Shown: piece after piece, positions 1 to 64,000 of the stretch | Numbering within the stretch: the first letter of the stretch is position 1 | Layout: every line of letters starts with the position of its first letter | From: Bacillota bacterium | GTDB lineage: Bacteria; Bacillota; Clostridia; Acetivibrionales; DTU013 | Assembly (NCBI GenBank): GCA_023435925.1 | Contig: JAEZLF010000310.1 | Location: 999 to 64,998 of the forward strand | DNA length: 64,000 bases | Reading direction: 5' to 3' | The notes under the pieces: model-generated | The model's input: the letters and a program-made list of their open reading frames with translations, nothing else | Told to the model about the DNA's origin: nothing | Database searches by the model: none | Position numbers and translations under genes: made by a program

Positions 1-1031
1 ATGTCTATTTCTGCCCGATGGGGTTGATCCATTGGGCATCACCCATCGTAAATGACGGTATTATGAAAGGTGCATTGATAGGCGGTCCTGTTTTAATGGT
101 CAATCCTGACGAATTTTTACTGGAGGAATTGATTCGGGAAAATGGTATCAGTGAAGATGAAATGGAAGAGCTTCATCAATATATCAAAACCATTCCTGTG
201 ATTCAACCTGATGTTGTGAACAGTCTATCCGAATTACTGCTCATTATTGCCGGCGATATCAGTGCCAACCAAACCCTTCTTGAAGGCCAACGGAAGTATT
301 ATGAACAACAGGCGGGAATATCTGAAGCTGTGCAGCAAATCAAGCAGTCCGGTTATACCGAATCTTCTTTAGCTCCATATCCTCTGGAGAAGGAAAAGGA
401 GCTCCTTACAAAAATTGCACTGGGTGACAAATCCTCCTCACAGAAAATTCTGAATGAAATACTGGGACATATTTTCTTCTCTTCGGGTAAGGATTTCAGT
501 GTTATTAAGGCAAGAGTTCTGGAACTGGTTGTTTTACTTTCGAGAGCTGCCGTTGAAGGCGGTGCCGATATCGAAGAAGTGTTCGGTCTGAATTTCAGAT
601 ATCTTTCCGATATTCATGCCTTTAAAACCGTTGAAGAGTTATCATCCTGGCTTTCCAACATCATGGCCAGATTTACCGACTGTGTGTTCAACCTGGCAGA
701 TGTTCGTCACAAGGATACGATTTATAAAGCTCTTGATTATATTAAACGGAATTTTAATAAAAGAATAACACTTGAAGAAGTAGCCGGTCAGGTCTTTCTA
801 AACTCATCCTATTTCAGTAAAATATTTAAAAATGAAATGAATACCACCTTCGTTTCATACGTGAACAAGATTCGAATAAATGCTGCCAAGAATCTGCTTT
901 CGGATATCAGCATACCATTGACCGATGTATCATGTATGGTTGGCTTTGAGGACCAAAGCTATTTTACAAAGGTTTTCAAAAAAGCAACCGGTGTAACGCC
1001 TGGGAAATACAGAGAATCAAGAGGGCAATAA
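1..1031 (+). CDS. AraC-family transcriptional regulator with PocR-like sensory N-terminus; the 5' end runs off the window
   Basis: The frame stays open upstream of the ATG at 18 (VYFCPMGLIHWASPIV, PocR-like). The C-terminus has the double AraC HTH (SSYFSKIFK...FEDQSYFTKVFKKATGVTPGKYR). Confidence 0.8.
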   Translation, partial: VYFCPMGLIHWASPIVNDGIMKGALIGGPVLMVNPDEFLLEELIRENGISEDEMEELHQYIKTIPVIQPDVVNSLSELLLIIAGDISANQTLLEGQRKYYEQQAGISEAVQQIKQSGYTESSLAPYPLEKEKELLTKIALGDKSSSQKILNEILGHIFFSSGKDFSVIKARVLELVVLLSRAAVEGGADIEEVFGLNFRYLSDIHAFKTVEELSSWLSNIMARFTDCVFNLADVRHKDTIYKALDYIKRNFNKRITLEEVAGQVFLNSSYFSKIFKNEMNTTFVSYVNKIRINAAKNLLSDISIPLTDVSCMVGFEDQSYFTKVFKKATGVTPGKYRESRGQ

Positions 1032-1101
1032 TCAGAACTCTTCACACTTAAAGCTCAGTTATTGCCCCCATTTCAGATGATCAAGGTAATTAATTTTTGT
1101 T

Positions 1102-1638
1102 TTACAGAATCAGATCTGTAATATCGTTCCAGCTTTTTTTCAGCAAGTTCTGGTAGCTGGAATGGAACATTTCCGTGTGCTGGTTTTCCCATTGGGCCAG
1201 TTCCTGCAGGAACTTCTTTGCATCAGGTTCCTCTACTGCATCCACGGCCTTACTGTAAAAATAGGCGAAGTCATGTTCAATTAAATAAGCCATACGTATG
1301 ATGGACAGATCCGCATCCGCCCCCGGAATAACAGGTATCGTGTCAGAGTTGTCTGCCAGAATGTGAGGATCCTGCGCTTTAGAGCTATCATCCACCACCC
1401 ATGATATGGTTTGCGGCGGCTCAGAATACTTCAGTTCTTCAAATTTCTTGTTCAGTATATGGTAGTGTTGTTTCTCAATCTGAGCCAACTCGGAAAAAAG
1501 GGACTTTGTTTTCTCCGATTCCGCTTTTTCCGCATAATACTCATAGAAGTCAGCGGCATCCTTTTCCATTCTCATTGCAAATTTCAGTATACTTTTCATC
1601 TTATCCATTTGCTCATCCTCCGTTTTTTTTAAATGCAC
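1102..1638 (-). CDS. ferritin-like / rubrerythrin-family domain protein
   Basis: Two repeated helical halves carry the acidic motifs DAADFYEYYAEKA and EHDFAYFYSKAV. The start overlaps the stop of the upstream oxidoreductase gene. Confidence 0.55.
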   Translation of the reverse strand: MHLKKTEDEQMDKMKSILKFAMRMEKDAADFYEYYAEKAESEKTKSLFSELAQIEKQHYHILNKKFEELKYSEPPQTISWVVDDSSKAQDPHILADNSDTIPVIPGADADLSIIRMAYLIEHDFAYFYSKAVDAVEEPDAKKFLQELAQWENQHTEMFHSSYQNLLKKSWNDITDLIL

Positions 1639-2498
1639 TATATAAAATCATTCATATAGCTCTTAATTTTATTCAAATCAACAGTTCTGTCTACCAATGG
1701 AGGACCTTCTCTAAGGAAGTCCAGCTTATCCTGGAAGGTTTCCTTCTCCTGTTTAAATAAAATGCCTGTCGGTATCCTGTCTCCCCATTCCATGGCTTTC
1801 TCCATTGCGGCAAGCTTATTTGAAGGGTCATACTCCTCCGGCAGCTTATAAACTCTTTTATTGTACCATTGATATGTATTTATTTTATTAAAGGTCACAC
1901 AGGGCTGTAAAATATCAACAAGGGCATATCCCCTGTGATTAATGGCCTCCTTCATGATGGACACAAGCTGTTCACGGTTTCCCGTAAATGCTCTGGCAAC
2001 AAAACCGGCACCTAGTGTAATCGCCAACAGCACAGGATTCATTGGTTCATTCATGGAACCGGCCGGTTGAACGGTCGTAACCATGTTCAGATCGGTTGTC
2101 GGTGAAGCCTGACCTTTCGTTAGTCCATAGATCTGATTGTCGTGGACAAAGTGTGTAATATCTACATTTCTGCGTATATTATGTATAAAATGGTTTCCGC
2201 CTTCGCCATAGGAGTCCCCATCCCCCGTATCCACAATAACCGTTAAAGCACTGTTGACTATTTTGGCGGCAGCTGCAGGAGGAAGAGATCTTCCATGCAG
2301 ACCGCAGAAGCCGTTGGCATTCAGATACTGCGGTGTCTTGGCAGCTTGCCCGATACCGGCAGCCAGCAGCACCTCATGAGGCTTTTTCCCCAGCTCTTCG
2401 AGAGCACTTTTCAATGCCGCAATAATTTCAAAATTCCCACAACCCGGGCACCATGCCGTTTCAGAGATACTAAACAGACTATCACACATCGGTTTCAC
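1638..2498 (-). CDS. 2-oxoacid:ferredoxin oxidoreductase, beta (TPP-binding) subunit
   Basis: N-terminal CPGCGNF motif and the GDGD..YGEGGNH TPP-binding region. It overlaps the alpha subunit gene. Confidence 0.85.
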   Translation of the reverse strand: MKPMCDSLFSISETAWCPGCGNFEIIAALKSALEELGKKPHEVLLAAGIGQAAKTPQYLNANGFCGLHGRSLPPAAAAKIVNSALTVIVDTGDGDSYGEGGNHFIHNIRRNVDITHFVHDNQIYGLTKGQASPTTDLNMVTTVQPAGSMNEPMNPVLLAITLGAGFVARAFTGNREQLVSIMKEAINHRGYALVDILQPCVTFNKINTYQWYNKRVYKLPEEYDPSNKLAAMEKAMEWGDRIPTGILFKQEKETFQDKLDFLREGPPLVDRTVDLNKIKSYMNDFI

Positions 2499-4164
2499 GC
2501 TCCTTTACCTTTGAATAGATATCTCGGGCATTGATCGCACGTCCGTCATATTTTAAAACGCTTTCGGTGCAGAATAACCCTGTTACCTCGGAAATCAGTG
2601 AAGCCAGCTGTCCGGTGGCATTCTGTTCCACATTGATCAGTCTGGATGCCTTTTGCGCTTTTTCCTTCAGCAGCTTCACCGGCAACGGCCATATGTCCCC
2701 AAATACCAAAGCACCATATTTTTGCCCGCCGGTACGATTCAACATATCAACCGCTTCCTTCACCGGACCCCAGGTGGAACCCCAAGCCAGCAGCAGAACT
2801 TCACAAGCCTCACCACCAATATATTCAGGCTCCTGAAGCTCATTTTTCAGGAGCTCCAGCTTCCTCATACGCTTATCCGTTTGTTGTACCCGCACTTCAG
2901 CAGACTCTGTGATGTGTCCGTATTCATCATGCTCATCACTATCTGCTGTAAACACAACTCCCTCGTATTTTCCGGGGACGATTCTCGGTGATATTCCCGA
3001 TTCCGACAATTCGTACCTTTTATACTCCTTCAGCTGCTCATTCGATAGATGAACCATGAAACGGTTCTCCGCTTTGTCAAACTTAAATGGCTCTGTTGTC
3101 ACTGTTGTATCTGCCAGAAACTGGTCGCTGAGCAATATAACAGGCAGCTGATACCGATCCGCCAGATCAAAAGCTCTTATGGTCTGATTGAATGCATCCT
3201 CCGGATTTCTGAGCGCTATTACCATCCTTGGGAATTCTCCATGGGAAGCAGAGACAACAAATTTTAGGTCGCTTTGCTCCGTCCTCGTCGGCAAACCGGT
3301 CACCGGCCCAGGTCTTTGAACATCAGCAACCACCAGAGGAAGTTCCATCATTCCCGACAATCCAAGTGCCTCCACCATCAGGGAAAATCCACCTCCGGAG
3401 GTTCCTGTCATTGCCCGCACTCCGGCAAAGGATGCACCGATTGCCATATTGATCGCCGCTATTTCATCCTCCGCCTGCTCCACAACGATTTCAGCGTCAA
3501 ACATTTTCGATGCAAGATAATTCATAATGCTCGTAGAAGGTGTCATTGGATAAGCGGAGTAGAATTTGCATCCGGCCGCCAGTGCTCCGAGTGCAACAGC
3601 ATCATTACCGTTGATCAGCAAGCTCCCGTCACCATTCGGTGAAACAGTGTGGGTTCCTTTTTCTACGAGGCTGCTTCCCTTTTCTACAGCAGAAAGATTA
3701 ACTGCTGCCGCCTCTGTTGAAAAGCTTTCTTCAAATATCGCATGAATACCCTCGAAATCAATTCCAAGAAGGGCAAAGACTGCACCGAGAGCAATGCTTC
3801 CTGATACCCTTATGTTTCCCAATTCTTTGGCAGCCTTCTTTAACGGCAGTTTATGGAGTCTGTGATCGTCGTAAGCCACTTCCTCATCGGAAACGGCAAA
3901 CCCGCCGGATTTCAGCCTTCCCATATGCAGTTCCAGTGTTTCTTCATTTAGTGCGATGATACCGTCCAACTCGTCAGAGTGTGAATAAATTTTCCGGTTA
4001 CCAAATCTGATCTGCATAAAATTATGTCCACCACGTACTCTGGACATATAATCTCTGATTGTTAGTATATGGAACCCCTTCCTTTTTAGCAGCTTTTCGA
4101 ATACTGCGGCAAGGGTGTCCATTCCCTGTCCGGCTGCTCCGCCGATCAGTATATTGTAAATCAC
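2482..4164 (-). CDS. 2-oxoacid:ferredoxin oxidoreductase, fused gamma/alpha subunit
   Basis: N-terminal IGGAGGQG gamma-type domain followed by an alpha-subunit core (YPMTPST, GTSGGGF). It is operonic with the beta subunit. Confidence 0.85.
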   Translation of the reverse strand: MIYNILIGGAAGQGMDTLAAVFEKLLKRKGFHILTIRDYMSRVRGGHNFMQIRFGNRKIYSHSDELDGIIALNEETLELHMGRLKSGGFAVSDEEVAYDDHRLHKLPLKKAAKELGNIRVSGSIALGAVFALLGIDFEGIHAIFEESFSTEAAAVNLSAVEKGSSLVEKGTHTVSPNGDGSLLINGNDAVALGALAAGCKFYSAYPMTPSTSIMNYLASKMFDAEIVVEQAEDEIAAINMAIGASFAGVRAMTGTSGGGFSLMVEALGLSGMMELPLVVADVQRPGPVTGLPTRTEQSDLKFVVSASHGEFPRMVIALRNPEDAFNQTIRAFDLADRYQLPVILLSDQFLADTTVTTEPFKFDKAENRFMVHLSNEQLKEYKRYELSESGISPRIVPGKYEGVVFTADSDEHDEYGHITESAEVRVQQTDKRMRKLELLKNELQEPEYIGGEACEVLLLAWGSTWGPVKEAVDMLNRTGGQKYGALVFGDIWPLPVKLLKEKAQKASRLINVEQNATGQLASLISEVTGLFCTESVLKYDGRAINARDIYSKVKERETDV

Positions 4165-4338
4165 ATTTCCACCTCACATATCATATATATTTTGTGCAAG
4201 CTACCAGCAAAAACTCATATAAATAAATACCCTGCAAAATCCCTTTAAAACAAACAAGTGAGCTTTCTTGACATTTATTCAGCTTTATAGTAACTTCAAT
4301 ATTAGGAATTCATGTCACTGCAAATACCGAGGTAAAGC

Positions 4339-5388
4339 ATGTTTAATAAAGCGTTTATCAATGACCTGAAGAATCTGGGCATATTTGTCGGAATATACAC
4401 TGTCCTGTTTATCTTGCTCTATAGCACCAGGACATTTACATTCCCTTTTATTCTTGCCTTTGCAATCGCTTTTTTGATCCAACCTGTAACAAAATTTTTC
4501 AGAACCAGATTGAAGTTCAAACGGAATGTACCGGCGCTTCTTGCTTCCATTGCCGTATATATTATCCTGTTCGCTCTTCTGTCGCTGCTATTCTACAGTA
4601 TCATATTCGAAGCCAGGCAACTTCTCATAAACCTTTCCAGTGCCAATCTGGAAATTGTTTTGAACCCTGCCCGCAATTTAATCAAAGAAATCGGGCTCTA
4701 TTTTCAGCAAATCGACCCTGCTTTTATCGAAAAAAATAGCAGCCAACTATCCAGCCTTCTGAAAAACAGCGTGGACATCGTCGGTAAAAGCCTGAGTACG
4801 TTTCTGTCCATTGCGATGTCAGTTCCCATGTGGATTACCGTCATATTTATCGTTATCCTATCCACTTATTTCTTCTCTAGAGATATGACAAGTATCAAGA
4901 AAAGAACGGTTTCCATTTTTTCCGAAGATGGAAGGCAGAAGTTTGAAAAAGTATGGAATCAGGGCATCAAAATGCTGACACAATATGTAAAAGCATATTT
5001 CTTTATCTATTTTCTTACCTTTGTCCAAACGCTTATCGGTTTTTCCATATTAGGTGTGAAATACAATGTGATACTCAGTATCATCTGTGCTGTTGCAGAT
5101 GTCCTTCCTATACTCGGCATCGGTATTATATACTTACCTCTGGCGCTGATCTATATATTAGCAGGCAATTATTTTACCGGTATCGGCATTCTTGTTTTGT
5201 TTGTTCTGATCAGCATTGTACGTCAGATTGTAGAGCCGAAAATCGTATCTACATCACTTGGAATTCACCCGGTTGCAACACTTGTAGCAATATTCGTCGG
5301 TCTGAAGGCTTTTGGTTTCGTTGGAATGGTGTTTTTCACATTTATGATCGTGTTTTACAAGGTTCTAAGAGGTTCAAAAATATTGTAA
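4339..5388 (+). CDS. AI-2E family transporter / YtvI-like sporulation integral membrane protein
   Basis: 349 aa with multiple TM helices and a family-typical C-terminal EPKI..S.LG.HP motif (VEPKIVSTSLGIHPVATL). Confidence 0.65.
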   Translation: MFNKAFINDLKNLGIFVGIYTVLFILLYSTRTFTFPFILAFAIAFLIQPVTKFFRTRLKFKRNVPALLASIAVYIILFALLSLLFYSIIFEARQLLINLSSANLEIVLNPARNLIKEIGLYFQQIDPAFIEKNSSQLSSLLKNSVDIVGKSLSTFLSIAMSVPMWITVIFIVILSTYFFSRDMTSIKKRTVSIFSEDGRQKFEKVWNQGIKMLTQYVKAYFFIYFLTFVQTLIGFSILGVKYNVILSIICAVADVLPILGIGIIYLPLALIYILAGNYFTGIGILVLFVLISIVRQIVEPKIVSTSLGIHPVATLVAIFVGLKAFGFVGMVFFTFMIVFYKVLRGSKIL

Positions 5389-5434
5389 TCGAAGATGGAT
5401 AAAATACTGTTATTATAGAGAGAGCAAAGGAAGG

Positions 5435-6826
5435 GTGTTTCATATCGAAAATCGTTTTAACGGGTTTCAGGAAAAGAGAATGAAAATATTTGGAGAGCTT
5501 GTGAAAAGGTATTGGAACGGCGGTTTAAAAAACAATGACGATCTGAACCATCTTGCCTCCGAAATCAAAGAAAAGTTCAGCTTCAATGAGGAAGACATGT
5601 CCTTTATCAAAGATCACATACGGATCGCAATGGGTCAGAACCCCTCCGGAAATGCTGAATTCAAGGATGAGCTTGATATCGTCGGTAGATCCGAATCGAT
5701 AAGTGAGCCCATTGTCGCAAAAATACAAGGTGTATGCGAATATTGTGATAGTGAAAACTGTAAAGATATGTGCAAATACGAAGCGCAAATTTACCAGAGA
5801 AGTGAAGGTCCGGTTATCGTAAATGACAAATGCCTCAGCTGCGGGAATTGTGTCACCGGCTGTGATTTCGGTGCATTGGCCGATAAAATCGAATTCCTGC
5901 CTCTTGTCAACCTGCTGAAGGACAAAGGATCCACTGTATTTGCTGCCGTAGCTCCTGCTATAGTCGGGCAATTCGGCGATAATGTCTCCATGGGACAGCT
6001 CAGAACCGCTTTCAAGCTTATGGGCTTTTCAGACATGATTGAGGTTGCCATGTTTGCAGATATACTGACCATCCGGGAGGCTTTTGAGTTCAGTCACCTT
6101 GTTAAAACCGAAGAGGATTTCTACCTGACCAGCTGTTGCTGCCCGATCTGGTTCAACCTCACAAAGAAAGGCTATCCGGATATGTATAAGCACATGTCAC
6201 CTTCCGTCTCACCGATGATCGCATCCGGCCGGTTCCTTAAAAGCATGTATAAGGATGCAAAGGTAGTGTTCATAGCGCCATGTATAGCCAAGAAAACCGA
6301 AATCAATGAACCGGAGTTGAAGGGTGCCATTGATTTTGTCGTTAATTTCAGAGAGCTGTCAGAAGTATTTTCCGCCCTTGACATCCATTTGGAGGAACTG
6401 CCGGCTGATGAAAAAGACCAGGCCTCACTTGGTGGCCGCCTTTATGCCAGAACCGGCGGCGTAAGCTTCTCGGTAAAAACGGTCGTAAACAGACTGGAGC
6501 CCCGAAGACTGATTAAGCTAAAATCCCGAAAGGTTGACGGTGTTAAAAGCTGTAAGGAAGTACTAGACGATTTAACGAATAATAAGGACATCGGCGCCAA
6601 CTTTATAGAAGGAATGGGCTGTGTCGGCGGCTGTGTTGGTGGTCCAAGAACCAATATCAACGTTGATAAGGCTAGGAATATGGTAAACGATTTCGGAGAG
6701 GATTCTCTGATCATGACCCCTTTTGACAACCTGAATGTAATGAAAATACTCAAGCAATCCGGGATTAACTCCATTGAGGAAATCGTGGAGAACGAACACG
6801 TTTCAAAGCTGCTTTCAAGAGAATAG
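5435..6826 (+). CDS. [FeFe]-hydrogenase-like protein (H-cluster domain plus ferredoxin-type 4Fe-4S domain)
   Basis: H-cluster signatures TSCCCPIW, APCIAKKTE and EGMGCVGGCVGGP, plus CLSCGNCVTGCDFGAL. The start is uncertain: GTG at 5435 or the ATG 15 codons downstream. Confidence 0.8.
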   Translation: MFHIENRFNGFQEKRMKIFGELVKRYWNGGLKNNDDLNHLASEIKEKFSFNEEDMSFIKDHIRIAMGQNPSGNAEFKDELDIVGRSESISEPIVAKIQGVCEYCDSENCKDMCKYEAQIYQRSEGPVIVNDKCLSCGNCVTGCDFGALADKIEFLPLVNLLKDKGSTVFAAVAPAIVGQFGDNVSMGQLRTAFKLMGFSDMIEVAMFADILTIREAFEFSHLVKTEEDFYLTSCCCPIWFNLTKKGYPDMYKHMSPSVSPMIASGRFLKSMYKDAKVVFIAPCIAKKTEINEPELKGAIDFVVNFRELSEVFSALDIHLEELPADEKDQASLGGRLYARTGGVSFSVKTVVNRLEPRRLIKLKSRKVDGVKSCKEVLDDLTNNKDIGANFIEGMGCVGGCVGGPRTNINVDKARNMVNDFGEDSLIMTPFDNLNVMKILKQSGINSIEEIVENEHVSKLLSRE

Positions 6827-6875
6827 CCGGATTTTCTCAATCAATCCGGCCCTTTTGGACGATATATATCCTTTA

Positions 6876-8351
6876 TCAGTCATCCTGATGCGTTTTGTTC
6901 TTCTTGCCGCAGCAGTTTTTGTATTGTTTCCCGCTTCCGCAAGAGCATGTGCTTTTACTTTCAGCAATGTCCTCCTTTCGGATAAAAGGCCTTATATTAG
7001 ACATTTCCTCAGTGACACCATGCTTCTTCCCTGAAAGTTCTGCAGACCGTTTCTCCTTTGTGTCGGGTAAATTCTCAGGTTCTTCCCCGTCATACTCATC
7101 GGCATACTCATCCCCATAGTCTTCGTCCCACTGTTCCATCAATTCCTCGAAGGTATCCTGATATTTATAGACAAGTGCCTGATATCTGGTGGTCAATATC
7201 CTTCTCTTTTTTGAATTCTGCATATCATTAAGAAATTCTTCCTTTAAACGATATAAATTAGGGTACTTATTCTTCATATATCTTATTGGCATGAGGTATT
7301 CAGTATAATCGTGCAGAAGTTGATATTCATTCATCACTGTATATGCTTCCCTCTGCCGCTCTGTCATCCCTTCTGAGGTTTCCGGAAAGAGTTCATTGAC
7401 AATCAGCGCCACCAACCCGTCCGGAATCGTGTCATCCTCCTCAAATCTGCAAAACTCCGGTTCAAGCTCCAGAATCATTTCAATTTTCTTCTTCGCCTCT
7501 ACAATATCTTCACGGTCAGGTAATAGCTTCATAATGACACTCATGCATTTATTTGCCTCTAAATACATCTGATTTTCAAGATAGAAGTCCAGTGCATTGA
7601 ACAACATATCACCTGAATCCAGCTTCTCTTCATTATCTGTTTGAATATCAGGAAGCATTTCCATATATTGAATGCTTTCTGAAAATTTCTTCTCCAGCGA
7701 TAAAATAAACACCAATCGTGCGCAGATCCTATGCTTTTTTTCTTCAAATGCAGGATTTTGATATGCTTCCTTTAAAATCCCCTCAGCTTCAGCAAGCTTA
7801 CCGGTATGCAAGTAACCTTTTGCCAGAAACAACGCAAACATAACATGATCCTTATTCCGTTCATAGCCAGTTTTTGCAAAAGTAACTGCTTTTTTATAGT
7901 TTTCATTTGCAATACAGGCCTCTGTCAGATACAGCAGCAAGTCCGTATCATATGGATACCTGTTCAGCAACAGTTCAAATGCTTTAATAGCCTTGGTGTA
8001 TTTCTCCGTTCTCAGACATGCTATTCCTAGAAGGTAATACAGGTGTGTATTATGGTTTTCTGTCCTGATCGCTTTGTCCAGTATTTTGATTGCTTCTGAA
8101 TAAAAGCCGTCTTCCATTGACTGCTCCGCAAGCTTATAAACCTGCTTTGAAGCATGATTCATGCAGTGAAAATCCCGGCAAGCATCAAACAACGATGGAT
8201 TCATCAGTAATTGGTATGCTTTTTCAATTTGGTTGTTTTCTGCAGGATACTGCTCTGCAGGGTATTTCATCAGCATTTCCTGGTAAGCCTTCTCAATTTC
8301 AGAGGCATTTGCATTCTCATCTATCTGCAGTACTTCAAAATAGTCTCTCAT
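6876..8351 (-). CDS. TPR-repeat protein with J-domain-like N-terminus and C-terminal SEC-C zinc motif
   Basis: N-terminus DYFEVLQIDENANASEIEKAYQEMLMKY is J-like, but no HPD is visible. The body is TPR-like helical repeats and the C-terminus is CSCGSGKQYKNCCGKK. Confidence 0.6.
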   Translation of the reverse strand: MRDYFEVLQIDENANASEIEKAYQEMLMKYPAEQYPAENNQIEKAYQLLMNPSLFDACRDFHCMNHASKQVYKLAEQSMEDGFYSEAIKILDKAIRTENHNTHLYYLLGIACLRTEKYTKAIKAFELLLNRYPYDTDLLLYLTEACIANENYKKAVTFAKTGYERNKDHVMFALFLAKGYLHTGKLAEAEGILKEAYQNPAFEEKKHRICARLVFILSLEKKFSESIQYMEMLPDIQTDNEEKLDSGDMLFNALDFYLENQMYLEANKCMSVIMKLLPDREDIVEAKKKIEMILELEPEFCRFEEDDTIPDGLVALIVNELFPETSEGMTERQREAYTVMNEYQLLHDYTEYLMPIRYMKNKYPNLYRLKEEFLNDMQNSKKRRILTTRYQALVYKYQDTFEELMEQWDEDYGDEYADEYDGEEPENLPDTKEKRSAELSGKKHGVTEEMSNIRPFIRKEDIAESKSTCSCGSGKQYKNCCGKKNKTHQDD

Positions 8352-8484
8352 CTTATCCTCTCACATTACCCCGCTTCTTTTCCACTTGTCGTACAATATC
8401 ATTATACCATTATTGTTATGTTGTGACACTTCAAATGGCCTGTTTTCCCTATTCGCCTTTGAGCCCTATGCTTTCAGCAACAGT

Positions 8485-9027
8485 CTACATCCCCCGTATT
8501 GTTTCCTCTATAATGTAATCCAGTTCAAGCCCGAGCCTCTCTGCTCCCTGTGCGATAATGTCCCTGTCTACCCCCGCAGCAAAGCTTTTTTGCTTCCACT
8601 TTTTCTTTACAGACTTCAGTTCCAGATCAAGAACACTTTTGTTTGGCCGCATTAAAGCAGTTGCTGCAATCAGACCTGTAAGCTCATCAATAGTAAACAG
8701 AACCCATTCCATTCTTTCAGAAGGCTCTACATCACAGCATATTCCCCAGCCATGACTCTGTATTGCATGTATGTAATCCTCCGGCCACTTATTCTCCGAA
8801 AGTATTTCTTTTGCCTTTACACAATGCTGTTCCGGATACATTTCATAATCGACATCATGTATTAGTCCAACAATACCCCATTTTTCCTGATCCCGTTCAT
8901 TTAAAATAATTGCAAAATGCCTCATGACCGCTTCTACAGTCAGAGCATGCTTAATAAGACTGTCATTCTTATTGTATTTTTCCAACAGCCGGTACGCCTG
9001 TTCTCTGGTTGGTGCTATGGTACTCAA
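8485..9027 (-). CDS. HD/HDIG-domain phosphohydrolase
   Basis: H...HD signature (IKHALTVEAVMRHFA ... GLIHDVDYE) in a 180-aa protein. Confidence 0.7.
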   Translation of the reverse strand: MSTIAPTREQAYRLLEKYNKNDSLIKHALTVEAVMRHFAIILNERDQEKWGIVGLIHDVDYEMYPEQHCVKAKEILSENKWPEDYIHAIQSHGWGICCDVEPSERMEWVLFTIDELTGLIAATALMRPNKSVLDLELKSVKKKWKQKSFAAGVDRDIIAQGAERLGLELDYIIEETIRGM

Positions 9028-9199
9028 ATGAGTCCCCTCCTTCTTTTGTTTCTGGTATTCTATTTAGTATAGCAAACTTGCACCTTATTCTACAAGCGGT
9101 TCGAAAATTAGATAAAGTATGCAGAAAGCGGAAACAATCATTATCTTTCAATTTAAGCTACATGCTTATGCCGGAATGAATCCGGCACATGCTCATGCA

Positions 9200-9353
9200 G
9201 GCTACGCCTACGCGCCCCGCTTCACGTGGCGTTTGGACAACGTCAGTGGGAGATTGTAACCCGCCACTGACAGCTTTTTCAATCGGTTACCCCCACCAAG
9301 GCTTTTTGCATAAGCAAAAGAGCCATGAGGAGGGGGACTGTGACGTTGTTCAA
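9200..9353 (+). repeat. Structured intergenic repeat element, copy 1 (Y-shaped multi-hairpin; second copy at 15607-15738)
   Basis: It shares CGTGGCGTTTGRACAACGTCAGTGGG..TGTAACCCGCCACTGACAGCTTTTTCAATCGGT..GGAGGGGGACTGTGACGTTGTTCAA with copy 2. Terminal 13-14 nt inverted repeats enclose two internal hairpins. Copy 1 has an extra GGCTTTTTGC/GCAAAAGAGCC hairpin insertion. Confidence 0.7.
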
Positions 9354-9895
9354 TAAAAATGAACAGGGAGGAATTCCTGATGGAATCCTCCCTGCTGCTT
9401 CAGATGTTCGGTTTAACTACCTGTAACGCCAGCATTAATTCATTTAAGGTGAGCCATTGTCATTCAATTACTGCCCGAATCACCATTGGCCATCCCGTAG
9501 GATCAGCTCCAATTCTACAATTTCTTGTAAAACAAAAGCTGTAATCATCTGCGGGATTGAAGTTGAAGAAATTATCCAACTTAATCATCTCCCAGCCTTG
9601 GAATGAATACTATACCAACACCAAGCATACTGTAATAACCATAAATGGTTATCCATAGTACACGTGGTATAGCCTCCAGCTTAGATACTAAACCACACCC
9701 TTCAGCACTGCGGACACATAATCAATATATCACTTACTATATTGATCAACTACTGCATCCGATACTATTATGAGCTTTCTATCGATAAATATTCCAGGAG
9801 AGATGCTCAATCGTTATGGCAATATCTGATAGGTTTTATTAATCAGATTCTGTGAAATAATAAATAAAACTATATAGAAAAAGGAGAATGAAGCT

Positions 9896-10036
9896 ATGAG
9901 CCACAAAGGAAATAAAGATCATAAAGTATCGTCAAAAACAAAATCCAGGAATAAATCGGAGAAAAATATTAACCCAAACAATGCAGGATCTGATTTCAAT
10001 AATCAAAGTGAACCGAAAGAAAAAGCAAAGCAATAA
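9896..10036 (+). CDS. small (46 aa) highly basic/hydrophilic protein upstream of ku
   Basis: AAAGGAGA RBS 7 nt before the ATG. Translation: MSHKGNKDHKVSSKTKSRNKSEKNINPNNAGSDFNNQSEPKEKAKQ. It is below the ORF-track size cutoff. Confidence 0.4.
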   Translation: MSHKGNKDHKVSSKTKSRNKSEKNINPNNAGSDFNNQSEPKEKAKQ

Positions 10037-10081
10037 CGTCACACTGAGCGTATTCCTACAATCATTGGAGGCGATTTTATT

Positions 10082-10855
10082 ATGGTATCACGCAAATCGG
10101 TTATAACGTTCGGTATGGTTGCAATTCCAATAGCGATGTACACAGCCACTCAGGATAATGATATCCATTTCAATCAGCTGCATGAGGAAGACAATAGCCG
10201 CATCCGGTACAAAAAAACCTGTGCCCATTGTGGTAAGGAGATTTCTTCAAACGATATTGTTAAAGGATACGAGTATGACAAGGACAAGTACGTCGTTATC
10301 ACGGAAGAAGAAATTGAAAAGATTAAGACGGAAAAGGAGAAATCCATTCAGATTCTGCACTTCGCCCAATTGAACCAAATCTCTCCCGTTTTCTATGACA
10401 AGACCTATCAGGCCGCACCCGAGGCAGGAGGTGAAAAAGCCTTCGAGCTTCTCCGATCGGCATTGATGGATGAGCAGAAGATTGCGATTGGCAAGGCCGT
10501 TATGGGAACAAAGGACACATTGATGGCGATTATCCCCAGAGAAGAGGGTATCCTTATTTCCACGATGTTCTATGCTGATGACATCAGGGAGCTTCAAAAA
10601 CAGTACGCAAAGCCTGAGGTATCCGAACAAGAGCTGAATTTGGCAAAGGTGCTGATCAACTCCATGGATACGCCTTTTGATCCTGAAAAATATAAGGATG
10701 AATATCAAGCCAAACTTCACAACCTTATTGAATCAAAAATTTCCGGGAAAGAAATTGTTTCTGCTGAAACGGAAAATGTCAATAAAGTTGTTGATCTCAT
10801 GGAGGCCTTGAAAGCAAGCGTTAGTAAAGCCAAAAAAGACAAGGAAACTGCGTGA
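10082..10855 (+). CDS. ku: Ku protein (non-homologous end joining)
   Basis: N-terminus SVITFGMVAIPIAMYTAT is typical of bacterial Ku. GGAGG RBS present; the gene is immediately followed by ligD. Confidence 0.9.
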   Translation: MVSRKSVITFGMVAIPIAMYTATQDNDIHFNQLHEEDNSRIRYKKTCAHCGKEISSNDIVKGYEYDKDKYVVITEEEIEKIKTEKEKSIQILHFAQLNQISPVFYDKTYQAAPEAGGEKAFELLRSALMDEQKIAIGKAVMGTKDTLMAIIPREEGILISTMFYADDIRELQKQYAKPEVSEQELNLAKVLINSMDTPFDPEKYKDEYQAKLHNLIESKISGKEIVSAETENVNKVVDLMEALKASVSKAKKDKETA

Positions 10856-10858
10856 TGT

Positions 10859-13300
10859 ATGACATTGAAATTAAATGAGTACCACCAGAAAAGAGATTTT
10901 GAAAAAACTTTTGAACCCGAAGGTAAAGCAGAAGCTTCCGAAGGTGGTCTGAGCTTTGTTATCCAGCATCATATGGCCCGCAGAGAGCACTATGATTTGC
11001 GTCTGGAATGGGATGGAGTACTATTGAGCTGGGCGGTACCCAAGGGGCCCTCCTTTGATACTCACGATAAGAGATTAGCCGTACAGGTGGAGGACCATCC
11101 ATTAGAATACAAGAACTTTGAGGGTACTATTCCAAAGGGTGAGTATGGCGGAGGCATCGTCATGCTATGGGACGAAGGCTACTGGGAGCCTCACGGAGAT
11201 GTTGAAGAAGGACTTCGTAAAGGCGCTTTAAAGTTTATTCTGAGAGGAATACGACTTAAGGGAAAATGGGCTTTGATCCGTTTGAAAGCAAAATCAGGCG
11301 AGGAAAAGATTAATTGGATTTTACTAAAAGAAAAAGATGAGTATGTCAAAACCACCGATGGAATATCAGAATTTACGACCAGTATCCGAACCGGGCGCAC
11401 AATGATGGAAATCGAAGAAGGAGAAGATGAAAAAATAACAAGGAATCCATTTAGCACTGCCGAGGTTCAGCTCGCTAAACTAGTCAAAACAGTTCCTGAA
11501 GGTGAGGATTGGCTCTATGAGTTGAAATACGATGGCTACAGGATTATGGCATTTGTGGAAGGTAACAGTGCCCGGTTATTAACGAGAAACAATCATGATT
11601 ATACAAAACGTTTTCATGCTATTACTCCAATTCTTATTTCCTGGGCTGCGGGAAGGGCAATGGTTCTGGATGGAGAAATGGTAGTTACAGATGAGTCGGG
11701 CAAGTCCGATTTTAATGCTCTTCAGAACTATATGAAAAATCCCGGGGTAAAAAGCCTAACCTATATTGTCTTTGATCTCCTTGCACTGAACGGGGTGGAC
11801 ATCCGCGGATCCCGTTTGGTTGACCGAAAGGAAATGCTTGAAGACCTGATGAAGGATGCACCCGGAAATCTCCATTACAGCCGCCATATTATAGGAAACG
11901 GAAAGGATAGTTTTGACGTAAGCTGTGAGGCAAATATGGAGGGCATCGTAGGCAAAAAATTGGATTCCATATACAGCGGCACAAGGAATGGTGACTGGAT
12001 CAAATTGAAATGTGATAAGAGGCAGGAATTTGTCATTGGAGGATATTCCATTTCCGATAGAAAAACAAATGGGATCAGCTCACTTCTGCTTGGCTTGTAT
12101 GAGGGTGGGAAATTCGTGTATGCCGGTCGTGTCGGTTCCGGTATCAGTGAGTCGGATGAAAAGGATCTTGTAAAAAAATTCGAGATATTAAAAAGAATAG
12201 ATCCGCCTTTCGAATCCGAACCTAAATCGAAATCAAATGAAAAACTAATCTGGCTTGAACCCGAATTAGTTGCTGAAATCAGATTTGCTGAATGGACAAA
12301 AGAGCATCTGTTGAGACAGGCAAGCTTTAAAGGGATACGGACAGATAAATATCCCAGGGAAATCATTATGGAAAAAGCTGAAGAAGAGACAGAGCCTCCA
12401 TCATCCATTCAGAAAGTGGAAAAAACAATGAAAGCAGATGAAAACGGAATCATGATAGAAGGAGTAAAGATTACAAATCCGCAAAAGATCCTGTTTGATG
12501 ATCCCGAAATCACAAAAGAAGATGTGATCCGGTATTATGCAGGGATCTCTGAACGCATGCTGCCGTATGTAAGTCATAGAATCCTGAGCATTGTGCGTTG
12601 TCCCAAGGGAATATCACAAACATGTTTCTTTAAGAAACATCCTAACTCAAGTAATAAAGGAGTTAAAACAATACCCATTACTACCGGTGATGGAGAAACG
12701 GACGAGTACTTCTATATTGAGGACGCATCAGGACTGATATCGGAAGTGCAGATGGGAACACTGGAATTTCATACTTGGGGAAGCCGTGTGGAAGAGCTGG
12801 AGAAACCGGATATGATGGTATTTGACCTGGATCCGGACGAGGGAATGGATTTAAGCAGGATCCGTCAGGGGGTGCGAGATATCAAAAGCATTCTTGCTGA
12901 ATTGTCACTGAACTCCTACCTAAAGACCAGCGGCGGCAAGGGATTTCATGTGGTCGTTCCGCTAAAGCCGGTCGCGGACTGGAATACCGTTCACGATTTT
13001 TCAAGACGTGTTGTAGAAGTGATGGAGCAAAAGTGGCCTGATCAGTATACAAGTAATGTCAGAAAGACTAATCGAAAAGGAAAAATATTCATTGACTGGA
13101 TTCGGAATGGCAGAGGCGCAACAAGTGTAGCCCCTTATTCACTTAGAGCGAGAAAAGGAGCCAAGGTATCCATGCCGATTTCCTGGGATGAGCTAGACAC
13201 GGTTTCCCCAGATGGCATCAGCCTGTCAGAAGCACTCTCGAGGGCTATTGGCAATGATCCCTGGAAAGATTTTTTTCAGAATAATCAGATGCTTAAATAA
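10859..13300 (+). CDS. ligD: multidomain ATP-dependent DNA ligase LigD (phosphoesterase, ligase, polymerase/primase domains)
   Basis: The phosphoesterase domain has HHMARREHYDLRLE. The ligase adenylation motif is YELKYDGYR. The C-terminal polymerase domain contains FDLDP...GGKGFHV. Confidence 0.9.
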   Translation: MTLKLNEYHQKRDFEKTFEPEGKAEASEGGLSFVIQHHMARREHYDLRLEWDGVLLSWAVPKGPSFDTHDKRLAVQVEDHPLEYKNFEGTIPKGEYGGGIVMLWDEGYWEPHGDVEEGLRKGALKFILRGIRLKGKWALIRLKAKSGEEKINWILLKEKDEYVKTTDGISEFTTSIRTGRTMMEIEEGEDEKITRNPFSTAEVQLAKLVKTVPEGEDWLYELKYDGYRIMAFVEGNSARLLTRNNHDYTKRFHAITPILISWAAGRAMVLDGEMVVTDESGKSDFNALQNYMKNPGVKSLTYIVFDLLALNGVDIRGSRLVDRKEMLEDLMKDAPGNLHYSRHIIGNGKDSFDVSCEANMEGIVGKKLDSIYSGTRNGDWIKLKCDKRQEFVIGGYSISDRKTNGISSLLLGLYEGGKFVYAGRVGSGISESDEKDLVKKFEILKRIDPPFESEPKSKSNEKLIWLEPELVAEIRFAEWTKEHLLRQASFKGIRTDKYPREIIMEKAEEETEPPSSIQKVEKTMKADENGIMIEGVKITNPQKILFDDPEITKEDVIRYYAGISERMLPYVSHRILSIVRCPKGISQTCFFKKHPNSSNKGVKTIPITTGDGETDEYFYIEDASGLISEVQMGTLEFHTWGSRVEELEKPDMMVFDLDPDEGMDLSRIRQGVRDIKSILAELSLNSYLKTSGGKGFHVVVPLKPVADWNTVHDFSRRVVEVMEQKWPDQYTSNVRKTNRKGKIFIDWIRNGRGATSVAPYSLRARKGAKVSMPISWDELDTVSPDGISLSEALSRAIGNDPWKDFFQNNQMLK

Positions 13301-13371
13301 CAGTAAAATATCACAGCAACCTTTCAAATATTACATCCAGCCATTTTCGATATTGTAAACAGTGCCAAAAG

Positions 13372-13407
13372 AATAAATCGGTGTCATAAAATTGGCACCG
13401 ATTTATT
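13372..13407. terminator. bidirectional hairpin terminator between convergent ligD and nagB
   Basis: Perfect 12-bp stem AATAAATCGGTG / CACCGATTTATT with a 12-nt loop, A/T-rich on both flanks. Confidence 0.6.
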
Positions 13408-13486
13408 CTTGATAAATAGTGTAGCATATTCCTAAGTTATCTTTTCACGCTTACAAAACGATATACCGGATAAATTCAAAGCTCTG

Positions 13487-14230
13487 TTAGTCCGGCAAAA
13501 CGGTTATATACTGAGCAGACTGGCTGTCCAGGTATAAGTTCCAGTCGGGATGTGTCTTCATTATCGTGGCCGGTACCATGTTGTTCACCTGCTGCATCAG
13601 CGTATTTCTTACCGCATCAGCTTTCACCGCATGGGGCACCACACTGACGATGCATTTTGCCTTCAGGATCTGACTTACCGTCATGGATATGGCCTGACGC
13701 GGAACATCTCCAATGGTTGCAAACCAGCCTTCACCAACCTGCTGGTTTTTACATTTGTCATCAAGATTGACCACGATATAGCTTTCCTGTGTTTCAAAAT
13801 CAGCCGGAGGATCATTAAAGGCAATGTGACCGTTTTCACCGATTCCAATGGCCGCAACATCAATCGGTGCTTCGCAAAGGCGCTTTGTGATATAGGCTAT
13901 GTTTTGCGCAACATCCCCTTCACCGTTGACATAGATAGCCTCTTTGATGTTGACCTTGCTTGTAAAGCGCTCCTTCAGATATTTGCGGAAGGATGCGATG
14001 TGTGTTTCCGACAGTCCGACATATTCGTCCAAGTGAAACATGGTTACTTTGCTCCAATCCACATCCTGTGTGATCAGAGAGGAAATCATCTCGAACTGGG
14101 ACGCACCGGTGGACAGCAGCAACCGTGCATACCCCTGTGTCCCTATTGCACTTCTGAGTTTTTCAGCAATAAAATGTGCCGCATCAGCACCCATCTGTTC
14201 CACCGTTTTTAATATATGAATTCTCATCAT
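13487..14230 (-). CDS. nagB: glucosamine-6-phosphate deaminase
   Basis: 247 aa with family-typical LLSTGASQ, FHLDEYVGL and GIGENGHIAFNDPPA. Confidence 0.9.
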   Translation of the reverse strand: MMRIHILKTVEQMGADAAHFIAEKLRSAIGTQGYARLLLSTGASQFEMISSLITQDVDWSKVTMFHLDEYVGLSETHIASFRKYLKERFTSKVNIKEAIYVNGEGDVAQNIAYITKRLCEAPIDVAAIGIGENGHIAFNDPPADFETQESYIVVNLDDKCKNQQVGEGWFATIGDVPRQAISMTVSQILKAKCIVSVVPHAVKADAVRNTLMQQVNNMVPATIMKTHPDWNLYLDSQSAQYITVLPD

Positions 14231-14319
14231 CCATCATATCCTTTCATTTTTGTCTGTTTTAGTATTTGCCTTAGCAATCCGTTTTACAAAGGCTCTCACA
14301 TGTTTTTCCTGGATGGATA

Positions 14320-15504
14320 CTATAAGTTCACTCGTATTCCATCCACATATACCTGCAGGATTTCGACATTTTCGTCAAATACCAGCAGATCCGCGGCTTT
14401 TCCTGTACAGATGCTGCCGGTGATATGATCGATACGCAATAATTTTGCGGGATTTATTGTCATCATTTTCACTGCTTCATACATTTGTAAGCCCGCTTCC
14501 TGCACCATAACCCGTATCAGTCGGTCCGCCGTGGCAACGCTTCCTGCAAAGCTCTGCCGATCAGGTAATTTTGCTATGCCGTCTTCTACAATCACACGAA
14601 AATTATTCTGAAGGCTTCCCAGTACAGATGGTCCCTCAGGCATGCCAGCTGCACGCATACTGTCCGTTACCAATGAAATATGGTCATGAGCCTTGCATTT
14701 CAAGATCAGACGCAGCAAATCGGGAGGCAGATGAATGCCGTCCGCAATCAGCTCAATGAACAGATCGTCATATAGGTAACCGGCTTCTACAACCCCCAAA
14801 ACCCGATGACCATTCACCCTTTTCAACTGTGACATGCCAGAATAAAAATGAGTCAGATACCTGTACCCATGTTGCATTGCATGTTCCACCAAAGTCGAAT
14901 CAGCATCGGTGTGCGCAATGGAAGGCAGTATACCCTGTTCAGTTAATATATCGCCCAACTCCATGACACCAGGGACTTCAGGAGCGGACGACCATCGTAT
15001 GACGTTGCCGTGACTTCGCTCCAAAATGCGCTTATAGTGATCCGGAAAAGGCTGTTTCATACATTCGGGTTGTTGTGCTCCCGCCTGTGCGGGTGAAAAA
15101 TAAGGTCCCTCTAAATGGATACCCGCCAAATGAGGCATGTTTTGACGAATGTCTTTTGCTTTTTCGTAGCTGTCGAAGAATGGAAACAGTTCCTCATCTT
15201 TGCTGGCCACTGAGGTTGGACAAAGTGTAGTGGTACCGTGCCGCAAGTGCATACGCGAAGCTGTGACAACGGCTTCCACGGTTCCGTCCATAAAGTCACT
15301 ACCCCCGGCGCCATGGGTATGGGTATCGATAAACCCCGGGGACAGATAATTTCCGTTCAGTTCCACTACCTGGGATGCGTCCCTGTTGCCGGGTTCTCCC
15401 CTGCCCACTTCTGCAATGATACCGTTTGCTACCGCAACATAACCTCTTTCAATAACACCATCTGCAGTCAGTATTCTTCCATTCAAAAAAATAATATCGT
15501 ACAT
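14320..15504 (-). CDS. nagA: N-acetylglucosamine-6-phosphate deacetylase
   Basis: Amidohydrolase motifs GFIDTHTHGAGG and HLEGPY. The ATG at 15504 (MYDIIFLNGRI...) is preferred over the GTG at 15528, which lacks an RBS. Confidence 0.85.
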   Translation of the reverse strand: MYDIIFLNGRILTADGVIERGYVAVANGIIAEVGRGEPGNRDASQVVELNGNYLSPGFIDTHTHGAGGSDFMDGTVEAVVTASRMHLRHGTTTLCPTSVASKDEELFPFFDSYEKAKDIRQNMPHLAGIHLEGPYFSPAQAGAQQPECMKQPFPDHYKRILERSHGNVIRWSSAPEVPGVMELGDILTEQGILPSIAHTDADSTLVEHAMQHGYRYLTHFYSGMSQLKRVNGHRVLGVVEAGYLYDDLFIELIADGIHLPPDLLRLILKCKAHDHISLVTDSMRAAGMPEGPSVLGSLQNNFRVIVEDGIAKLPDRQSFAGSVATADRLIRVMVQEAGLQMYEAVKMMTINPAKLLRIDHITGSICTGKAADLLVFDENVEILQVYVDGIRVNL

Positions 15505-15606
15505 AAGCCCCCTATCTGGGACCTGCACAAGGAGATGATTCTCTGTTCAATTTCCAATGGGGGCAAGCCCCCATACCCCCCTCGCTGCGGGCAAAATAAA
15601 TTCGCC

Positions 15607-15738
15607 CTACGCTACACTTCGTGCGCCACGCCTAAACGTGGCGTTTGAACAACGTCAGTGGGGTTTGTAACCCGCCACTGACAGCTTTTTCAATCGGTAA
15701 CCCTCACCTTAGAGGAGGGGGACTGTGACGTTGTTCAA
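15607..15738 (+). repeat. Structured intergenic repeat element, copy 2 (between the ABC permease gene and nagA)
   Basis: Same conserved blocks and terminal inverted repeats as 9200-9353. It is preceded by additional GC hairpins (GGGGGCAAGCCCCC, CGCCACG..CGTGGCG). Confidence 0.7.
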
Positions 15739-15784
15739 ATCCTACACAGAAGACCTGCTACCTTGTGCGCCCGCTATATCTTCA

Positions 15785-17443
15785 TTATAAATCGATATCT
15801 TCTGCTTTAGTCAGCTTAAAGAAGAGAAGCAGCGATACGATCATCGTGACGGTCAATATCGTCGAAAGCGCTGCGGCTGCGCCATATCCTCCTCTGCTGA
15901 TTTCCTGAAAAATCGTAACAGTCATAGTTTGAGTCTTGCCGGTGTAAAGCATCAACGTGGAAGATAATTCGTTGATGATGGTTATCCAGGACAGAATTGC
16001 ACCTGATACAATACCAGGAACCATTACAGGCATCGTCACCCTGAAAAAGGTCTGGAATGAACCATAACCCAGACTTGCTGAAGCCTCTTCAATGCTTGGA
16101 CTGATCTGGCGAAGGATAGCCGCACTGGATCTCACCGTATAAGGCATCCTTCGGATAACAAAAGAAATAATGATAATCGCCGCAGTGCCGCTAAGCAACA
16201 AGGGTTTGCGGTTGAAGCTCATCAGCAGGATCAGACCGAAGATCGTTCCGGGTATAACATACGGGAACATGATAAATACATCCAGGATCTTGGAAAGAAA
16301 GTTCTTTCTACGTACCGTCAGATAGGCGAACAATGTCCCCATGATAACAATGATCACGATAGCAATAACTCCAAAGTTAACAGTATTTACAATCGAACTC
16401 ATGGACTTTTTGAAGACGTTGATATAGTTACCTATCCCGTACCCTTCGGCCCACATAACTCCTCTGGTGTTGCGGAAGGATACGATAATAATGTAAAGCT
16501 GCGGTAGTATGGCAAGCAGCACAACCAGATAGACATACCCATGGGCAAGAATATTTGAAATACCCTTGAGTTTTTTCGGCTTTGGGGGGTTGAGCATGCT
16601 CATGGTATAATTTTTTCTGCCGGAAATCCATTTTTGTACTAAAAATACAACCGTGGCGATCAGGATCATGATCATTGCCACCGCGGAGGCAAAATAAGCA
16701 TTATTCCCGGTTTCACTAACCCATTCCTGATAAATAATAACCGGGAGCGTTGCATACCCTTCACCGATCAACCTTGGCGTACCATAATCGGCAAATGCAC
16801 GAAGAAAAACGATTGTACCACCAGCCAGTATGGTGGGCAGTACCAGTGGCAAGCTTACATTCAATACCTTGCGTACACCATGATATCCCAGGCTCTCGGC
16901 GGCTTCACCCAGAGATGCATCGACCTTTTTCAGCGCACCCTTCGTATACATATAGATATATGGATACAATTTCAGCACGAACACAAGCAAAATTCCACCC
17001 GGTCCGTATATGCTCGGCATTTTTAAGCCTAATAGATTTTCCAAAAATTTAGTCACTACACCGTTTCTGCCCAACATCAGAATCCAGGAGTAAGCGCCAA
17101 GGAACGGTGGTGAAAGCATGGAAATGATGATAAAGATATCTACCAATCTCTTTCCACGGATTTGGAACGTAGTATTTATATAGGCAAGAGGCACTCCGAT
17201 GATGATAACCAGGATTGTCGAACAAAGCACAATCCAGACGCTGTTTTTCAATGCGGAGGTATAATAGGCGCGGCTAAAGAATTTTATGAAATTGTCAAAT
17301 GAAAATCCCGCTCCATCAATATTCTGGAAAGAATAAACCATCATGCGTCCAACCGGGATGATTAGAAACAGTCCGAAAACAACCAGGGAGACCAGTCCCA
17401 CAAAACTCCAGAAATCAAAGCGTGTGCCCTTCTTAAAGAACAT
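15785..17443 (-). CDS. ABC transporter permease (duplicated BPD-type transmembrane domain, iron(III)/polyamine-type architecture)
   Basis: 552 aa, about 12 TM segments, two EAA-like loops (GEAAESLGYHG, EEASASLGYGS). Confidence 0.8.
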   Translation of the reverse strand: MFFKKGTRFDFWSFVGLVSLVVFGLFLIIPVGRMMVYSFQNIDGAGFSFDNFIKFFSRAYYTSALKNSVWIVLCSTILVIIIGVPLAYINTTFQIRGKRLVDIFIIISMLSPPFLGAYSWILMLGRNGVVTKFLENLLGLKMPSIYGPGGILLVFVLKLYPYIYMYTKGALKKVDASLGEAAESLGYHGVRKVLNVSLPLVLPTILAGGTIVFLRAFADYGTPRLIGEGYATLPVIIYQEWVSETGNNAYFASAVAMIMILIATVVFLVQKWISGRKNYTMSMLNPPKPKKLKGISNILAHGYVYLVVLLAILPQLYIIIVSFRNTRGVMWAEGYGIGNYINVFKKSMSSIVNTVNFGVIAIVIIVIMGTLFAYLTVRRKNFLSKILDVFIMFPYVIPGTIFGLILLMSFNRKPLLLSGTAAIIIISFVIRRMPYTVRSSAAILRQISPSIEEASASLGYGSFQTFFRVTMPVMVPGIVSGAILSWITIINELSSTLMLYTGKTQTMTVTIFQEISRGGYGAAAALSTILTVTMIVSLLLFFKLTKAEDIDL

Positions 17444-18542
17444 TACTCTCTACCCCCTCTATCAGGGTTGTTTTCGCATCTTTTGCAAAAAGATTAATGC
17501 GCTTGACATTCACTGTCAGGTAAACAGTTTCGCCCGGTTCATAAATCTTTTCGGCACTGCTGGTGTCGGCAGTGACCTCTATCGGTTCACCAACTCCCAA
17601 GTCAATGAAGTAATTAATGTATTTGCCCAAGAACCGCTTGATAGTGACCTTTCCCTTCATGCCGCTGTCTTTCGAAGTAAATATGAACTCTTCCGGACGA
17701 ACGTATACCAGGATTTCCTTGTCACTCTGAAGTGGTTTGACATTGTCCACCTCTATGGTCAGACCGGGCTGCAGCCGAATGACAGCAGTTGAGCCTTTCC
17801 GGCCGGTTACGTTTCCGATGATATGGTTGGAGTGACCAATAAAGTCAGCGACAAATGTATTATATGGGCGCGAGTAAATGTTTTCAGGTATTTCAATCTG
17901 CTGAATATCACCGCGGTTCATCACCGCAATGCGATCGGATATAGCCAATGCCTCCTCTTGGTCATGGGTAACATAAACGGTAGTAATGCCTATCTGCTTC
18001 TGTATTTCACGGATCGCATCACGCATTTCCAGGCGCAGTTTTGCATCCAGGTTCGATAATGGCTCATCCATTAATAATACCTGTGGACGAACCACAATGG
18101 CACGCGCTAGCGCAACACGCTGCTGTTGCCCGCCGGAAAGCTTGTCTGGATAGCGATCACGGTACGCAGAAATCTGTACAACATCCATGATCTCTTCAAC
18201 ACGCTTTTTAATTTCGGCTTTATCCAGCTTTTTGTTCTTCAGACCATATTCAATGTTCCTGTATACCGTCATGTTCGGGAATATGGCATAATTCTGAAAT
18301 ACCATACCGAAATTGCGCTTATGCACCGGAATGTTGTTGATGACCTTATCGTCAAACGCAATCGTACCATGCTCTACAGAGTTGAAGCCTGCAATCATCC
18401 TCAGTAGTGTTGTCTTGCCGCAGCCTGAGGGTCCGAGCAGCGTAAACAGCTCACCGTTTTTTATATCCGCGGAAAGATCCGAAATGACTACAGTGTCATC
18501 ATACTTCTTCATGATGTTTTTAATATGAATCGATACTGCCAT
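17433..18542 (-). CDS. ABC transporter ATP-binding protein (PotA/FbpC-like, with C-terminal TOBE-like domain)
   Basis: Walker A GPSGCGKTT, signature LSGGQQQRVALARA, Walker B LLMDEPLS. Confidence 0.9.
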   Translation of the reverse strand: MAVSIHIKNIMKKYDDTVVISDLSADIKNGELFTLLGPSGCGKTTLLRMIAGFNSVEHGTIAFDDKVINNIPVHKRNFGMVFQNYAIFPNMTVYRNIEYGLKNKKLDKAEIKKRVEEIMDVVQISAYRDRYPDKLSGGQQQRVALARAIVVRPQVLLMDEPLSNLDAKLRLEMRDAIREIQKQIGITTVYVTHDQEEALAISDRIAVMNRGDIQQIEIPENIYSRPYNTFVADFIGHSNHIIGNVTGRKGSTAVIRLQPGLTIEVDNVKPLQSDKEILVYVRPEEFIFTSKDSGMKGKVTIKRFLGKYINYFIDLGVGEPIEVTADTSSAEKIYEPGETVYLTVNVKRINLFAKDAKTTLIEGVESNVL

Positions 18543-18560
18543 ATTCCTTCCCCCATTTAG

Positions 18561-18604
18561 ACCGGCACAGTTCCCGCATTATCACGTTCGGGCACTGTGC
18601 CGGT
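18561..18604 (-). promoter_or_regulatory. intercistronic stem-loop between the binding-protein and ATPase genes
   Basis: ACCGGCACAG ... CTGTGCCGGT 10-bp stem with an inner CCCG/CGGG extension and no U-tract. It looks like an mRNA-stabilising or attenuating hairpin. Confidence 0.4.
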
Positions 18605-18620
18605 TTAGTTATGTTATTTT

Positions 18621-19715
18621 TTATTGAATTCGAGTCCACATATCCTGGAATCCAGTTTTAATATCGGATGATTTTATATCCTTGGGATATGCAAGAGATA
18701 CAAGTTCAGAGGTCGCTACACGGCCTTCGGTAGTCATTGCAACATCGGAGCGAGCCGGGCGTACATTCAAATCTGATTCCATGGCTGTCTGGCATTCGCT
18801 GGATGTAACAAAGTCTACAAACAAGCGGGCGTTATTAGCATTCTTGCCACCCTTGATCACTGCGAGATTGGAGGTTCTCAGGGTAATACCCTCTTTAGCG
18901 TAAGCCACTGTAACATCAGCGCCTTCCTTCATATAGGAAATGGCTTTGTCTTCATTGGTCAGACCCACCGCATATTCACCTTCAACCACACTGAGGTATG
19001 CCGCAGAAGAGCTTGAAGCCAGTTTGCCATCCAGATTCTTCAGGAATTTTTCAGCAAAGTCCCATCCGTCATTCGGATTACCGGTAGCAGACATAGCAGT
19101 CATCATGTTGATGAGAGTTTCAAGTGCAGAAGAAGAATCAGCCGGGCTTGCAAAAGAAATTTTGCCCTTTAGTCTTTCATCGGTCAACGATTCCCATCCA
19201 TCTATTGTTACACCCAGTTCCTTGATGAGAGTCTTGTTGACAATAATACTGTTGACGTTAACATAAGCAGGGGTATAAAGCCCATTTTCGGATACAAATT
19301 CCGGAAACAGTTTAGATGTGTTCTCAGAAACGTAAGGCTCAAGCATATCAGCTATACCAATATACGAAGTAGCACCGCCGCCCATCAGCACGTCACCGTA
19401 CGGGTTTTCTTTTTCTGCGGTTATACGGCTTGCCAGCTCACCTGTTCCTGCGCTGACTATTTCTACATTGATGTCCGGATACTTTTGGTTGAACAGTCCG
19501 ACGATAAGCTCATACTCTGATGCTCCGGCAGATGTATACAGAACAAGGCTCTTGGTTGAAGCTGGTTCCTGTTGCGTCTCGGCGGGCGTCTGAGGATTTG
19601 CGGTCGTTTGAGAATCGGCGGTCGTCTGATTCTCAGGCGGCGAATTCTGTTGCTGGCAAGCCACAAGGCTTATGGCCAGGATTGCGACGAGTAGAATACT
19701 GAGTAACTTTTTCAT
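18621..19715 (-). CDS. ABC transporter substrate-binding lipoprotein (family 1 solute-binding protein)
   Basis: Lipoprotein signal peptide with lipobox LVAC, a low-complexity linker, then an SBP fold. Confidence 0.8.
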   Translation of the reverse strand: MKKLLSILLVAILAISLVACQQQNSPPENQTTADSQTTANPQTPAETQQEPASTKSLVLYTSAGASEYELIVGLFNQKYPDINVEIVSAGTGELASRITAEKENPYGDVLMGGGATSYIGIADMLEPYVSENTSKLFPEFVSENGLYTPAYVNVNSIIVNKTLIKELGVTIDGWESLTDERLKGKISFASPADSSSALETLINMMTAMSATGNPNDGWDFAEKFLKNLDGKLASSSSAAYLSVVEGEYAVGLTNEDKAISYMKEGADVTVAYAKEGITLRTSNLAVIKGGKNANNARLFVDFVTSSECQTAMESDLNVRPARSDVAMTTEGRVATSELVSLAYPKDIKSSDIKTGFQDMWTRIQ

Positions 19716-19805
19716 AATCTTTCCTCCTAATTTTTCTACTGAATGATATTCAGCAATTTATGCAAACGTGCTGTGGCATCGTTGCAGACGTTAGTAAACA
19801 CCTCT

Positions 19806-21533
19806 CTATTTCTTCTTCCAGGGCGGAATCTGTGGAAGGCAATCATTAAATCGTTCGCTCATAGATTGTTCATATGCGCCCTTGAACGTACCCTCCAGGA
19901 AGCGGTCCATACTTTCATCCGCAAATGTGCGCCATGAGGAAAGCTCATTTCCCGGAACAATGGGATAAAATGATACATTATTGGCGCGTGCGGCCTCTAA
20001 ATCACCCGGCGAGTCACCAATCATCAAAATATTATTCAAATCATAATGGCCGCGTAATGCACGGATACACTCATTTTTTGAGCCGTCCTCCTGAGCGCAG
20101 AGCATATGGACATGTTTCATTAAATCATGTTCCTCCCACTCTCTTAAAAGCGCCTCGCGGGGTGTAGCTGATACAATGATGATATCCGCCCGCTTCTGCA
20201 ATTTCTCAAGGCACTCCCTCACGGCAGGATACGGAGGAATTCCATGCACCATCTGCGCCGCTCGCCTGTTCATCTCCAGAGACCACTCCAGAGCGCGTTT
20301 CATTATAGGATCACCCGCATGTCTGGCAAGATCATCGTTATTGAGCACCGGTGCAGTTTGTACCCATTTACGTAACGAGGTGATGTCTGGCAGTTGGAAA
20401 CCAATCTGCTGGATTTCATCACGATCCTGCAACAGATCGAAAACAAGCAGAATTTCATGAAAACGAGAGCGTCCCCGATCTCTTGAATATAAATTAGAGT
20501 ATTCCCAGGCTTCGCGAATATATTTTGCAATGGGCTGCAAACCCCAAACTTGAATTGTGACAGGGCAGAAACATTCTTTATGCTTTATTTCCATGGTATC
20601 GAACACGCAGCCATCGGAATCAAAGCAAACCATATGTGCATGTTTAGGGGCATAACTCTCAAAAGTTGTCATCAGGCCAGAAGTTGAAGGTTGGCCTTCC
20701 TGATGTTTTAAAATGAACTTCTCAATCGCCTGTCCAACCCCGTCTTCATAATACGGCGCCGTCACATGGAAAGCTTTTTCCTTTACACTTTCAGGTGCAT
20801 TGGCTACCGCAACACCCATGGCAGCTTTCTCGATAATAGGGGCATCCAGATAGCTGTCCCCAAGTGCCATGACATGTTCGTAGCCGATTCCCAGTTTTTC
20901 AAATAGACACTCAAGAGCTTCCCTCCTGTTTAGCCGTTTGGGGAAAAGCTGGATGTCTCTTCCTGCTCCTTCAGTAATATGAAGAAAATTCGTTGTCTGC
21001 AAAGCTTCTATTATTGAGAGCTGCTTATCTTCAGGAACACCATAAATATTAATTTTTTCAATTCCGATGTTATTTTCGAGAAAATATTCCGACGGTTTAT
21101 CTACGGGTATTTGTCGGCCGTCTTCTACAAACCAGACATGATGAGGAGGAACAGGATAATCTTCCAGGTGGTCATTGACTTCCTTCTCCATATAAATCAA
21201 ACCATTGGCCGAAATTTCCGAATATATTTTCTGACCTTCAAATATGCGGCAGATCTCCGCAGATTCCTCAGGCGTAAAAAGAGATTGGTACAGGATTTCC
21301 CCTGTATGGCGATCCACCACGCGTGCTCCATTGGAAGTAAGCCAATAACGAAACCGCTTATCGTTTTCAATCTGAGGCGGAAACATATCCTCTACACGGC
21401 CGGTTGTCGGGATCACTTCAACTCCCATATCCATAGCTTTTTGAAGCGCCTTCATATTGCGCACTGAAAGATAAACCTGGTCGCGTTGCAATGCCGTACC
21501 GTCAAAGTCAAGCAGAATCGCCTTAATATCCAT
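19806..21533 (-). CDS. tandem HAD-superfamily hydrolase fusion (Cof-type HAD-IIB N-terminal half plus HAD-IA-like C-terminal half)
   Basis: LLDFDGTAL and GDSYLDAPI in the first half; CFDSDGCVFD and GDSPGDLEAA in the second. The ATG at 21533 has an AAGGAG RBS, so the longer track ORF is probably over-extended. Confidence 0.7.
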   Translation of the reverse strand: MDIKAILLDFDGTALQRDQVYLSVRNMKALQKAMDMGVEVIPTTGRVEDMFPPQIENDKRFRYWLTSNGARVVDRHTGEILYQSLFTPEESAEICRIFEGQKIYSEISANGLIYMEKEVNDHLEDYPVPPHHVWFVEDGRQIPVDKPSEYFLENNIGIEKINIYGVPEDKQLSIIEALQTTNFLHITEGAGRDIQLFPKRLNRREALECLFEKLGIGYEHVMALGDSYLDAPIIEKAAMGVAVANAPESVKEKAFHVTAPYYEDGVGQAIEKFILKHQEGQPSTSGLMTTFESYAPKHAHMVCFDSDGCVFDTMEIKHKECFCPVTIQVWGLQPIAKYIREAWEYSNLYSRDRGRSRFHEILLVFDLLQDRDEIQQIGFQLPDITSLRKWVQTAPVLNNDDLARHAGDPIMKRALEWSLEMNRRAAQMVHGIPPYPAVRECLEKLQKRADIIIVSATPREALLREWEEHDLMKHVHMLCAQEDGSKNECIRALRGHYDLNNILMIGDSPGDLEAARANNVSFYPIVPGNELSSWRTFADESMDRFLEGTFKGAYEQSMSERFNDCLPQIPPWKKK

Positions 21534-21643
21534 AATAATACTCCTTGCATGATGTATTGTGTTGCTTACTGTAGTGATTACAGAATGCTGTCTAATGTTG
21601 TCGAAAAATCTGCAATCGCTTACATATATCATAAATCTTTTTT

Positions 21644-21676
21644 TGGAACGTGTCAATTAATTTTTGGAACGTGTCA
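21644..21676. promoter_or_regulatory. two tandem TGGAACGTGTCA boxes (candidate operators) in the divergent promoter region
   Basis: TTTTTGGAACGTGTCA is repeated exactly, with starts at 21644 and 21665, 21 bp (two helical turns) apart. The ACGT-centred partial palindrome resembles a LacI-family operator half-symmetry. Confidence 0.45.
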
Positions 21677-21801
21677 CATTTTTAAGTAAGCCACTATTAT
21701 TTCTTGCCAACCCCGGACAAATAGTGTATATTTTATATACATAACTGTAAAAAACTCTCGAAGCAGTCTTGTCTATACCAAAAATTTTTTCGAGGTATGA
21801 T

Positions 21802-23964
21802 ATGCCAACCATAAAGGATATTGCAAAAGCCGCCGGCGTTTCCCACGGCACAGTTTCCAATGTGTTGAACAAGCGTCCCGGTGTCAGCTATGAGAAAATA
21901 CGGCTTGTAGAGCAAACTGCAATCGCAATGGGTTATGCCATCGATGAAAAGGCAAGTTTGCTTCGTAAGGGAACTACCCGTACACTGGCAGTAATGCTTC
22001 CCACCCTTGCAGAGAAGCACTATTGTGATTTATATACTGGTATTCTTCGTTATGCGCAAAGCCAGCAGTATTCCGTACGGTTATTTTTAACAAACGATCT
22101 TCCTTACGTGGAAAGGCGTAACATACTAGAAGCGCTTGCGCTGAAGGTTTGTAGCGTTCTGACTGTTTCATGTCTTGAAAACCACAAAAAAGAATATCAG
22201 CCTATTGTGTCACGGAAAATTCCGCTGCTTTTTATAGAAAGGCAGCCGGACAGCGCATCATTTTGTTCGTACGTCTTTGACATGGAACAGGCAGCCGGAC
22301 ATATCGCTGCGAAAGTAACTCTCGGCTCAGACGCTTGTATTCTTACAGGGGAAGCGTTTTATTCCGATCAGGCTGCACTTCGGAAAGCTTTACAAAAATA
22401 TTTATCACTTCAGGACACCGATTTCTATGAAAACCGCCGTGGTGAACAATCCCCTGCAGTACACATTTTATTGCAACGCGAGCGGAAACCGGATGTCATA
22501 GTTTGTTCCAATGAAACACTTGCAGATAAAGTGCAGCTTACATATGCCGAAAGCGGAGCACCCATACCAGCAATTGTGACGCTTTCTTCGCTGCGCCCTT
22601 CACATAATGCCCGATATCACAACATTACGCTGAATTATCGTATGCTTGGCCGGCAGGCAGCCATTTCGATCATCGAACAGGCTGGAAACAAGCTGATACC
22701 TTCCTCCCGCGTGTTCTCCGTCTCGGGCTGCACTGAGCCGTTTTCCTCACCGGCAGTTATCCAAAAAAAGCCACTGCGACTGCTGGCCCACGAAACACCG
22801 GCCATTACGGCGCTTAGCTATCTGTTGCCTCGCTTCACGCAGCGTTATGGTATCCCTGTTGAGGTGCATGCCGGTTCCATGGCGGAGGTTTTTGAACGGA
22901 TCCTTTCACCGGATGTAGCCAATTGGGATGTTGTAAGGCTTGATCCTTCAACCCTGTCTTATCTGGGGCCGCGCATCCTTTGTAATCTGAGTGAGATTGA
23001 ACCAGATGCCGTAAGCCTGATGAATCAGTATCTCCCCAATCTGCAAAACGATTTTTCGTTCATTGGAGGGAAGCTCTGCGCGTTGCCCTTTGACATCAGC
23101 GTTCAGATGCTGTTTTATCAGCGTTCACTATTTGATGACATCGGTCAAATCAGAGCGTTTTTTGAAGAAACCGGGAAGACCCTGACGGTACCGACTACTT
23201 ATCAGGAGTTTGACCGCATATGTCGTTTCTTTTGCAAAGCCCACCGTCCGGATTCTCCCATCCAGTACGGCGCAAGCCTTGCCCCCACAAACCCAACCTC
23301 TGTCGCTAATGATTATCTACCGCGCTTGCTATCAGCCGGCGGGCTGTCCTATACTGCAAATGGGTTCTTGAACCTCAGTACACCTATAGCACTAAAAGCG
23401 TTGAAGGAATATATTGCATACGCTTCTTTAGCCAGCCCGTCTCATGTGAAAAGCTGGAGTGAAATTGCAGAAAACTTTGTAAACGGTGAATCCGCAACCG
23501 CTGTTCTTTATGTCAACCACGCTTCCGGTTTTATGAAAGCCCAAAGCGCCAATGTTGGTATTGAAATTGGATATGCACCCATTCCCGGAGGTCACCCTCT
23601 GCTTGGCGGCGGTTCCATGGGGGTGTGTAAGCAAACCGTACAGCCTGAAGAGGCTTATGAATTTGTTCGTTGGGCTACCGGCGAAGCCATCGCACCTGAA
23701 ATGGTCATGCTCGGCGGCGTTTCAGCCTGTAAAAACGTATATGAGCAATGTGAAATTCTTGATACATATCCATGGCTGGAAGCCCTGCCGAATTATATTC
23801 AAATGGGAATCCGCAAGCCAATTCTCTCACCATTGGATATTGACTACAATCAGCGTGATTTTGAATATACTCTGGGCGAGCATTTAATGCGGGCAATCGC
23901 AGGAGAGGAAACACCAGAAGAAGCGCTTTTGAATACACAAAAAACATTAGATATGATCCGATGA
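21802..23964 (+). CDS. LacI-type HTH regulator fused to a C-terminal extracellular-solute-binding-protein-like domain
   Basis: N-terminus MPTIKDIAKAAGVSHGTVSNVLN is a LacI HTH. The middle is a PBP1-like sugar-binding core and the C-terminal roughly 350 aa are SBP family-1-like. The ATG at 21802 has a GAGG RBS. Confidence 0.65.
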   Translation: MPTIKDIAKAAGVSHGTVSNVLNKRPGVSYEKIRLVEQTAIAMGYAIDEKASLLRKGTTRTLAVMLPTLAEKHYCDLYTGILRYAQSQQYSVRLFLTNDLPYVERRNILEALALKVCSVLTVSCLENHKKEYQPIVSRKIPLLFIERQPDSASFCSYVFDMEQAAGHIAAKVTLGSDACILTGEAFYSDQAALRKALQKYLSLQDTDFYENRRGEQSPAVHILLQRERKPDVIVCSNETLADKVQLTYAESGAPIPAIVTLSSLRPSHNARYHNITLNYRMLGRQAAISIIEQAGNKLIPSSRVFSVSGCTEPFSSPAVIQKKPLRLLAHETPAITALSYLLPRFTQRYGIPVEVHAGSMAEVFERILSPDVANWDVVRLDPSTLSYLGPRILCNLSEIEPDAVSLMNQYLPNLQNDFSFIGGKLCALPFDISVQMLFYQRSLFDDIGQIRAFFEETGKTLTVPTTYQEFDRICRFFCKAHRPDSPIQYGASLAPTNPTSVANDYLPRLLSAGGLSYTANGFLNLSTPIALKALKEYIAYASLASPSHVKSWSEIAENFVNGESATAVLYVNHASGFMKAQSANVGIEIGYAPIPGGHPLLGGGSMGVCKQTVQPEEAYEFVRWATGEAIAPEMVMLGGVSACKNVYEQCEILDTYPWLEALPNYIQMGIRKPILSPLDIDYNQRDFEYTLGEHLMRAIAGEETPEEALLNTQKTLDMIR

Positions 23965-24237
23965 ATATGAAGTGCAGATGCCCGTTGGAGAGCGGTATGT
24001 CTGATCTACCATTGGACTTGTTTATTGCAGATGGATGTGTACTGGATGTAAGAAATCAATCTGTTGCCAGCTTTGAAGTTGTCGCTTTTCCATTAAAGAT
24101 AAAAGCCGATAGTTCCATGACAAGAGCTGTTCAAGGATTATTCATTAATGAAAACTATGCATTTAACCATCCAAGTGAGTAAGCTTTTTAAAATAATGTC
24201 AATAATAAATAAGAACACAATATTTATATCCTATTAA

Positions 24238-25233
24238 ATGGAGAGTTGCGTGAATTTAAAATATATAAAAGAACCTATATTGTATCAAGGAAGAAAGAAA
24301 AGCAGAAAGTATTTCGAAGGGTGGTATTTTAAGCAAGTAGCTCCGGATTTGAAATGTTCAATTTGCGTAATTCCTGGAATAGCTAAAGATCAGCACAATA
24401 CGCACGCCTTCATACAAACCATCATAAATGTATCTGCTGATCCGGAGGCAAGGCTTGAAACACACTATCATCAGTTTATAATTGATGATTTCAAATATGA
24501 CGATGATCCGTTTTGTTTAAGAATTGGCAAAAATACATTCAGAAGTAATGAAATGGAACTTAATCTGTCTGATGATAAGTATTCTCTTTATGGAAAAATT
24601 GTTTTTTCTGAACTAACTAAAATTAAAACAAGCATACTCTCCCCTAATATTATGGGATATTATGCCTATTTTCCGTTTATGGAATGTTATCACGGAATAA
24701 TTAGTATGGGGCACAATCTTCAAGGATTTTTGATTTTGAATAATAAAACAATGGATTTTAGTAATGGTAAAGGCTATATTGAAAAAGATTGGGGAACTTC
24801 CTTTCCAAAAGAGTATGCCTGGCTTCAATCGAATAATTTTATAGGCTCCGATGCAAGTATCATGTGTTCTATTGCCAACATCCCTTTTCTCGGAACTTCA
24901 TTTCAAGGGTTCATATGCAATCTTTCTCTTAACACCCAAGAATACAGATTTGCAAGTTACAATTATAGTAAGCTGATAAAGTTAAATTGTACGGATAATA
25001 GTGTTGATATTACAATGGTGAAAGGCAATCACAAGCTTGAAGTAAGTGCAAAAATGCAAGAGAGAGGAATATTGAAATCTCCAAAAAAAGGTGTTATGAA
25101 TACTACAGTCAAGGAAGGGCTGAGTGGAGTTGTAGATGTAAAGCTGACAAAAATCACAGGAGAAATACTATTTAAAGGAGTTGGTAATCCTTGCGGTATT
25201 GAGTTGGTTAAAAGCTTAGCTGATGTTAAATAA
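24238..25233 (+). CDS. tocopherol-cyclase-like family protein
   Basis: N-terminal YFEGWYFKQV resembles the FFEGWYFR signature I recall from tocopherol cyclases. Assigned from memory of the motif only. Confidence 0.4.
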   Translation: MESCVNLKYIKEPILYQGRKKSRKYFEGWYFKQVAPDLKCSICVIPGIAKDQHNTHAFIQTIINVSADPEARLETHYHQFIIDDFKYDDDPFCLRIGKNTFRSNEMELNLSDDKYSLYGKIVFSELTKIKTSILSPNIMGYYAYFPFMECYHGIISMGHNLQGFLILNNKTMDFSNGKGYIEKDWGTSFPKEYAWLQSNNFIGSDASIMCSIANIPFLGTSFQGFICNLSLNTQEYRFASYNYSKLIKLNCTDNSVDITMVKGNHKLEVSAKMQERGILKSPKKGVMNTTVKEGLSGVVDVKLTKITGEILFKGVGNPCGIELVKSLADVK

Positions 25234-25301
25234 TTACATGCATTTCTGTGCGAAGTGCCCTACGTATGGTTAATTCTATAAGGCACCTCGCATTTATTTT
25301 G

Positions 25302-26276
25302 TTATTTGCTGATGATCTCCACATATACTAATGTTTGGTTTAGTAATTGATATGCGATTTCTCCGAATGTCACCGGCCCTGCAAATGGCGGTGTTGCTTT
25401 ACCGTCAAGCTCACCGTAAAGGTAATTGAGAATACAGTTACATGAATAGATCGGTTGAATATCCGTAAACACATGTAACCGTTCTTCGAAACTCGCTGCA
25501 TAATTGCTGACAGAACGTGCAAAACGATATTCCTTTCCTGAAAATACAGGAGCATAAAAATCAACGGTCTTGTTTTCTTCAGAAATAGATTTTATGGAGA
25601 CGTTTACCAATACGCTATTGTAATCTGCCACTAATGGTAATCTCGTATCAATTTTATTTTCGGCTATATAATCCGATAACACCACTTCTCTTCCGTTGAC
25701 CAAGCATTTCACAACTGATAAAGCGTCTTCCAGAAATTCAATTTTCGTATCATTCTCATCCGTACTAAAAATATTCACTATACCGAGAGAAACCATCTTA
25801 TCATCGGGCAAGCAAATATGTAATGCAACTGCTTTGTCGCAATATGATATGCCGGTAACGCCGTCAAAAACCTTCGCACTTGAATTGGTTGAGAGATCAA
25901 AGCCAGAGATCCAACCAACTGTCGGATTCATAAATATATCACTTGAATTCGGTGCTTCTTTCGCGTAAAATACAGCAACATCACTTGCGAATGGCATAAT
26001 CAAAAATGATACTCCATTATGATACGCATCTTTTGTCATGTCAAATATGTTATTTCTATCGTAAACTTCAGTTTTAAAATCAACTGCGCATGCAATTTCA
26101 TTGACAAACAATTTGTCCTTACAAGTGACTCCTCCCTGCTCCGTAATAAAATAGGGTGTAGTTCCTGCAATCCACTTCCCTTTCGGTAATTCTCTCAGCA
26201 AAGACTCGTCCGCTGCAATATGTAGTATTCTACCTTCATTTATCAATTTAATTGCTTCATTAAGATTAACAAACAT
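25302..26276 (-). CDS. hypothetical protein
   Basis: Long clean ORF of 324 aa with no motif I can recognise. It is operonic with the 72-aa ORF upstream. Confidence 0.5.
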   Translation of the reverse strand: MFVNLNEAIKLINEGRILHIAADESLLRELPKGKWIAGTTPYFITEQGGVTCKDKLFVNEIACAVDFKTEVYDRNNIFDMTKDAYHNGVSFLIMPFASDVAVFYAKEAPNSSDIFMNPTVGWISGFDLSTNSSAKVFDGVTGISYCDKAVALHICLPDDKMVSLGIVNIFSTDENDTKIEFLEDALSVVKCLVNGREVVLSDYIAENKIDTRLPLVADYNSVLVNVSIKSISEENKTVDFYAPVFSGKEYRFARSVSNYAASFEERLHVFTDIQPIYSCNCILNYLYGELDGKATPPFAGPVTFGEIAYQLLNQTLVYVEIISK

Positions 26277-26288
26277 ACTTTATACCTC

Positions 26289-26507
26289 CTATAATACCTT
26301 CAGTTTTTCGATATCTTTTGCCATAATTCCAGAATACTTTTCAAAGAACACTTTCATTTCCTGTAAACAGTTGTTAAGCTCTTCCGGAGACTGATTAATC
26401 GAGTACTTTCTTTGTAATCTGGCAATTAAAAGATTCAGGCCAAGGTTAGTTGATTCATACTTCGCTTGATTTTTGATTAATTTCTCAAGATTTACATCTA
26501 GCTCCAT
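26289..26507 (-). CDS. hypothetical small helical protein
   Basis: 72-aa ORF located 12 nt upstream of 25302..26276. Confidence 0.4.
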   Translation of the reverse strand: MELDVNLEKLIKNQAKYESTNLGLNLLIARLQRKYSINQSPEELNNCLQEMKVFFEKYSGIMAKDIEKLKVL

Positions 26508-26718
26508 ACTTGTGATCTCCTCTCTTTTTTACTTAACAGATGCGGCATTGAAACAAAATACCTATTAAACCTAATAATATAAAATCTTTCATTTTTTCAA
26601 TAACATTATTTTACACTAAATAATAATACCCGACAAGATGTTTGTGATATGATAGCAAATGATCAGGATAACCTCATTATTTACGAATAGTATATTGGTG
26701 AACGGTGATACTATTAAT

Positions 26719-27738
26719 ATGTTTATACCTAAAAGAATTATTTTTGAGAAAGACTCATTAGAATATGATTTGGCTCAGGAGATTCTGGCTAAATTTAAAG
26801 ATAAGGATATTGAAATCATTAATTTGACTTCCAATAAACTCAAGCAGCACATTCCCGGCAATGATTTGTCCGCTCAATATAAAGAAGGTAAGAAGACTTT
26901 AGTGGTTGGAACAAAGAAGAGTTTAAAGTTTCAATCCTGCAAACCTTCGGCTCATTATCAGCTTCCTTTAGTATCAGGCTGCATGGGGCAATGTCAGTAC
27001 TGTTACTTAAATACTATGTTAGGTGATAAGCCTTTTGTAAAAATCCACGCTAATATAAACGAAATTCTTGATCAAGCCCGGAAATATATCGATGAAAGAG
27101 CACCCGATATAACGATATTTGAAGGAGCTGCTACATCTGACCCTGTACCTGTGGAGCCTTATACGCATTCATTACAAAAAGCAATCACATTCTTTGGCGA
27201 GCAAAAAAACGCAAGATTTCGGTTTGTAACAAAGTACAATGATATCGATACATTGCTCAAATTAGAGCACAATGGTCATACAGAAATAAGATTTAGTATC
27301 AATACTTCTGCTGTTATAGACCAATATGAACATTTAACAGCCAACGTGAACAAAAGGATCGAAGCAAGCATAAAGGTTGCGGAGGCGGGATATCCTATGG
27401 GCTATTTAATTGCTCCTGTATTTATATACGATAATTGGCAGGATGAGTATCATCATTTATTGCTGGATTTAAAGAGGAAACTTCCAAATGGTTTAAATTT
27501 TCCAGTGACTTTTGAGATTATTTCACACCGCTATACTACAACGGCCAAAAATAGAATACTTCAGGTATTTCCTGAAAGCGAATTACCTATGAATGATGAA
27601 GACCGCAAATATAAGTATGGACAATTTGGATATGGAAAGTATGTCTATCCTCAGGACAGCATGGATGAGATAAAGCAATTCTTTACAAAAGAGTTGGAAG
27701 AACTGTTTCCAAATGAGGAGGTTAAATATATTATTTGA
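26719..27738 (+). CDS. splB: spore photoproduct lyase (radical SAM)
   Basis: Alignable end to end with my memory of B. subtilis SplB: CMGQCQYCYL radical-SAM cluster, RFVTK, RFSIN, GYPMGYLIAPV. The start MFIPKRIIFE is at 26719. Confidence 0.9.
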   Translation: MFIPKRIIFEKDSLEYDLAQEILAKFKDKDIEIINLTSNKLKQHIPGNDLSAQYKEGKKTLVVGTKKSLKFQSCKPSAHYQLPLVSGCMGQCQYCYLNTMLGDKPFVKIHANINEILDQARKYIDERAPDITIFEGAATSDPVPVEPYTHSLQKAITFFGEQKNARFRFVTKYNDIDTLLKLEHNGHTEIRFSINTSAVIDQYEHLTANVNKRIEASIKVAEAGYPMGYLIAPVFIYDNWQDEYHHLLLDLKRKLPNGLNFPVTFEIISHRYTTTAKNRILQVFPESELPMNDEDRKYKYGQFGYGKYVYPQDSMDEIKQFFTKELEELFPNEEVKYII

Positions 27739-27827
27739 TGTAAATTACTCCAACAATAGTTAACCTATAATTGTAGTGATAGAAGATACCAATCTTGATA
27801 TCATAGAAAAGCCTATTTTAACTTCAG

Positions 27828-27974
27828 TCCCCCTATTTTCTGCAGCATGCCCACAATCCCGTTGACTGGTACCCCTGGGGGCCGGAAGCTTTTTCAAGAG
27901 CAGTTTCCGAAAACAAACCAATCTTTCTCAGCATCGGTTACTCCACATGTCATTGGTGCCATGTCCGCATATAA
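27828..27974 (+). pseudogene. relic 5' fragment of the DUF255/thioredoxin-domain gene (copy A), truncated at both ends
   Basis: It translates [48 protein letters not shown]. There is no start codon, since a stop lies upstream in frame. Homology ends at the same TGGTGCCA block (27954-27961) as the attL copy. Confidence 0.75.
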
Positions 27975-28282
27975 CAGCAATTCGGAAAGTATATTTTTGA
28001 GAATTAACAAATGCGCAATTGCATCAAAGAAATAAGATTTCACTGGTGCAGGTATTATGCAGGTTATTGTGTGGTGTTTATCCTAAAAAGAATCATATTT
28101 TATTTTATATTTTCATAAATAAATTTGCCCTTAACATGACACCATCTCCTTTCCTCAAGATTTAACCATTTTTATCCTACCATTCAGGGTTATTGTCGTC
28201 AATATAATTCATGATACTATTGTATGAATTCGGGAATAACTAAGAACAAATACATGCTATGCTAATAGAGAGGTTGATAAAT

Positions 28283-28477
28283 ATGAGTAAAAATAAAAAG
28301 CCAAACAGACTGATTAATGAAAAATCTCCATACTTACTCCAACACGCTCATAACCCCGTAGACTGGTACCCCTGGGGGCCGGATGCCTTTTCACGAGCTG
28401 TTTCCGAGGATAAACCCATATTCCTCTCCATCGGCTATTCCACTTGTCACTGGTGCCAGTTTCATCAAATACACTAA
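28283..28477 (+). pseudogene. host 5' portion of the DUF255/YyaL-type thioredoxin-domain gene, severed by prophage insertion (attL side)
   Basis: GAGAGG RBS. Translation [58 protein letters not shown] is followed by six phage-derived codons and a stop. Composition is host-like. Confidence 0.85.
28442..28458. repeat. attL core block ACTTGTCACTGGTGCCA (inferred crossover dinucleotide CA at 28457-28458)
   Basis: This is the last stretch shared with 62728-62744 and 27945-27961. The integrase stop codon lies only 16 bp to the right. Confidence 0.7.
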
Positions 28478-29988
28478 TTGTATTCAATTTCTATTTCTGC
28501 ATCTTCACTTACTCTAGTCCATGTTATAACCTTAATTAGTTTTTTATATATTGTATTCAAATTAATAACATTAATTATTTTTAATCTATTTAACATATCC
28601 TTATAATAAGTAATTCTATCCTCTGGATTTACGCTTTGTAAATTTAACATTTTTCTTTCCAGTATATCAATTTCTTTAGTAGTTGAATAAACTAAACTTT
28701 CCCATTTCTCTTTTCTTTGTAACCATTCGTCTCTTTTATAATCTCCCAATTCATAAGCTTCGTTGACCTTATCTAAAGCAGAAACGTATTTTTCATAATC
28801 TTTTTGCTTTTTGCTTATTTCTATTTTCAAGGTTTTGATATCATTGACATAATTCCCATCATCATTTTTCTCGAGCAATTCTATTGATTTTTTAATATGA
28901 ATCTCTGCTTTCTTTTTTACCGTTTCTAATACTTCTTTATAATTTCCCCCTCTATTCGCACACTTTTCCCCCACTTCGCTTATGTGCCAGCATGGTTTTA
29001 TAAGTATATAACCATTATTCTTTTTTTGAAATGTCATGCCATAACCACATATACCACATTTAATTAGTCCACTTAATTCATATGTTCCTGCTCTCGCCCT
29101 TTTAGGTGTTTTTTGTCGTTTATTAATTAACTCTATTATTATATCGTGTTCCAATTGTGTTTTAGTAGCTTCATGACAGTTATCAACGATATTCCATTCA
29201 CTTCTAGGTAGTTCTCTATATTCTTTAGCATTAGATTTCTTAATCTTATGCCCATCGCCCTTTGTTTTATTTGTGATAATTTTACCTAGGTGAGTTTCGT
29301 CTGTTAATAATCTATATATTGCTACATTTGACCAAGCTTTACCTTTAGAACTCAATATATTTTTCTTATTCAAATCAATTGATATATTTTGTGGAGTTAC
29401 ACCTTTTAAAGCTTGTTCAATAATATATCTGTAAATCTCTAATTTTTCATCATTTACAACTAAACCTTTTTCATTAAACTTACCATTCCACTCTTGATAT
29501 TCATAAGGGAATGGAGGAATCCCATTTGTCCAATTACCCATCTTTGCTCCGGCTTTTTTACCTTGTCTTAATCTTCGGGTTATGGTTTTATATTCGTGTC
29601 TTGCGAAGAAACTTTGAAAATCAGAATAATCTTCATCTGATTCATTATTTAAGTCATAAATTTTACTTGGAGTAATAATTAATGTGTTAGATTTTTTTAA
29701 TATATCTTCAATATAACCTTGCTCATTTTTGCTTCCTCTTGACAATCTATCATAATCCATTACAACTACCGCATCATATAACTCTGATTCAACTTCGCTT
29801 AGAAGTTTTTTAAATTGTGGTCTCATCTCAATACTGTCTGATGTTCCAATTTCTGCATATTCAACATATTTCCAATTATTTTTCTCGCATAATTCTACTA
29901 ATGCATTCCTATGCTTCTGGAGGTCTTTTTCTTCATCACCCCTTGACTTTCTTAAATATATCGCAACAAATCTAACATCATATGTCAT
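28474..29988 (-). CDS. large serine recombinase (phage integrase)
   Basis: The N-terminal resolvase domain ([16 protein letters not shown]) is followed by a recombinase domain, a zinc-ribbon (CGICGYGM...C) and a coiled-coil. The ATG at 29988 has an AAGGGG RBS; the track uses an upstream TTG at 30012. Confidence 0.9.
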
Positions 29989-30008
29989 AATTTTCAACCC
30001 CTTAATAG

Positions 30009-30140
30009 TCAATATTTGGCTATTTCGTTTCTATTATATTTAACAATGTCAATTTTGTCAAATACACTTCCAATTGCTTGTGCTGTTTTCTTAATTGCCT
30101 CATCAGATGGCTGATTTTTAATTATTACGTTTATTTTCAT
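30009..30140 (-). CDS. small 43-aa protein immediately upstream of the integrase (possible directionality factor; function unknown)
   Basis: GAGGGAG RBS directly upstream of the ATG (about 2-nt spacer). Translation: MKINVIIKNQPSDEAIKKTAQAIGSVFDKIDIVKYNRNEIAKY. The stop abuts the integrase start region. Confidence 0.35.
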   Translation of the reverse strand: MKINVIIKNQPSDEAIKKTAQAIGSVFDKIDIVKYNRNEIAKY

Positions 30141-30172
30141 ATCTCCCTCACATTCTTATCAATAAAAATTGC

Positions 30173-30208
30173 AAAAACAAAATAGGGACATACCATTTGG
30201 TACACCCC
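30173..30208 (-). terminator. rho-independent terminator after the holin gene (end of the late operon)
   Basis: Minus-strand hairpin GGGGUGUACCA..UGGUAUGUCCC (with G-U pairs) followed by UAUUUUGUUUUUG. Confidence 0.55.
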
Positions 30209-30235
30209 TCATTTATATATCTTGTATTTACTTTA

Positions 30236-30658
30236 TTACTCTACATCGTCTTTCTCTTCCATAATCTGATCTTTTGCTACCTTAAACCATTTCATAATAA
30301 CATTGGGCAATTTGATATCCATGCCTATTGAATTCTCAATAATTGAGGCCAATTCCTTGAAGCAGAATGCACCAATGAAAATAGTTCCCACTGGAACATT
30401 GATTCCATTTAGCATAGCAACCCTTTGACCAAGTATCAAAGCAAATAATAAGAAGAATTCTCCAACCTTTTTCAGCATTCCAACTTTCATTTCATGGCTG
30501 GAAAAGTTACCATTCTTAAAGCTTTTAATAACTCCTGTTATGATGTCTACACTCATGAGTATTACCCATATGATTATGATTTCCCAGTTTAAGCCAGCTA
30601 GGTAAGCACACAATCCTAGAAAAGAACCTAATATTATATCAATAAAACTATTTTTCAT
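30236..30658 (-). CDS. phage holin (holin_4 / toxin-secretion-lysis holin type)
   Basis: 140 aa with 3-4 TM helices and a charged C-terminal tail. The pattern WVILMSVDIITGVIKSF...GMLKKVGEFFLL is typical of this holin family. Confidence 0.7.
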   Translation of the reverse strand: MKNSFIDIILGSFLGLCAYLAGLNWEIIIIWVILMSVDIITGVIKSFKNGNFSSHEMKVGMLKKVGEFFLLFALILGQRVAMLNGINVPVGTIFIGAFCFKELASIIENSIGMDIKLPNVIMKWFKVAKDQIMEEKDDVE

Positions 30659-30693
30659 TTTAATCCTTCCTTATATCTTATAATTACTTTAAC

Positions 30694-32394
30694 TTAATAA
30701 TTACCTCCACCCCTACTTTGTACAAATATCTGCTTAGTTACTGTAGCAGCCATTCTTGCTAATCCTGAAGGGTTATTAGATGTCGTACTTGGATATATCT
30801 CTACCGTATGAAACGCTCCACGAGTAACTTTGCCGTTTGATTGAGACAAGTAAGGTATAATATCAATATCGCTACCGGAGAGGCTGGTTACCGGAATTGT
30901 AGTGCCATCTACTTTAATTATTACTGATGTTGGCAGATAATAAAACTCGTAGATACCATAGTTGATGTCATGTGTATGCGAAGGAATTGAAACTTCATGA
31001 TTATGCGCTGGTATATCAAGTTGCGGAGAGTATACCCAATGATAATGATTTCCGTTGTATGGTGTTGAAATTTCCGATGCAACTCCGAATGCAAATACAA
31101 GTGCTTCTGAAGATGATGAAGCTGTGCTACCTCCTCCAGATGCAGAACCTGTTTCATATGCCCTGAATTTATCCGTTTCAAATGTCAATAAGCATTTATT
31201 TACCGCCACACATTCATTGGGAATATAGAATTTAATAGTAGCAGGATGAGAATTATCGCAATTATCCTGATAATCATCACTATCAATACAAGTAGTCCCT
31301 TGGGCGTATACATCATTGATATGTTGCTTGCTCTGGATGCTGGTTGTAATATCTGCTATATCCAAAGCTTTATTGGATATCTCAATCTGTATATCTCCCG
31401 GATTGCCTGTTAAGTCAGATTTACTAACCCCCATAATTCTGGCAGTAAAATTGCCTATATCTACATCATAGACATCGACAAGTATACCCGGTTCCGTAAA
31501 TTTATCTAGGGTATCTCCTGAAATAGAATATATATCAGCTCCATCTATTGTATATGTAATTCTTGGATTTTTTACAGTCTCCAACCATGCTAATGCTTTA
31601 GCCTTTAATGTTGCAGCACTCTCTGTAGACTTGTCAATAAATGTTATTGCCTTAACTCCATATAAACTTAATGTATCTGCATCCAGATAAGGTACACCTA
31701 CATTTACATCTTTTATAGTTAGCTGGTTAATGCCCTCACCATATCCTAGTGGATATACCCTTGTTATAATATAGCTTGGATCTTCATCTTTTGTTATACC
31801 TACAAGATTTTTTTGATATATTATACGTGCTGTAGCTGTACTAGGAGGATTTATTAGATTTACTGTCCATGGATAACTTATAGTATCCCATGTCCACTGA
31901 TATGCTCCTGTATAGGCTTTGGGTAGACTAAATAATGCACTTAATAGATTTTCGTTTGACCATCCATAGTCAAATATGTTTACAAAGTCTACAGTACCTC
32001 TTACCCAATTTGTTGTTGTCTGCCTGCTTAAGATATAGTCAATATTGACAGATGGGACATAACCAACAGACTGATGATACTGGAACATGATATCATCCAG
32101 CAGAGTAGCTAGTACGTGCTCACATTGGTATGTTATAGTTTTACCATCAGCAGATTTTTGAAACTTACTCGGTACTATCCTAAAGAGTTCAACACGTTCT
32201 CCATTATCAAATATTTCGACATATCTAAAAGCTGTACATTCCGCATTTTTAGGATCATCTGCTGGTAAACTAAATTGTGCTGTCCATACTTCGTTAAATC
32301 TTTTTGTATATCCAATATCGTATGCATTTTGTAAAATAGCAACAGGGTTAGTGGTACTAACCCCGTAATCATAAATCTTTATCAAGTTTTTCAC
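30694..32394 (-). CDS. phage minor structural protein / tail-tip anti-receptor (Tal-like N-terminus, ReqiPepy6 gp37-like C-terminus)
   Basis: The N-terminus IYDYG....AILQNAYDIGYTKRFNEVWTAQFSL...VEIFDNGERVELFRI is typical of siphovirus anti-receptor N-terminal regions. The C-terminus is His-rich (HNHEVSIPSHTHD). The likely start is the TTG at 32385, 8 nt after an AGAGG RBS. Confidence 0.65.
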   Translation of the reverse strand: MKNLIKIYDYGVSTTNPVAILQNAYDIGYTKRFNEVWTAQFSLPADDPKNAECTAFRYVEIFDNGERVELFRIVPSKFQKSADGKTITYQCEHVLATLLDDIMFQYHQSVGYVPSVNIDYILSRQTTTNWVRGTVDFVNIFDYGWSNENLLSALFSLPKAYTGAYQWTWDTISYPWTVNLINPPSTATARIIYQKNLVGITKDEDPSYIITRVYPLGYGEGINQLTIKDVNVGVPYLDADTLSLYGVKAITFIDKSTESAATLKAKALAWLETVKNPRITYTIDGADIYSISGDTLDKFTEPGILVDVYDVDIGNFTARIMGVSKSDLTGNPGDIQIEISNKALDIADITTSIQSKQHINDVYAQGTTCIDSDDYQDNCDNSHPATIKFYIPNECVAVNKCLLTFETDKFRAYETGSASGGGSTASSSSEALVFAFGVASEISTPYNGNHYHWVYSPQLDIPAHNHEVSIPSHTHDINYGIYEFYYLPTSVIIKVDGTTIPVTSLSGSDIDIIPYLSQSNGKVTRGAFHTVEIYPSTTSNNPSGLARMAATVTKQIFVQSRGGGNY

Positions 32395-32402
32395 CTCTAA
32401 AA

Positions 32403-33395
32403 TTATATAACGTTCTTTTCATGTTCTTGCATCACAGTATCTACGTTCAGTTGCGCATATATCTGTGTTGTGACAGGGCTTTCGTGTCCTAAATATCTCT
32501 GAACCACTGCCAATGAAGCACCATTGTTAAGCATATTTGATGCTGTAGTATGTCTCATCAAGTGAGGGTAGACAGGCTTTGTAATACCCGCTTTTGCGCC
32601 AAGCTCCGAAAATGTTCTTTCGATAGCCCTCCTACCAAGTCTGGCATGAGGCTGCCTCTCGCTAACAAATAAAGCATCATCATTATCCGTCCTTGAGTTA
32701 AGGTATTTCCACAGTGATACTTTTGCTTTGGCATTGAGCCTTACTGGACGTTCTTTTCTGCCTTTGCCAAGAACAATAACCCTGCTGGTAGACCAATCTA
32801 TACTACTTTTGTTAAGAGGTTGAACTTCATCTAGGCGGCAACCTGTAGAATAAAAAAATTCCACCAACGCTCTATCCCTAAGATTTGTACTTGCTGCATC
32901 TCGTAACATCTCAAATTCTTCAGCTGTTAATGCCTTGCGCACATATTTATTTGTCTTAATGGCTTTTATTTTTCTTAATGGGCTTTTTAAGATATATTCT
33001 TCGTCCTCCAACCATGTAAAGAATGCTTTGAGTGCAGAAAGCATCGTTGACATTGTGCTGTTCTTTACTCCAGTCTTTGCGTACGATGTCATGTACATAC
33101 GAATATCCATTGTAGTGATGTTCTCAATATCTTTCTGTATAAAACGAGAGAAACGTGTCAGTTGAATCTTGTATGATTTCAGTGAATGCGGCGATAATCC
33201 ATCCAACCTTTTAGCGGCCAGATAAAGAAATATCTTTTCGTTAATGTTAGTAATAGGTACTAATGCTCTTGTGACCGGATGCAGTTCGTAATCGTACAGT
33301 TCTTCTTCCAAAATGATACGGAGCTTTGCTACTTGCTCACTGTTAAGAATGTCCCATGTCCTATCCAGAACCCTGATGATAAATTCCTCACGCAT
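32403..33395 (-). CDS. XerC/XerD-like tyrosine recombinase embedded in the tail module
   Basis: SAM-like N-domain plus a catalytic domain carrying R (STGCRLDE), HxxR (HLMRHT), LGH and the Tyr motif (TTQIYAQ). AGGAGG RBS. The stop lies 8 nt before the next gene. Confidence 0.85.
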   Translation of the reverse strand: MREEFIIRVLDRTWDILNSEQVAKLRIILEEELYDYELHPVTRALVPITNINEKIFLYLAAKRLDGLSPHSLKSYKIQLTRFSRFIQKDIENITTMDIRMYMTSYAKTGVKNSTMSTMLSALKAFFTWLEDEEYILKSPLRKIKAIKTNKYVRKALTAEEFEMLRDAASTNLRDRALVEFFYSTGCRLDEVQPLNKSSIDWSTSRVIVLGKGRKERPVRLNAKAKVSLWKYLNSRTDNDDALFVSERQPHARLGRRAIERTFSELGAKAGITKPVYPHLMRHTTASNMLNNGASLAVVQRYLGHESPVTTQIYAQLNVDTVMQEHEKNVI

Positions 33396-33402
33396 GATAA
33401 AT

Positions 33403-33470
33403 GCCTCCTATTGAATATCTAGGAGGCGTAATGTATAATTACATTGCAAACACATAGTACCCTCCTAGAT
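33403..33470 (-). promoter_or_regulatory. 5' leader of the recombinase gene with mutually exclusive SD / anti-SD / decoy-SD hairpins
   Basis: In the RNA, GCCUCCUAGAU (33427-33417) can pair with the true SD UAGGAGGC (33410-33403; 8 bp). It can alternatively pair with the upstream AUCUAGGAGG (33470-33461; 10 bp). The loop contains the palindrome GTAATGTA-TAAT-TACATTGC. Confidence 0.5.
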
Positions 33471-33553
33471 AGGGGCCTGTGTGAGGAAGCTTCTCGGTTG
33501 CCGCCGTGGAGCTTCCTTTGCTATATAAATATTTATAGCATGACCTTGCCTAT

Positions 33554-33582
33554 ATTATACCAAACATATGTTCGTGTATCAA
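33554..33582 (-). promoter_or_regulatory. sigma-A-type promoter for the recombinase gene
   Basis: Minus strand: TTGATA, 17-nt spacer, TATAAT. Confidence 0.55.
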
Positions 33583-33640
33583 GGATTACATGCTATTTCT
33601 TGAAAATTATTACTTCGCTTTCTACCCTTAGAAAATGAAT

Positions 33641-33664
33641 AAGGCCTCCGATTAAGGAGGTCTT
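33641..33664 (-). terminator. terminator after the MazF-like gene
   Basis: Minus strand GACCUCC-UUAAUC-GGAGGCC followed by UUAUUC. Nearly the same hairpin recurs at 50693-50720. Confidence 0.5.
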
Positions 33665-33746
33665 AAATCATATTTGCTCACCAAAGAGCTAATAATATTT
33701 AGTTATATGTGTCTTATTACTAAGACGAATAATATTTAATTATATT

Positions 33747-34322
33747 TTATGCTTCTTTCTTGATAATGTCAACATCTGAAAATAAAATTTTTGCAACGGA
33801 TAGTTCAATATCTTGTCTACTTGTAACTACATCATAATATCCTTTTGCTTGGTACAATCTTTGTAAATCTACACATCTTGCATTTCTAACTTGTAATTTG
33901 GTCAATCTGCCATTAATAAAATCTTTCACTTCAATTGAAAACTCCGAATCTTCTTCAACATCAATATTAGTATTATCATCTGAAGTTGAAGGAATTATTA
34001 AATATTTTGTCTTAAATTTTTTCAAGATATAGCACCAATGACCTCCAAACAATTCTTTTGGAAAACCATGCCCTAAATTAAAATATGCCATCTGATGGAT
34101 ATTTGGCTCTGTTTTTAATTTATAATATGTGTCATTTGGATTTTTATCTTTATTATTCTCAACATATTTTGTAAAAAATCTATCTAATTGTTCTATTTGC
34201 AATTTTAAATCATATAAAAATCCGTGCTTGTCATATTTTCTTCCATTCGTATTATCTTCAGGCATATTCTTTATATCATGAAAAATATGTGCTATTTCCC
34301 ACATTTCTTTATATATATTCAT
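33747..34322 (-). CDS. PemK/MazF-fold toxin-like protein with an N-terminal extension of about 85 aa (orphan, no adjacent antitoxin gene)
   Basis: The C-terminal half aligns by eye to MazF/EndoA blocks: AYFNLGHGFPKELFGGHWCYIL, YLIIPSTS, LQVRNARCVDLQRL. The ATG at 34322 has a GGAGG RBS, and the gene has its own promoter and flanking terminators. Confidence 0.5.
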   Translation of the reverse strand: MNIYKEMWEIAHIFHDIKNMPEDNTNGRKYDKHGFLYDLKLQIEQLDRFFTKYVENNKDKNPNDTYYKLKTEPNIHQMAYFNLGHGFPKELFGGHWCYILKKFKTKYLIIPSTSDDNTNIDVEEDSEFSIEVKDFINGRLTKLQVRNARCVDLQRLYQAKGYYDVVTSRQDIELSVAKILFSDVDIIKKEA

Positions 34323-34365
34323 ATAACTTCCTCCACACTCACAAATTTCTCTCACATTATACCAC

Positions 34366-34428
34366 TTATTGTATATATGTGAAAGATTTTGTAAGAAAGA
34401 TTAGAGGAATGAGGGGAGATGACTCCCC
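34366..34428 (-). promoter_or_regulatory. terminator of the tailspike gene (GGGGAG-UCAU-CUCCCC) followed by an extended -10 promoter (TGgTATAAT) for the MazF-like gene
   Basis: The hairpin is at 34413-34428 with a U-rich tail. The ATTATA (-10, minus strand) is at 34366-34371, preceded by TGG. Confidence 0.45.
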
Positions 34429-34453
34429 ATGAGTAGTGAACATAATGATCCTA

Positions 34454-35182
34454 CTATGCATTAGGTATTCTCAACACTCTATATCCTGCACCACCCGAAT
34501 CGTTCGTACCGATCGACACGTTAAGTCCTCCATATTTTAATCCCGCTACTGCAACCACGCCAGTTCCTGTTGCTCGTGTGAATCTCAAATCTCCTGTAGC
34601 TGTTTCGACGTTTACGTTCCATTTACTGAGAGCATCACCAGCTAATAACCCTATGTGCGAGTTAGAACCACATATCATCATGGGTTCGGTTGTTAGTGCG
34701 GCTAAAGCCAGATTGATAGCGTTATCGGTAGTACCTATACACATTTTTTTAAAATGTTCATTGTTGTGGTATCCATAACTAGTTGACCAATGCACCGTAG
34801 CACCAGTTTCGATTACAGGGTCTTTTGTGGCATTTCCCTTATCAATCTGTAAAATTGTCGTGTTCCGTGAAGGGTAAGTGTAGCTCTCTGTACCCCTTGC
34901 AACAATTGACAACGCATTAGTTTTCCATGAAATTCCCACATGCACAAAATAATTATCAGCCGCACCCGATACATTGGTATCATTACGACCTCGCAATTCA
35001 ATGCCTATACCTGTACTATCATTTGACAATACATGAACTCTCGTCTGAATAAATACGTTATTATCTGCATTATCAAGTACTAGTCCTATACCGTTATGTA
35101 TCGCACCCTGTATACCTTCAAAGTAGTTATAAGAAGTATTACCCCATTTTCCAGCTACGGATTGACCACCAGATAAAAACAA
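34454..35182 (-). CDS. C-terminal part of a beta-helix tailspike-like protein (same frame as 35219..36007, separated by one TAA)
   Basis: Gly/Asn/Thr-rich beta-helix-like repeats. There is no RBS and only a TTG start, and the frame is open back to the TAA at 35219-35221. Confidence 0.6.
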   Translation of the reverse strand: MFLSGGQSVAGKWGNTSYNYFEGIQGAIHNGIGLVLDNADNNVFIQTRVHVLSNDSTGIGIELRGRNDTNVSGAADNYFVHVGISWKTNALSIVARGTESYTYPSRNTTILQIDKGNATKDPVIETGATVHWSTSYGYHNNEHFKKMCIGTTDNAINLALAALTTEPMMICGSNSHIGLLAGDALSKWNVNVETATGDLRFTRATGTGVVAVAGLKYGGLNVSIGTNDSGGAGYRVLRIPNA

Positions 35183-35218
35183 GCCTGCACCGTTTTTAAC
35201 ACGCTGTTTGAATGTAAT

Positions 35219-36007
35219 TTATCTAAATGTATTTTTCTGTGAATCACATGCTTCTGCTATTGCTCCGGCTGTATCAACACCCACGAATAATCCAGATGTT
35301 TCAAATTCGTCAAAGTATAAAGATTCAAAACGAGAATTATTAACACTTTTTATAACTAATCCATACCCTGCAAGACTATTAGCAATAAAAGATATATTAG
35401 ATACTTCGCATGAGTCAATGCGAGTTAATGATGTTATATGAGGACATAATTCCATCATCGTACCACTTGCAGCACCGATCCAAGTAAAACGTGTGGCTGC
35501 TATATTACCGGAAGCATCATGTATATCGCCCATACCAAATCCAATAAGATGAATGTTTGAACCATCAATAACTATCTTGTTTCCTATGCCATAATTAGCA
35601 GGAGGAAAAATAATATATGCACCATTTACCGACTTTGCATATTGAATCATAGCATTAATAGCCGTTGAATCGTCTGTGCCATCACCTTTACATGCCACAA
35701 GTGGAGCAGGTGGAGCAAAAACATTAATATATATCTTTGCAGTTTCTGCCTTATGCGACAAAGCATCAGTCTCCATATCCTCAAGCCGATCGGTTAAAAC
35801 GGTATAATTTTTATCTTTTACTATGCTATGCCTAGCATCAACAATCTCTGTGTTACTGGCTCCTGCTCCTGCAATTATATTATCAACACGATCCTCCAAG
35901 GCATTATGACCTGTCATAGTATCATTAAAATTATCTTTAACAATTGTCCACCAGTCACGAAGCTTTGTAAGTCCTGTAAATGCTGTATTTAAATTTAATT
36001 TACTCAT
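35219..36007 (-). CDS. N-terminal part of a pectate-lyase-superfamily tailspike/depolymerase-like protein
   Basis: GDGTDDSTAINAMIQYAKSVNGAYIIFPPANYGIG is typical of the Pectate_lyase_3 N-terminus. The ATG at 36007 has a GAGGAGG RBS. The ORF ends at a TAA that is in frame with the following ORF. Confidence 0.65.
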   Translation of the reverse strand: MSKLNLNTAFTGLTKLRDWWTIVKDNFNDTMTGHNALEDRVDNIIAGAGASNTEIVDARHSIVKDKNYTVLTDRLEDMETDALSHKAETAKIYINVFAPPAPLVACKGDGTDDSTAINAMIQYAKSVNGAYIIFPPANYGIGNKIVIDGSNIHLIGFGMGDIHDASGNIAATRFTWIGAASGTMMELCPHITSLTRIDSCEVSNISFIANSLAGYGLVIKSVNNSRFESLYFDEFETSGLFVGVDTAGAIAEACDSQKNTFR

Positions 36008-36017
36008 TATTGCCTCC

Positions 36018-36848
36018 TCACAAATATTGTGGTCTAAAATCAAAAAGCACTGTGCAATTTAAGCCAGTGCCTGTAATACTTACTGTGTTATTTCCGGGTA
36101 CAAGTTTCAAAAATCGTATTAAATCTCCTGTGCAATTAAATAATGCATTATTGCCATTAGCCTTAATAGTTGCATCTACATTGTTAATAATAACTGTTTT
36201 CTCCGATACAGCAGTATTATAATTGATTGTTCTACCATTAATTGTAATACTCAAGGTTGAAAAGCTACCAGTTATAACTATGTCAAATTTACTACCATCT
36301 GGAGAACCTAAACCAACATCTTGAGTGCCTATATAGTTAATGTTAGCACTGGTATTGCTTGTTACAACCATAGTATAAGGATCTGTTGGATTAAGGGTAA
36401 TGTCACTATCTAATAATAAATCATTATCTATAATCACTTCTTCTCCAGATGACACTTGATAAAGAGCAAATGGTAAACATTCAAATTCAATTGTACATAC
36501 ACCCAACTTTGCAAATGTCCCTAGTTCAACGGCATCATAAATTCTTGCAAGATAGTATTTATCCGGTTCGTCATTAAAAGTAAGTGGTTCATAGGTGGTT
36601 CCGCTTAACCATGCTGCGATATCCCTTGCTTGTAACCTCATATTATTTTCATCCGTCCCTACAAACTGGAATAGGACAGATATGAATCTATTTTCATATT
36701 CATTTTCGTCAAAATCATAGCTGCCATGTTTACCCGGTATTCTCAATTGCTTTTTTGTGAGAGTTGGTATCATAGGACGATTAATAGATTTTGCAATAAT
36801 ATCAAAATCTTTAAAGCTGTGTTTACCTTTATATGTTATCTCTGTCAT
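36018..36848 (-). CDS. distal tail protein (Dit; siphovirus tail family protein)
   Basis: It sits directly after the tape measure gene. The N-terminus ITYKGKHSFKDFDIIAKSINRPMIPTLTKKQLRIPGKHGSYDF is typical of the Sipho_tail family. Confidence 0.75.
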   Translation of the reverse strand: MTEITYKGKHSFKDFDIIAKSINRPMIPTLTKKQLRIPGKHGSYDFDENEYENRFISVLFQFVGTDENNMRLQARDIAAWLSGTTYEPLTFNDEPDKYYLARIYDAVELGTFAKLGVCTIEFECLPFALYQVSSGEEVIIDNDLLLDSDITLNPTDPYTMVVTSNTSANINYIGTQDVGLGSPDGSKFDIVITGSFSTLSITINGRTINYNTAVSEKTVIINNVDATIKANGNNALFNCTGDLIRFLKLVPGNNTVSITGTGLNCTVLFDFRPQYL

Positions 36849-39136
36849 GCTGTTACCACCCCTATTCCTCTCGCTCTGAACCTACCGTTACTGTACTGTA
36901 TCTTTGATACAGTTTTAGTAATTTCCTTACCATCAAGATAAACCGGCTGTACCAGCGTTAATTCAGCCGCACCCGAACCCATATAAGAAGTCGATTTATT
37001 AACATCATTGCTCATATTGGTATCGTAATCTCTTTTTTGAGATGGTATGGATTTAGCCATATTGATAGATACTGTTTTCATTTCATCCTCAAAGCCTGTA
37101 CCAATACCCATAGCCATATACTTGCCAACTTCATCAGCCAACACCTGAGATGGAGATTTAATCTTCAGCTTATCCTTGATTCCATCAACTATATCACCAG
37201 CAAATCCTGTTATCTTGTCCCATAACCAGTTTGTTGTACTCTTTATTCCATCCCAAATACCAGCAACAATATTTTTACCTACTTTAACCATTTCAGGAAT
37301 AGCATTCATAAAACTGTTGATTACACCTGTGATTATTTCGGGTATTGTAGATACCAATTGAGGAATAGCCTTTATCATACCTTTTGAAAGCTCAACAATA
37401 AGCATAATACCCATTTCAATAAGTTTCGGAAGGTTTCTAATAATAGCATCTACCAATTTGATAATGATTGTTGGTACTTTTTCTATTAATCGTGGCAATG
37501 CTTCTATTAGTCCTTCTGCCAGTCCCATAATAATTGCAATAGATGCATCGATTAGCAAATCAATGTTATCAATTAGCGTTTCAACTATCATGATGATAGT
37601 GTCAACCAATGCCGGTATCAATTCAGGTAGTGATTCAGTTATCCCGGTAGCCAGTGCAAGTATTATTTCCATTGCACTTTTGATTATCATAGGGAGATTT
37701 TCAATAAGTGTTCGTACAAGTGCCATCATAAGTTGTAGTGCCCCATCTACAATTTGAGGCAACGCACCTACCAACCCTTGCACTAACGATGTAATAATTG
37801 TAACCGCTGCTACAATGATCACCGGTAGATTATCCACTATCGCCTGTATAAGTGTGTTGATTATTTTCATACCCATATCAATGAGACCTGGGAGGTATTC
37901 CATGATTTTATCTATAACTTTAGTTAATGTGTCGGATACAACATCAACTATTTTGCTTATATCGCCATTCGCTTCATTGACCCCGGATGTAAACTCTCCA
38001 AGAAGGTCAACCCCTTCTCCGGCAATAGTGGATAAGATGGGTAGTAATACACCACCAAGGGCATTTTTTGCACCTTCTGCACCGACTTTCAAAAATTGCA
38101 TCTGATCATCGAATTCGCCAAATGCATCCAGTGTATCACCCGACATTACATATCCGGCTTCCTCTGCCTTTTTTGCCAGCTCATTCATTTTTTCAGATCC
38201 AGCTTCAATCAATGGATTTAGCTCTTGTGCTGACTTGCCGAGTAGTTGCATTCCAAGCGCATCACGTTCAGTCTCATTTGTTATTTTGCCGAGAGCATCA
38301 ATGGTTTCCCAGTATACAGTTTGTCCATCTCGCAATGACCCATCAGCGTTCATTACTTCTACGCCAAGCTTTTTGTAAGCATCAACCGACAGCTTTGTAC
38401 CGTCTTGTGCCGCCTTCATGGATTTAATTTGTTTAGCCATGGATTTTGTGAGGGTTTCCAGAGGCACATCCACCAATTCGGCTGCATATTTGTATTTCTG
38501 CAACTCATCTGTTGCAATACCTGTTTGTGTAGAAGTTGTTAGTATATCATCGGCATATTGAGCCGCCGATGCACTCATCCCAACAAGTGCACTTCCCGCA
38601 GCCGCAGCCGCAGCTCCAAGTGCTGCCACAACTTTTACGGCAAGTTCCCCAGCTTTTTTGAGACCTGACCCAAGTTTACTCCAGCCGGATTCTCCATCTT
38701 TTGCTTTATCGCCTGATTTTTTAGCCTGATCTCCGGCATTTTCAGTCTGATTTCCAGCCTTCTCTACATTATCACCAGTACCTTTTGCCTGATCCTCAAG
38801 CCCTTTTAACTTAATCTCTGTTGCTGCTACTTCCCGCTGGAAAGAGCGATAATGTTCTTCAGATATTTTACCTTCTTTGAATTGTTGCTGAACTTGCTTT
38901 TCAGCTTCTTTAAGTTTATCAAGTTTCTCCCTTGCACTATCCACAGATTCAGCCAATAACTTTTGCCGTTGAGCCAATAAATCAGTGTTAGTAGGATCGA
39001 GTTTTAGCAGTTTCTCAACCTGTCTCAACTCAGTCTGCAAATCTCTGCTGGTTTTATTTACACCTTGTAATGCTTTATCTAGTGGAGCGGTATTACCGCC
39101 TATATCTACAATAATTCCCTTTATATTATCTGCCAA
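36845..39136 (-). CDS. tail tape measure protein
   Basis: About 760 aa with a coiled-coil N-terminus, a long hydrophobic repeat core (LPxLI..A..II repeats), and a position after the G/GT chaperone. The likely start is the TTG at 39136 after a GGAGG RBS; the track ORF extends to 39208. Confidence 0.85.
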   Translation of the reverse strand: MADNIKGIIVDIGGNTAPLDKALQGVNKTSRDLQTELRQVEKLLKLDPTNTDLLAQRQKLLAESVDSAREKLDKLKEAEKQVQQQFKEGKISEEHYRSFQREVAATEIKLKGLEDQAKGTGDNVEKAGNQTENAGDQAKKSGDKAKDGESGWSKLGSGLKKAGELAVKVVAALGAAAAAAGSALVGMSASAAQYADDILTTSTQTGIATDELQKYKYAAELVDVPLETLTKSMAKQIKSMKAAQDGTKLSVDAYKKLGVEVMNADGSLRDGQTVYWETIDALGKITNETERDALGMQLLGKSAQELNPLIEAGSEKMNELAKKAEEAGYVMSGDTLDAFGEFDDQMQFLKVGAEGAKNALGGVLLPILSTIAGEGVDLLGEFTSGVNEANGDISKIVDVVSDTLTKVIDKIMEYLPGLIDMGMKIINTLIQAIVDNLPVIIVAAVTIITSLVQGLVGALPQIVDGALQLMMALVRTLIENLPMIIKSAMEIILALATGITESLPELIPALVDTIIMIVETLIDNIDLLIDASIAIIMGLAEGLIEALPRLIEKVPTIIIKLVDAIIRNLPKLIEMGIMLIVELSKGMIKAIPQLVSTIPEIITGVINSFMNAIPEMVKVGKNIVAGIWDGIKSTTNWLWDKITGFAGDIVDGIKDKLKIKSPSQVLADEVGKYMAMGIGTGFEDEMKTVSINMAKSIPSQKRDYDTNMSNDVNKSTSYMGSGAAELTLVQPVYLDGKEITKTVSKIQYSNGRFRARGIGVVTA

Positions 39137-39704
39137 TGATATACCTCCCTTCCAAATTTCTCTCTTAATCTCTCTCGATCTGGTTTTGTCTGCTCTAATA
39201 TCCAACATCGTTCAAGATATTCTTGTCCTTCTTGAGTTTGCATGCATTTATAAATTACTGCATCCCTTAATAGTGCCTGATATTCAAATGCATCAAGATT
39301 CTCGATCTGAGCAAAATTAAAGCCGGTATATTCTGATACCAGCTTCTCTTCAAGGTAATTTAATTGATAATGTCCCTCATCGTCTTCTTCAGGGGCGTGA
39401 GGGACTTTTAGTTTGGGCTGTTCTTTACCTCATTTAACCATTTAAAATATTCAGTCAGTATTGTAAGATACTGATCCATATCAAGTTCGTCTATTACTTC
39501 ATCAGGCACTTTATATCCTGTTTTATTCTTTGATAAAATCATTTTTACTGCTTCGGATAATTCATCAATTGCATTGTTATTATGATTTTTTGATAAATCT
39601 ACTATTTTTCTTAAAACTTTTATTTTTGGTGGCTCTACTTCAAGTTCTACATCGTTTATTTTTATGTTGAAATATCGTCTATTTATAGTGCTTATGTCAA
39701 GCAT
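39121..39704 (-). CDS. tail assembly chaperone G and its -1 frameshift extension GT
   Basis: The G product is 39408..39704. The -1 frame is open from a UGA just upstream of the slip site to a stop at 39121, giving KEQPKLKVPHAPEEDD...TQEGQEYLERCWILEQTKPDRERLREKFG. Confidence 0.65.
39411..39417 (-). promoter_or_regulatory. programmed -1 ribosomal frameshift heptamer C_CCA_AAC
   Basis: A canonical X_XXY_YYZ motif lies immediately before the G stop codon. It sits inside the only window where the shift can occur. Confidence 0.6.
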
Positions 39705-39718
39705 AGTTATCTCTCCTC

Positions 39719-39745
39719 AAATAATAAAAGGGGCATTGCTGCCCC
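39719..39745 (-). terminator. terminator/attenuator after the major tail protein gene
   Basis: GGGGCA-GCAA-UGCCCC followed by UUUUAUUAUUU on the minus strand. Confidence 0.6.
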
Positions 39746-39751
39746 AGTATA

Positions 39752-40294
39752 TTAAACTGTTGGTATCTCTTCCGTATATTTAATAAGTGTACCTTCTGTA
39801 TCCTGCGGTTGTGCCTTAAACTGAGCATCAATTACAGTTTCCTTATTCTTTGCAAATGCAAGTGTAAATCCTGCCTGATTCTGACCAACTATTGTTACTC
39901 TTATATCTCCATCCTGTGCATCTTCATGCACAAAATGTATAACATATTTCTTTCCATCATCATTAGAAACTCCACCAATTTTAACAGTTCTCACTCCTGC
40001 CGCTTCCGAAACTCTAGCGGTAGAGCAAAGTTTTTTCAATGTATCGCCATTCCAAGTCATTATCCCTGATTTTAAAGTTGCTTCCTCTTTGGTCATAATA
40101 ACTTTTGTTACCATTCCCATATCATCAACAGCTTCATACCACTCGGGCTTATATTCAAGACTTGCACCGCCTTGTATATAACCTAAACGATTTGTATCAA
40201 CTTCTATAGCTGTATTTTCTGGTAATGTTCCGGTAAATTCCATGCAATATAACGTACCGCTTCCTAATACAATTTTTTCACCATCTGTAGCCAT
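39752..40294 (-). CDS. major tail protein
   Basis: Its position upstream of the chaperone and tape measure genes, a 180-aa beta-rich sequence, and LGYIQGGASLEYKPEWYE are typical of phi13/TP901-type tail tube proteins. Confidence 0.7.
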   Translation of the reverse strand: MATDGEKIVLGSGTLYCMEFTGTLPENTAIEVDTNRLGYIQGGASLEYKPEWYEAVDDMGMVTKVIMTKEEATLKSGIMTWNGDTLKKLCSTARVSEAAGVRTVKIGGVSNDDGKKYVIHFVHEDAQDGDIRVTIVGQNQAGFTLAFAKNKETVIDAQFKAQPQDTEGTLIKYTEEIPTV

Positions 40295-40310
40295 TTTATC
40301 TACCTCTTTT

Positions 40311-40649
40311 CTACAATTTTTCTACAAATTTTATTTGGTATATCACCTGATATAGATCCTCAGATTCTATAAATGTCTCTGAAGTCTCATAATCGGCGTC
40401 TATATTCTCTAATACCGCTTCCAATGTTTGTTCAGCGGTTAAATCCTTCTTGCCTGTATAAAGCTCTATCTGATAATTTTTATATTTTCCATGAACCTTT
40501 TTATCGGAGGAAATATTATTATCAAATGACCGTAAATAAACAATATAAGGTGGTACAGGTAGAGGATTTTTTTCATCCACCTTGAAATGATGATATGCTA
40601 CTGGATAACCAGTAGTTTTTAATTGTGTAAATAACTCAGCTTGTGTCAT
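40311..40649 (-). CDS. tail terminator / tail completion protein (by position)
   Basis: 112 aa, located between the gp10-like and major tail genes. Confidence 0.45.
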   Translation of the reverse strand: MTQAELFTQLKTTGYPVAYHHFKVDEKNPLPVPPYIVYLRSFDNNISSDKKVHGKYKNYQIELYTGKKDLTAEQTLEAVLENIDADYETSETFIESEDLYQVIYQIKFVEKL

Positions 40650-41026
40650 CTCTGCACCACCTTTTCTATACGTTCAATAAGTTCTTGTTTTGCTTTTTCT
40701 TCGTTGGGGGAAATATGAGGCTTACCTTCTACCCTACCACCATTTTGTTTAGCATGACCATGCTCAAGAAGATGGCTGAGTTGATAGTCCGTAGCATTAT
40801 ATGTCCTTAATCTGATATTGTTATCATCTTCATATTCCACTTTTGATTTCCAGCCTTTAGCGTATTTACCTTTATCTTTTGGACTATCACGCTTTATATT
40901 ATCCGTCATTTCTTTACTTACATCTCTGCATGATTGTTTAACATCCTGCGCTACTTCGGCGGTATATTTTTGTAATTCATCTGCAATTAATGTTGATAAA
41001 TCATCAATTGATGCCATACTATACAC
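40646..41026 (-). CDS. HK97 gp10-family head-tail joining protein
   Basis: Family-like motif YQLSHLLEHGHA, plus its position. Confidence 0.6.
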   Translation of the reverse strand: MYSMASIDDLSTLIADELQKYTAEVAQDVKQSCRDVSKEMTDNIKRDSPKDKGKYAKGWKSKVEYEDDNNIRLRTYNATDYQLSHLLEHGHAKQNGGRVEGKPHISPNEEKAKQELIERIEKVVQR

Positions 41027-41318
41027 CTGCCTTTGATGCTAGATATAATTCAATTCGTTCATCGTTTCTTAAATAAGTTCGGTAAACAGAATATCTTTTA
41101 GAATTATAATCAACAATTGTTGCACCGTTATAATCAAACTCAAAGATTGTGACTTTAAACTGTGACTTTAAACCTGATTGAGATGCTGAAAAATATTCTG
41201 CTTGAGATATACTTTCTATTGTACAAAAAACTTCTTTTGATACTTCCTGCTCAATTTGGTTTCCAATATCATCAGCGACTATGGATGTACTAATAAGACT
41301 AATTATTTCATCCCTCAT
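41019..41318 (-). CDS. head closure / head-tail adaptor protein
   Basis: 99 aa, with conserved gene order after the gp6-like connector. Confidence 0.5.
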   Translation of the reverse strand: MRDEIISLISTSIVADDIGNQIEQEVSKEVFCTIESISQAEYFSASQSGLKSQFKVTIFEFDYNGATIVDYNSKRYSVYRTYLRNDERIELYLASKAGV

Positions 41319-41612
41319 TTATATCACCGCCTCTGTATATTCAGCAGATAATGATAGATGTGTTCTTAATAAGCTGTATGATTTCTGATATTTATCTGAA
41401 TCAGGATTATTCCATCCAAAATTAGCTTTACAATAAATGGATATAGCCCTTTTTATGAGAGGGTCAGTTTCATCATTAACCTTTTCTGGCAAAATTCCAA
41501 TGAGAATCATATCAGCTTTAGCAGCTTTAATTAAATCATTTATCTCATTATCAAATGCAAGCGTAGAAGAACTTATCCTTAAAACTGTTTTTATATCATC
41601 AAAGAGAGCCAT
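41319..41612 (-). CDS. gp6-like head-tail connector protein
   Basis: The N-terminus LFDDIKTVLRISSSTLAFDNEINDLIKAAKADM is typical of this family. Confidence 0.6.
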   Translation of the reverse strand: MALFDDIKTVLRISSSTLAFDNEINDLIKAAKADMILIGILPEKVNDETDPLIKRAISIYCKANFGWNNPDSDKYQKSYSLLRTHLSLSAEYTEAVI

Positions 41613-41626
41613 ATTAAAGCCCTCCC

Positions 41627-42256
41627 TTATACCATCAAATAAGCATCTACGACTTTACCATTTAAGGCACTATTTAAGTCAATAGTATTACTTTCTAATA
41701 CGGTTGCCGATACCGTTACTGTTGGCTCTGTTGCTTCAACTACATTATCAAGGTATGTATTTTTGTAGCAAATGGTATTATGTGCCAGTTTATATGGTAT
41801 GCCTAATTTATCGCCCCATCCCACATCTACCATCACGCTTGCTCCATCCTGAACAGGTATTGTAATAGTATCAATACTTGCAAAGGCTTTTGATCCTGTT
41901 ATTGTTGCTGGAGTATCGGCGGTTACAGCGAATGTTTCCGATATAGCGTCACCGTTGAGATTCTTTCCAGTTATTATTATATCGTTGCCGGATACATCTC
42001 CTGCGGTTGTTGCTGCTATTGTCACAGTGAGATTCCTTGCGCATGGCGGCTGCTTAATCAAATCACCAGAATCCAAAATAAGGGCTTCGGCTTCTTCTCC
42101 GTTTGGTCCTTCCGCTCCGTCAATTATTCCGTCAGTATCGGCAGCTACCGCCTGAGTTGCCGACCATTTAAGATGTGCAAGAAAAGCACGATCAACAGAT
42201 ATTCCTTTTGCATCTGTTTTGATCTTTTGCCCCATGTCGAATTTATATGCTATCAT
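41627..42256 (-). CDS. hypothetical phage head-associated protein (possible decoration protein)
   Basis: 209-aa Thr/Ala/Gly-rich beta protein directly after the capsid gene. Confidence 0.35.
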   Translation of the reverse strand: MIAYKFDMGQKIKTDAKGISVDRAFLAHLKWSATQAVAADTDGIIDGAEGPNGEEAEALILDSGDLIKQPPCARNLTVTIAATTAGDVSGNDIIITGKNLNGDAISETFAVTADTPATITGSKAFASIDTITIPVQDGASVMVDVGWGDKLGIPYKLAHNTICYKNTYLDNVVEATEPTVTVSATVLESNTIDLNSALNGKVVDAYLMV

Positions 42257-42273
42257 AATATTTACTCCCTTCC

Positions 42274-42309
42274 AAAAATAAAAAGAGGAAGGTATTATTA
42301 CCTATCCTC
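42274..42309 (-). terminator. terminator/attenuator after the major capsid gene
   Basis: GAGGAUAGG..CCUUCCUC hairpin followed by UUUUUAUUUUU on the minus strand. Confidence 0.55.
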
Positions 42310-42334
42310 TCTATGGTCTTGTTTACCTCAATTA

Positions 42335-43537
42335 CTATTTTGTATAATATGCAAATGCTGTTTTGGCAAACATCGGCAAGCCACCGGCGTAAACCTTACC
42401 TCTCCAGACTGTACTGTCTGCGGAGAATCCTGCAGAAGAATCTGCCTCAATAACAATTTCTTGGGATTCATTTACTATATACTGTGCCAAATCTCCATAT
42501 GCAAACTCACCATCGGCCATTCTAGTTGTCAATTCCACAGGTCTTGCATCAATGTAGTACTGTGTAGGACTACCAGCCACAACCGGTGCAGTGGTAACCA
42601 GTGGATTGCCGTTTGCATCAGTAATAGATCTAAACTCATTGAAGAAGGTCTTTCTATTCATGATCCAAGTGCCATTATCACCATAAGGACTATCAACGAT
42701 TCCTTGCACTTCGTTCAGCAATTCCCAATCAATATCAGTATAGGTCTTTACTGCGGAAGGTGCAGCTGAAACTGCGGTTTTGATACCAGTAAATTTAGAT
42801 GTTGCAGGATTTCCAACTATAATGTAGTTTTCAAGCTGTAAACCAATGTATTTACCAATTTCCATAGCAAGATATCCTTCAAGTCCAGATATGCTATTTT
42901 TAAGCAGTAAATTCTTAACAGCTATAGTAGCAACAATAGCCTGCTGGTTAATTGTGGCTTCTGTAAATGTGAATGTAAGCGTATCAGTTCCGTCCTCGTT
43001 ATTCGTCGGAGCATCAGCAGTACCAATGGGAATTGTTACATCTCCATTAAAGCCATACTTAGTGATTTTGGAATATAATCTACCATACTTAGTAATAATA
43101 GACTGTATCTGATTCAATGTTGTCTGAGGTACAAGGTACTCAGCTCCGGCAGTAACGGACAATCCATTCATATCGATAATTGCTCTTTTACCCATTGCCA
43201 TTATATCTTTATCAACTTCGGAAATTTTTCCATTCATAAAGCTGCGGAAAAATGCGTCACGATATTGTGCACTCGCCCTATAATTTTCACTTGTTAATTC
43301 GTTTGTTTTCATATTAAATAAACCTCCCCTAGTCTCCTGTTCTGGAGCATCTTTCAATTTTTCGTTAATTTCATCTAAGCTATCTGATATCTTTCTAAGG
43401 TTTTCAGCTTCTGCTGACATTTCCTCAGTGGTCATTGTCGCTCTTGCATTTTCACACTTCTTCTTCAGCTCAAGTCTCTGCTGCTCAAGTTCTGCTTTTT
43501 GCCTTCTTAATTCTGCTGCTTCTTTTTGCGTTAACAT
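42335..43537 (-). CDS. major capsid protein (HK97 family)
   Basis: 400 aa with an N-terminal coiled-coil delta-like region, then the capsid fold. It follows the prohead protease gene. Confidence 0.8.
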   Translation of the reverse strand: MLTQKEAAELRRQKAELEQQRLELKKKCENARATMTTEEMSAEAENLRKISDSLDEINEKLKDAPEQETRGGLFNMKTNELTSENYRASAQYRDAFFRSFMNGKISEVDKDIMAMGKRAIIDMNGLSVTAGAEYLVPQTTLNQIQSIITKYGRLYSKITKYGFNGDVTIPIGTADAPTNNEDGTDTLTFTFTEATINQQAIVATIAVKNLLLKNSISGLEGYLAMEIGKYIGLQLENYIIVGNPATSKFTGIKTAVSAAPSAVKTYTDIDWELLNEVQGIVDSPYGDNGTWIMNRKTFFNEFRSITDANGNPLVTTAPVVAGSPTQYYIDARPVELTTRMADGEFAYGDLAQYIVNESQEIVIEADSSAGFSADSTVWRGKVYAGGLPMFAKTAFAYYTK

Positions 43538-43567
43538 TTATAAAACCCCCACATTATTTTTTATTTA

Positions 43568-44179
43568 TTAAATAAGAGACAATTCTAAATCAAATAATGC
43601 TTTTGCTCTTTTATCAGCATCAGCTTTGCCTTTTAATTCTTGTTCTCTTTTCGACACGGTTTCCTCGGTTGCAATTGCCACCGTTTGTTGATAAGCTGCC
43701 CACGTGACCAGCGAAACTTCCGGTAAATCTGTAATATGTAGAATTGTATCAATCTTCTTATCATAATCTGTCTGCCATAAATCAGCATAAAATCTAAAGC
43801 TCATACTGTCTAACAATCCACGGCTAACTCTATCGTACACATAATTATCCAATTCAGTATTACCTAAAGTCGCATCTATAAATAAACCAGTGCTATCAAT
43901 TTTGAAAGTCAGGTTAATGCCATTCCTCGCTAAAAGTTGGTTATCATCATGCCCAAGTAATAACATTAAATCAGATAAGTCTACATCACTTAAAGCATTA
44001 GAATCCACCACTTCTGACCAGTCACTGTATCTATAAGGATTTCCTTTAACGCCAAATACTACAGGATATCCTTTAACATGTCTTACTCCATCTACGGTTT
44101 CTGCACGAAATTCCCCACCTTTAAATAGTAACGTTCGCTTTTCCAGTTTTTTATCCATTCTCACCTTCACCTCCCTCAA
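43568..44179 (-). CDS. HK97-family prohead serine protease
   Basis: GYPVVFG...LLLGHD...SFRF blocks, located between the portal and capsid genes. Confidence 0.75.
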   Translation of the reverse strand: MREVKVRMDKKLEKRTLLFKGGEFRAETVDGVRHVKGYPVVFGVKGNPYRYSDWSEVVDSNALSDVDLSDLMLLLGHDDNQLLARNGINLTFKIDSTGLFIDATLGNTELDNYVYDRVSRGLLDSMSFRFYADLWQTDYDKKIDTILHITDLPEVSLVTWAAYQQTVAIATEETVSKREQELKGKADADKRAKALFDLELSLI

Positions 44180-45350
44180 CTACATAATTTCCAGGTTTAA
44201 GTGCCTGAAAGTTTTTGCTTTCCAAAAACTCATCCAGCCCTTTAGCTTTCTTAATTCCAAGACGTTTTCTGACTTCGTTTCTAGTCAGTACACCTCCAAA
44301 AATCATTTCTTTATAGAAAATGGTTTTAGCTGATAAAGTACTAATTTCAAGATCAATAATTTCGGCTTGAATCCTATTGAAGTGATATATTTCAGTTTTG
44401 GAAAAGATTTTATAGGTTGTCTCTTCTTCTGTTTGCCAAATTACAGGCTTTATCGTGTTATCAACAAATTGCTCGTATTCAAGTTCGCTAGCACTGTGGT
44501 TTAATAACTTATCACTTACACCAAAATAATTATAAATTAGCTTTATAATTGAATTTAACAATTCGGTATTGAGAGTATTGGTATTAAGTTTAAGCTCCTG
44601 AACATCATAATTGTTATCTATAAATCCAAAGCCAGTCGTATTCTCTGATGTTAAGTATAGCTCTTTAAATTCATTCAGCTTCTTTTGAGCATCTGTACCC
44701 TTTAATGGTATTACTGTCTTTATTAAAGCCATTATGCGGTTTGCATTAACACTATCTTTGACAGCCTGTGATTGTAAAGTATTGACTATTTCAATATAAT
44801 TACCAGTTGCTTGTGTTTTACTTCCACCTTTTATTACTGGAAAACGCTGTAAATGAATTATATCTTCGTAATAGAATGAATACTCAGTTGAATTAAAGAA
44901 GATTATAAGTTTACCGTTTTCATCTCTTGTGAATTCAAAACTGGTAAATGGCAAAGGATATAAAGCTTGTAATTGTCCTGATTCATCCCATTCAGGAGCG
45001 ATAAAAACATTATTGGCTATCAATAACCTTGTATACACATATGTCCAAAACACTTGAGGACATTGATATTGATTGCTTCTGACATTCAGGACATAGTTAA
45101 CCTTATCATTTATTACATCTAGATTACCATCAAGATCAATTCTGACATGTTGCAATTGAATACTTGCAAGTTTTTCGGCTACAAAATTTATTGCTGTTCT
45201 AATTTCTGGAATATTATATAGGTCTTTAGATATATTTAACAATGATGTTCCTTGGTTAAGCAAGTCTACTATTTTATTAATGGTTATAGCATTTTCTTTA
45301 CTTTGTCCAAACCCATATAAGAATTTTTTAATATTATTAAAAGTTCCCAT
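44151..45350 (-). CDS. portal protein (HK97 family)
   Basis: 399 aa, located directly after the large terminase gene. Confidence 0.8.
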   Translation of the reverse strand: MGTFNNIKKFLYGFGQSKENAITINKIVDLLNQGTSLLNISKDLYNIPEIRTAINFVAEKLASIQLQHVRIDLDGNLDVINDKVNYVLNVRSNQYQCPQVFWTYVYTRLLIANNVFIAPEWDESGQLQALYPLPFTSFEFTRDENGKLIIFFNSTEYSFYYEDIIHLQRFPVIKGGSKTQATGNYIEIVNTLQSQAVKDSVNANRIMALIKTVIPLKGTDAQKKLNEFKELYLTSENTTGFGFIDNNYDVQELKLNTNTLNTELLNSIIKLIYNYFGVSDKLLNHSASELEYEQFVDNTIKPVIWQTEEETTYKIFSKTEIYHFNRIQAEIIDLEISTLSAKTIFYKEMIFGGVLTRNEVRKRLGIKKAKGLDEFLESKNFQALKPGNYVVEGGEGENG

Positions 45351-45368
45351 CTACTCACCTGCCTTTCT

Positions 45369-47114
45369 TTAATTGATTTTGAAATCTTGATATTCCAAGA
45401 ATAAATCTTCACATTTTTTGAAGGCTATGTAAGCCATGAGATATGAAGAATAGCCGTCAATACGTCCCTTAGAATGTGCTTTATCGGGTCTAATATTTTT
45501 ATTAGGATCAATTGAAGCTGCTGTGTTAGTTGTACACCAGCGAAACAACCCATTATGTCTACTAAACTGCAATATTTTATCATCAAATAGAACTTTAGTT
45601 TCTTTCATTGGCTGCGATAAGGTTTTTGCTCCCCACGCAACTTCAAATAGAATTCCTCTACCTTCACTGTTTTCTCTCGGGAATCCGACTAAAGCCATAT
45701 CATCAGCAAAATCGCTAAAATGCCATCTGTCCGCACCTATCTTCCAGAAAGTTACATCATATTTGTCTCGTAAATCCACAAACCACTGAACAATATGCTT
45801 TCTAGATACCAAGCTACCATCACATATTTGTAAAAGTTCTCTGTTTAAAGGATCTGAAGCATTCGTATACTGGAAACTTTGATATGCCATCTTATCAGAT
45901 TTACTATTTAGTTCAATTCTCTGAGATGCTATAAAATATTTTTGAAATAAATATAGTTTTTTATATATCGGTAGTAAAGCACTCGCACAAACTAAATCAG
46001 TAGTTTCTGCCAAGTCTGCTGCTCCTGCTGCATATTTATTGACTAATATTTTATCATCCATTTCAATAGCACAAGCATCAACTTGCTTGAGGTTGAAATA
46101 AATAACACTGGAATTAGTAGCAATATTCATGTGTCTGTTAAGAAATGAAGGTAACTGTGCAGGGTCTTCAATGGCTTTTTGTAATTCACCTCTTATATAA
46201 CTGTAAGTTGGCCTTGCTTCATTTATCCCAGGATTTGCTTTAACCCATTTAGATTCATCCATGTAATCATCATCGATATCTAAACGGAAAATCATTGGAA
46301 ACAGTCGTTCATTCGATTTATTATTTAATCGCTTAATACACCGTTCCAGTATTGAATCAAATATACCTTCACGAACATTTCCAAAAGTAGATATAACAAC
46401 TCCTAACGGTTGTGTCCTAGCTCCACACGCACTACTAAATACGTCATAAGTATTGCGATCTGTAATTAAAGCCGCTTCATCGACTATATAGCAAGATGGA
46501 TTCAACCCTTCCTGCCCCTTGCTATTCTTGCTTCCAGCTTTCATATAACTATTAGTAGCTGGAAACAATAACATTTCTGCATTGTCCTTATCTCGTTTTG
46601 TTTTTACATATTTTCTTAATGTCTCGTTGTTTATTAAAAAATTCTTAGTATTTTCATAGACTAATCCTGCTTGGGTTTTTTGCGTTGCTAAACACCAAAC
46701 TTGTGCCCCTGCTTCACCGTCTAAAATTAGCATATAGGCTGCAACAGCGCCTAGGAAAAATGACTTACCCCACTTCCGGCAACAAAAGAGTACTAGTTCT
46801 CTGAAATATCTAACATTAAGTGTTAATTCTACATCGAAAGTTTTAAAACCGAAAATGCAAGCTGCTATATATTTCTGTTCAATCGTTAATTCAAATGATT
46901 CTCCAGCCCATCTACCTTCTTTATGCTTGTTCATTTTGCAGAAATCAATAAAGGTCTCAACGTCTGTATTATCATAAAAAATAGAATCATCTTTCATCAA
47001 TGATTCTATCATTTCTTTCAAAAGCTTAATGTCATTACAATGTTTTTGTGGCTCACGTTCTACATAATCATGCCAATCACTTATGTATTTAGGTATGTTA
47101 TTAATAATAGGCAT
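45369..47114 (-). CDS. terminase large subunit
   Basis: 581 aa with Walker-A-like CCRKWGKS, Walker B YIVDEA, and a C-terminal nuclease-like domain. Confidence 0.85.
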   Translation of the reverse strand: MPIINNIPKYISDWHDYVEREPQKHCNDIKLLKEMIESLMKDDSIFYDNTDVETFIDFCKMNKHKEGRWAGESFELTIEQKYIAACIFGFKTFDVELTLNVRYFRELVLFCCRKWGKSFFLGAVAAYMLILDGEAGAQVWCLATQKTQAGLVYENTKNFLINNETLRKYVKTKRDKDNAEMLLFPATNSYMKAGSKNSKGQEGLNPSCYIVDEAALITDRNTYDVFSSACGARTQPLGVVISTFGNVREGIFDSILERCIKRLNNKSNERLFPMIFRLDIDDDYMDESKWVKANPGINEARPTYSYIRGELQKAIEDPAQLPSFLNRHMNIATNSSVIYFNLKQVDACAIEMDDKILVNKYAAGAADLAETTDLVCASALLPIYKKLYLFQKYFIASQRIELNSKSDKMAYQSFQYTNASDPLNRELLQICDGSLVSRKHIVQWFVDLRDKYDVTFWKIGADRWHFSDFADDMALVGFPRENSEGRGILFEVAWGAKTLSQPMKETKVLFDDKILQFSRHNGLFRWCTTNTAASIDPNKNIRPDKAHSKGRIDGYSSYLMAYIAFKKCEDLFLEYQDFKIN

Positions 47115-47506
47115 TACATCACTTTCTTCCGTTTAAGGAGCTTTAATAATTCGTCTTCCTGTTGTTGTGGTTTAGAAGCATCCATTGGCATTAACTCTGA
47201 TAGCTGTTTGAATATAGAGATTTGATTTTTGACCATGACATTATAGATTTCAACCTCAACGGTTTTCTTGAATCCCTTCTGATTTGCACCGTTCTGGTAT
47301 TCTTCAACTACACCTTTTTGATTTATAGTTTTTTGCAGCTCATCAAGGGTAACCGTCATAAATGCTGCATTTTGTATTAAGGACTGGACTTTATCCATTG
47401 TTGACTTTGGCATGTTGTTAAATAATTCGTTTAATCTTTTTATCTCATTTTTAATTCTCTTTTCTTTATTTTTTATTTTTTTTAAATCATCTTCCATCTT
47501 TATCAC
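47114..47506 (-). CDS. terminase small subunit (P27 family-like)
   Basis: 130 aa with EEYQNGANQKGFKKTVEVEIYN typical of P27-type TerS. The stop overlaps the TerL start. Confidence 0.7.
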   Translation of the reverse strand: MIKMEDDLKKIKNKEKRIKNEIKRLNELFNNMPKSTMDKVQSLIQNAAFMTVTLDELQKTINQKGVVEEYQNGANQKGFKKTVEVEIYNVMVKNQISIFKQLSELMPMDASKPQQQEDELLKLLKRKKVM

Positions 47507-47519
47507 CTTTTTTCTTCGT

Positions 47520-47585
47520 ATTGGGAACTACACCGTCACATATGAGGCCTCGTGTAAAATGGAAACCCCACACTCGGTTCCCAAT
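47520..47585. other. candidate cos/packaging-recognition region (9-bp inverted repeat ATTGGGAAC ... GTTCCCAAT around a GC-richer core)
   Basis: It lies between the HNH and terS genes, where HNH-dependent cos phages usually carry cos. Confidence 0.3.
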
Positions 47586-47601
47586 TATTGTTAGTTTTAA
47601 A

Positions 47602-47874
47602 CTATACCCCAGGGGGATTAAGAAATATTTGAAGACTTACTTTTTCTCCACCATGAACATGGTTATGGCAGTCTTGACATAGTAATTCTAGGAGACTCCA
47701 ATTTAAAGAAATGTTTTCATCAAAGATATTCTTAGGAGTCAATTCAATTTTATGATGGACTATCTTCCCTGGACTTGAACATCTTTCACACAACCCAAAC
47801 TTTGCAGTAAAAAAAGCATCACGCAATTCATGCCATGCCTTTGACTTATAAAACTTCTTTGCAAATTCTTTCAT
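47602..47874 (-). CDS. HNH endonuclease (terminase-associated)
   Basis: CERC...HHKIEL...LCQDCHNHVH. Confidence 0.85.
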   Translation of the reverse strand: MKEFAKKFYKSKAWHELRDAFFTAKFGLCERCSSPGKIVHHKIELTPKNIFDENISLNWSLLELLCQDCHNHVHGGEKVSLQIFLNPPGV

Positions 47875-47967
47875 TGTACTACCTCACAAAAAAAAACATT
47901 TATTACGAATTTTAATAAAACGAAATTACAAATCATACAATTAACCAAACCAATAGGAGGTGTATAT

Positions 47968-48147
47968 ATGCCGACAGCAGGAAAGACATTTCTCATTATG
48001 CTTTTAGTTATTGGTATTCTATTAATAGCTGGTTATTATATCAGTGGACAAAGGTATTACAAACTAAAAAGTGCAGGATTTGGATTAGTTATGTTTTCAA
48101 TAGGTGTCTTTTTATTATTCGGCTTATTCCTAGATAGATTTATTTAA
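47968..48147 (+). CDS. small two-TM membrane protein (59 aa), opposite strand to the phage operons
   Basis: TAGGAGG RBS. Translation: MPTAGKTFLIMLLVIGILLIAGYYISGQRYYKLKSAGFGLVMFSIGVFLLFGLFLDRFI. It is followed by a GAGCC-TTCC-GGCTC hairpin. Confidence 0.55.
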   Translation: MPTAGKTFLIMLLVIGILLIAGYYISGQRYYKLKSAGFGLVMFSIGVFLLFGLFLDRFI

Positions 48148-48214
48148 TAAAAAAGAGCCTTCCGGCTCGATAGATATTTAACCAACTCCATTCCATAACT
48201 AATCCATTTCATAT

Positions 48215-48943
48215 TTATTCCTTATTCTGTTCATCTATTGACTTACCATCTTCTAAATTATTTGATTTGGCTATACTATTATCATGATTATCAGCACTTT
48301 GTAACCAATTAAATATTTGTCTTGGTGTAAAATTATCCTGATTTTCAGTGTATACTTTTAACGCGGAAGAATTTAATGTTTTAGAAAATATCTTAATTTT
48401 ACCATTATCATTTATTTTCACTAGCATTAAACTTCCAATACATATAAATGCATCATCTACATTTTGTAAAGATTGAACTAACTTTGCTACACCATCAGCT
48501 TGTAGGTTATTTACATCGGCTTGTGGTTTACTTATGTATGTTGCCACCAAACCATCATTTATTTTTTCAAAAGTATCTTGTGCTTCCTTTTTGTTCATTA
48601 ATTCACGTGTTTTGAAAATTAATTTTTGTCGCCATGATCCATTTTCTTCGGGTAATTCAATTAACAAAATCGAAAAATCTTTTACTGTTTCTTGTAAATA
48701 TGTTATTAACATTCTCTTGCTAATTGAGCTAATGTTAAAGTCTGAAACATAGATTGTTGTGGGAATGTATTTCAAATCTACTTCTAAATAAGTATACAAA
48801 CGAGAAATATAGTAGTAAAATTCTTTTATTACTTTATTTTGCCTACTAATTTTCTTGTTTAGAAAATCTATTTTTCTTTCATTAATATAAGATTCGCTCT
48901 CATCATTATCATGCTCAAATTCATAATCCCCCATTTTATTCAT
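48215..48943 (-). CDS. hypothetical protein (accessory region)
   Basis: 242-aa ORF with no recognisable motif. Confidence 0.5.
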   Translation of the reverse strand: MNKMGDYEFEHDNDESESYINERKIDFLNKKISRQNKVIKEFYYYISRLYTYLEVDLKYIPTTIYVSDFNISSISKRMLITYLQETVKDFSILLIELPEENGSWRQKLIFKTRELMNKKEAQDTFEKINDGLVATYISKPQADVNNLQADGVAKLVQSLQNVDDAFICIGSLMLVKINDNGKIKIFSKTLNSSALKVYTENQDNFTPRQIFNWLQSADNHDNSIAKSNNLEDGKSIDEQNKE

Positions 48944-49376
48944 TATTCCACGCTCCCTTCACTTACCATAATTCGCCACGAAAAGGAAAAATCCTGCTTT
49001 TCCCTTTAGAACTAAAACCTTTTAAGATAATACTTAGAAAACATTTGTTTCACAGCACTGCACTTAGTATTTTAACATTAGGAATGTTCAGATAAACCCC
49101 TATAACTACTGTAAACACTGCATTACAAGCCGTTCATGAGCGCAATTCGCTTACTTGTGGATAACTAGGTCTTTTTTCAATTGATTTCCAAATAATTATC
49201 TGTTATGCTTTTATTAATAGAGCGTTTGGTCTTTCAAAAATATTTTAAATGCAGTTATCTTTTAGGTAAAGTGTATATAATATGTTTAGTAGGACAAACA
49301 ATTAAAAATAAATACAAAATGTATTTTATATAGATAACAACAAATGTTAAATATTATGTGAAGGGAGGTCACCAAT

Positions 49377-49505
49377 ATGAATACCGCAGTTAATCCACTG
49401 CTTTTGAACACATTCTATATCATCAACATCGGCTGGACTATATTAATTATCGTTAGGGAATTTGGCAGAATAGTCAAAGAGAAAAGGACACCCAGAACCA
49501 TCTAG
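49377..49505 (+). CDS. small single-TM peptide (42 aa)
   Basis: GGGAGG RBS. Translation: MNTAVNPLLLNTFYIINIGWTILIIVREFGRIVKEKRTPRTI. A 10-bp perfect hairpin GGGATAACTA..TAGTTATCCC lies downstream. Confidence 0.45.
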   Translation: MNTAVNPLLLNTFYIINIGWTILIIVREFGRIVKEKRTPRTI

Positions 49506-49685
49506 ATATCCCCTCCATAGAAAATCACTATTCATGGGATAACTATTCGCAGTAGTTATCCCTAGTTCTTTTAGTTTATCACATTTAGAGATTAACATTC
49601 AATATATTTCTTGACAAATTTAATATTCTGTGCATAAAATAGATCCTTTTTGTGGTTCAGGTGGTTTAATAAGTGGCTTTCTTTG

Positions 49686-50177
49686 TCAAGTAGTACGCAT
49701 GGGTATTTTCAAGATAACTTTTTTTGGTGTACTAATCATCTCCTTTTCCAAATCATCTAAAGTCAGTAAACATAAATTATAGATGAGTTCTTTATAAGAT
49801 GACTTTGATCTTTTGAAATCAATAATAAGGTAAATAATTAAACCCAAAGACATTAAATATGTAATAGCATCTCCACCTTGCAATTGCATTATTGAACTGA
49901 TAAATTGCATAGTTGTTGATAAAAAAATAGTAACGACAATTACTGCAATATTGATATCAAAGTTTGTAAGAAATCCTCTGTGTTTTCCTGATAATTTGTT
50001 TAACGTTATTCTCTCAACATTTATATCAAAATTTACATCTGTCATCTTTGGTTTATAATGATTATAAATCATTTTGTATAAATCTTCATTCTGTTTTCGC
50101 AAATCTTTGTCATTAACAAATTCTTTAAAAAGTTTACTATACTGCTCAAATGGATATAATTTGTTATTTTTTGACAT
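49686..50177 (-). CDS. hypothetical membrane protein
   Basis: Two central TM helices. The ATG at 50177 is preceded by a GAGGTG RBS. Confidence 0.5.
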   Translation of the reverse strand: MSKNNKLYPFEQYSKLFKEFVNDKDLRKQNEDLYKMIYNHYKPKMTDVNFDINVERITLNKLSGKHRGFLTNFDINIAVIVVTIFLSTTMQFISSIMQLQGGDAITYLMSLGLIIYLIIDFKRSKSSYKELIYNLCLLTLDDLEKEMISTPKKVILKIPMRTT

Positions 50178-50395
50178 AATGAAAATCACCTCATATTATT
50201 ATACTGCAAATTCTGGTAATTTTCTTCATGTTTTAGCAAATCATTAGAAAAAATATTTCTATATTGAGTAATTGCAATAGGACTAAATTACTATATTTAT
50301 TTCCATTTTTCGTATTGACTTGTATATCAAAAGTGGTACAATATGCTGTGCAAGAACAAATGTTCATACAATATTTTGTAAAAGGGGGTGAGATA

Positions 50396-50545
50396 ATGCC
50401 AGCAAAGAAAAATAGTGTTAGAACTACAAAAAGTACTGCTACTAAAGCAGCGAAAGCGCTAAGTAATCCCAATTCACCAACACTTCTAAAAAAACTTGCA
50501 GCAAGTTCATTAAGCAACCGGCGGAAAAAGAATAAAGGCTCTTGA
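50396..50545 (+). CDS. small (49 aa) very basic protein
   Basis: AAGGGGGTGA RBS. Translation: MPAKKNSVRTTKSTATKAAKALSNPNSPTLLKKLAASSLSNRRKKNKGS. A GGGCAG..CTGCCC plus T-run terminator lies downstream. Confidence 0.5.
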   Translation: MPAKKNSVRTTKSTATKAAKALSNPNSPTLLKKLAASSLSNRRKKNKGS

Positions 50546-50692
50546 TACATATCTAAGCCTTTATCTAACTGTTTTATTTCATATGGGCAGGTCTCTCGCA
50601 AAGGCTGCCCTATTTTTCTGTAGATTATTTCTACATAGAATTAAAAAATCCTGCTAAATTAAATTATTTATTGTGTAAATTTTCACACAATG

Positions 50693-50720
50693 AAAAAGGC
50701 CTCCGATTAGGGAGGTCAAA
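50693..50720 (-). terminator. rho-independent terminator
   Basis: Minus strand GACCUCC-CUAAUC-GGAGGCC followed by UUUUUC. Confidence 0.55.
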
Positions 50721-50801
50721 TAGTTAATCTCTTCTCGGATCTACTTGTTTTTTAGTTTCAATGAAAGATAAATTTTCCCAAGGTAAGTAAGCATGATGCT
50801 T

Positions 50802-51026
50802 TTAATACACCCTAGTTACAGGAATAAAAACATTTGTACCAACTATCTCCATTTCATAAAATCCGTTATTAGTATAAATCCTAGCTTGAGGCATATAAAA
50901 ATAGAAATAATAATAATAATATTGAGACTGTTGCCATGTCTGCCTATTTGTTAATTTTACTATCGTTTCGCCTTCCCAACCATTGAATTCTCCATCAACT
51001 TGTCCAGTTAAATATAATTTTCTCAT
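50802..51026 (-). CDS. hypothetical small protein with an aromatic run (QYYYYYFYFY)
   Basis: The ATG at 51026 lies 6 nt after a GGAGG RBS. Confidence 0.5.
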   Translation of the reverse strand: MRKLYLTGQVDGEFNGWEGETIVKLTNRQTWQQSQYYYYYFYFYMPQARIYTNNGFYEMEIVGTNVFIPVTRVY

Positions 51027-51326
51027 AACAATCCTCCACACAAAATTCTTCACATATTATACCATATTATAGATATAAATGAAATGTTTTGGTGGTTGAG
51101 TTAGAGGTTACTAGGTCAGTAGTACAGTAGAAGGGTACTACTAAATTGCAGATACCCTTTACCAATTTGATTTATATGTATTCGCTATTGATCGGCGAAT
51201 GAAAAGCAATTTTACAAAGTTTTCCCTTTTATCAGGTAGCCCCTATACGGGGCATCTTCCATCAATCTTTTATATCCCAAATTAATAAAAGCATAGTTTG
51301 TGGCAATGTTCTCTAATTTCAATTCT

Positions 51327-51770
51327 CTATACTTTTTTATCTTCATTTATTCCCCTAAATCCTTTTGTAAGTTCCTTCAACTCTTCTAAAACTTCCTTCA
51401 TGCTCTTACCCTTATTAGCTAAATAATCGTCATAGCAGCCCTGATTAATAAGCATAACCTTTATATCATTATTTATCTTCCTTATACTCAATGAGTCTGG
51501 GAACCTATAACCTCTATCATCTATTAATAAAGCAATATTATCACCATCTAAACCGTCATAAAGCATAATCCTATCTTCAGTAATTTCAATGCCTGTACAT
51601 TCCGGCAGAAATAAAATATCTATAAAATAATTCTTAAACTTACCGCTAACTGGTTTACTAAATAGATAATGCTCTTTTGTGTTAATATAATACTCATGAC
51701 CAATTAATACTCCATTATTTTCAACCAAAATCGCATTCAATATTGCTTCAATATTAACCTGCATCTTCAT
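51327..51770 (-). CDS. hypothetical protein
   Basis: 147-aa ORF that overlaps the upstream GIY-YIG gene by 17 nt. Confidence 0.5.
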   Translation of the reverse strand: MKMQVNIEAILNAILVENNGVLIGHEYYINTKEHYLFSKPVSGKFKNYFIDILFLPECTGIEITEDRIMLYDGLDGDNIALLIDDRGYRFPDSLSIRKINNDIKVMLINQGCYDDYLANKGKSMKEVLEELKELTKGFRGINEDKKV

Positions 51771-52254
51771 TATCCTCCTCTAAACTTCCCCATCTTTTAC
51801 CATTGACTATTCTGCTGATATGTACTGTGCTAACCTTAAATCTTTCAGCTAGTTCCACCTGAGTATAATCCCCTTCTCTATAGAGCTGCCTTATTGCATA
51901 TACGTCTTGCTCCGACAATCTACAATTACCGTTATTACTACCTTGCTGGCATTGAGATTTTATTAATTTCGCTTCTTGGCTGTTAAAGGGTGTTCGACCT
52001 GGCTTTATTTTATTGAGGACGGTAAACAAACTTGACATATAACCAATCCAAAACTCTTCTCTTTCCTGCAATTCTTCAACAGTACACTCCTCTAGAATCT
52101 CATATTTTGTATTATCAAAATCCTTAAAATAAGGATGTATTCCCTTTTTGATCCTTGCAAGATGATTTGACCACCTACGTTTTATATCTATACTTGCCCC
52201 AATGTAAGCCTGATTTGTGTTTGTGATCATATAAATTCCTATGTACTTCTTCAT
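51754..52254 (-). CDS. GIY-YIG nuclease-domain protein with C-terminal HTH
   Basis: IGIYMITN...AYIGASIDIKRRWSNH is GIY-YIG-like. The C-terminus YTQVELAERFKVSTVHISRIVNGKRW is an HTH. Confidence 0.7.
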   Translation of the reverse strand: MKKYIGIYMITNTNQAYIGASIDIKRRWSNHLARIKKGIHPYFKDFDNTKYEILEECTVEELQEREEFWIGYMSSLFTVLNKIKPGRTPFNSQEAKLIKSQCQQGSNNGNCRLSEQDVYAIRQLYREGDYTQVELAERFKVSTVHISRIVNGKRWGSLEEDNEDAG

Positions 52255-52353
52255 TTTTAAATTCCTCCATTACTGCTGCTGTTATACCAATGTGCTTAAA
52301 TCTCACTGTTATTTCAAATTTGAATTCAACTATCTTTGATATTTGTAAATAAA

Positions 52354-52632
52354 CTATGCCAATGCTTCACTCATGAGCTGTCTTGTAATTTTATAATTTC
52401 TCAGAAAATTGTAGATTGCAAGATCAATACTATTATCCGGCATGTAAAAACTGTTAAGACACTGCTGCACCGAATCATCCATTTCAAACACCAAGTACGC
52501 CATTCCATCTTCATCTACCGCAGCATACAATGGTTGGTACCCTTTTGTTAAAAGCCATGCACATTTATTAGCAGACTTCAATTTGATTATAGATTCATTT
52601 TCATTCACTATTTTATTTGTCCTCCATTTCAT
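52354..52632 (-). CDS. hypothetical small phage protein
   Basis: 92-aa ORF. Confidence 0.45.
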   Translation of the reverse strand: MKWRTNKIVNENESIIKLKSANKCAWLLTKGYQPLYAAVDEDGMAYLVFEMDDSVQQCLNSFYMPDNSIDLAIYNFLRNYKITRQLMSEALA

Positions 52633-52932
52633 ATTTTTTTTGTTGACAATATACTATTGCAATGGTAGTATATATTTGAGATATTTTAGACATTTTCCAA
52701 AAAACGCATATAAGAAAGGTGTTGCAGTTAACAACACCCATCTATATCGTAGTCCAAACAAAATGCCTCTGCATTTCTCCTACTTATATTCCTTATACTC
52801 AACTTTACACAAACGCTATAGCACGCTTATATTAAGGCTTTGGAGCACAATTCAATTATTTATATGTTACCATAATCTCTGTATAACCTTGATAATATTG
52901 GACAAATTTACATTTTCTAAATGTGGAATATG

Positions 52933-55758
52933 TTATGATGCTTTTCTTTTTCTATCTCTTTCTTTAATCTTTTCTTCGGCACAGTTAGGGCACATCTTTT
53001 GTCGATTGCTTTTCTTCTCGAATTTTTCATTGCAACAGGTACAAACACTGAGTTTATCAATTCTTCTGACAACACCTGTGAGATCTGATTTAATATTATC
53101 ACAAAGATTATCATACACATATCCACCAAGTATATCAAACAGAAAGCTTTTTCCTGATTCCGATTTCTCCGTAAATACATATTTTATAATATTGTCTACA
53201 GCAAAATGTATATTAATATCCAGACTTATTATATCTTTGACAAAATCTATTAATAGGCTCTGGTTAGTAAGTCTTGCAACTTCTCTTTCATCCAATTCCT
53301 CAAAATTATTAGCATTATTGTATATATACGCTTGCTGCTGTAATCCCACATACTTTTGATAAATTTCAATGACTCTATTATCTATTTCAATTCTGGAATC
53401 GTTCATCATCTTACGGTAGTTAAATCGAGGAATATTTTCAAAATTAAAATTAGTATGGGGAATATCTTCAATTATTTGTGCAATCCTATCAACCGTACCT
53501 TCTCCTACACCAATATCTAAGCATTTGCTACTATCATAATCCTTTGCAAACTTAAAGAAGTAAGGCATTTCCCTATCACTTTTTAGAAATTGTCTCATTC
53601 TCTTATTGATTGTGACAAAATCTAATGACTTGGCACTATCTATCGAAAAGTTATTTAGTGCAGTCAATATTTTTGCTTTCTTTAGCAATACTTTCTTTTC
53701 ATCATCATTTGCCCCAGGATACATATTCCAGATTTGTGTCATTTTATTGGAATACTTTCCTACATTGCCTACCTTATAAGCGTAAGTCAAACTGTCATAT
53801 ATATGCTCATTATTAACTATCTGACAACCTGCAACACCCATTTCATAATACAACGGATTAATTCCTTCCATATTTCTTTTTGCTATTTTTATCAAGTCAT
53901 TTTGGTTTACAATAAGCAATTGATCCCCGTCACAGTCATACATAAGTACTTTACTAGCCAAATCATGAATGTTTACATATATAGCATTAGTGAGGAACCA
54001 ATCTTTATGCTCATTTCGCTTTCTATTGTTTGTTATCCAATGTTCTTTATATAGACTGGGTGACCTATTCAGCAATATTTCTTTTTGCGGAAACATTCTG
54101 CAATGTACTTCTTTTTCTTTCAATAAACCTTTTGGATTCTTATCACCTTTAAATATGTATTCACAGTAACTATACAGATCAGGTATAACAAAGGCATATG
54201 CAGCATCAATTTTTATCTTTCCTGCTTTAGCTGATTTTTTAATACTGGTTAGTTTATCTTCTATCCTATTTTTTACCCAAATATCACGTATAATTGATGG
54301 ATACTTATTAACACAGATAGCCAGATTAGATTGTTCATCATAGCCAAGTACTTTAAGCATAGCGTCAATCTTAGTATGTGCATTTATTATTAGCTCTACT
54401 GTTGGCTGAGTCAGTACCTTCAATTCTTCATCTGTAATATCTGTCAATGTCTGGAGCATCTGATAATTGTAAGTTGCTTTTTTATAGTAATATTTATCCT
54501 TATTCCTATTGGTCTTAATATCTTCCTCAATGTTACATTTACTTGCTTCACATCCATGTTCCTTGAACAATTGTTTATACATATCCCAACCAGAAAGTGT
54601 AGTCCCATTTTCGGCATTATATTTTTCCGCTAATGTCTTATAATACTTCCACATCTTAAACTGACTTTTACTGAAGATTATCTGAATATTTTCCTCAAAA
54701 ATATCGTGCTCAATGTTATATATATCTGTAACTTTATAATTGCCATTATTTTCACTTTGGCACCATCTTTTAATGTCCCATACTGCAAGCAGACCTTTCA
54801 TCCAAGGAAGTCTAATCATAAAGTTTTTGTCGGATAATTCTGGACTTATCATTCCAGCACCATCAATATGATTTATGGTTATATCCTTATCTACATCAGG
54901 AGTAACTTCCAAATTCCTACTGATGTAATCTACTTTACCAGTAACTATAGTTTCGAAATCATCACATACAATACATCTATCAATGCAAAAACCATCCCAT
55001 ACATCAGTAGCAGATAATTGTAATGCCAAATAACTAAGCATTTTATTAATATTGCAGCCTTGATATTCAGATTCATTCATATCTTGTATATCTAATCCGC
55101 ACTGTACTTTGTCTTTATGCTGATTCCAAAGAGACTCTTTGATAAAAAGTATCTTGTGTTTGCGAATTTGACCAGCACTAGCAGTCAAAGTAATATATTT
55201 CTCTTCTCTCCATCTGAAGCCATTATCAATAATAGACTTCATAATATTATTTTCATGCTCTGATACTATCCTAATCACAATAATATCATCGGTTATTTTG
55301 TTTTCTCCCAAGTCTAATATTCTACTAAGAGAACCTTCAAACACTGATATAGTATGATATTCAGATAATTCTTTGGTGATCTTCCTATTATTATTTTTGT
55401 TTCTATTTAATAATTCCGCTAAATATTTTTCAGCCTTTGTAATTTTATTATTAATCTCATTGTAAAAGACATTCTCTTTCAATGCATTTTTATAATCTGT
55501 TGATTGTCTCAAATATTTATGCTTCTTTACAAATTGATTGAACGACTTCTTTTTATGATACTTTAAATCTCTTACTTCCTGCCAATTTTTATACTTTAGT
55601 TTTTCAGTATCTTTATTGACAATTTGATATAATGTGAAATTCATAATAGCATACTTAATTGTATTAAGATTACTGATTGCTTTATTAATTTTATTTTCTT
55701 TTTTTGTGAAGAATACTCTAGTATCCACACTGTACATCTTAAATTGTCTATTCATCAT
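52933..55758 (-). CDS. YonO / RdRP-like two-barrel single-subunit RNA polymerase candidate with C-terminal zinc ribbon
   Basis: IRLPWMKGLLAVWD is like the first double-psi beta-barrel (R.P..KG.L). LLNRSPSLYKEH ... VLMYDCDGDQLLIV matches the R.P.L...H ... DxDGD catalytic loop of cellular RdRPs, YonO and the beta-prime NADFDGD motif. The C-terminus is CTCC...CPNC. Confidence 0.7.
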   Translation of the reverse strand: MMNRQFKMYSVDTRVFFTKKENKINKAISNLNTIKYAIMNFTLYQIVNKDTEKLKYKNWQEVRDLKYHKKKSFNQFVKKHKYLRQSTDYKNALKENVFYNEINNKITKAEKYLAELLNRNKNNNRKITKELSEYHTISVFEGSLSRILDLGENKITDDIIVIRIVSEHENNIMKSIIDNGFRWREEKYITLTASAGQIRKHKILFIKESLWNQHKDKVQCGLDIQDMNESEYQGCNINKMLSYLALQLSATDVWDGFCIDRCIVCDDFETIVTGKVDYISRNLEVTPDVDKDITINHIDGAGMISPELSDKNFMIRLPWMKGLLAVWDIKRWCQSENNGNYKVTDIYNIEHDIFEENIQIIFSKSQFKMWKYYKTLAEKYNAENGTTLSGWDMYKQLFKEHGCEASKCNIEEDIKTNRNKDKYYYKKATYNYQMLQTLTDITDEELKVLTQPTVELIINAHTKIDAMLKVLGYDEQSNLAICVNKYPSIIRDIWVKNRIEDKLTSIKKSAKAGKIKIDAAYAFVIPDLYSYCEYIFKGDKNPKGLLKEKEVHCRMFPQKEILLNRSPSLYKEHWITNNRKRNEHKDWFLTNAIYVNIHDLASKVLMYDCDGDQLLIVNQNDLIKIAKRNMEGINPLYYEMGVAGCQIVNNEHIYDSLTYAYKVGNVGKYSNKMTQIWNMYPGANDDEKKVLLKKAKILTALNNFSIDSAKSLDFVTINKRMRQFLKSDREMPYFFKFAKDYDSSKCLDIGVGEGTVDRIAQIIEDIPHTNFNFENIPRFNYRKMMNDSRIEIDNRVIEIYQKYVGLQQQAYIYNNANNFEELDEREVARLTNQSLLIDFVKDIISLDINIHFAVDNIIKYVFTEKSESGKSFLFDILGGYVYDNLCDNIKSDLTGVVRRIDKLSVCTCCNEKFEKKSNRQKMCPNCAEEKIKERDRKRKAS

Positions 55759-55805
55759 AACTTACAATTTCCTCCTATTCATACATTTTGTTTGTTTAGT
55801 TAATT

Positions 55806-57236
55806 CTAAAATGATATACATTCTTCATATTTCTCATTTTCATCAATCATGTCTTGGCATAGCTCACAATACTCTTGACCAGGCAGAGCATTTTCTTGTT
55901 TGCAGCAGGAACATAGTTTATTGATTTGATTAGTAAGAACAATACTTTCAGGTATTTTATCTTTCTTTTTATTTGGATCCCCAGTTTTATTACCTGATCT
56001 TTTAAATTCCAAAAAACCATCATAAGAAGCATGTGTACAACTGGTAAACTGCTTCAAGTACCATTCAACAGTCATTTTTCCATCAATGATTCTTTGAATA
56101 AGGTCTTCATCCTTTTCGGAATAATAACTACCTATATATTCCTTCATCAAATCTACTTCTGGATTTTTTGAATTATAGAAATCATTTAGTTCATCAGAAA
56201 AGCTTCTGTTACTTCCAGATTGTTTATTTTCGCACTCCTCAGAACAATATTCAACAAATGCTTCAACTGGTTTTCCGCATGTTTGGCATACAGAACTTAT
56301 CTCTATGCAGCAACGATTACATAACCCCTGTGTTACCTTATCAACTTCATTACCACAACCTGAACATATAACTTTTTTCTTTTTATTGCCTTGTAGCGAT
56401 TTAGATTCTGGTTTATCTTTCTTTTGTTTCTTCTTTCCTGCAATATTCCAACCTTCATCCTTCTTCACTTTTTTGTAACCAGAAAGAATACACTTAAATA
56501 ATTCATGATATTGTTCTTCTGTCATATTTGGATAATCTTTAACCAAGATATAATGATATGCACCTGTAATACACTTATCATTCTGGTACATATCTCCGAC
56601 ACTGTCATATCTGATAAGGTTCAACTTAACAAGAATATCTAAATATTCCTTAATAGTATCTTTCTTATAAATAACACCATCATTTATGAAAGTATCAAAT
56701 GTTGGATAGCAGAATTTATATTGTTCTGAAGATAATCTTCCATCATCTTCACTTGGTTGGAAAATTCTACTTACAATATCACAGTAAATATTAAATAACT
56801 TGATATTGTTGATTGGTGTTTCTTTATAAGATAGAATCGAAATAATTTCATCTTCATCAATTTTCGAATATCCATATTCTGTTTCTGATTCATTGTTATA
56901 GTTTAAGGAAATTAATTCATCTGATCTTATGTTATCCAAATCAATATTTTGACCTATTGTAAATATTCCTGTATAGATAATTTTAGATAGAAACGATTTA
57001 AAATATTGTCTCTGTCTTTTGATGTTACCAGATATATCTATATAGAACTTATTGATATAACTTAAAATAGAATTTATCGAAACAACACAATCTCCATGAA
57101 TTGTTAACATACGCTTTAAACATATGTAATAAATTATGCAGAAAGAATATAGTTCACCAAATGATAAAATTGATTGCCAGTTCTTTTTACTATTTGGCCT
57201 AACACAGATATTGCTAAAACTAATATTATTCTTCAT
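55806..57236 (-). CDS. multi-zinc-ribbon early protein (candidate DNA-binding / replication-initiation protein)
   Basis: 476 aa with three CxxC...CxxC clusters (CSGCG..CNRCC, CQTCG..CSEEC, CSCCK..CELC) and a basic linker. An iteron array lies upstream. Confidence 0.4.
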   Translation of the reverse strand: MKNNISFSNICVRPNSKKNWQSILSFGELYSFCIIYYICLKRMLTIHGDCVVSINSILSYINKFYIDISGNIKRQRQYFKSFLSKIIYTGIFTIGQNIDLDNIRSDELISLNYNNESETEYGYSKIDEDEIISILSYKETPINNIKLFNIYCDIVSRIFQPSEDDGRLSSEQYKFCYPTFDTFINDGVIYKKDTIKEYLDILVKLNLIRYDSVGDMYQNDKCITGAYHYILVKDYPNMTEEQYHELFKCILSGYKKVKKDEGWNIAGKKKQKKDKPESKSLQGNKKKKVICSGCGNEVDKVTQGLCNRCCIEISSVCQTCGKPVEAFVEYCSEECENKQSGSNRSFSDELNDFYNSKNPEVDLMKEYIGSYYSEKDEDLIQRIIDGKMTVEWYLKQFTSCTHASYDGFLEFKRSGNKTGDPNKKKDKIPESIVLTNQINKLCSCCKQENALPGQEYCELCQDMIDENEKYEECISF

Positions 57237-57372
57237 ATTTGTATATACACCTTCACCCTTTCGTATTTAAAAATTTATATTTATAAATAGTTGCATTTTT
57301 CGCAAGAAAAATAGAATAAGTTTATTATTGTTTGTTTTTCTTAATGATTATTTTTATTACTGATTGTTTGAT

Positions 57373-57420
57373 TAATAGTGGTTATCTCTTAGTAGTGATT
57401 ATTTATTAGTAGAGATTATT
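57373..57420. repeat. three tandem TAGTRGWKATTAT repeats
   Basis: aatAGTGGTTATctc, ttAGTAGTGATTATtt and ttAGTAGAGATTATt, with a period of about 16 bp. Confidence 0.5.
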
Positions 57421-57466
57421 ACGGTCACTTGGCGTACCCACTTTGGGACATATAATCATGTTCATT

Positions 57467-57622
57467 TGTACCAATCTGGTACAGATAAACTACATCGTCT
57501 GTAACCATTTGGTACAGATAAACCATTTTGTGTGTTTCTTTTGGTTACAGATAAATGCTTCGATGTGTAACCAATTGGTACAGTAAAATTATTTATGTGT
57601 CCCTATTTGGTACAGACAAAAT
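57467..57622. repeat. five-unit iteron array: TGT(A)ACCA-N3-TGGTACAGATAAA, period about 33 bp (candidate origin or operator array)
   Basis: GGTACAG cores start at 57478, 57511, 57543, 57577 and 57609. Unit 1 contains the perfect palindrome TGTACCA-ATC-TGGTACA. Confidence 0.7.
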
Positions 57623-57940
57623 ATTCTGTTCTCGTTATGTATTCACTTTTCAAGGTGCAATAAATCAGGCCAGCTCCTACAGACATAATTTCACACATCT
57701 GTAGTAGTTGGATTTTCGATATCTGGACATGCGGAAACAAACCTCATGTTAAATATCAAATATTTTGTTTTTTTGAATGCATTGGAATTGCAAAACTTAC
57801 AGGCGGGATTTTATTTTTTTGTAACCGTACAGTATAAAATAATATCTCTCTTGTAATTAATTAATTTCTACATTCAGTGCCTTGGTATGACTACGTTTGC
57901 GCTATTTTTCTGAGACTATAAAATAATGTTAAATTATTTG

Positions 57941-57969
57941 TTGACAACTACCCTCCCTCATGTTATTAT
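57941..57969 (+). promoter_or_regulatory. near-consensus sigma-A promoter, rightward
   Basis: TTGACA, 17-nt spacer, TATTAT, preceded by a TGt extended -10. Confidence 0.6.
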
Positions 57970-58029
57970 TAGTTTGTGGTTAAAAACCACGTTTTATTTG
58001 CGTTTTCAAAAAGTACAGTCTCGAACTTG

Positions 58030-58058
58030 ATTATAGCAGGTCTGATTGTTTTTGTCAA
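58030..58058 (-). promoter_or_regulatory. perfect-consensus sigma-A promoter, leftward (toward the iterons, the zinc-ribbon protein and the RNAP-like gene)
   Basis: Minus strand: TTGACA, 17-nt spacer, TATAAT. Confidence 0.65.
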
Positions 58059-58326
58059 CCTGTTTTTTGTTAATTTTATCAACAAACTCATCATATCCAT
58101 CATATTTTTCTTTCAATTTATTTGATACGCTGAGTAACCTATTCTCTCACTGGTTTAATGACGTAGAAGAGCAGAAGGAATGTATCCTTATATGGGAATG
58201 CATAGATTAGCCAATTTTGATGCTTACAAACGATAATGGTGAAGTCTCTCACGAGTATCTGGTTAACTTCTTAGCAACTTTACTGAAACGCTTATAATCA
58301 CTCATTGAATGATTCTTTATATGCTT

Positions 58327-58653
58327 TTACTTTTTATCCTTTAGTTTTCTTGGTACAACATATAACCAGTATGTACCATCTGTCTTCTTATTAATCCTAA
58401 TAGAAAATTCGCCATATTGCTTTGTTGCACTAATGCTGTAGTTACCATAAGTATCTTCTTCAAACATTATTGGAAAATTAGAACTGCTTGCATACCCCAT
58501 ACTATAAAATTCTGTAATGCAATTTTCTATTGTATGATAGCTAAGATTTTCAATTTTACAACTTAAATTTTCCATATCAGTATCATCCTTTCGATCTACT
58601 GAGAGATACTTTCTATTCATACAAAATACCTCTATTGCCTTTTGACTAACCAT
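58327..58653 (-). CDS. hypothetical protein
   Basis: 108-aa ORF that overlaps the upstream gene by 22 nt. Confidence 0.5.
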   Translation of the reverse strand: MVSQKAIEVFCMNRKYLSVDRKDDTDMENLSCKIENLSYHTIENCITEFYSMGYASSSNFPIMFEEDTYGNYSISATKQYGEFSIRINKKTDGTYWLYVVPRKLKDKK

Positions 58654-59183
58654 ACATAATGTTTATCAGGAACACCAGAAATAGAATATCTAATTAATGC
58701 TCTCATATAAGCAAGCCTCATATGTCCTTCAAGTAGATGTAATGGTCTAATCAATTTACCATATTTTAATTCTTTTTCTTCATCAATAATACTATTATTT
58801 ACATCAAAAACAATAACTGGTTTTAGCCAAGTTCTATTTTCATTCATAAAACCCCCTAACCAAGTTTGCTTAACACGAAATTCAGGATTGTTTATAAAAT
58901 CATCTCCCCAATAATCTTGGGTATCAAGAAATGCCGTTCCAATACTCATGATTTGCTCCCTAGAAAACAAGACTTTATTAAAAACCAAACGATCATATTG
59001 AATCCACCAATACTTGTTACAGAAATCATCAAAGTGCCTATACGTCCATTGTTCAAGGACGCACTCAGGAAAGTTTGGAAGCATTTTTTTATACTTCTCA
59101 GAAACATTCACAAATGGTTCTAATTGATATGTTACATAATCAAACTTTGGTTTCAATTCTCTAAATTCATCAATATCAATCAT
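58632..59183 (-). CDS. hypothetical protein (LLEGHMRLAY is faintly ParB/Srx-like)
   Basis: 183-aa ORF; the motif resemblance is weak. Confidence 0.45.
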   Translation of the reverse strand: MIDIDEFRELKPKFDYVTYQLEPFVNVSEKYKKMLPNFPECVLEQWTYRHFDDFCNKYWWIQYDRLVFNKVLFSREQIMSIGTAFLDTQDYWGDDFINNPEFRVKQTWLGGFMNENRTWLKPVIVFDVNNSIIDEEKELKYGKLIRPLHLLEGHMRLAYMRALIRYSISGVPDKHYVWLVKRQ

Positions 59184-59218
59184 ATATGATAACTCTCTAT
59201 AAGTTTTGCAATCATTGT

Positions 59219-59374
59219 CTAATCATTATCAATACTTATCTCATCACTGAAATATTCATATGTTCCTTCAACAGGTTTACTACAATCGTTGCACACATCC
59301 CAATGTCCCCACATATCCATTTCAGTATATACACTAGATGAATGTTCGCATTTGCAAAATTCAGTTTCTTCCAC
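59219..59374 (-). CDS. small Cys-rich (zinc-ribbon-like) protein, 51 aa
   Basis: GTG start after an AAGGGAG RBS. Translation: VEETEFCKCEHSSSVYTEMDMWGHWDVCNDCSKPVEGTYEYFSDEISIDND. Confidence 0.35.
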   Translation of the reverse strand: MEETEFCKCEHSSSVYTEMDMWGHWDVCNDCSKPVEGTYEYFSDEISIDND

Positions 59375-59539
59375 AGTTATTAACACTCCCTTTGCCAATA
59401 TAAGAAGTAAATAAACTTTCAGTAATAAATTATATCACATAACTTTACATATGTATCCTATTAAGAAAAATCTCAATATTAAATTATCAAAGTACAATCT
59501 ATAAGATCAAAGGGCTGCATTGTCCCTATTCAGGTGGTT

Positions 59540-59615
59540 CCCACGACCTCCCCGTCATATTTGACGGATCATTGGTTTCGGCCTGTTCCACCGACCCAGG
59601 CCATCATCAGGTGGA
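59540..59615 (-). ncRNA. candidate type I hammerhead self-cleaving ribozyme
   Basis: Minus-strand RNA: UCCAC-CUGAUGA-U-GGCCUG(loop GGUCGGUGGAA)CAGGCC-GAAA-CC..CCGUCA(AAUA)UGACGG..GGUC|GUGGG. All core blocks, a GUC cleavage triplet and three stems are in the right order. It is a GC-rich island in AT-rich phage DNA. Confidence 0.6.
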
Positions 59616-59864
59616 TTTATTAGCTAAAAGCAAAAGAAATATCATGTGTACCTGGACTCTCTTTTTGATGTAGTCAACTGCTTCCTTAAATTCCGTAAAA
59701 ATCAAATTGTTGTCGATACTGGAGTAGGATAATTGACTATCCTCAAATACCTGAAAGTAATATACCTGCATCACAATTAACTCAAATATGGCTATTTTGC
59801 TATTCCCTGCTGTCCATGTCCATAATGGATAGACTTTGCCTTCAGCCTTACAAAAGTTCAGCAT
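59607..59864 (-). CDS. hypothetical protein
   Basis: 85-aa ORF. Its stop is the UGA inside the CUGAUGA box, so the 3' end may be fortuitous. Confidence 0.4.
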   Translation of the reverse strand: MLNFCKAEGKVYPLWTWTAGNSKIAIFELIVMQVYYFQVFEDSQLSYSSIDNNLIFTEFKEAVDYIKKRVQVHMIFLLLLANKST

Positions 59865-59925
59865 ATCTATAGCACCTCACATTAGCATATAATAATTAAA
59901 TCTTATCTATATGTAATAGAACATA

Positions 59926-60393
59926 TCAAAAACACCTATCCCACTTGGAGTGATTAACTGCTCCAATATCCTTAAGGAACTGTCTGCATGTTCCAACCTG
60001 TCCACGTGGTATATCAATATGGATGTGTTTAGGATGACCAGTAAACTTGCCCAAATGTTCTCTTGCATTCCACTGTTTTTTCAGAGCATATGGATGATTG
60101 GGGTCTTTCAAATCATTATAATCTATGTAGTCAACTTTAAACGTCAGGTCAAATCCTACGTAATCAGCAATTGCTTGGAGTTTTTCTCTTATTCTGTTGG
60201 CTGCTTCTTCCGATGTAATTAATCCTAAGATGCAGTTTTGGCTCATACCACAGTGATAAGACCAATATGACGGTGTTTTATTAAAATGCTGATCTACGGT
60301 CATAATACTAAAAGTTCCAGTGCTACCAGACTGAATAAATCCATGATTGTCTACTACTACCCAATACTTTTCAATAGCGTTTTCCATAATCAT
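59926..60393 (-). CDS. hypothetical early protein (first gene of the leftward switch promoter)
   Basis: 155 aa with a GAGAGGGG RBS. Confidence 0.5.
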   Translation of the reverse strand: MIMENAIEKYWVVVDNHGFIQSGSTGTFSIMTVDQHFNKTPSYWSYHCGMSQNCILGLITSEEAANRIREKLQAIADYVGFDLTFKVDYIDYNDLKDPNHPYALKKQWNAREHLGKFTGHPKHIHIDIPRGQVGTCRQFLKDIGAVNHSKWDRCF

Positions 60394-60444
60394 GATCCCC
60401 TCTCGTTTTCGGCTGTGCCGTATTTTGTTTTCGACTATGGTTTG

Positions 60445-60535
60445 ATTATACTACGCAAATCGTAATTAGTCAATACGATTATCGTAATTTTTATTTTATT
60501 TTCGTATTGACTCGTTACGCAAATCGTATTATAAT
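60445..60535. promoter_or_regulatory. genetic-switch region: mirrored back-to-back promoters with three TACG-N5-CGTA operators
   Basis: Leftward promoter: TTGACT (60473-60468), 17 nt, TATAAT (60450-60445). Rightward promoter: TTGACT (60507-60512), 17 nt, TATAAT (60530-60535). Operators: TACGCAAATCGTA at 60452-60464 and 60516-60528, and TACGATTATCGTA at 60474-60486. Confidence 0.65.
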
Positions 60536-60560
60536 AGACAGGAAAGAGAGGTGAAACAAA

Positions 60561-60782
60561 TTGCCAGTAAAATTTAAACTAAAAATGCTTCTTGCCATTA
60601 ATGAAATGACACAAAAGGAATTGGCTGAAAAAACAGGTATAAGGCCACCAACTATTTCAGCAATATGCAATAATTCAATTAAGCAAATACCCGTATCAGT
60701 AATAGAAAAGATATGTAAATGTCTAAATTGTAAGCCTGTAGATTGGATTGACTACATAGACGAAAATCAAGAAAACACCTGA
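60561..60782 (+). CDS. XRE/Cro-CI-type HTH regulator (73 aa), the only clear plus-strand regulator in the prophage
   Basis: MTQKELAEKTGIRPPTISAICNN is an HTH. TTG start 8 nt after a GAGAGGTG RBS. Confidence 0.75.
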   Translation: MPVKFKLKMLLAINEMTQKELAEKTGIRPPTISAICNNSIKQIPVSVIEKICKCLNCKPVDWIDYIDENQENT

Positions 60783-60797
60783 TGAAGGTGTTTTTTT
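60774..60797. terminator. bidirectional terminator
   Basis: AACACCT-GATGA-AGGTGTT followed by TTTTT on the plus strand. The minus-strand reading is also followed by UUUUCUUG. Confidence 0.6.
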
Positions 60798-60995
60798 GAT
60801 TTAGACTCATCAATTTTCTTTTTGGCCTTCAAGTGTACTTCTGGAGATATAAGCCCTTCTTTATGAATTTGATCATTAAGCGTATACAAGATATCCTTCT
60901 CCAGCATATCATGTATTCTTTCAATATAGTCTTTTATTAAAATATCTTTTATGTTTTCGGTAATTCTGTTGGATTAGCTTACCACCTTTTTATCT

Positions 60996-61274
60996 TCAAA
61001 CAGCAGCCATCACTCTATCATTGTACTTAACATAAAACATATCATCAGTCCTGAATAGCAATACAGAATTCTTGCCGTCATCAAATAACACAATATACTG
61101 TTCATCATTTAGGATTTTGCGCAAAAATCTCTTGTCTATTTTACTTGCAAAGATCTGAGCTTCTTTGACGTTAGTGATAGCTCGATAACCATAGATGTAA
61201 TTTGCATAGTACTCTTTTTTAATATAACGCAGGAAGTTCTTGGTTCTATCTTCCACATATATCACACCTATCAA
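60996..61274 (-). CDS. hypothetical protein
   Basis: 92-aa ORF. Confidence 0.45.
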   Translation of the reverse strand: MIGVIYVEDRTKNFLRYIKKEYYANYIYGYRAITNVKEAQIFASKIDKRFLRKILNDEQYIVLFDDGKNSVLLFRTDDMFYVKYNDRVMAAV

Positions 61275-61470
61275 ACTTGATAGGTAAATTGTATCATAAA
61301 GTAAGTTTATTGTAAATTATTTCCATTATTTTGAGGAAATATAGTTGTATTTATCATTTCTTGTAATATAATATTTTATAATTGTTTTATTTAAATACTG
61401 AATCCGACAGATGTAGTTTATACATAAATTACAGATTTCAGAGATACAATATAATCGGAGGTGTTTTGAA

Positions 61471-61542
61471 TGGTATTACTATTCGTATGTTCCTGTTTAT
61501 ATGTTGGTATTGAACTTGCGTATTTAATAGCTACAAAATAAA
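61471..61542 (+). CDS. 23-aa hydrophobic peptide (type I toxin-like)
   Basis: GGAGGTG RBS 6 nt upstream. Translation: MVLLFVCSCLYVGIELAYLIATK. A TATAAT lies at 61451-61456. Confidence 0.35.
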
Positions 61543-61725
61543 TCAACGTCTCTACTATCGTTAATTTAATAGAGCACTTAATAGATTTCAACTATATTGA
61601 GCCTTTTTTAAAGTTATTATTTTATAGTTTTTCACTTACGAAATCATTTTTTATTACTAAGTAAAGATAGCAAGAAAAATGCAAAAAAAAAAAAAAATAG
61701 CCTTCACCGGCTATTCATTATTAAT

Positions 61726-61992
61726 TTACTCATCTTTGATTCTTACATATGTAAGATCAATATCTTCCGGATATTCAATTTGCAATTCTCTATTTGATAC
61801 TATACTGTCAATATGTGCACCCTTGTATATTATACAAAACATACCTTGATTTAAATTATTATATATATCAACATGATTTCCATCATTATCATAATGATAT
61901 GCTATATGGAAATATTGCCCTGTTTTTTTGATAAAAGATATGTTGTGTTTTACCTCTGTCCTTTTAACCTCATAGAGCTTAATATTATCCAT
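61726..61992 (-). CDS. hypothetical protein
   Basis: The ATG at 61992 lies 6 nt after an AGGGGG RBS; the track ORF starts at 62034. Confidence 0.45.
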   Translation of the reverse strand: MDNIKLYEVKRTEVKHNISFIKKTGQYFHIAYHYDNDGNHVDIYNNLNQGMFCIIYKGAHIDSIVSNRELQIEYPEDIDLTYVRIKDE

Positions 61993-62046
61993 TATATACC
62001 CCCTGAAATGCATATTAGCAAAATCTACCTTCATTTTGTAAAGATA

Positions 62047-62286
62047 TTATTTCTTCAGTTCTTGCATACAATTTGGGCAAATGTTTTTACCTTTGTATAC
62101 GGAAATATCCTTTGCATCTCCGCAAAATATACAAGCCGGCTCGTATTTCTTTAAAATAATAGTTGATTGGTCAACATAAATCTCAAGAGAGTCCTTCTCC
62201 GAAATATCCAAAGTCCTTCTGAGTTCGATCGGGAGAACAACTCTTCCCAGTTCATCAACTTTTCTAACAATTCCTGTAGCTTTCAT
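62047..62286 (-). CDS. AbrB/SpoVT-type DNA-binding protein fused to a C-terminal zinc ribbon
   Basis: MKATGIVRKVDELGRVVLPIELRRTLDI is an AbrB swapped-hairpin domain. The C-terminus is CIFCG...CPNC. GTGAGG RBS. Confidence 0.75.
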   Translation of the reverse strand: MKATGIVRKVDELGRVVLPIELRRTLDISEKDSLEIYVDQSTIILKKYEPACIFCGDAKDISVYKGKNICPNCMQELKK

Positions 62287-62330
62287 ATTATACCTCACAT
62301 TTTATTTTATTTTTGTAACTTATGTAAGAT

Positions 62331-62359
62331 ATTGTAATATAATAGTAAATTATTGTCAA
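62331..62359 (-). promoter_or_regulatory. strong sigma-A-type promoter for the AbrB-like gene at the prophage right end
   Basis: Minus strand: TTGACA, 17-nt spacer, TACAAT. Confidence 0.6.
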
Positions 62360-62532
62360 TAGTGGGTGAAAAAAAATAAAAAGTACTTTTGTAGAATACA
62401 TTTTTGTTTAATAATAAAAGATGAGCATACAAATCTATATATAACTGCTTCACAGTTGAGTTTTCAAATTTAAATATAAAAGATAATTAATTGGGGTAAA
62501 TTAATAATAGCTTATCATGAAAGGACGCTACT

Positions 62533-62709
62533 ATGAAAGAATTTATTGATAATAAATACAAAAATGCAAACCGTTTAATTAACGAAAAATCACCTTACCT
62601 ATTACAACATGCTTACAATCCAGTAGATTGGTATCCTTGGAGTGATGAGGCTTTTCAGAAAGCTGCAAGAGAAAGCAAGCCTGTATTCTTGTCCATAGGC
62701 TATTCATAG
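62533..62709 (+). pseudogene. phage-borne, AT-rich homologue of the target gene's 5' end (copy C), ending at an in-frame TAG
   Basis: [59 protein letters not shown] 21-nt insertion (TAGTTGCGGCGTATTATATTT, 62707-62727) sits relative to copies A and B, and the frame then continues TCHWCHV. Confidence 0.75.
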
Positions 62710-62727
62710 TTGCGGCGTATTATATTT

Positions 62728-62744
62728 ACATGCCATTGGTGTCA
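62728..62744. repeat. attR core block ACATGCCATTGGTGTCA (inferred crossover CA at 62743-62744)
   Basis: It matches 28442-28458 and 27945-27961. Composition changes from phage-like to host-like at this point. Confidence 0.7.
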
Positions 62745-64000
62745 CGTCATGGAGCAGGAAAGCTTTGAGGATGCTGAAGTTGCTCAGCTACTGAATAAAA
62801 ACTTTGTAGCAATAAAGGTGGACCGGGAAGAACGTCCGGACATTGACAGCATCTATATGTCGGTATGCCAGGCTCTCACCGGCCATGGCGGATGGCCAAT
62901 GACCATCATTATGACTCCGGACAAAAAACCTTTTTTCGCAGGCACATACTTTCCAAAGCATGATCGGATGGGACTACCGGGTATTATGACCATTCTTGAA
63001 AGAGCGTCACTCTCCTGGAGGGAAAACAAGGAAGCTGTTTTGGAAACCGGCAATCACATTGTCAACGCTATATCGGCACCTGTGAAAGAGGAAGGCGACA
63101 TAGATTATTCCGAGCTCGTTCAGAAAGCCTTCAGTCAGTATAAATCCGCTTTTGACAGTATGCACGGTGGCTTTGGAAATGCCCCCAAATTCCCCACTCC
63201 CCACACATTATTTTTTCTTTTACGTTACTGGAAGCTTACAGGTGACGATTCAGCACTCAAAATGACGGAGAAAACCCTTGATTCCATGAGGCGCGGCGGG
63301 ATATTCGACCATATCGGATATGGTTTTTGCCGATACTCCACTGACCGAATCTGGCTGGTGCCGCATTTCGAGAAGATGCTCTATGACAATGCCTTGCTCG
63401 CCATAGCTTATCTGGAAACGTACCAGGCAACCGGAAACGGTCAATATGCAAAGACCGCAGAAGAAATATTTACCTATATCCTCCGAGATATGACGTCACC
63501 GGAGGGTGCTTTCTATTCTGCCGAGGATGCAGATTCAGAAGCTGAGGACGGAAAGAACGAAGAGGGGTTTTTTTATACATGGACACCCGATGAGATCACA
63601 CAGGTTCTTGGCGTAACCGATGCTCAGCGTTTTATGCTGCTTTTTAACATTACATCAAAGGGTAATTTTGAAGGACGCAGCATTCTCAATACTATAAAGG
63701 GCAATATACCAGGCAGTGACCTTGAATTTGTAGAAGCCTGCCGGCAAAAGCTCTTTGAGAACCGCGAGAAGAGGCCGCACCCATTCAAGGATGACAAGGT
63801 GCTGACCTCCTGGAACGGATTGATGATTGCAGCTTTGGCAATAGGCGGTAGAGTTCTTGGAAAAGACCAATACACCTTGGCAGCAGAAAAAGCAGCCAAA
63901 TTTATTCTTTCCAATCTGATTGACAAAGATGGCCGCCTGCTTGCCGTATACCGCGACAGTGCTTCCCCTGTCAAAGGTTACGCCGATGATTATACCTTCA
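62745..64000 (+). CDS. remainder of the DUF255/YyaL-type thioredoxin-domain protein (six-hairpin/epimerase-like C-domain); the 3' end runs off the window
   Basis: Open frame to the window end: HVMEQESFEDAEVAQLLNKNFVAIKVDREERPDIDSIYM...GGWPMT...HGGFGNAPKFPTPH...DRIWLVPHFEKMLYDNALL. The ORF track lacks it because there is no in-window start or stop pair. Confidence 0.85.

Follow-up and report, generated by a model that had tools for sequence, protein, structure and literature searches.

The elements known for regulated gene integrity include SPbeta in spsM, skin in sigK, gin in gerE and the comK phages. Other integrative elements restore the tRNA genes and protein genes that they target by means of a fragment carried at attP (Mageeney et al. 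2020, PMC7192596). In the A118/LI integrase model, the motif assigned to the zinc-ribbon domain occupies positions 16-24 in attP and 11-19 in attB (Rutherford et al. 2013, PMC3783163). The 64,000-nucleotide stretch analysed here (the window) contains a prophage that interrupts a host yyaL/DUF255 gene, a target not described for any prophage or integrase in the literature searched, and that carries its own copy of the 5′ end of this gene, closed by a stop codon.

Layout of the locus and of its relatives

The prophage is genuine, with PHROGs matches to terminase, portal, major head and tape measure proteins all present. Its large serine recombinase gene lies at the attL end, and the stop codon of that gene sits at d23-25 of the predicted P′ arm, counting from the putative crossover centre. 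Homologs of the recombinase (33-55% identity) adjoin the same structure at 47 other loci; no relatives of the integrase were recovered from IMG/VR by the peptide-word method. Insertion disrupts the target coding sequence without restoring one continuous ORF. The displaced host 5′ end (copy B) contributes its last ~20 bp as the B half-site of attB, and its ORF continues into phage DNA. Joining copy B up to 28451 with the sequence from 62738 onward gives an in-frame reading that rebuilds the intact ORF; no directionality factor was recognized.

The initial annotation described an AT-rich phage copy of the gene's 5′ end, and the sequence agrees, with an ATG at 62533, 58 codons and a GC3 of 0.28, compared with 0.49-0.50 for the host remainder and copy B. 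This N-fragment aligns to positions 2-47 of the Pfam profile PF03190 (Thioredox_DsbH/DUF255; E = 2e-20) and the remainder to positions 48-162 (E = 1e-50), so the insertion falls exactly between consecutive profile positions 47 and 48. The count of exactly 21 extra nucleotides between GYS and TCHWC (62707-62727) is likewise confirmed, both by this split and by alignment: the window's copies A (27831-27965) and B (28283-28456) each show an exact 21-column gap against the N-fragment region. From 62728 the codons ACA TGC CAT TGG TGT CAC GTC (TCHWCHV) follow, and the host gene then runs to the end of the window. The N-fragment and copy B are ~78% identical, differing at 10 of the final 46 aligned residues. 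Compared with the genome loci, the yyaL DNA of the window reaches at best ~68% identity over most of the remainder and no more than 80% across 239 nt. No clear sigma-70 promoter is predicted upstream of the N-fragment in the window, and neither a terminator nor a known RNA family (Rfam) was detected in the region around the block.

Table 1. Features of the prophage junctions and the interrupted yyaL/DUF255 gene (window coordinates)
Feature	Position	Strand	Basis or remark
Displaced host 5′ end (copy B)	28283..28451	+	Own start; PF03190 positions 1-54; GC3 0.50; ORF list
Prophage, about 34 kb	28452..62737		GC profile; PHROGs matches
Probable P′ half-site of attP, phage-side half of attL	28452..28476		AATACAC at 28468-28474; symmetry with P arm
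Large serine recombinase, 512 aa	28474..30012	-	Resolvase PF00239, Recombinase PF07508, Zn_ribbon_recom PF13408; at attL end
Shine-Dalgarno-like AAAGGA	62520..62525	+	7 nt 5′ of the N-fragment ATG; read from sequence
Phage-borne N-fragment gene	62533..62709	+	58 codons homologous to the yyaL/DUF255 start (to ...FLSIGYS), plus TAG; ORF list
TAG stop	62707..62709	+	Immediately 3′ of GYS
21-nt block TAGTTGCGGCGTATTATATTT, stop codon plus probable outer part of attP P arm	62707..62727	+	Alignment gap
Probable P half-site of attP, now phage-side half of attR	62713..62737		d25 to d1 from putative centre
GCGTATT, candidate zinc-ribbon-domain binding motif	62715..62721		attP register d23-d17
Target-gene remainder TCHWCHV...	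62728..64000	+	Host-derived from ~62738; leaves the window; 633 codons in record L001
Putative crossover dinucleotide at attR (TG of the TGG Trp codon)	62737..62738		Symmetry centre of 40 attP-type relatives

The stop layout is common to more than 200 related elements and is a conserved design, not a recent defect. An unbiased pattern scan of metagenomes, in which the codon after GYS was left unconstrained, yielded 94 genuine unique spacers; a stop (TAG, TAA or TGA) directly follows ...GYS in 94/94, and TGG never does. A genome scan that required a stop collected 198 unique spacers of 14-59 nt in any frame. The lengths have their mode at 20-21 and are not confined to multiples of 3, which two thirds of the spacers fail to be. 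Genome scanning places the structure at no fewer than 120 loci in at least 120 bacterial species of the Clostridia, Bacilli and Negativicutes, and every one of these loci has a genuine stop. All three stop codons occur, even within one spacer family, and the view that this codon serves as a TRR motif in the DNA was rejected because TGG is absent among about 200 spacers. Searching IMG/VR by peptide alone gave nine independent insertion-bearing copies, and in each of them a stop right after GYS precedes a spacer that varies. Among 50,697 GenBank phage records the fragment appears in just one unannotated fragment. Cultured carriers are Hungatella hathewayi DSM 13479, Clostridium ljungdahlii ERI-2, [Clostridium] symbiosum ATCC 14940, Geosporobacter ferrireducens IRF9 and Anaerocolumna aminovalerica DSM 1283.

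These counts bear on the suggestion that a once seamless surrogate 5′ end was recently inactivated, or that the interruption is an assembly or sequencing error. The broken appearance of the ORF, taken alone, invites such an explanation, to which we attach a negligible probability. The stop occupies exactly the same codon in hundreds of independent assemblies and lineages. The loci contain no seamless phage-borne copy, each contiguous GYSTCHW belonging either to an intact gene or to an attL-type site of the host, and the 58-aa ORF of the window is recorded on three contigs. Recent inactivation, as proposed initially, is refuted by the 94/94 spacers and by the recurrence of the layout in at least 120 species with three stop codons; the same recurrence across relatives contradicts an assembly error in the TAG or the insertion. 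Among the relatives the position of the stop is universal and the spacer is variable.

Geometry of the attachment site

We consider it likely that the prophage entered the TCHWC codons of yyaL/DUF255 by means of its large serine recombinase, and that the 21-nt block represents the outer part of the attP P half-site. The initial annotation had offered, as one possibility, that the block keeps the left half-site attP-like rather than attB-like. An inverted repeat, a 5-bp shift and a motif in the nearest relative all support this proposal.

In 40 sites of the unintegrated type, the spacer and P′ arm form an inverted repeat that extends ~25 bp from a centre at T|GG in the Trp codon. Over d14-25, the two arms of these attP-type sites show a complementarity of 0.40-0.62, which falls back to background beyond d25, at about d26-27. 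The 183 attR-type sites give values of 0.01-0.54, mostly below 0.35. The symmetry centre of the related attP sites points to a crossover at TG 62737-38 in the window, instead of the CA at 62743-44 favored earlier.

The outer motif of the P arm is displaced relative to attB. The P-arm consensus T25 G24 G23 T22 T21 matches attB T20 G19 G18 N17 T16; that is, the TGGTT of the spacer lies exactly 5 bp farther out than the TGGNT of attB, which corresponds to the I-G-Y codons. When the P arm is compared with attB, the identity-versus-shift profile peaks at 0 and 5. One locus with both junctions present (L109) carries TTGGGTAT at d14-21 of its B arm and TTGGTTCT at d19-26 of both P and P′, an exact 5-bp shift relative to its own real B arm.

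The nearest relative of the window (L175) keeps GCGG(C/T)GTATT in register, with GTGTATT at d17-23 where the window has GCGTATT, even though its 24-nt length, its flanks and the TTG all differ. Within the window, GCGTATT pairs with GTGTATT, the reverse complement of 28468-28474, in the P′ arm. Thus G(C/T)GTATT is found at d17-23 of both arms, with 8/15 matches over d11-25 (empirical p = 0.03) and 13/25 overall. The 5-bp shift is represented by CGGC at d22-25 versus d17-20, and shifts of 4 and 5 tie at 5/12. Because the window alone shows modest symmetry and a modest shift, the case is carried mainly by the relatives.

Integration could then proceed as follows. The recombinase would insert the prophage into the codons of the CXXC motif (TCHWC), reading a ~25-bp attP half-site whose outer motif, presumably bound by the zinc-ribbon domain, lies 5 bp farther from the crossover than in attB, where its equivalent would be built from the Ile-Gly-Tyr codons of the target. 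The contacts of individual protein domains with individual bases are predictions from this register. The phage gene copy could not run seamlessly into the crossover, because its P arm would then resemble a B arm. The copy would accordingly end right after GYS, and a non-coding spacer would provide the motif in the attP register. Integration would leave the target gene in pieces with no single-chain fusion restored, the 58-aa phage N-fragment would be produced as a separate small protein, and precise excision would join copy B to the remainder and rebuild the intact gene. The remainder in the window would more likely be untranslated, or be weakly translated from the TTG. Such an attP requirement may account for a spacer, but would not explain why a stop is the very first codon after GYS, and it would also leave the purifying selection on the 53-60-aa fragment unaccounted for.

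Fates of the two gene pieces

The N-fragments of the family are 53-60 aa long and always end at the same residue. They evolve under purifying selection, with dN/dS of about 0.13 (pN 0.155 versus pS 0.81). Among the loci listed, the ORFs are intact in about 115 of the 120 not cut by the locus end and have strong Shine-Dalgarno (SD) sites, for example AAGGAGGTGATGCCCT-ATG. Across the family they have a lower GC3 than the host remainder, which makes repeated recent capture from hosts an unlikely cause of the conservation. Recent capture is further disfavored by phage-specific conserved 5′ leaders, by N-termini such as MKEF..., and by the saturation of synonymous sites in ORFs that nevertheless remain intact. 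The surrogate 5′ end of the initial annotation therefore stands as a conserved, translated-looking fragment under purifying selection, but not as part of a seamless fusion ORF with the remainder, which is never formed. Our best guess is that the fragment is a stand-in N-terminal piece. In a few lineages it would clearly pair with a separately started C-piece, judging from an SD and an ATG located two codons ahead of the first Cys. As many as 99/198 lineages lack both a reachable start codon and a Ser codon in front of CHWC. Most elements keep a well-expressed-looking N-fragment, yet show no way of translating the remainder.

Alternatively, the N-fragment might act alone, as a decoy or interfering piece of YyaL or by titrating a partner of a conserved motif within it, with the target switched off until excision; this would amount to regulated gene integrity, as for SPbeta in spsM or the comK phages. 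A stop right after GYS is found throughout the family regardless of frame or start codon, in-frame stops are enriched before CHWC, and the integrase-less mini-elements retain the fragment too. All hosts found are spore-forming Bacillota, in which gene-interrupting elements excised during sporulation are known. We nevertheless regard a stand-alone role as rather doubtful. An activity of the fragment would be purely hypothetical, and the PF03190/PF13899 boundaries suggest that its end falls within a β-strand of the thioredoxin fold and that it would probably not fold by itself. A stand-alone protein does not require the strict adjacency and orientation towards the remainder, and in a few lineages the C-piece appears clearly translated.

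Reinitiation was considered for the remainder. Ribosomes that end at the TAG could restart at TTG 62710, such that a 633-aa C-piece (M-RRIIF-TCHWC...) joins the 58-aa N-fragment and YyaL is kept in the lysogen. In the window the TTG abuts the TAG, the 21 nt preserve the frame, and the gene caller used for the deposited record begins the next ORF at that TTG. In the family, purifying selection on the N-fragment equals in strength that on the host gene, the fragment is always oriented towards the remainder, in-frame starts cluster at -9, and five lineages (L006, L100, L118, L129 and L162) place an SD and an in-frame start two codons before the first Cys. Even so, a restart seems unlikely. A reachable in-frame canonical start is found in only 49/198 spacers. 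Of 28 spacers with a start codon right after the stop, just 4 have it in frame, below the one third expected by chance, while stops in the CHWC frame number 92/198, versus 39 and 60 in the other frames. The nearest relative reads TAG TAA with no start codon, the TTG of the window lacks a preceding SD, and TTG(G/C) after the stop recurs as a piece of the outer-arm motif. As a family feature the restart was rejected: an in-frame start comes before the first upstream stop in 40/120 spacers listed, versus 64% for control frames, and SD-like motifs are barely enriched (5/83 versus 6/187). Of the TAG-TTG split protein envisaged at first, the adjacency and the frame hold in the window, but with 4/28 in frame the arrangement is not a conserved family feature.

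A third route would keep a single chain through recoding, with ribosomes hopping over the spacer from the Ser codon, as in T4 gene 60, or reading the TAG, for example as pyrrolysine. The stop universally follows the last sense codon directly, like the take-off site of gene 60. In 38/120 spacers listed a Ser codon of the same box directly precedes ACN TGY, with no cross-box Ser cases and 0-4 cases at other offsets. Some lineages resemble gene 60 in sequence as well: two spacers (L011 and L012) start with TAGCCTTCGGGCTAT, 15 nt identical to the gene 60 gap, and two others (L118 and L135) match its first 14 nt. SD-like elements with matching landing codons are present in L062, L132 and L078, the first of which also has a stop-proximal hairpin. 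Of 22 long spacers in other lineages, 17 have a predicted fold in which the stop is base-paired, and about 10 of these form a stable tetraloop hairpin there. Lineages with the gene 60-like hairpin are represented by a Paenibacillus or Alicyclobacillus strain.

For the window, recoding of either kind is highly improbable. The block lacks a hairpin (MFE -0.2 kcal/mol, z +1.0) and an SD-like element, and although the take-off codon is TCA, it is TTT, not a Ser codon, that precedes ACA. Short spacers as a class are unstructured (mean z 0.03), and the Ser-like triplet falls in the attB-homologous inner arm, where it could arise without recoding. Readthrough, including pyrrolysine insertion, is not general because two thirds of the spacers are non-multiples of 3 and three stop codons are used; the TAG TAA of the nearest relative rejects it as well.

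Taken to its full extent, translation of both pieces would mean that the host enzyme is deliberately split, with the phage 53-60-aa protein as its working N-terminus. The rest would be supplied from a separate start, namely the TTG in the window prophage or the SD and ATG of the five lineages above, or through a hop in lineages with a gene 60-like UAG-CCUUCGGGCUA hairpin and a matching Ser codon at the end of the spacer. We judge this scenario to be quite improbable. If true, recombinase-site geometry would have imposed a new natural example of fragment complementation or translational bypassing.

Comparison with described systems

The attP reading would replace an apparently broken surrogate gene with a structural rule, whereby the outer motif of attP sits 5 bp beyond its attB position. 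The displacement is seen in nature at about 200 independent sites, all targeting one invariant protein motif, and this set of natural attP/attB pairs could aid the prediction and engineering of integrase specificity. The module of integrase, N-fragment gene, stop and attP is widespread in spore-forming Bacillota and is undescribed in the literature searched. The question of what the N-fragment does is directly testable because cultured strains carry the structure.

Like SPbeta, skin, gin and the comK phages, the present elements are inserted by a large serine recombinase in the middle of a conserved gene, their excision would rebuild that gene, and their hosts are endospore-forming Bacillota. 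To our knowledge, none of those elements carries a conserved translated copy of the interrupted gene part.

With the Listeria phage A118/LI integrase (Rutherford et al. 2013, PMC3783163), the window recombinase shares the Resolvase, Recombinase and zinc-ribbon domains, and the sites share a ~50-bp imperfect inverted repeat around a central dinucleotide, with an attP outer motif 5 bp farther out. The window family differs in that its attB motif is made of the invariant target codons I-G-Y, and a second, coding version of these codons is retained by the phage immediately beyond attP. Here the rule emerges from comparing about 200 natural sites rather than from mutagenesis, and binding is predicted from it.

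The attP-borne elements that restore their targets (Mageeney et al. 2020, PMC7192596) also place a homolog of the displaced gene part beside attP, reading into the remainder. In the window family, by contrast, the fragment is a 5′ end that has its own ribosome-binding site and terminates in a stop; a gap of 14-59 nt, in whatever frame, separates it from the remainder, and there is no fused ORF. T4 gene 60 shares the stop right after the last sense codon, and some sister lineages of the window go further, with a UUCG hairpin that includes the stop, a 14-15 nt match and a matching codon downstream. The window itself departs from gene 60 in having no hairpin, matching landing codon or SD-like element, and its gap is instead a predicted protein-binding DNA site.

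The interrupted yyaL gene and its phage-borne 5' end

The initial annotation described the region 62533-62744 as a 58-residue phage copy of the host N-terminus followed by 21 extra nucleotides that begin with TAG and then by TCHWC, and the sequence, ORF, alignment and Pfam profile all bear this out. Directly 3' of the 21-nt block lies ACA TGC CAT TGG TGT CAC GTC ATG GAG (TCHWCHVME), from which the host gene, here termed the remainder, continues to the window end. Aligned with the other two yyaL 5' ends, copy B (the displaced host 5' end at attL) and copy A (a third copy further left), the phage copy leaves a gap of exactly 21 columns. PF03190 (DUF255, YyaL type) is matched at positions 2-47 by the phage copy and at 48-162 by the remainder, so the insertion falls between consecutive profile positions. 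The codons are AT-rich as originally proposed, with a GC3 of 0.28 in the phage copy, below the values of copy B (0.50) and the remainder (0.49). Copy B adjoins the 3' end of a 512-aa minus-strand ORF, whose Resolvase, Recombinase and zinc-ribbon domains (Pfam) identify it as a large serine recombinase. Between the junctions, 34 kb of DNA carry genes for terminase, portal, major head and tape measure.

Features of the yyaL prophage and its surroundings
Feature	Position	Strand	Remarks
Phage copy ORF (N-fragment)	ATG 62533	+	58 residues; ORF list
Stop TAG after phage copy	62707-62709	+	sequence
21-nt block TAGTTGCGGCGTATTATATTT	62707-62727	+	sequence
Copy B	28283-28456		own start; unbroken through GYSTCHWC, then phage DNA (...QFHQIH*)
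Copy A	27831-27965		without start; PYFLQHAH..., then RI*
Right flank of copy A	27966-28282		ATAACAGCAATT
attP/attB centre in attR	62737/62738
attP/attB centre in attL	28451/28452
P arm	62713-62737
P' arm	28452-28476
Block common to P and P'	62715-62721; 28468-28474		G(C/T)GTATT, d17-23
Tyrosine-integrase-like ORF	32403-33395	-	330 aa; PHROG 1, E 7e-51
Tail or minor structural gene	30694-32394
Four direct repeats	57467-57629		~32 nt (TGTAACCATTTGGTACAGATAAAC...), 32-66 nt apart
Palindromic element AATGAAnAAGGCCTCCGATTAnGGAGGTC	33634-33662; 50689-50717		29 nt, GC-rich
AbrB/MazE-type gene	62047-62298	-
Near-consensus promoter	62359-62331		TTGACA-17-TACAAT
Low-GC stretch	24000-27740

Copy A lies 320 bp upstream of copy B, with 80% DNA identity, nearly identical protein and a host-like GC3 of 0.53. 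Its right flank resembles the P' arms (attP half-sites) of another spacer family (TTGCTGTTA...), and together they appear to be an attL scar that another element left at an earlier time; the origin of the intact copy B downstream is not accounted for by this reading. Well before attL, at ~24000, GC drops from ~0.47 to 0.33-0.37. Genes here code for a tocopherol-cyclase-like protein, a DUF6976 protein and spore photoproduct lyase; the stretch could be a further island or just host DNA of low GC. Inside the prophage, the tyrosine-integrase-like ORF, a second recombinase, adjoins the tail or minor structural gene; a tail-fibre inversion system and a remnant module are both possibilities. The intergenic direct repeats look like iterons or operators, and the two copies of the palindromic element (93% identical) are 17 kb apart. 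Beside the N-fragment, on the opposite strand and with the promoter close by, an AbrB/MazE-type DNA-binding domain is fused to a zinc ribbon; this gene may be a prophage regulator.

Conservation of the stop, the spacer and the N-fragment

Searching IMG/VR with the 58-aa peptide alone returned 14 loci, comprising two intact genes, three host-5'-end/phage junctions and nine phage-borne copies. All nine copies carry TAG, TAA or TGA directly after S(I/V)GYS, then a spacer of ~15-60 nt, then (T)CHWC. A DNA pattern, FLS(I/V)GYS + TRR + 12-42 nt + TGYCAYTGGTG, scanned over a collection with one genome per species, matched at least 120 loci, in hosts that include Clostridium, Lacrimispora, Anaerocolumna, Hungatella, Desulfosporosinus, Desulfitobacterium, Syntrophomonas, Paenibacillus, Heyndrickxia, Lentibacillus, Alicyclobacillus and Pelosinus. 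Among the matches listed, every one has a true stop and none has TGG. Because this pattern demanded TRR, metagenome contigs were rescanned with the codon after GYS left free; a stop comes first in 94 of 98 unique spacers (TGA 53, TAG 31, TAA 10), and the remaining four are spurious matches, with neither a Ser codon nor a gene downstream. Spacers measure 14-59 nt with a sharp mode at 20-21, and all three frames are represented.

One spacer family (e.g. CGTTGGTTATAGAAA...) occurs with TAG, TAA and TGA alike, even with a second in-frame stop following, which argues that a stop at exactly the codon after GYS is under selection. Such selection disposes of two earlier suspicions. Recent inactivation is ruled out by the stop in 9/9 IMG/VR copies and 94/94 genuine metagenome spacers and by the layout in the genome loci, and assembly error by the recurrence of the same stop-plus-spacer layout across relatives. 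What related prophages keep is a stop after GYS and a spacer; the identity of the stop and the spacer length vary.

Of the 120 N-fragment ORFs that escape truncation at a locus end, about 115 are intact, with lengths of 53-60 aa or more. Very strong ribosome-binding sites precede many of them, and a conserved leader, AAGGAGGTGATGCCCT-ATG, recurs in some. Over 42 codons pN is 0.155 versus a pS of 0.81, and median dN/dS is 0.13 versus 0.17 for the adjacent host-encoded codons. Given the low pN/pS and a family GC3 (0.38) below that of the host remainder (0.47), the fragment is, by these measures, maintained as coding sequence within the phage lineage. It always reads towards attP, and in L006 and L177 integrase, N-fragment and attP follow in this order on one strand. 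The proposal of a surrogate 5' end holds insofar as the fragment is intact and under purifying selection; a fused ORF with the remainder is absent, with the stop and spacer intervening. The fragment may substitute for the N-terminal piece, act as a mini-protein that is independent or interfering, or belong to a recoding device.

The fragment is kept also in integrase-less elements of ~0.75-3.9 kb. Seven loci (L252, L263, L109, L035, L246, L150 and L241) have yyaL insertions of this size between attL-type and attR-type junctions, and at least L035 and L109 lack an integrase ORF; these could be remnants of decayed elements, or satellites that depend on mobilisation in trans. L115 has two attP-type sites (551 and 4437) 3.9 kb apart, and Anaerocolumna sp. 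MB42-C2 (L057/L091) combines an attR-type with an attP-type site, which suggests tandem arrays of elements competing for the yyaL target.

The spacer as the probable outer attP arm

Forty fetched sites continue into non-gene sequence, with no host remainder, and a recombinase gene adjoins several; these are taken as unintegrated or tandem attP sites. Here the spacer makes up an inverted repeat with the far-side sequence, and the centre of this repeat falls between T and GG in the Trp codon (CAYT/GG). Complementarity per position at d14-25 (bp from the inferred centre) is 0.40-0.62, versus 0.01-0.54, mostly <0.35, at 183 prophage-host junctions, and is at background level again from d27. Clear single cases are L005 (TTTTTACTTTAG), L009 (TTCATCCTAT), L017 (TTGCAGTAA) and L223 (TTGGTGTCTATTA). 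Since the repeat reaches ~d25, the symmetry indicates attP half-sites of ~25 bp, with the spacer as the outer ~15 bp of the P arm.

Across these sites the P-arm consensus reads T25 G24 G23 T22 T21, and the target-gene codons ATT GGN TAT give T20 G19 G18 N17 T16. Identity between spacer and I-G-Y-S codons peaks at shifts of 0 (inner homology) and 5. In L109, a small element with both junctions within one locus, the true B arm reads TTGGGTAT at d14-21, and the P and P' arms both read TTGGTTCT at d19-26. The same rule of 5-bp outward displacement holds for a Listeria phage integrase, whose zinc-ribbon-domain motif lies at 16-24 in attP and 11-19 in attB (Rutherford et al. 2013, PMC3783163).

For the window, the P arm and the reverse-complemented P' arm agree at 13/25 positions, and at 8/15 over d11-25 (empirical p 0.03 against random prophage 15-mers). 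The host CGGC (ATC GGC) at d17-20 recurs as CGGC at d22-25, with shifts 4 and 5 tied at 5/12 each. The nearest N-fragment relative, L175 (80% nt identity), reads TCA TAG TAA GGGCGGTGTATTTGG TCA ACA TGT; it has GCGG(C/T)GTATT in the same register, and its spacer length (24 nt), flanks and TTG differ. Two convergent stops enclose the window attP: the left one, the N-fragment TAG, lies at d29-31, and the right one, which ends the integrase gene, at d23-25. This layout is found also in the unintegrated-type locus L005.

The idea that the insertion keeps the left half-site attP-like is thus supported by the symmetry of attP-type sites, the motif shift and the L175 register. Were the phage copy to continue unbroken into TCHWC, the phage would have a B-type arm; on this reading the spacer provides a P-type arm in its place. 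We infer that the zinc-ribbon domain reads GCGTATT and that the crossover is TG of TGG; excision would then join 28451 to 62738 and rebuild the yyaL reading frame.

Translation of the remainder and known strategies

A stop-restart at TAG-TTG had also been considered, and the TTG is in frame in the window. Among 198 unique spacers, only 49 have a reachable ATG, GTG or TTG in the CHWC frame, 92 have an internal stop in that frame (versus 39 and 60 in the others), and 99 lack both a start and a Ser codon before ACN; these counts give no support for translation of the remainder as a family property. A start codon directly follows the stop in 28 spacers and is in frame in only four (the window, L025, L086 and L183), less than the one third expected by chance, and the TTG is missing from L175. 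In the window, therefore, TAG-TTG probably arose by chance or belongs to the outer arm. Five loci (L006, L100, L118, L129 and L162) look built for a separate C-piece: each has an SD and, exactly two codons ahead of the first Cys, a start (M-x-T-CHWC).

Among the matches listed, 38 of 120 spacers have a Ser codon directly before ACN from the same codon box as the fragment's last codon; the other box never occurs there, and other offsets give 0-4. This could reflect inner-arm homology to attB or codon re-pairing. About 10 of the 22 long spacers (28 nt or more) open with a tetraloop hairpin including the stop (L011/L012, L118, L135, L074, L114, L100, L002, L062 and L234). L011/L012 begin with TAGCCTTCGGGCTAT, which over 15 nt is identical to the beginning of the coding gap in T4 gene 60 as checked against T4 records, and L118 and L135 have the first 14 nt in common with it. 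L062 additionally has AAGAGATT, and its landing codon, TCG, matches the take-off codon; an SD-like element with such a match occurs also in L234, L132 and L078. In these lineages, translational bypassing of an attachment site is a candidate mechanism. The gene 60 features of these sister lineages are absent from the window, whose spacer has no hairpin (MFE -0.2 kcal/mol, z +1.0) and places TTT, not a Ser codon, before ACA. The remainder is presumably silent or weakly translated in this lysogen.

Neither yyaL/DUF255 as a target of integration nor this integrase/N-fragment/attP module is described in the literature searched, and among GenBank phage records the N-fragment appears in only one, an unannotated fragment. 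The explanation of the 21 nt is conventional once seen; it accounts for the spacer rather than for the universally truncated, conserved N-fragment. Gene-interrupting serine-recombinase elements are known in spore formers. Elements that bring along a target-gene fragment in attP are also known, as is disruption without restoration, or 'regulated gene integrity' (Mageeney et al. 2020, PMC7192596). The yyaL elements lie between the two: they carry a conserved fragment, yet always terminate it at the attP edge.
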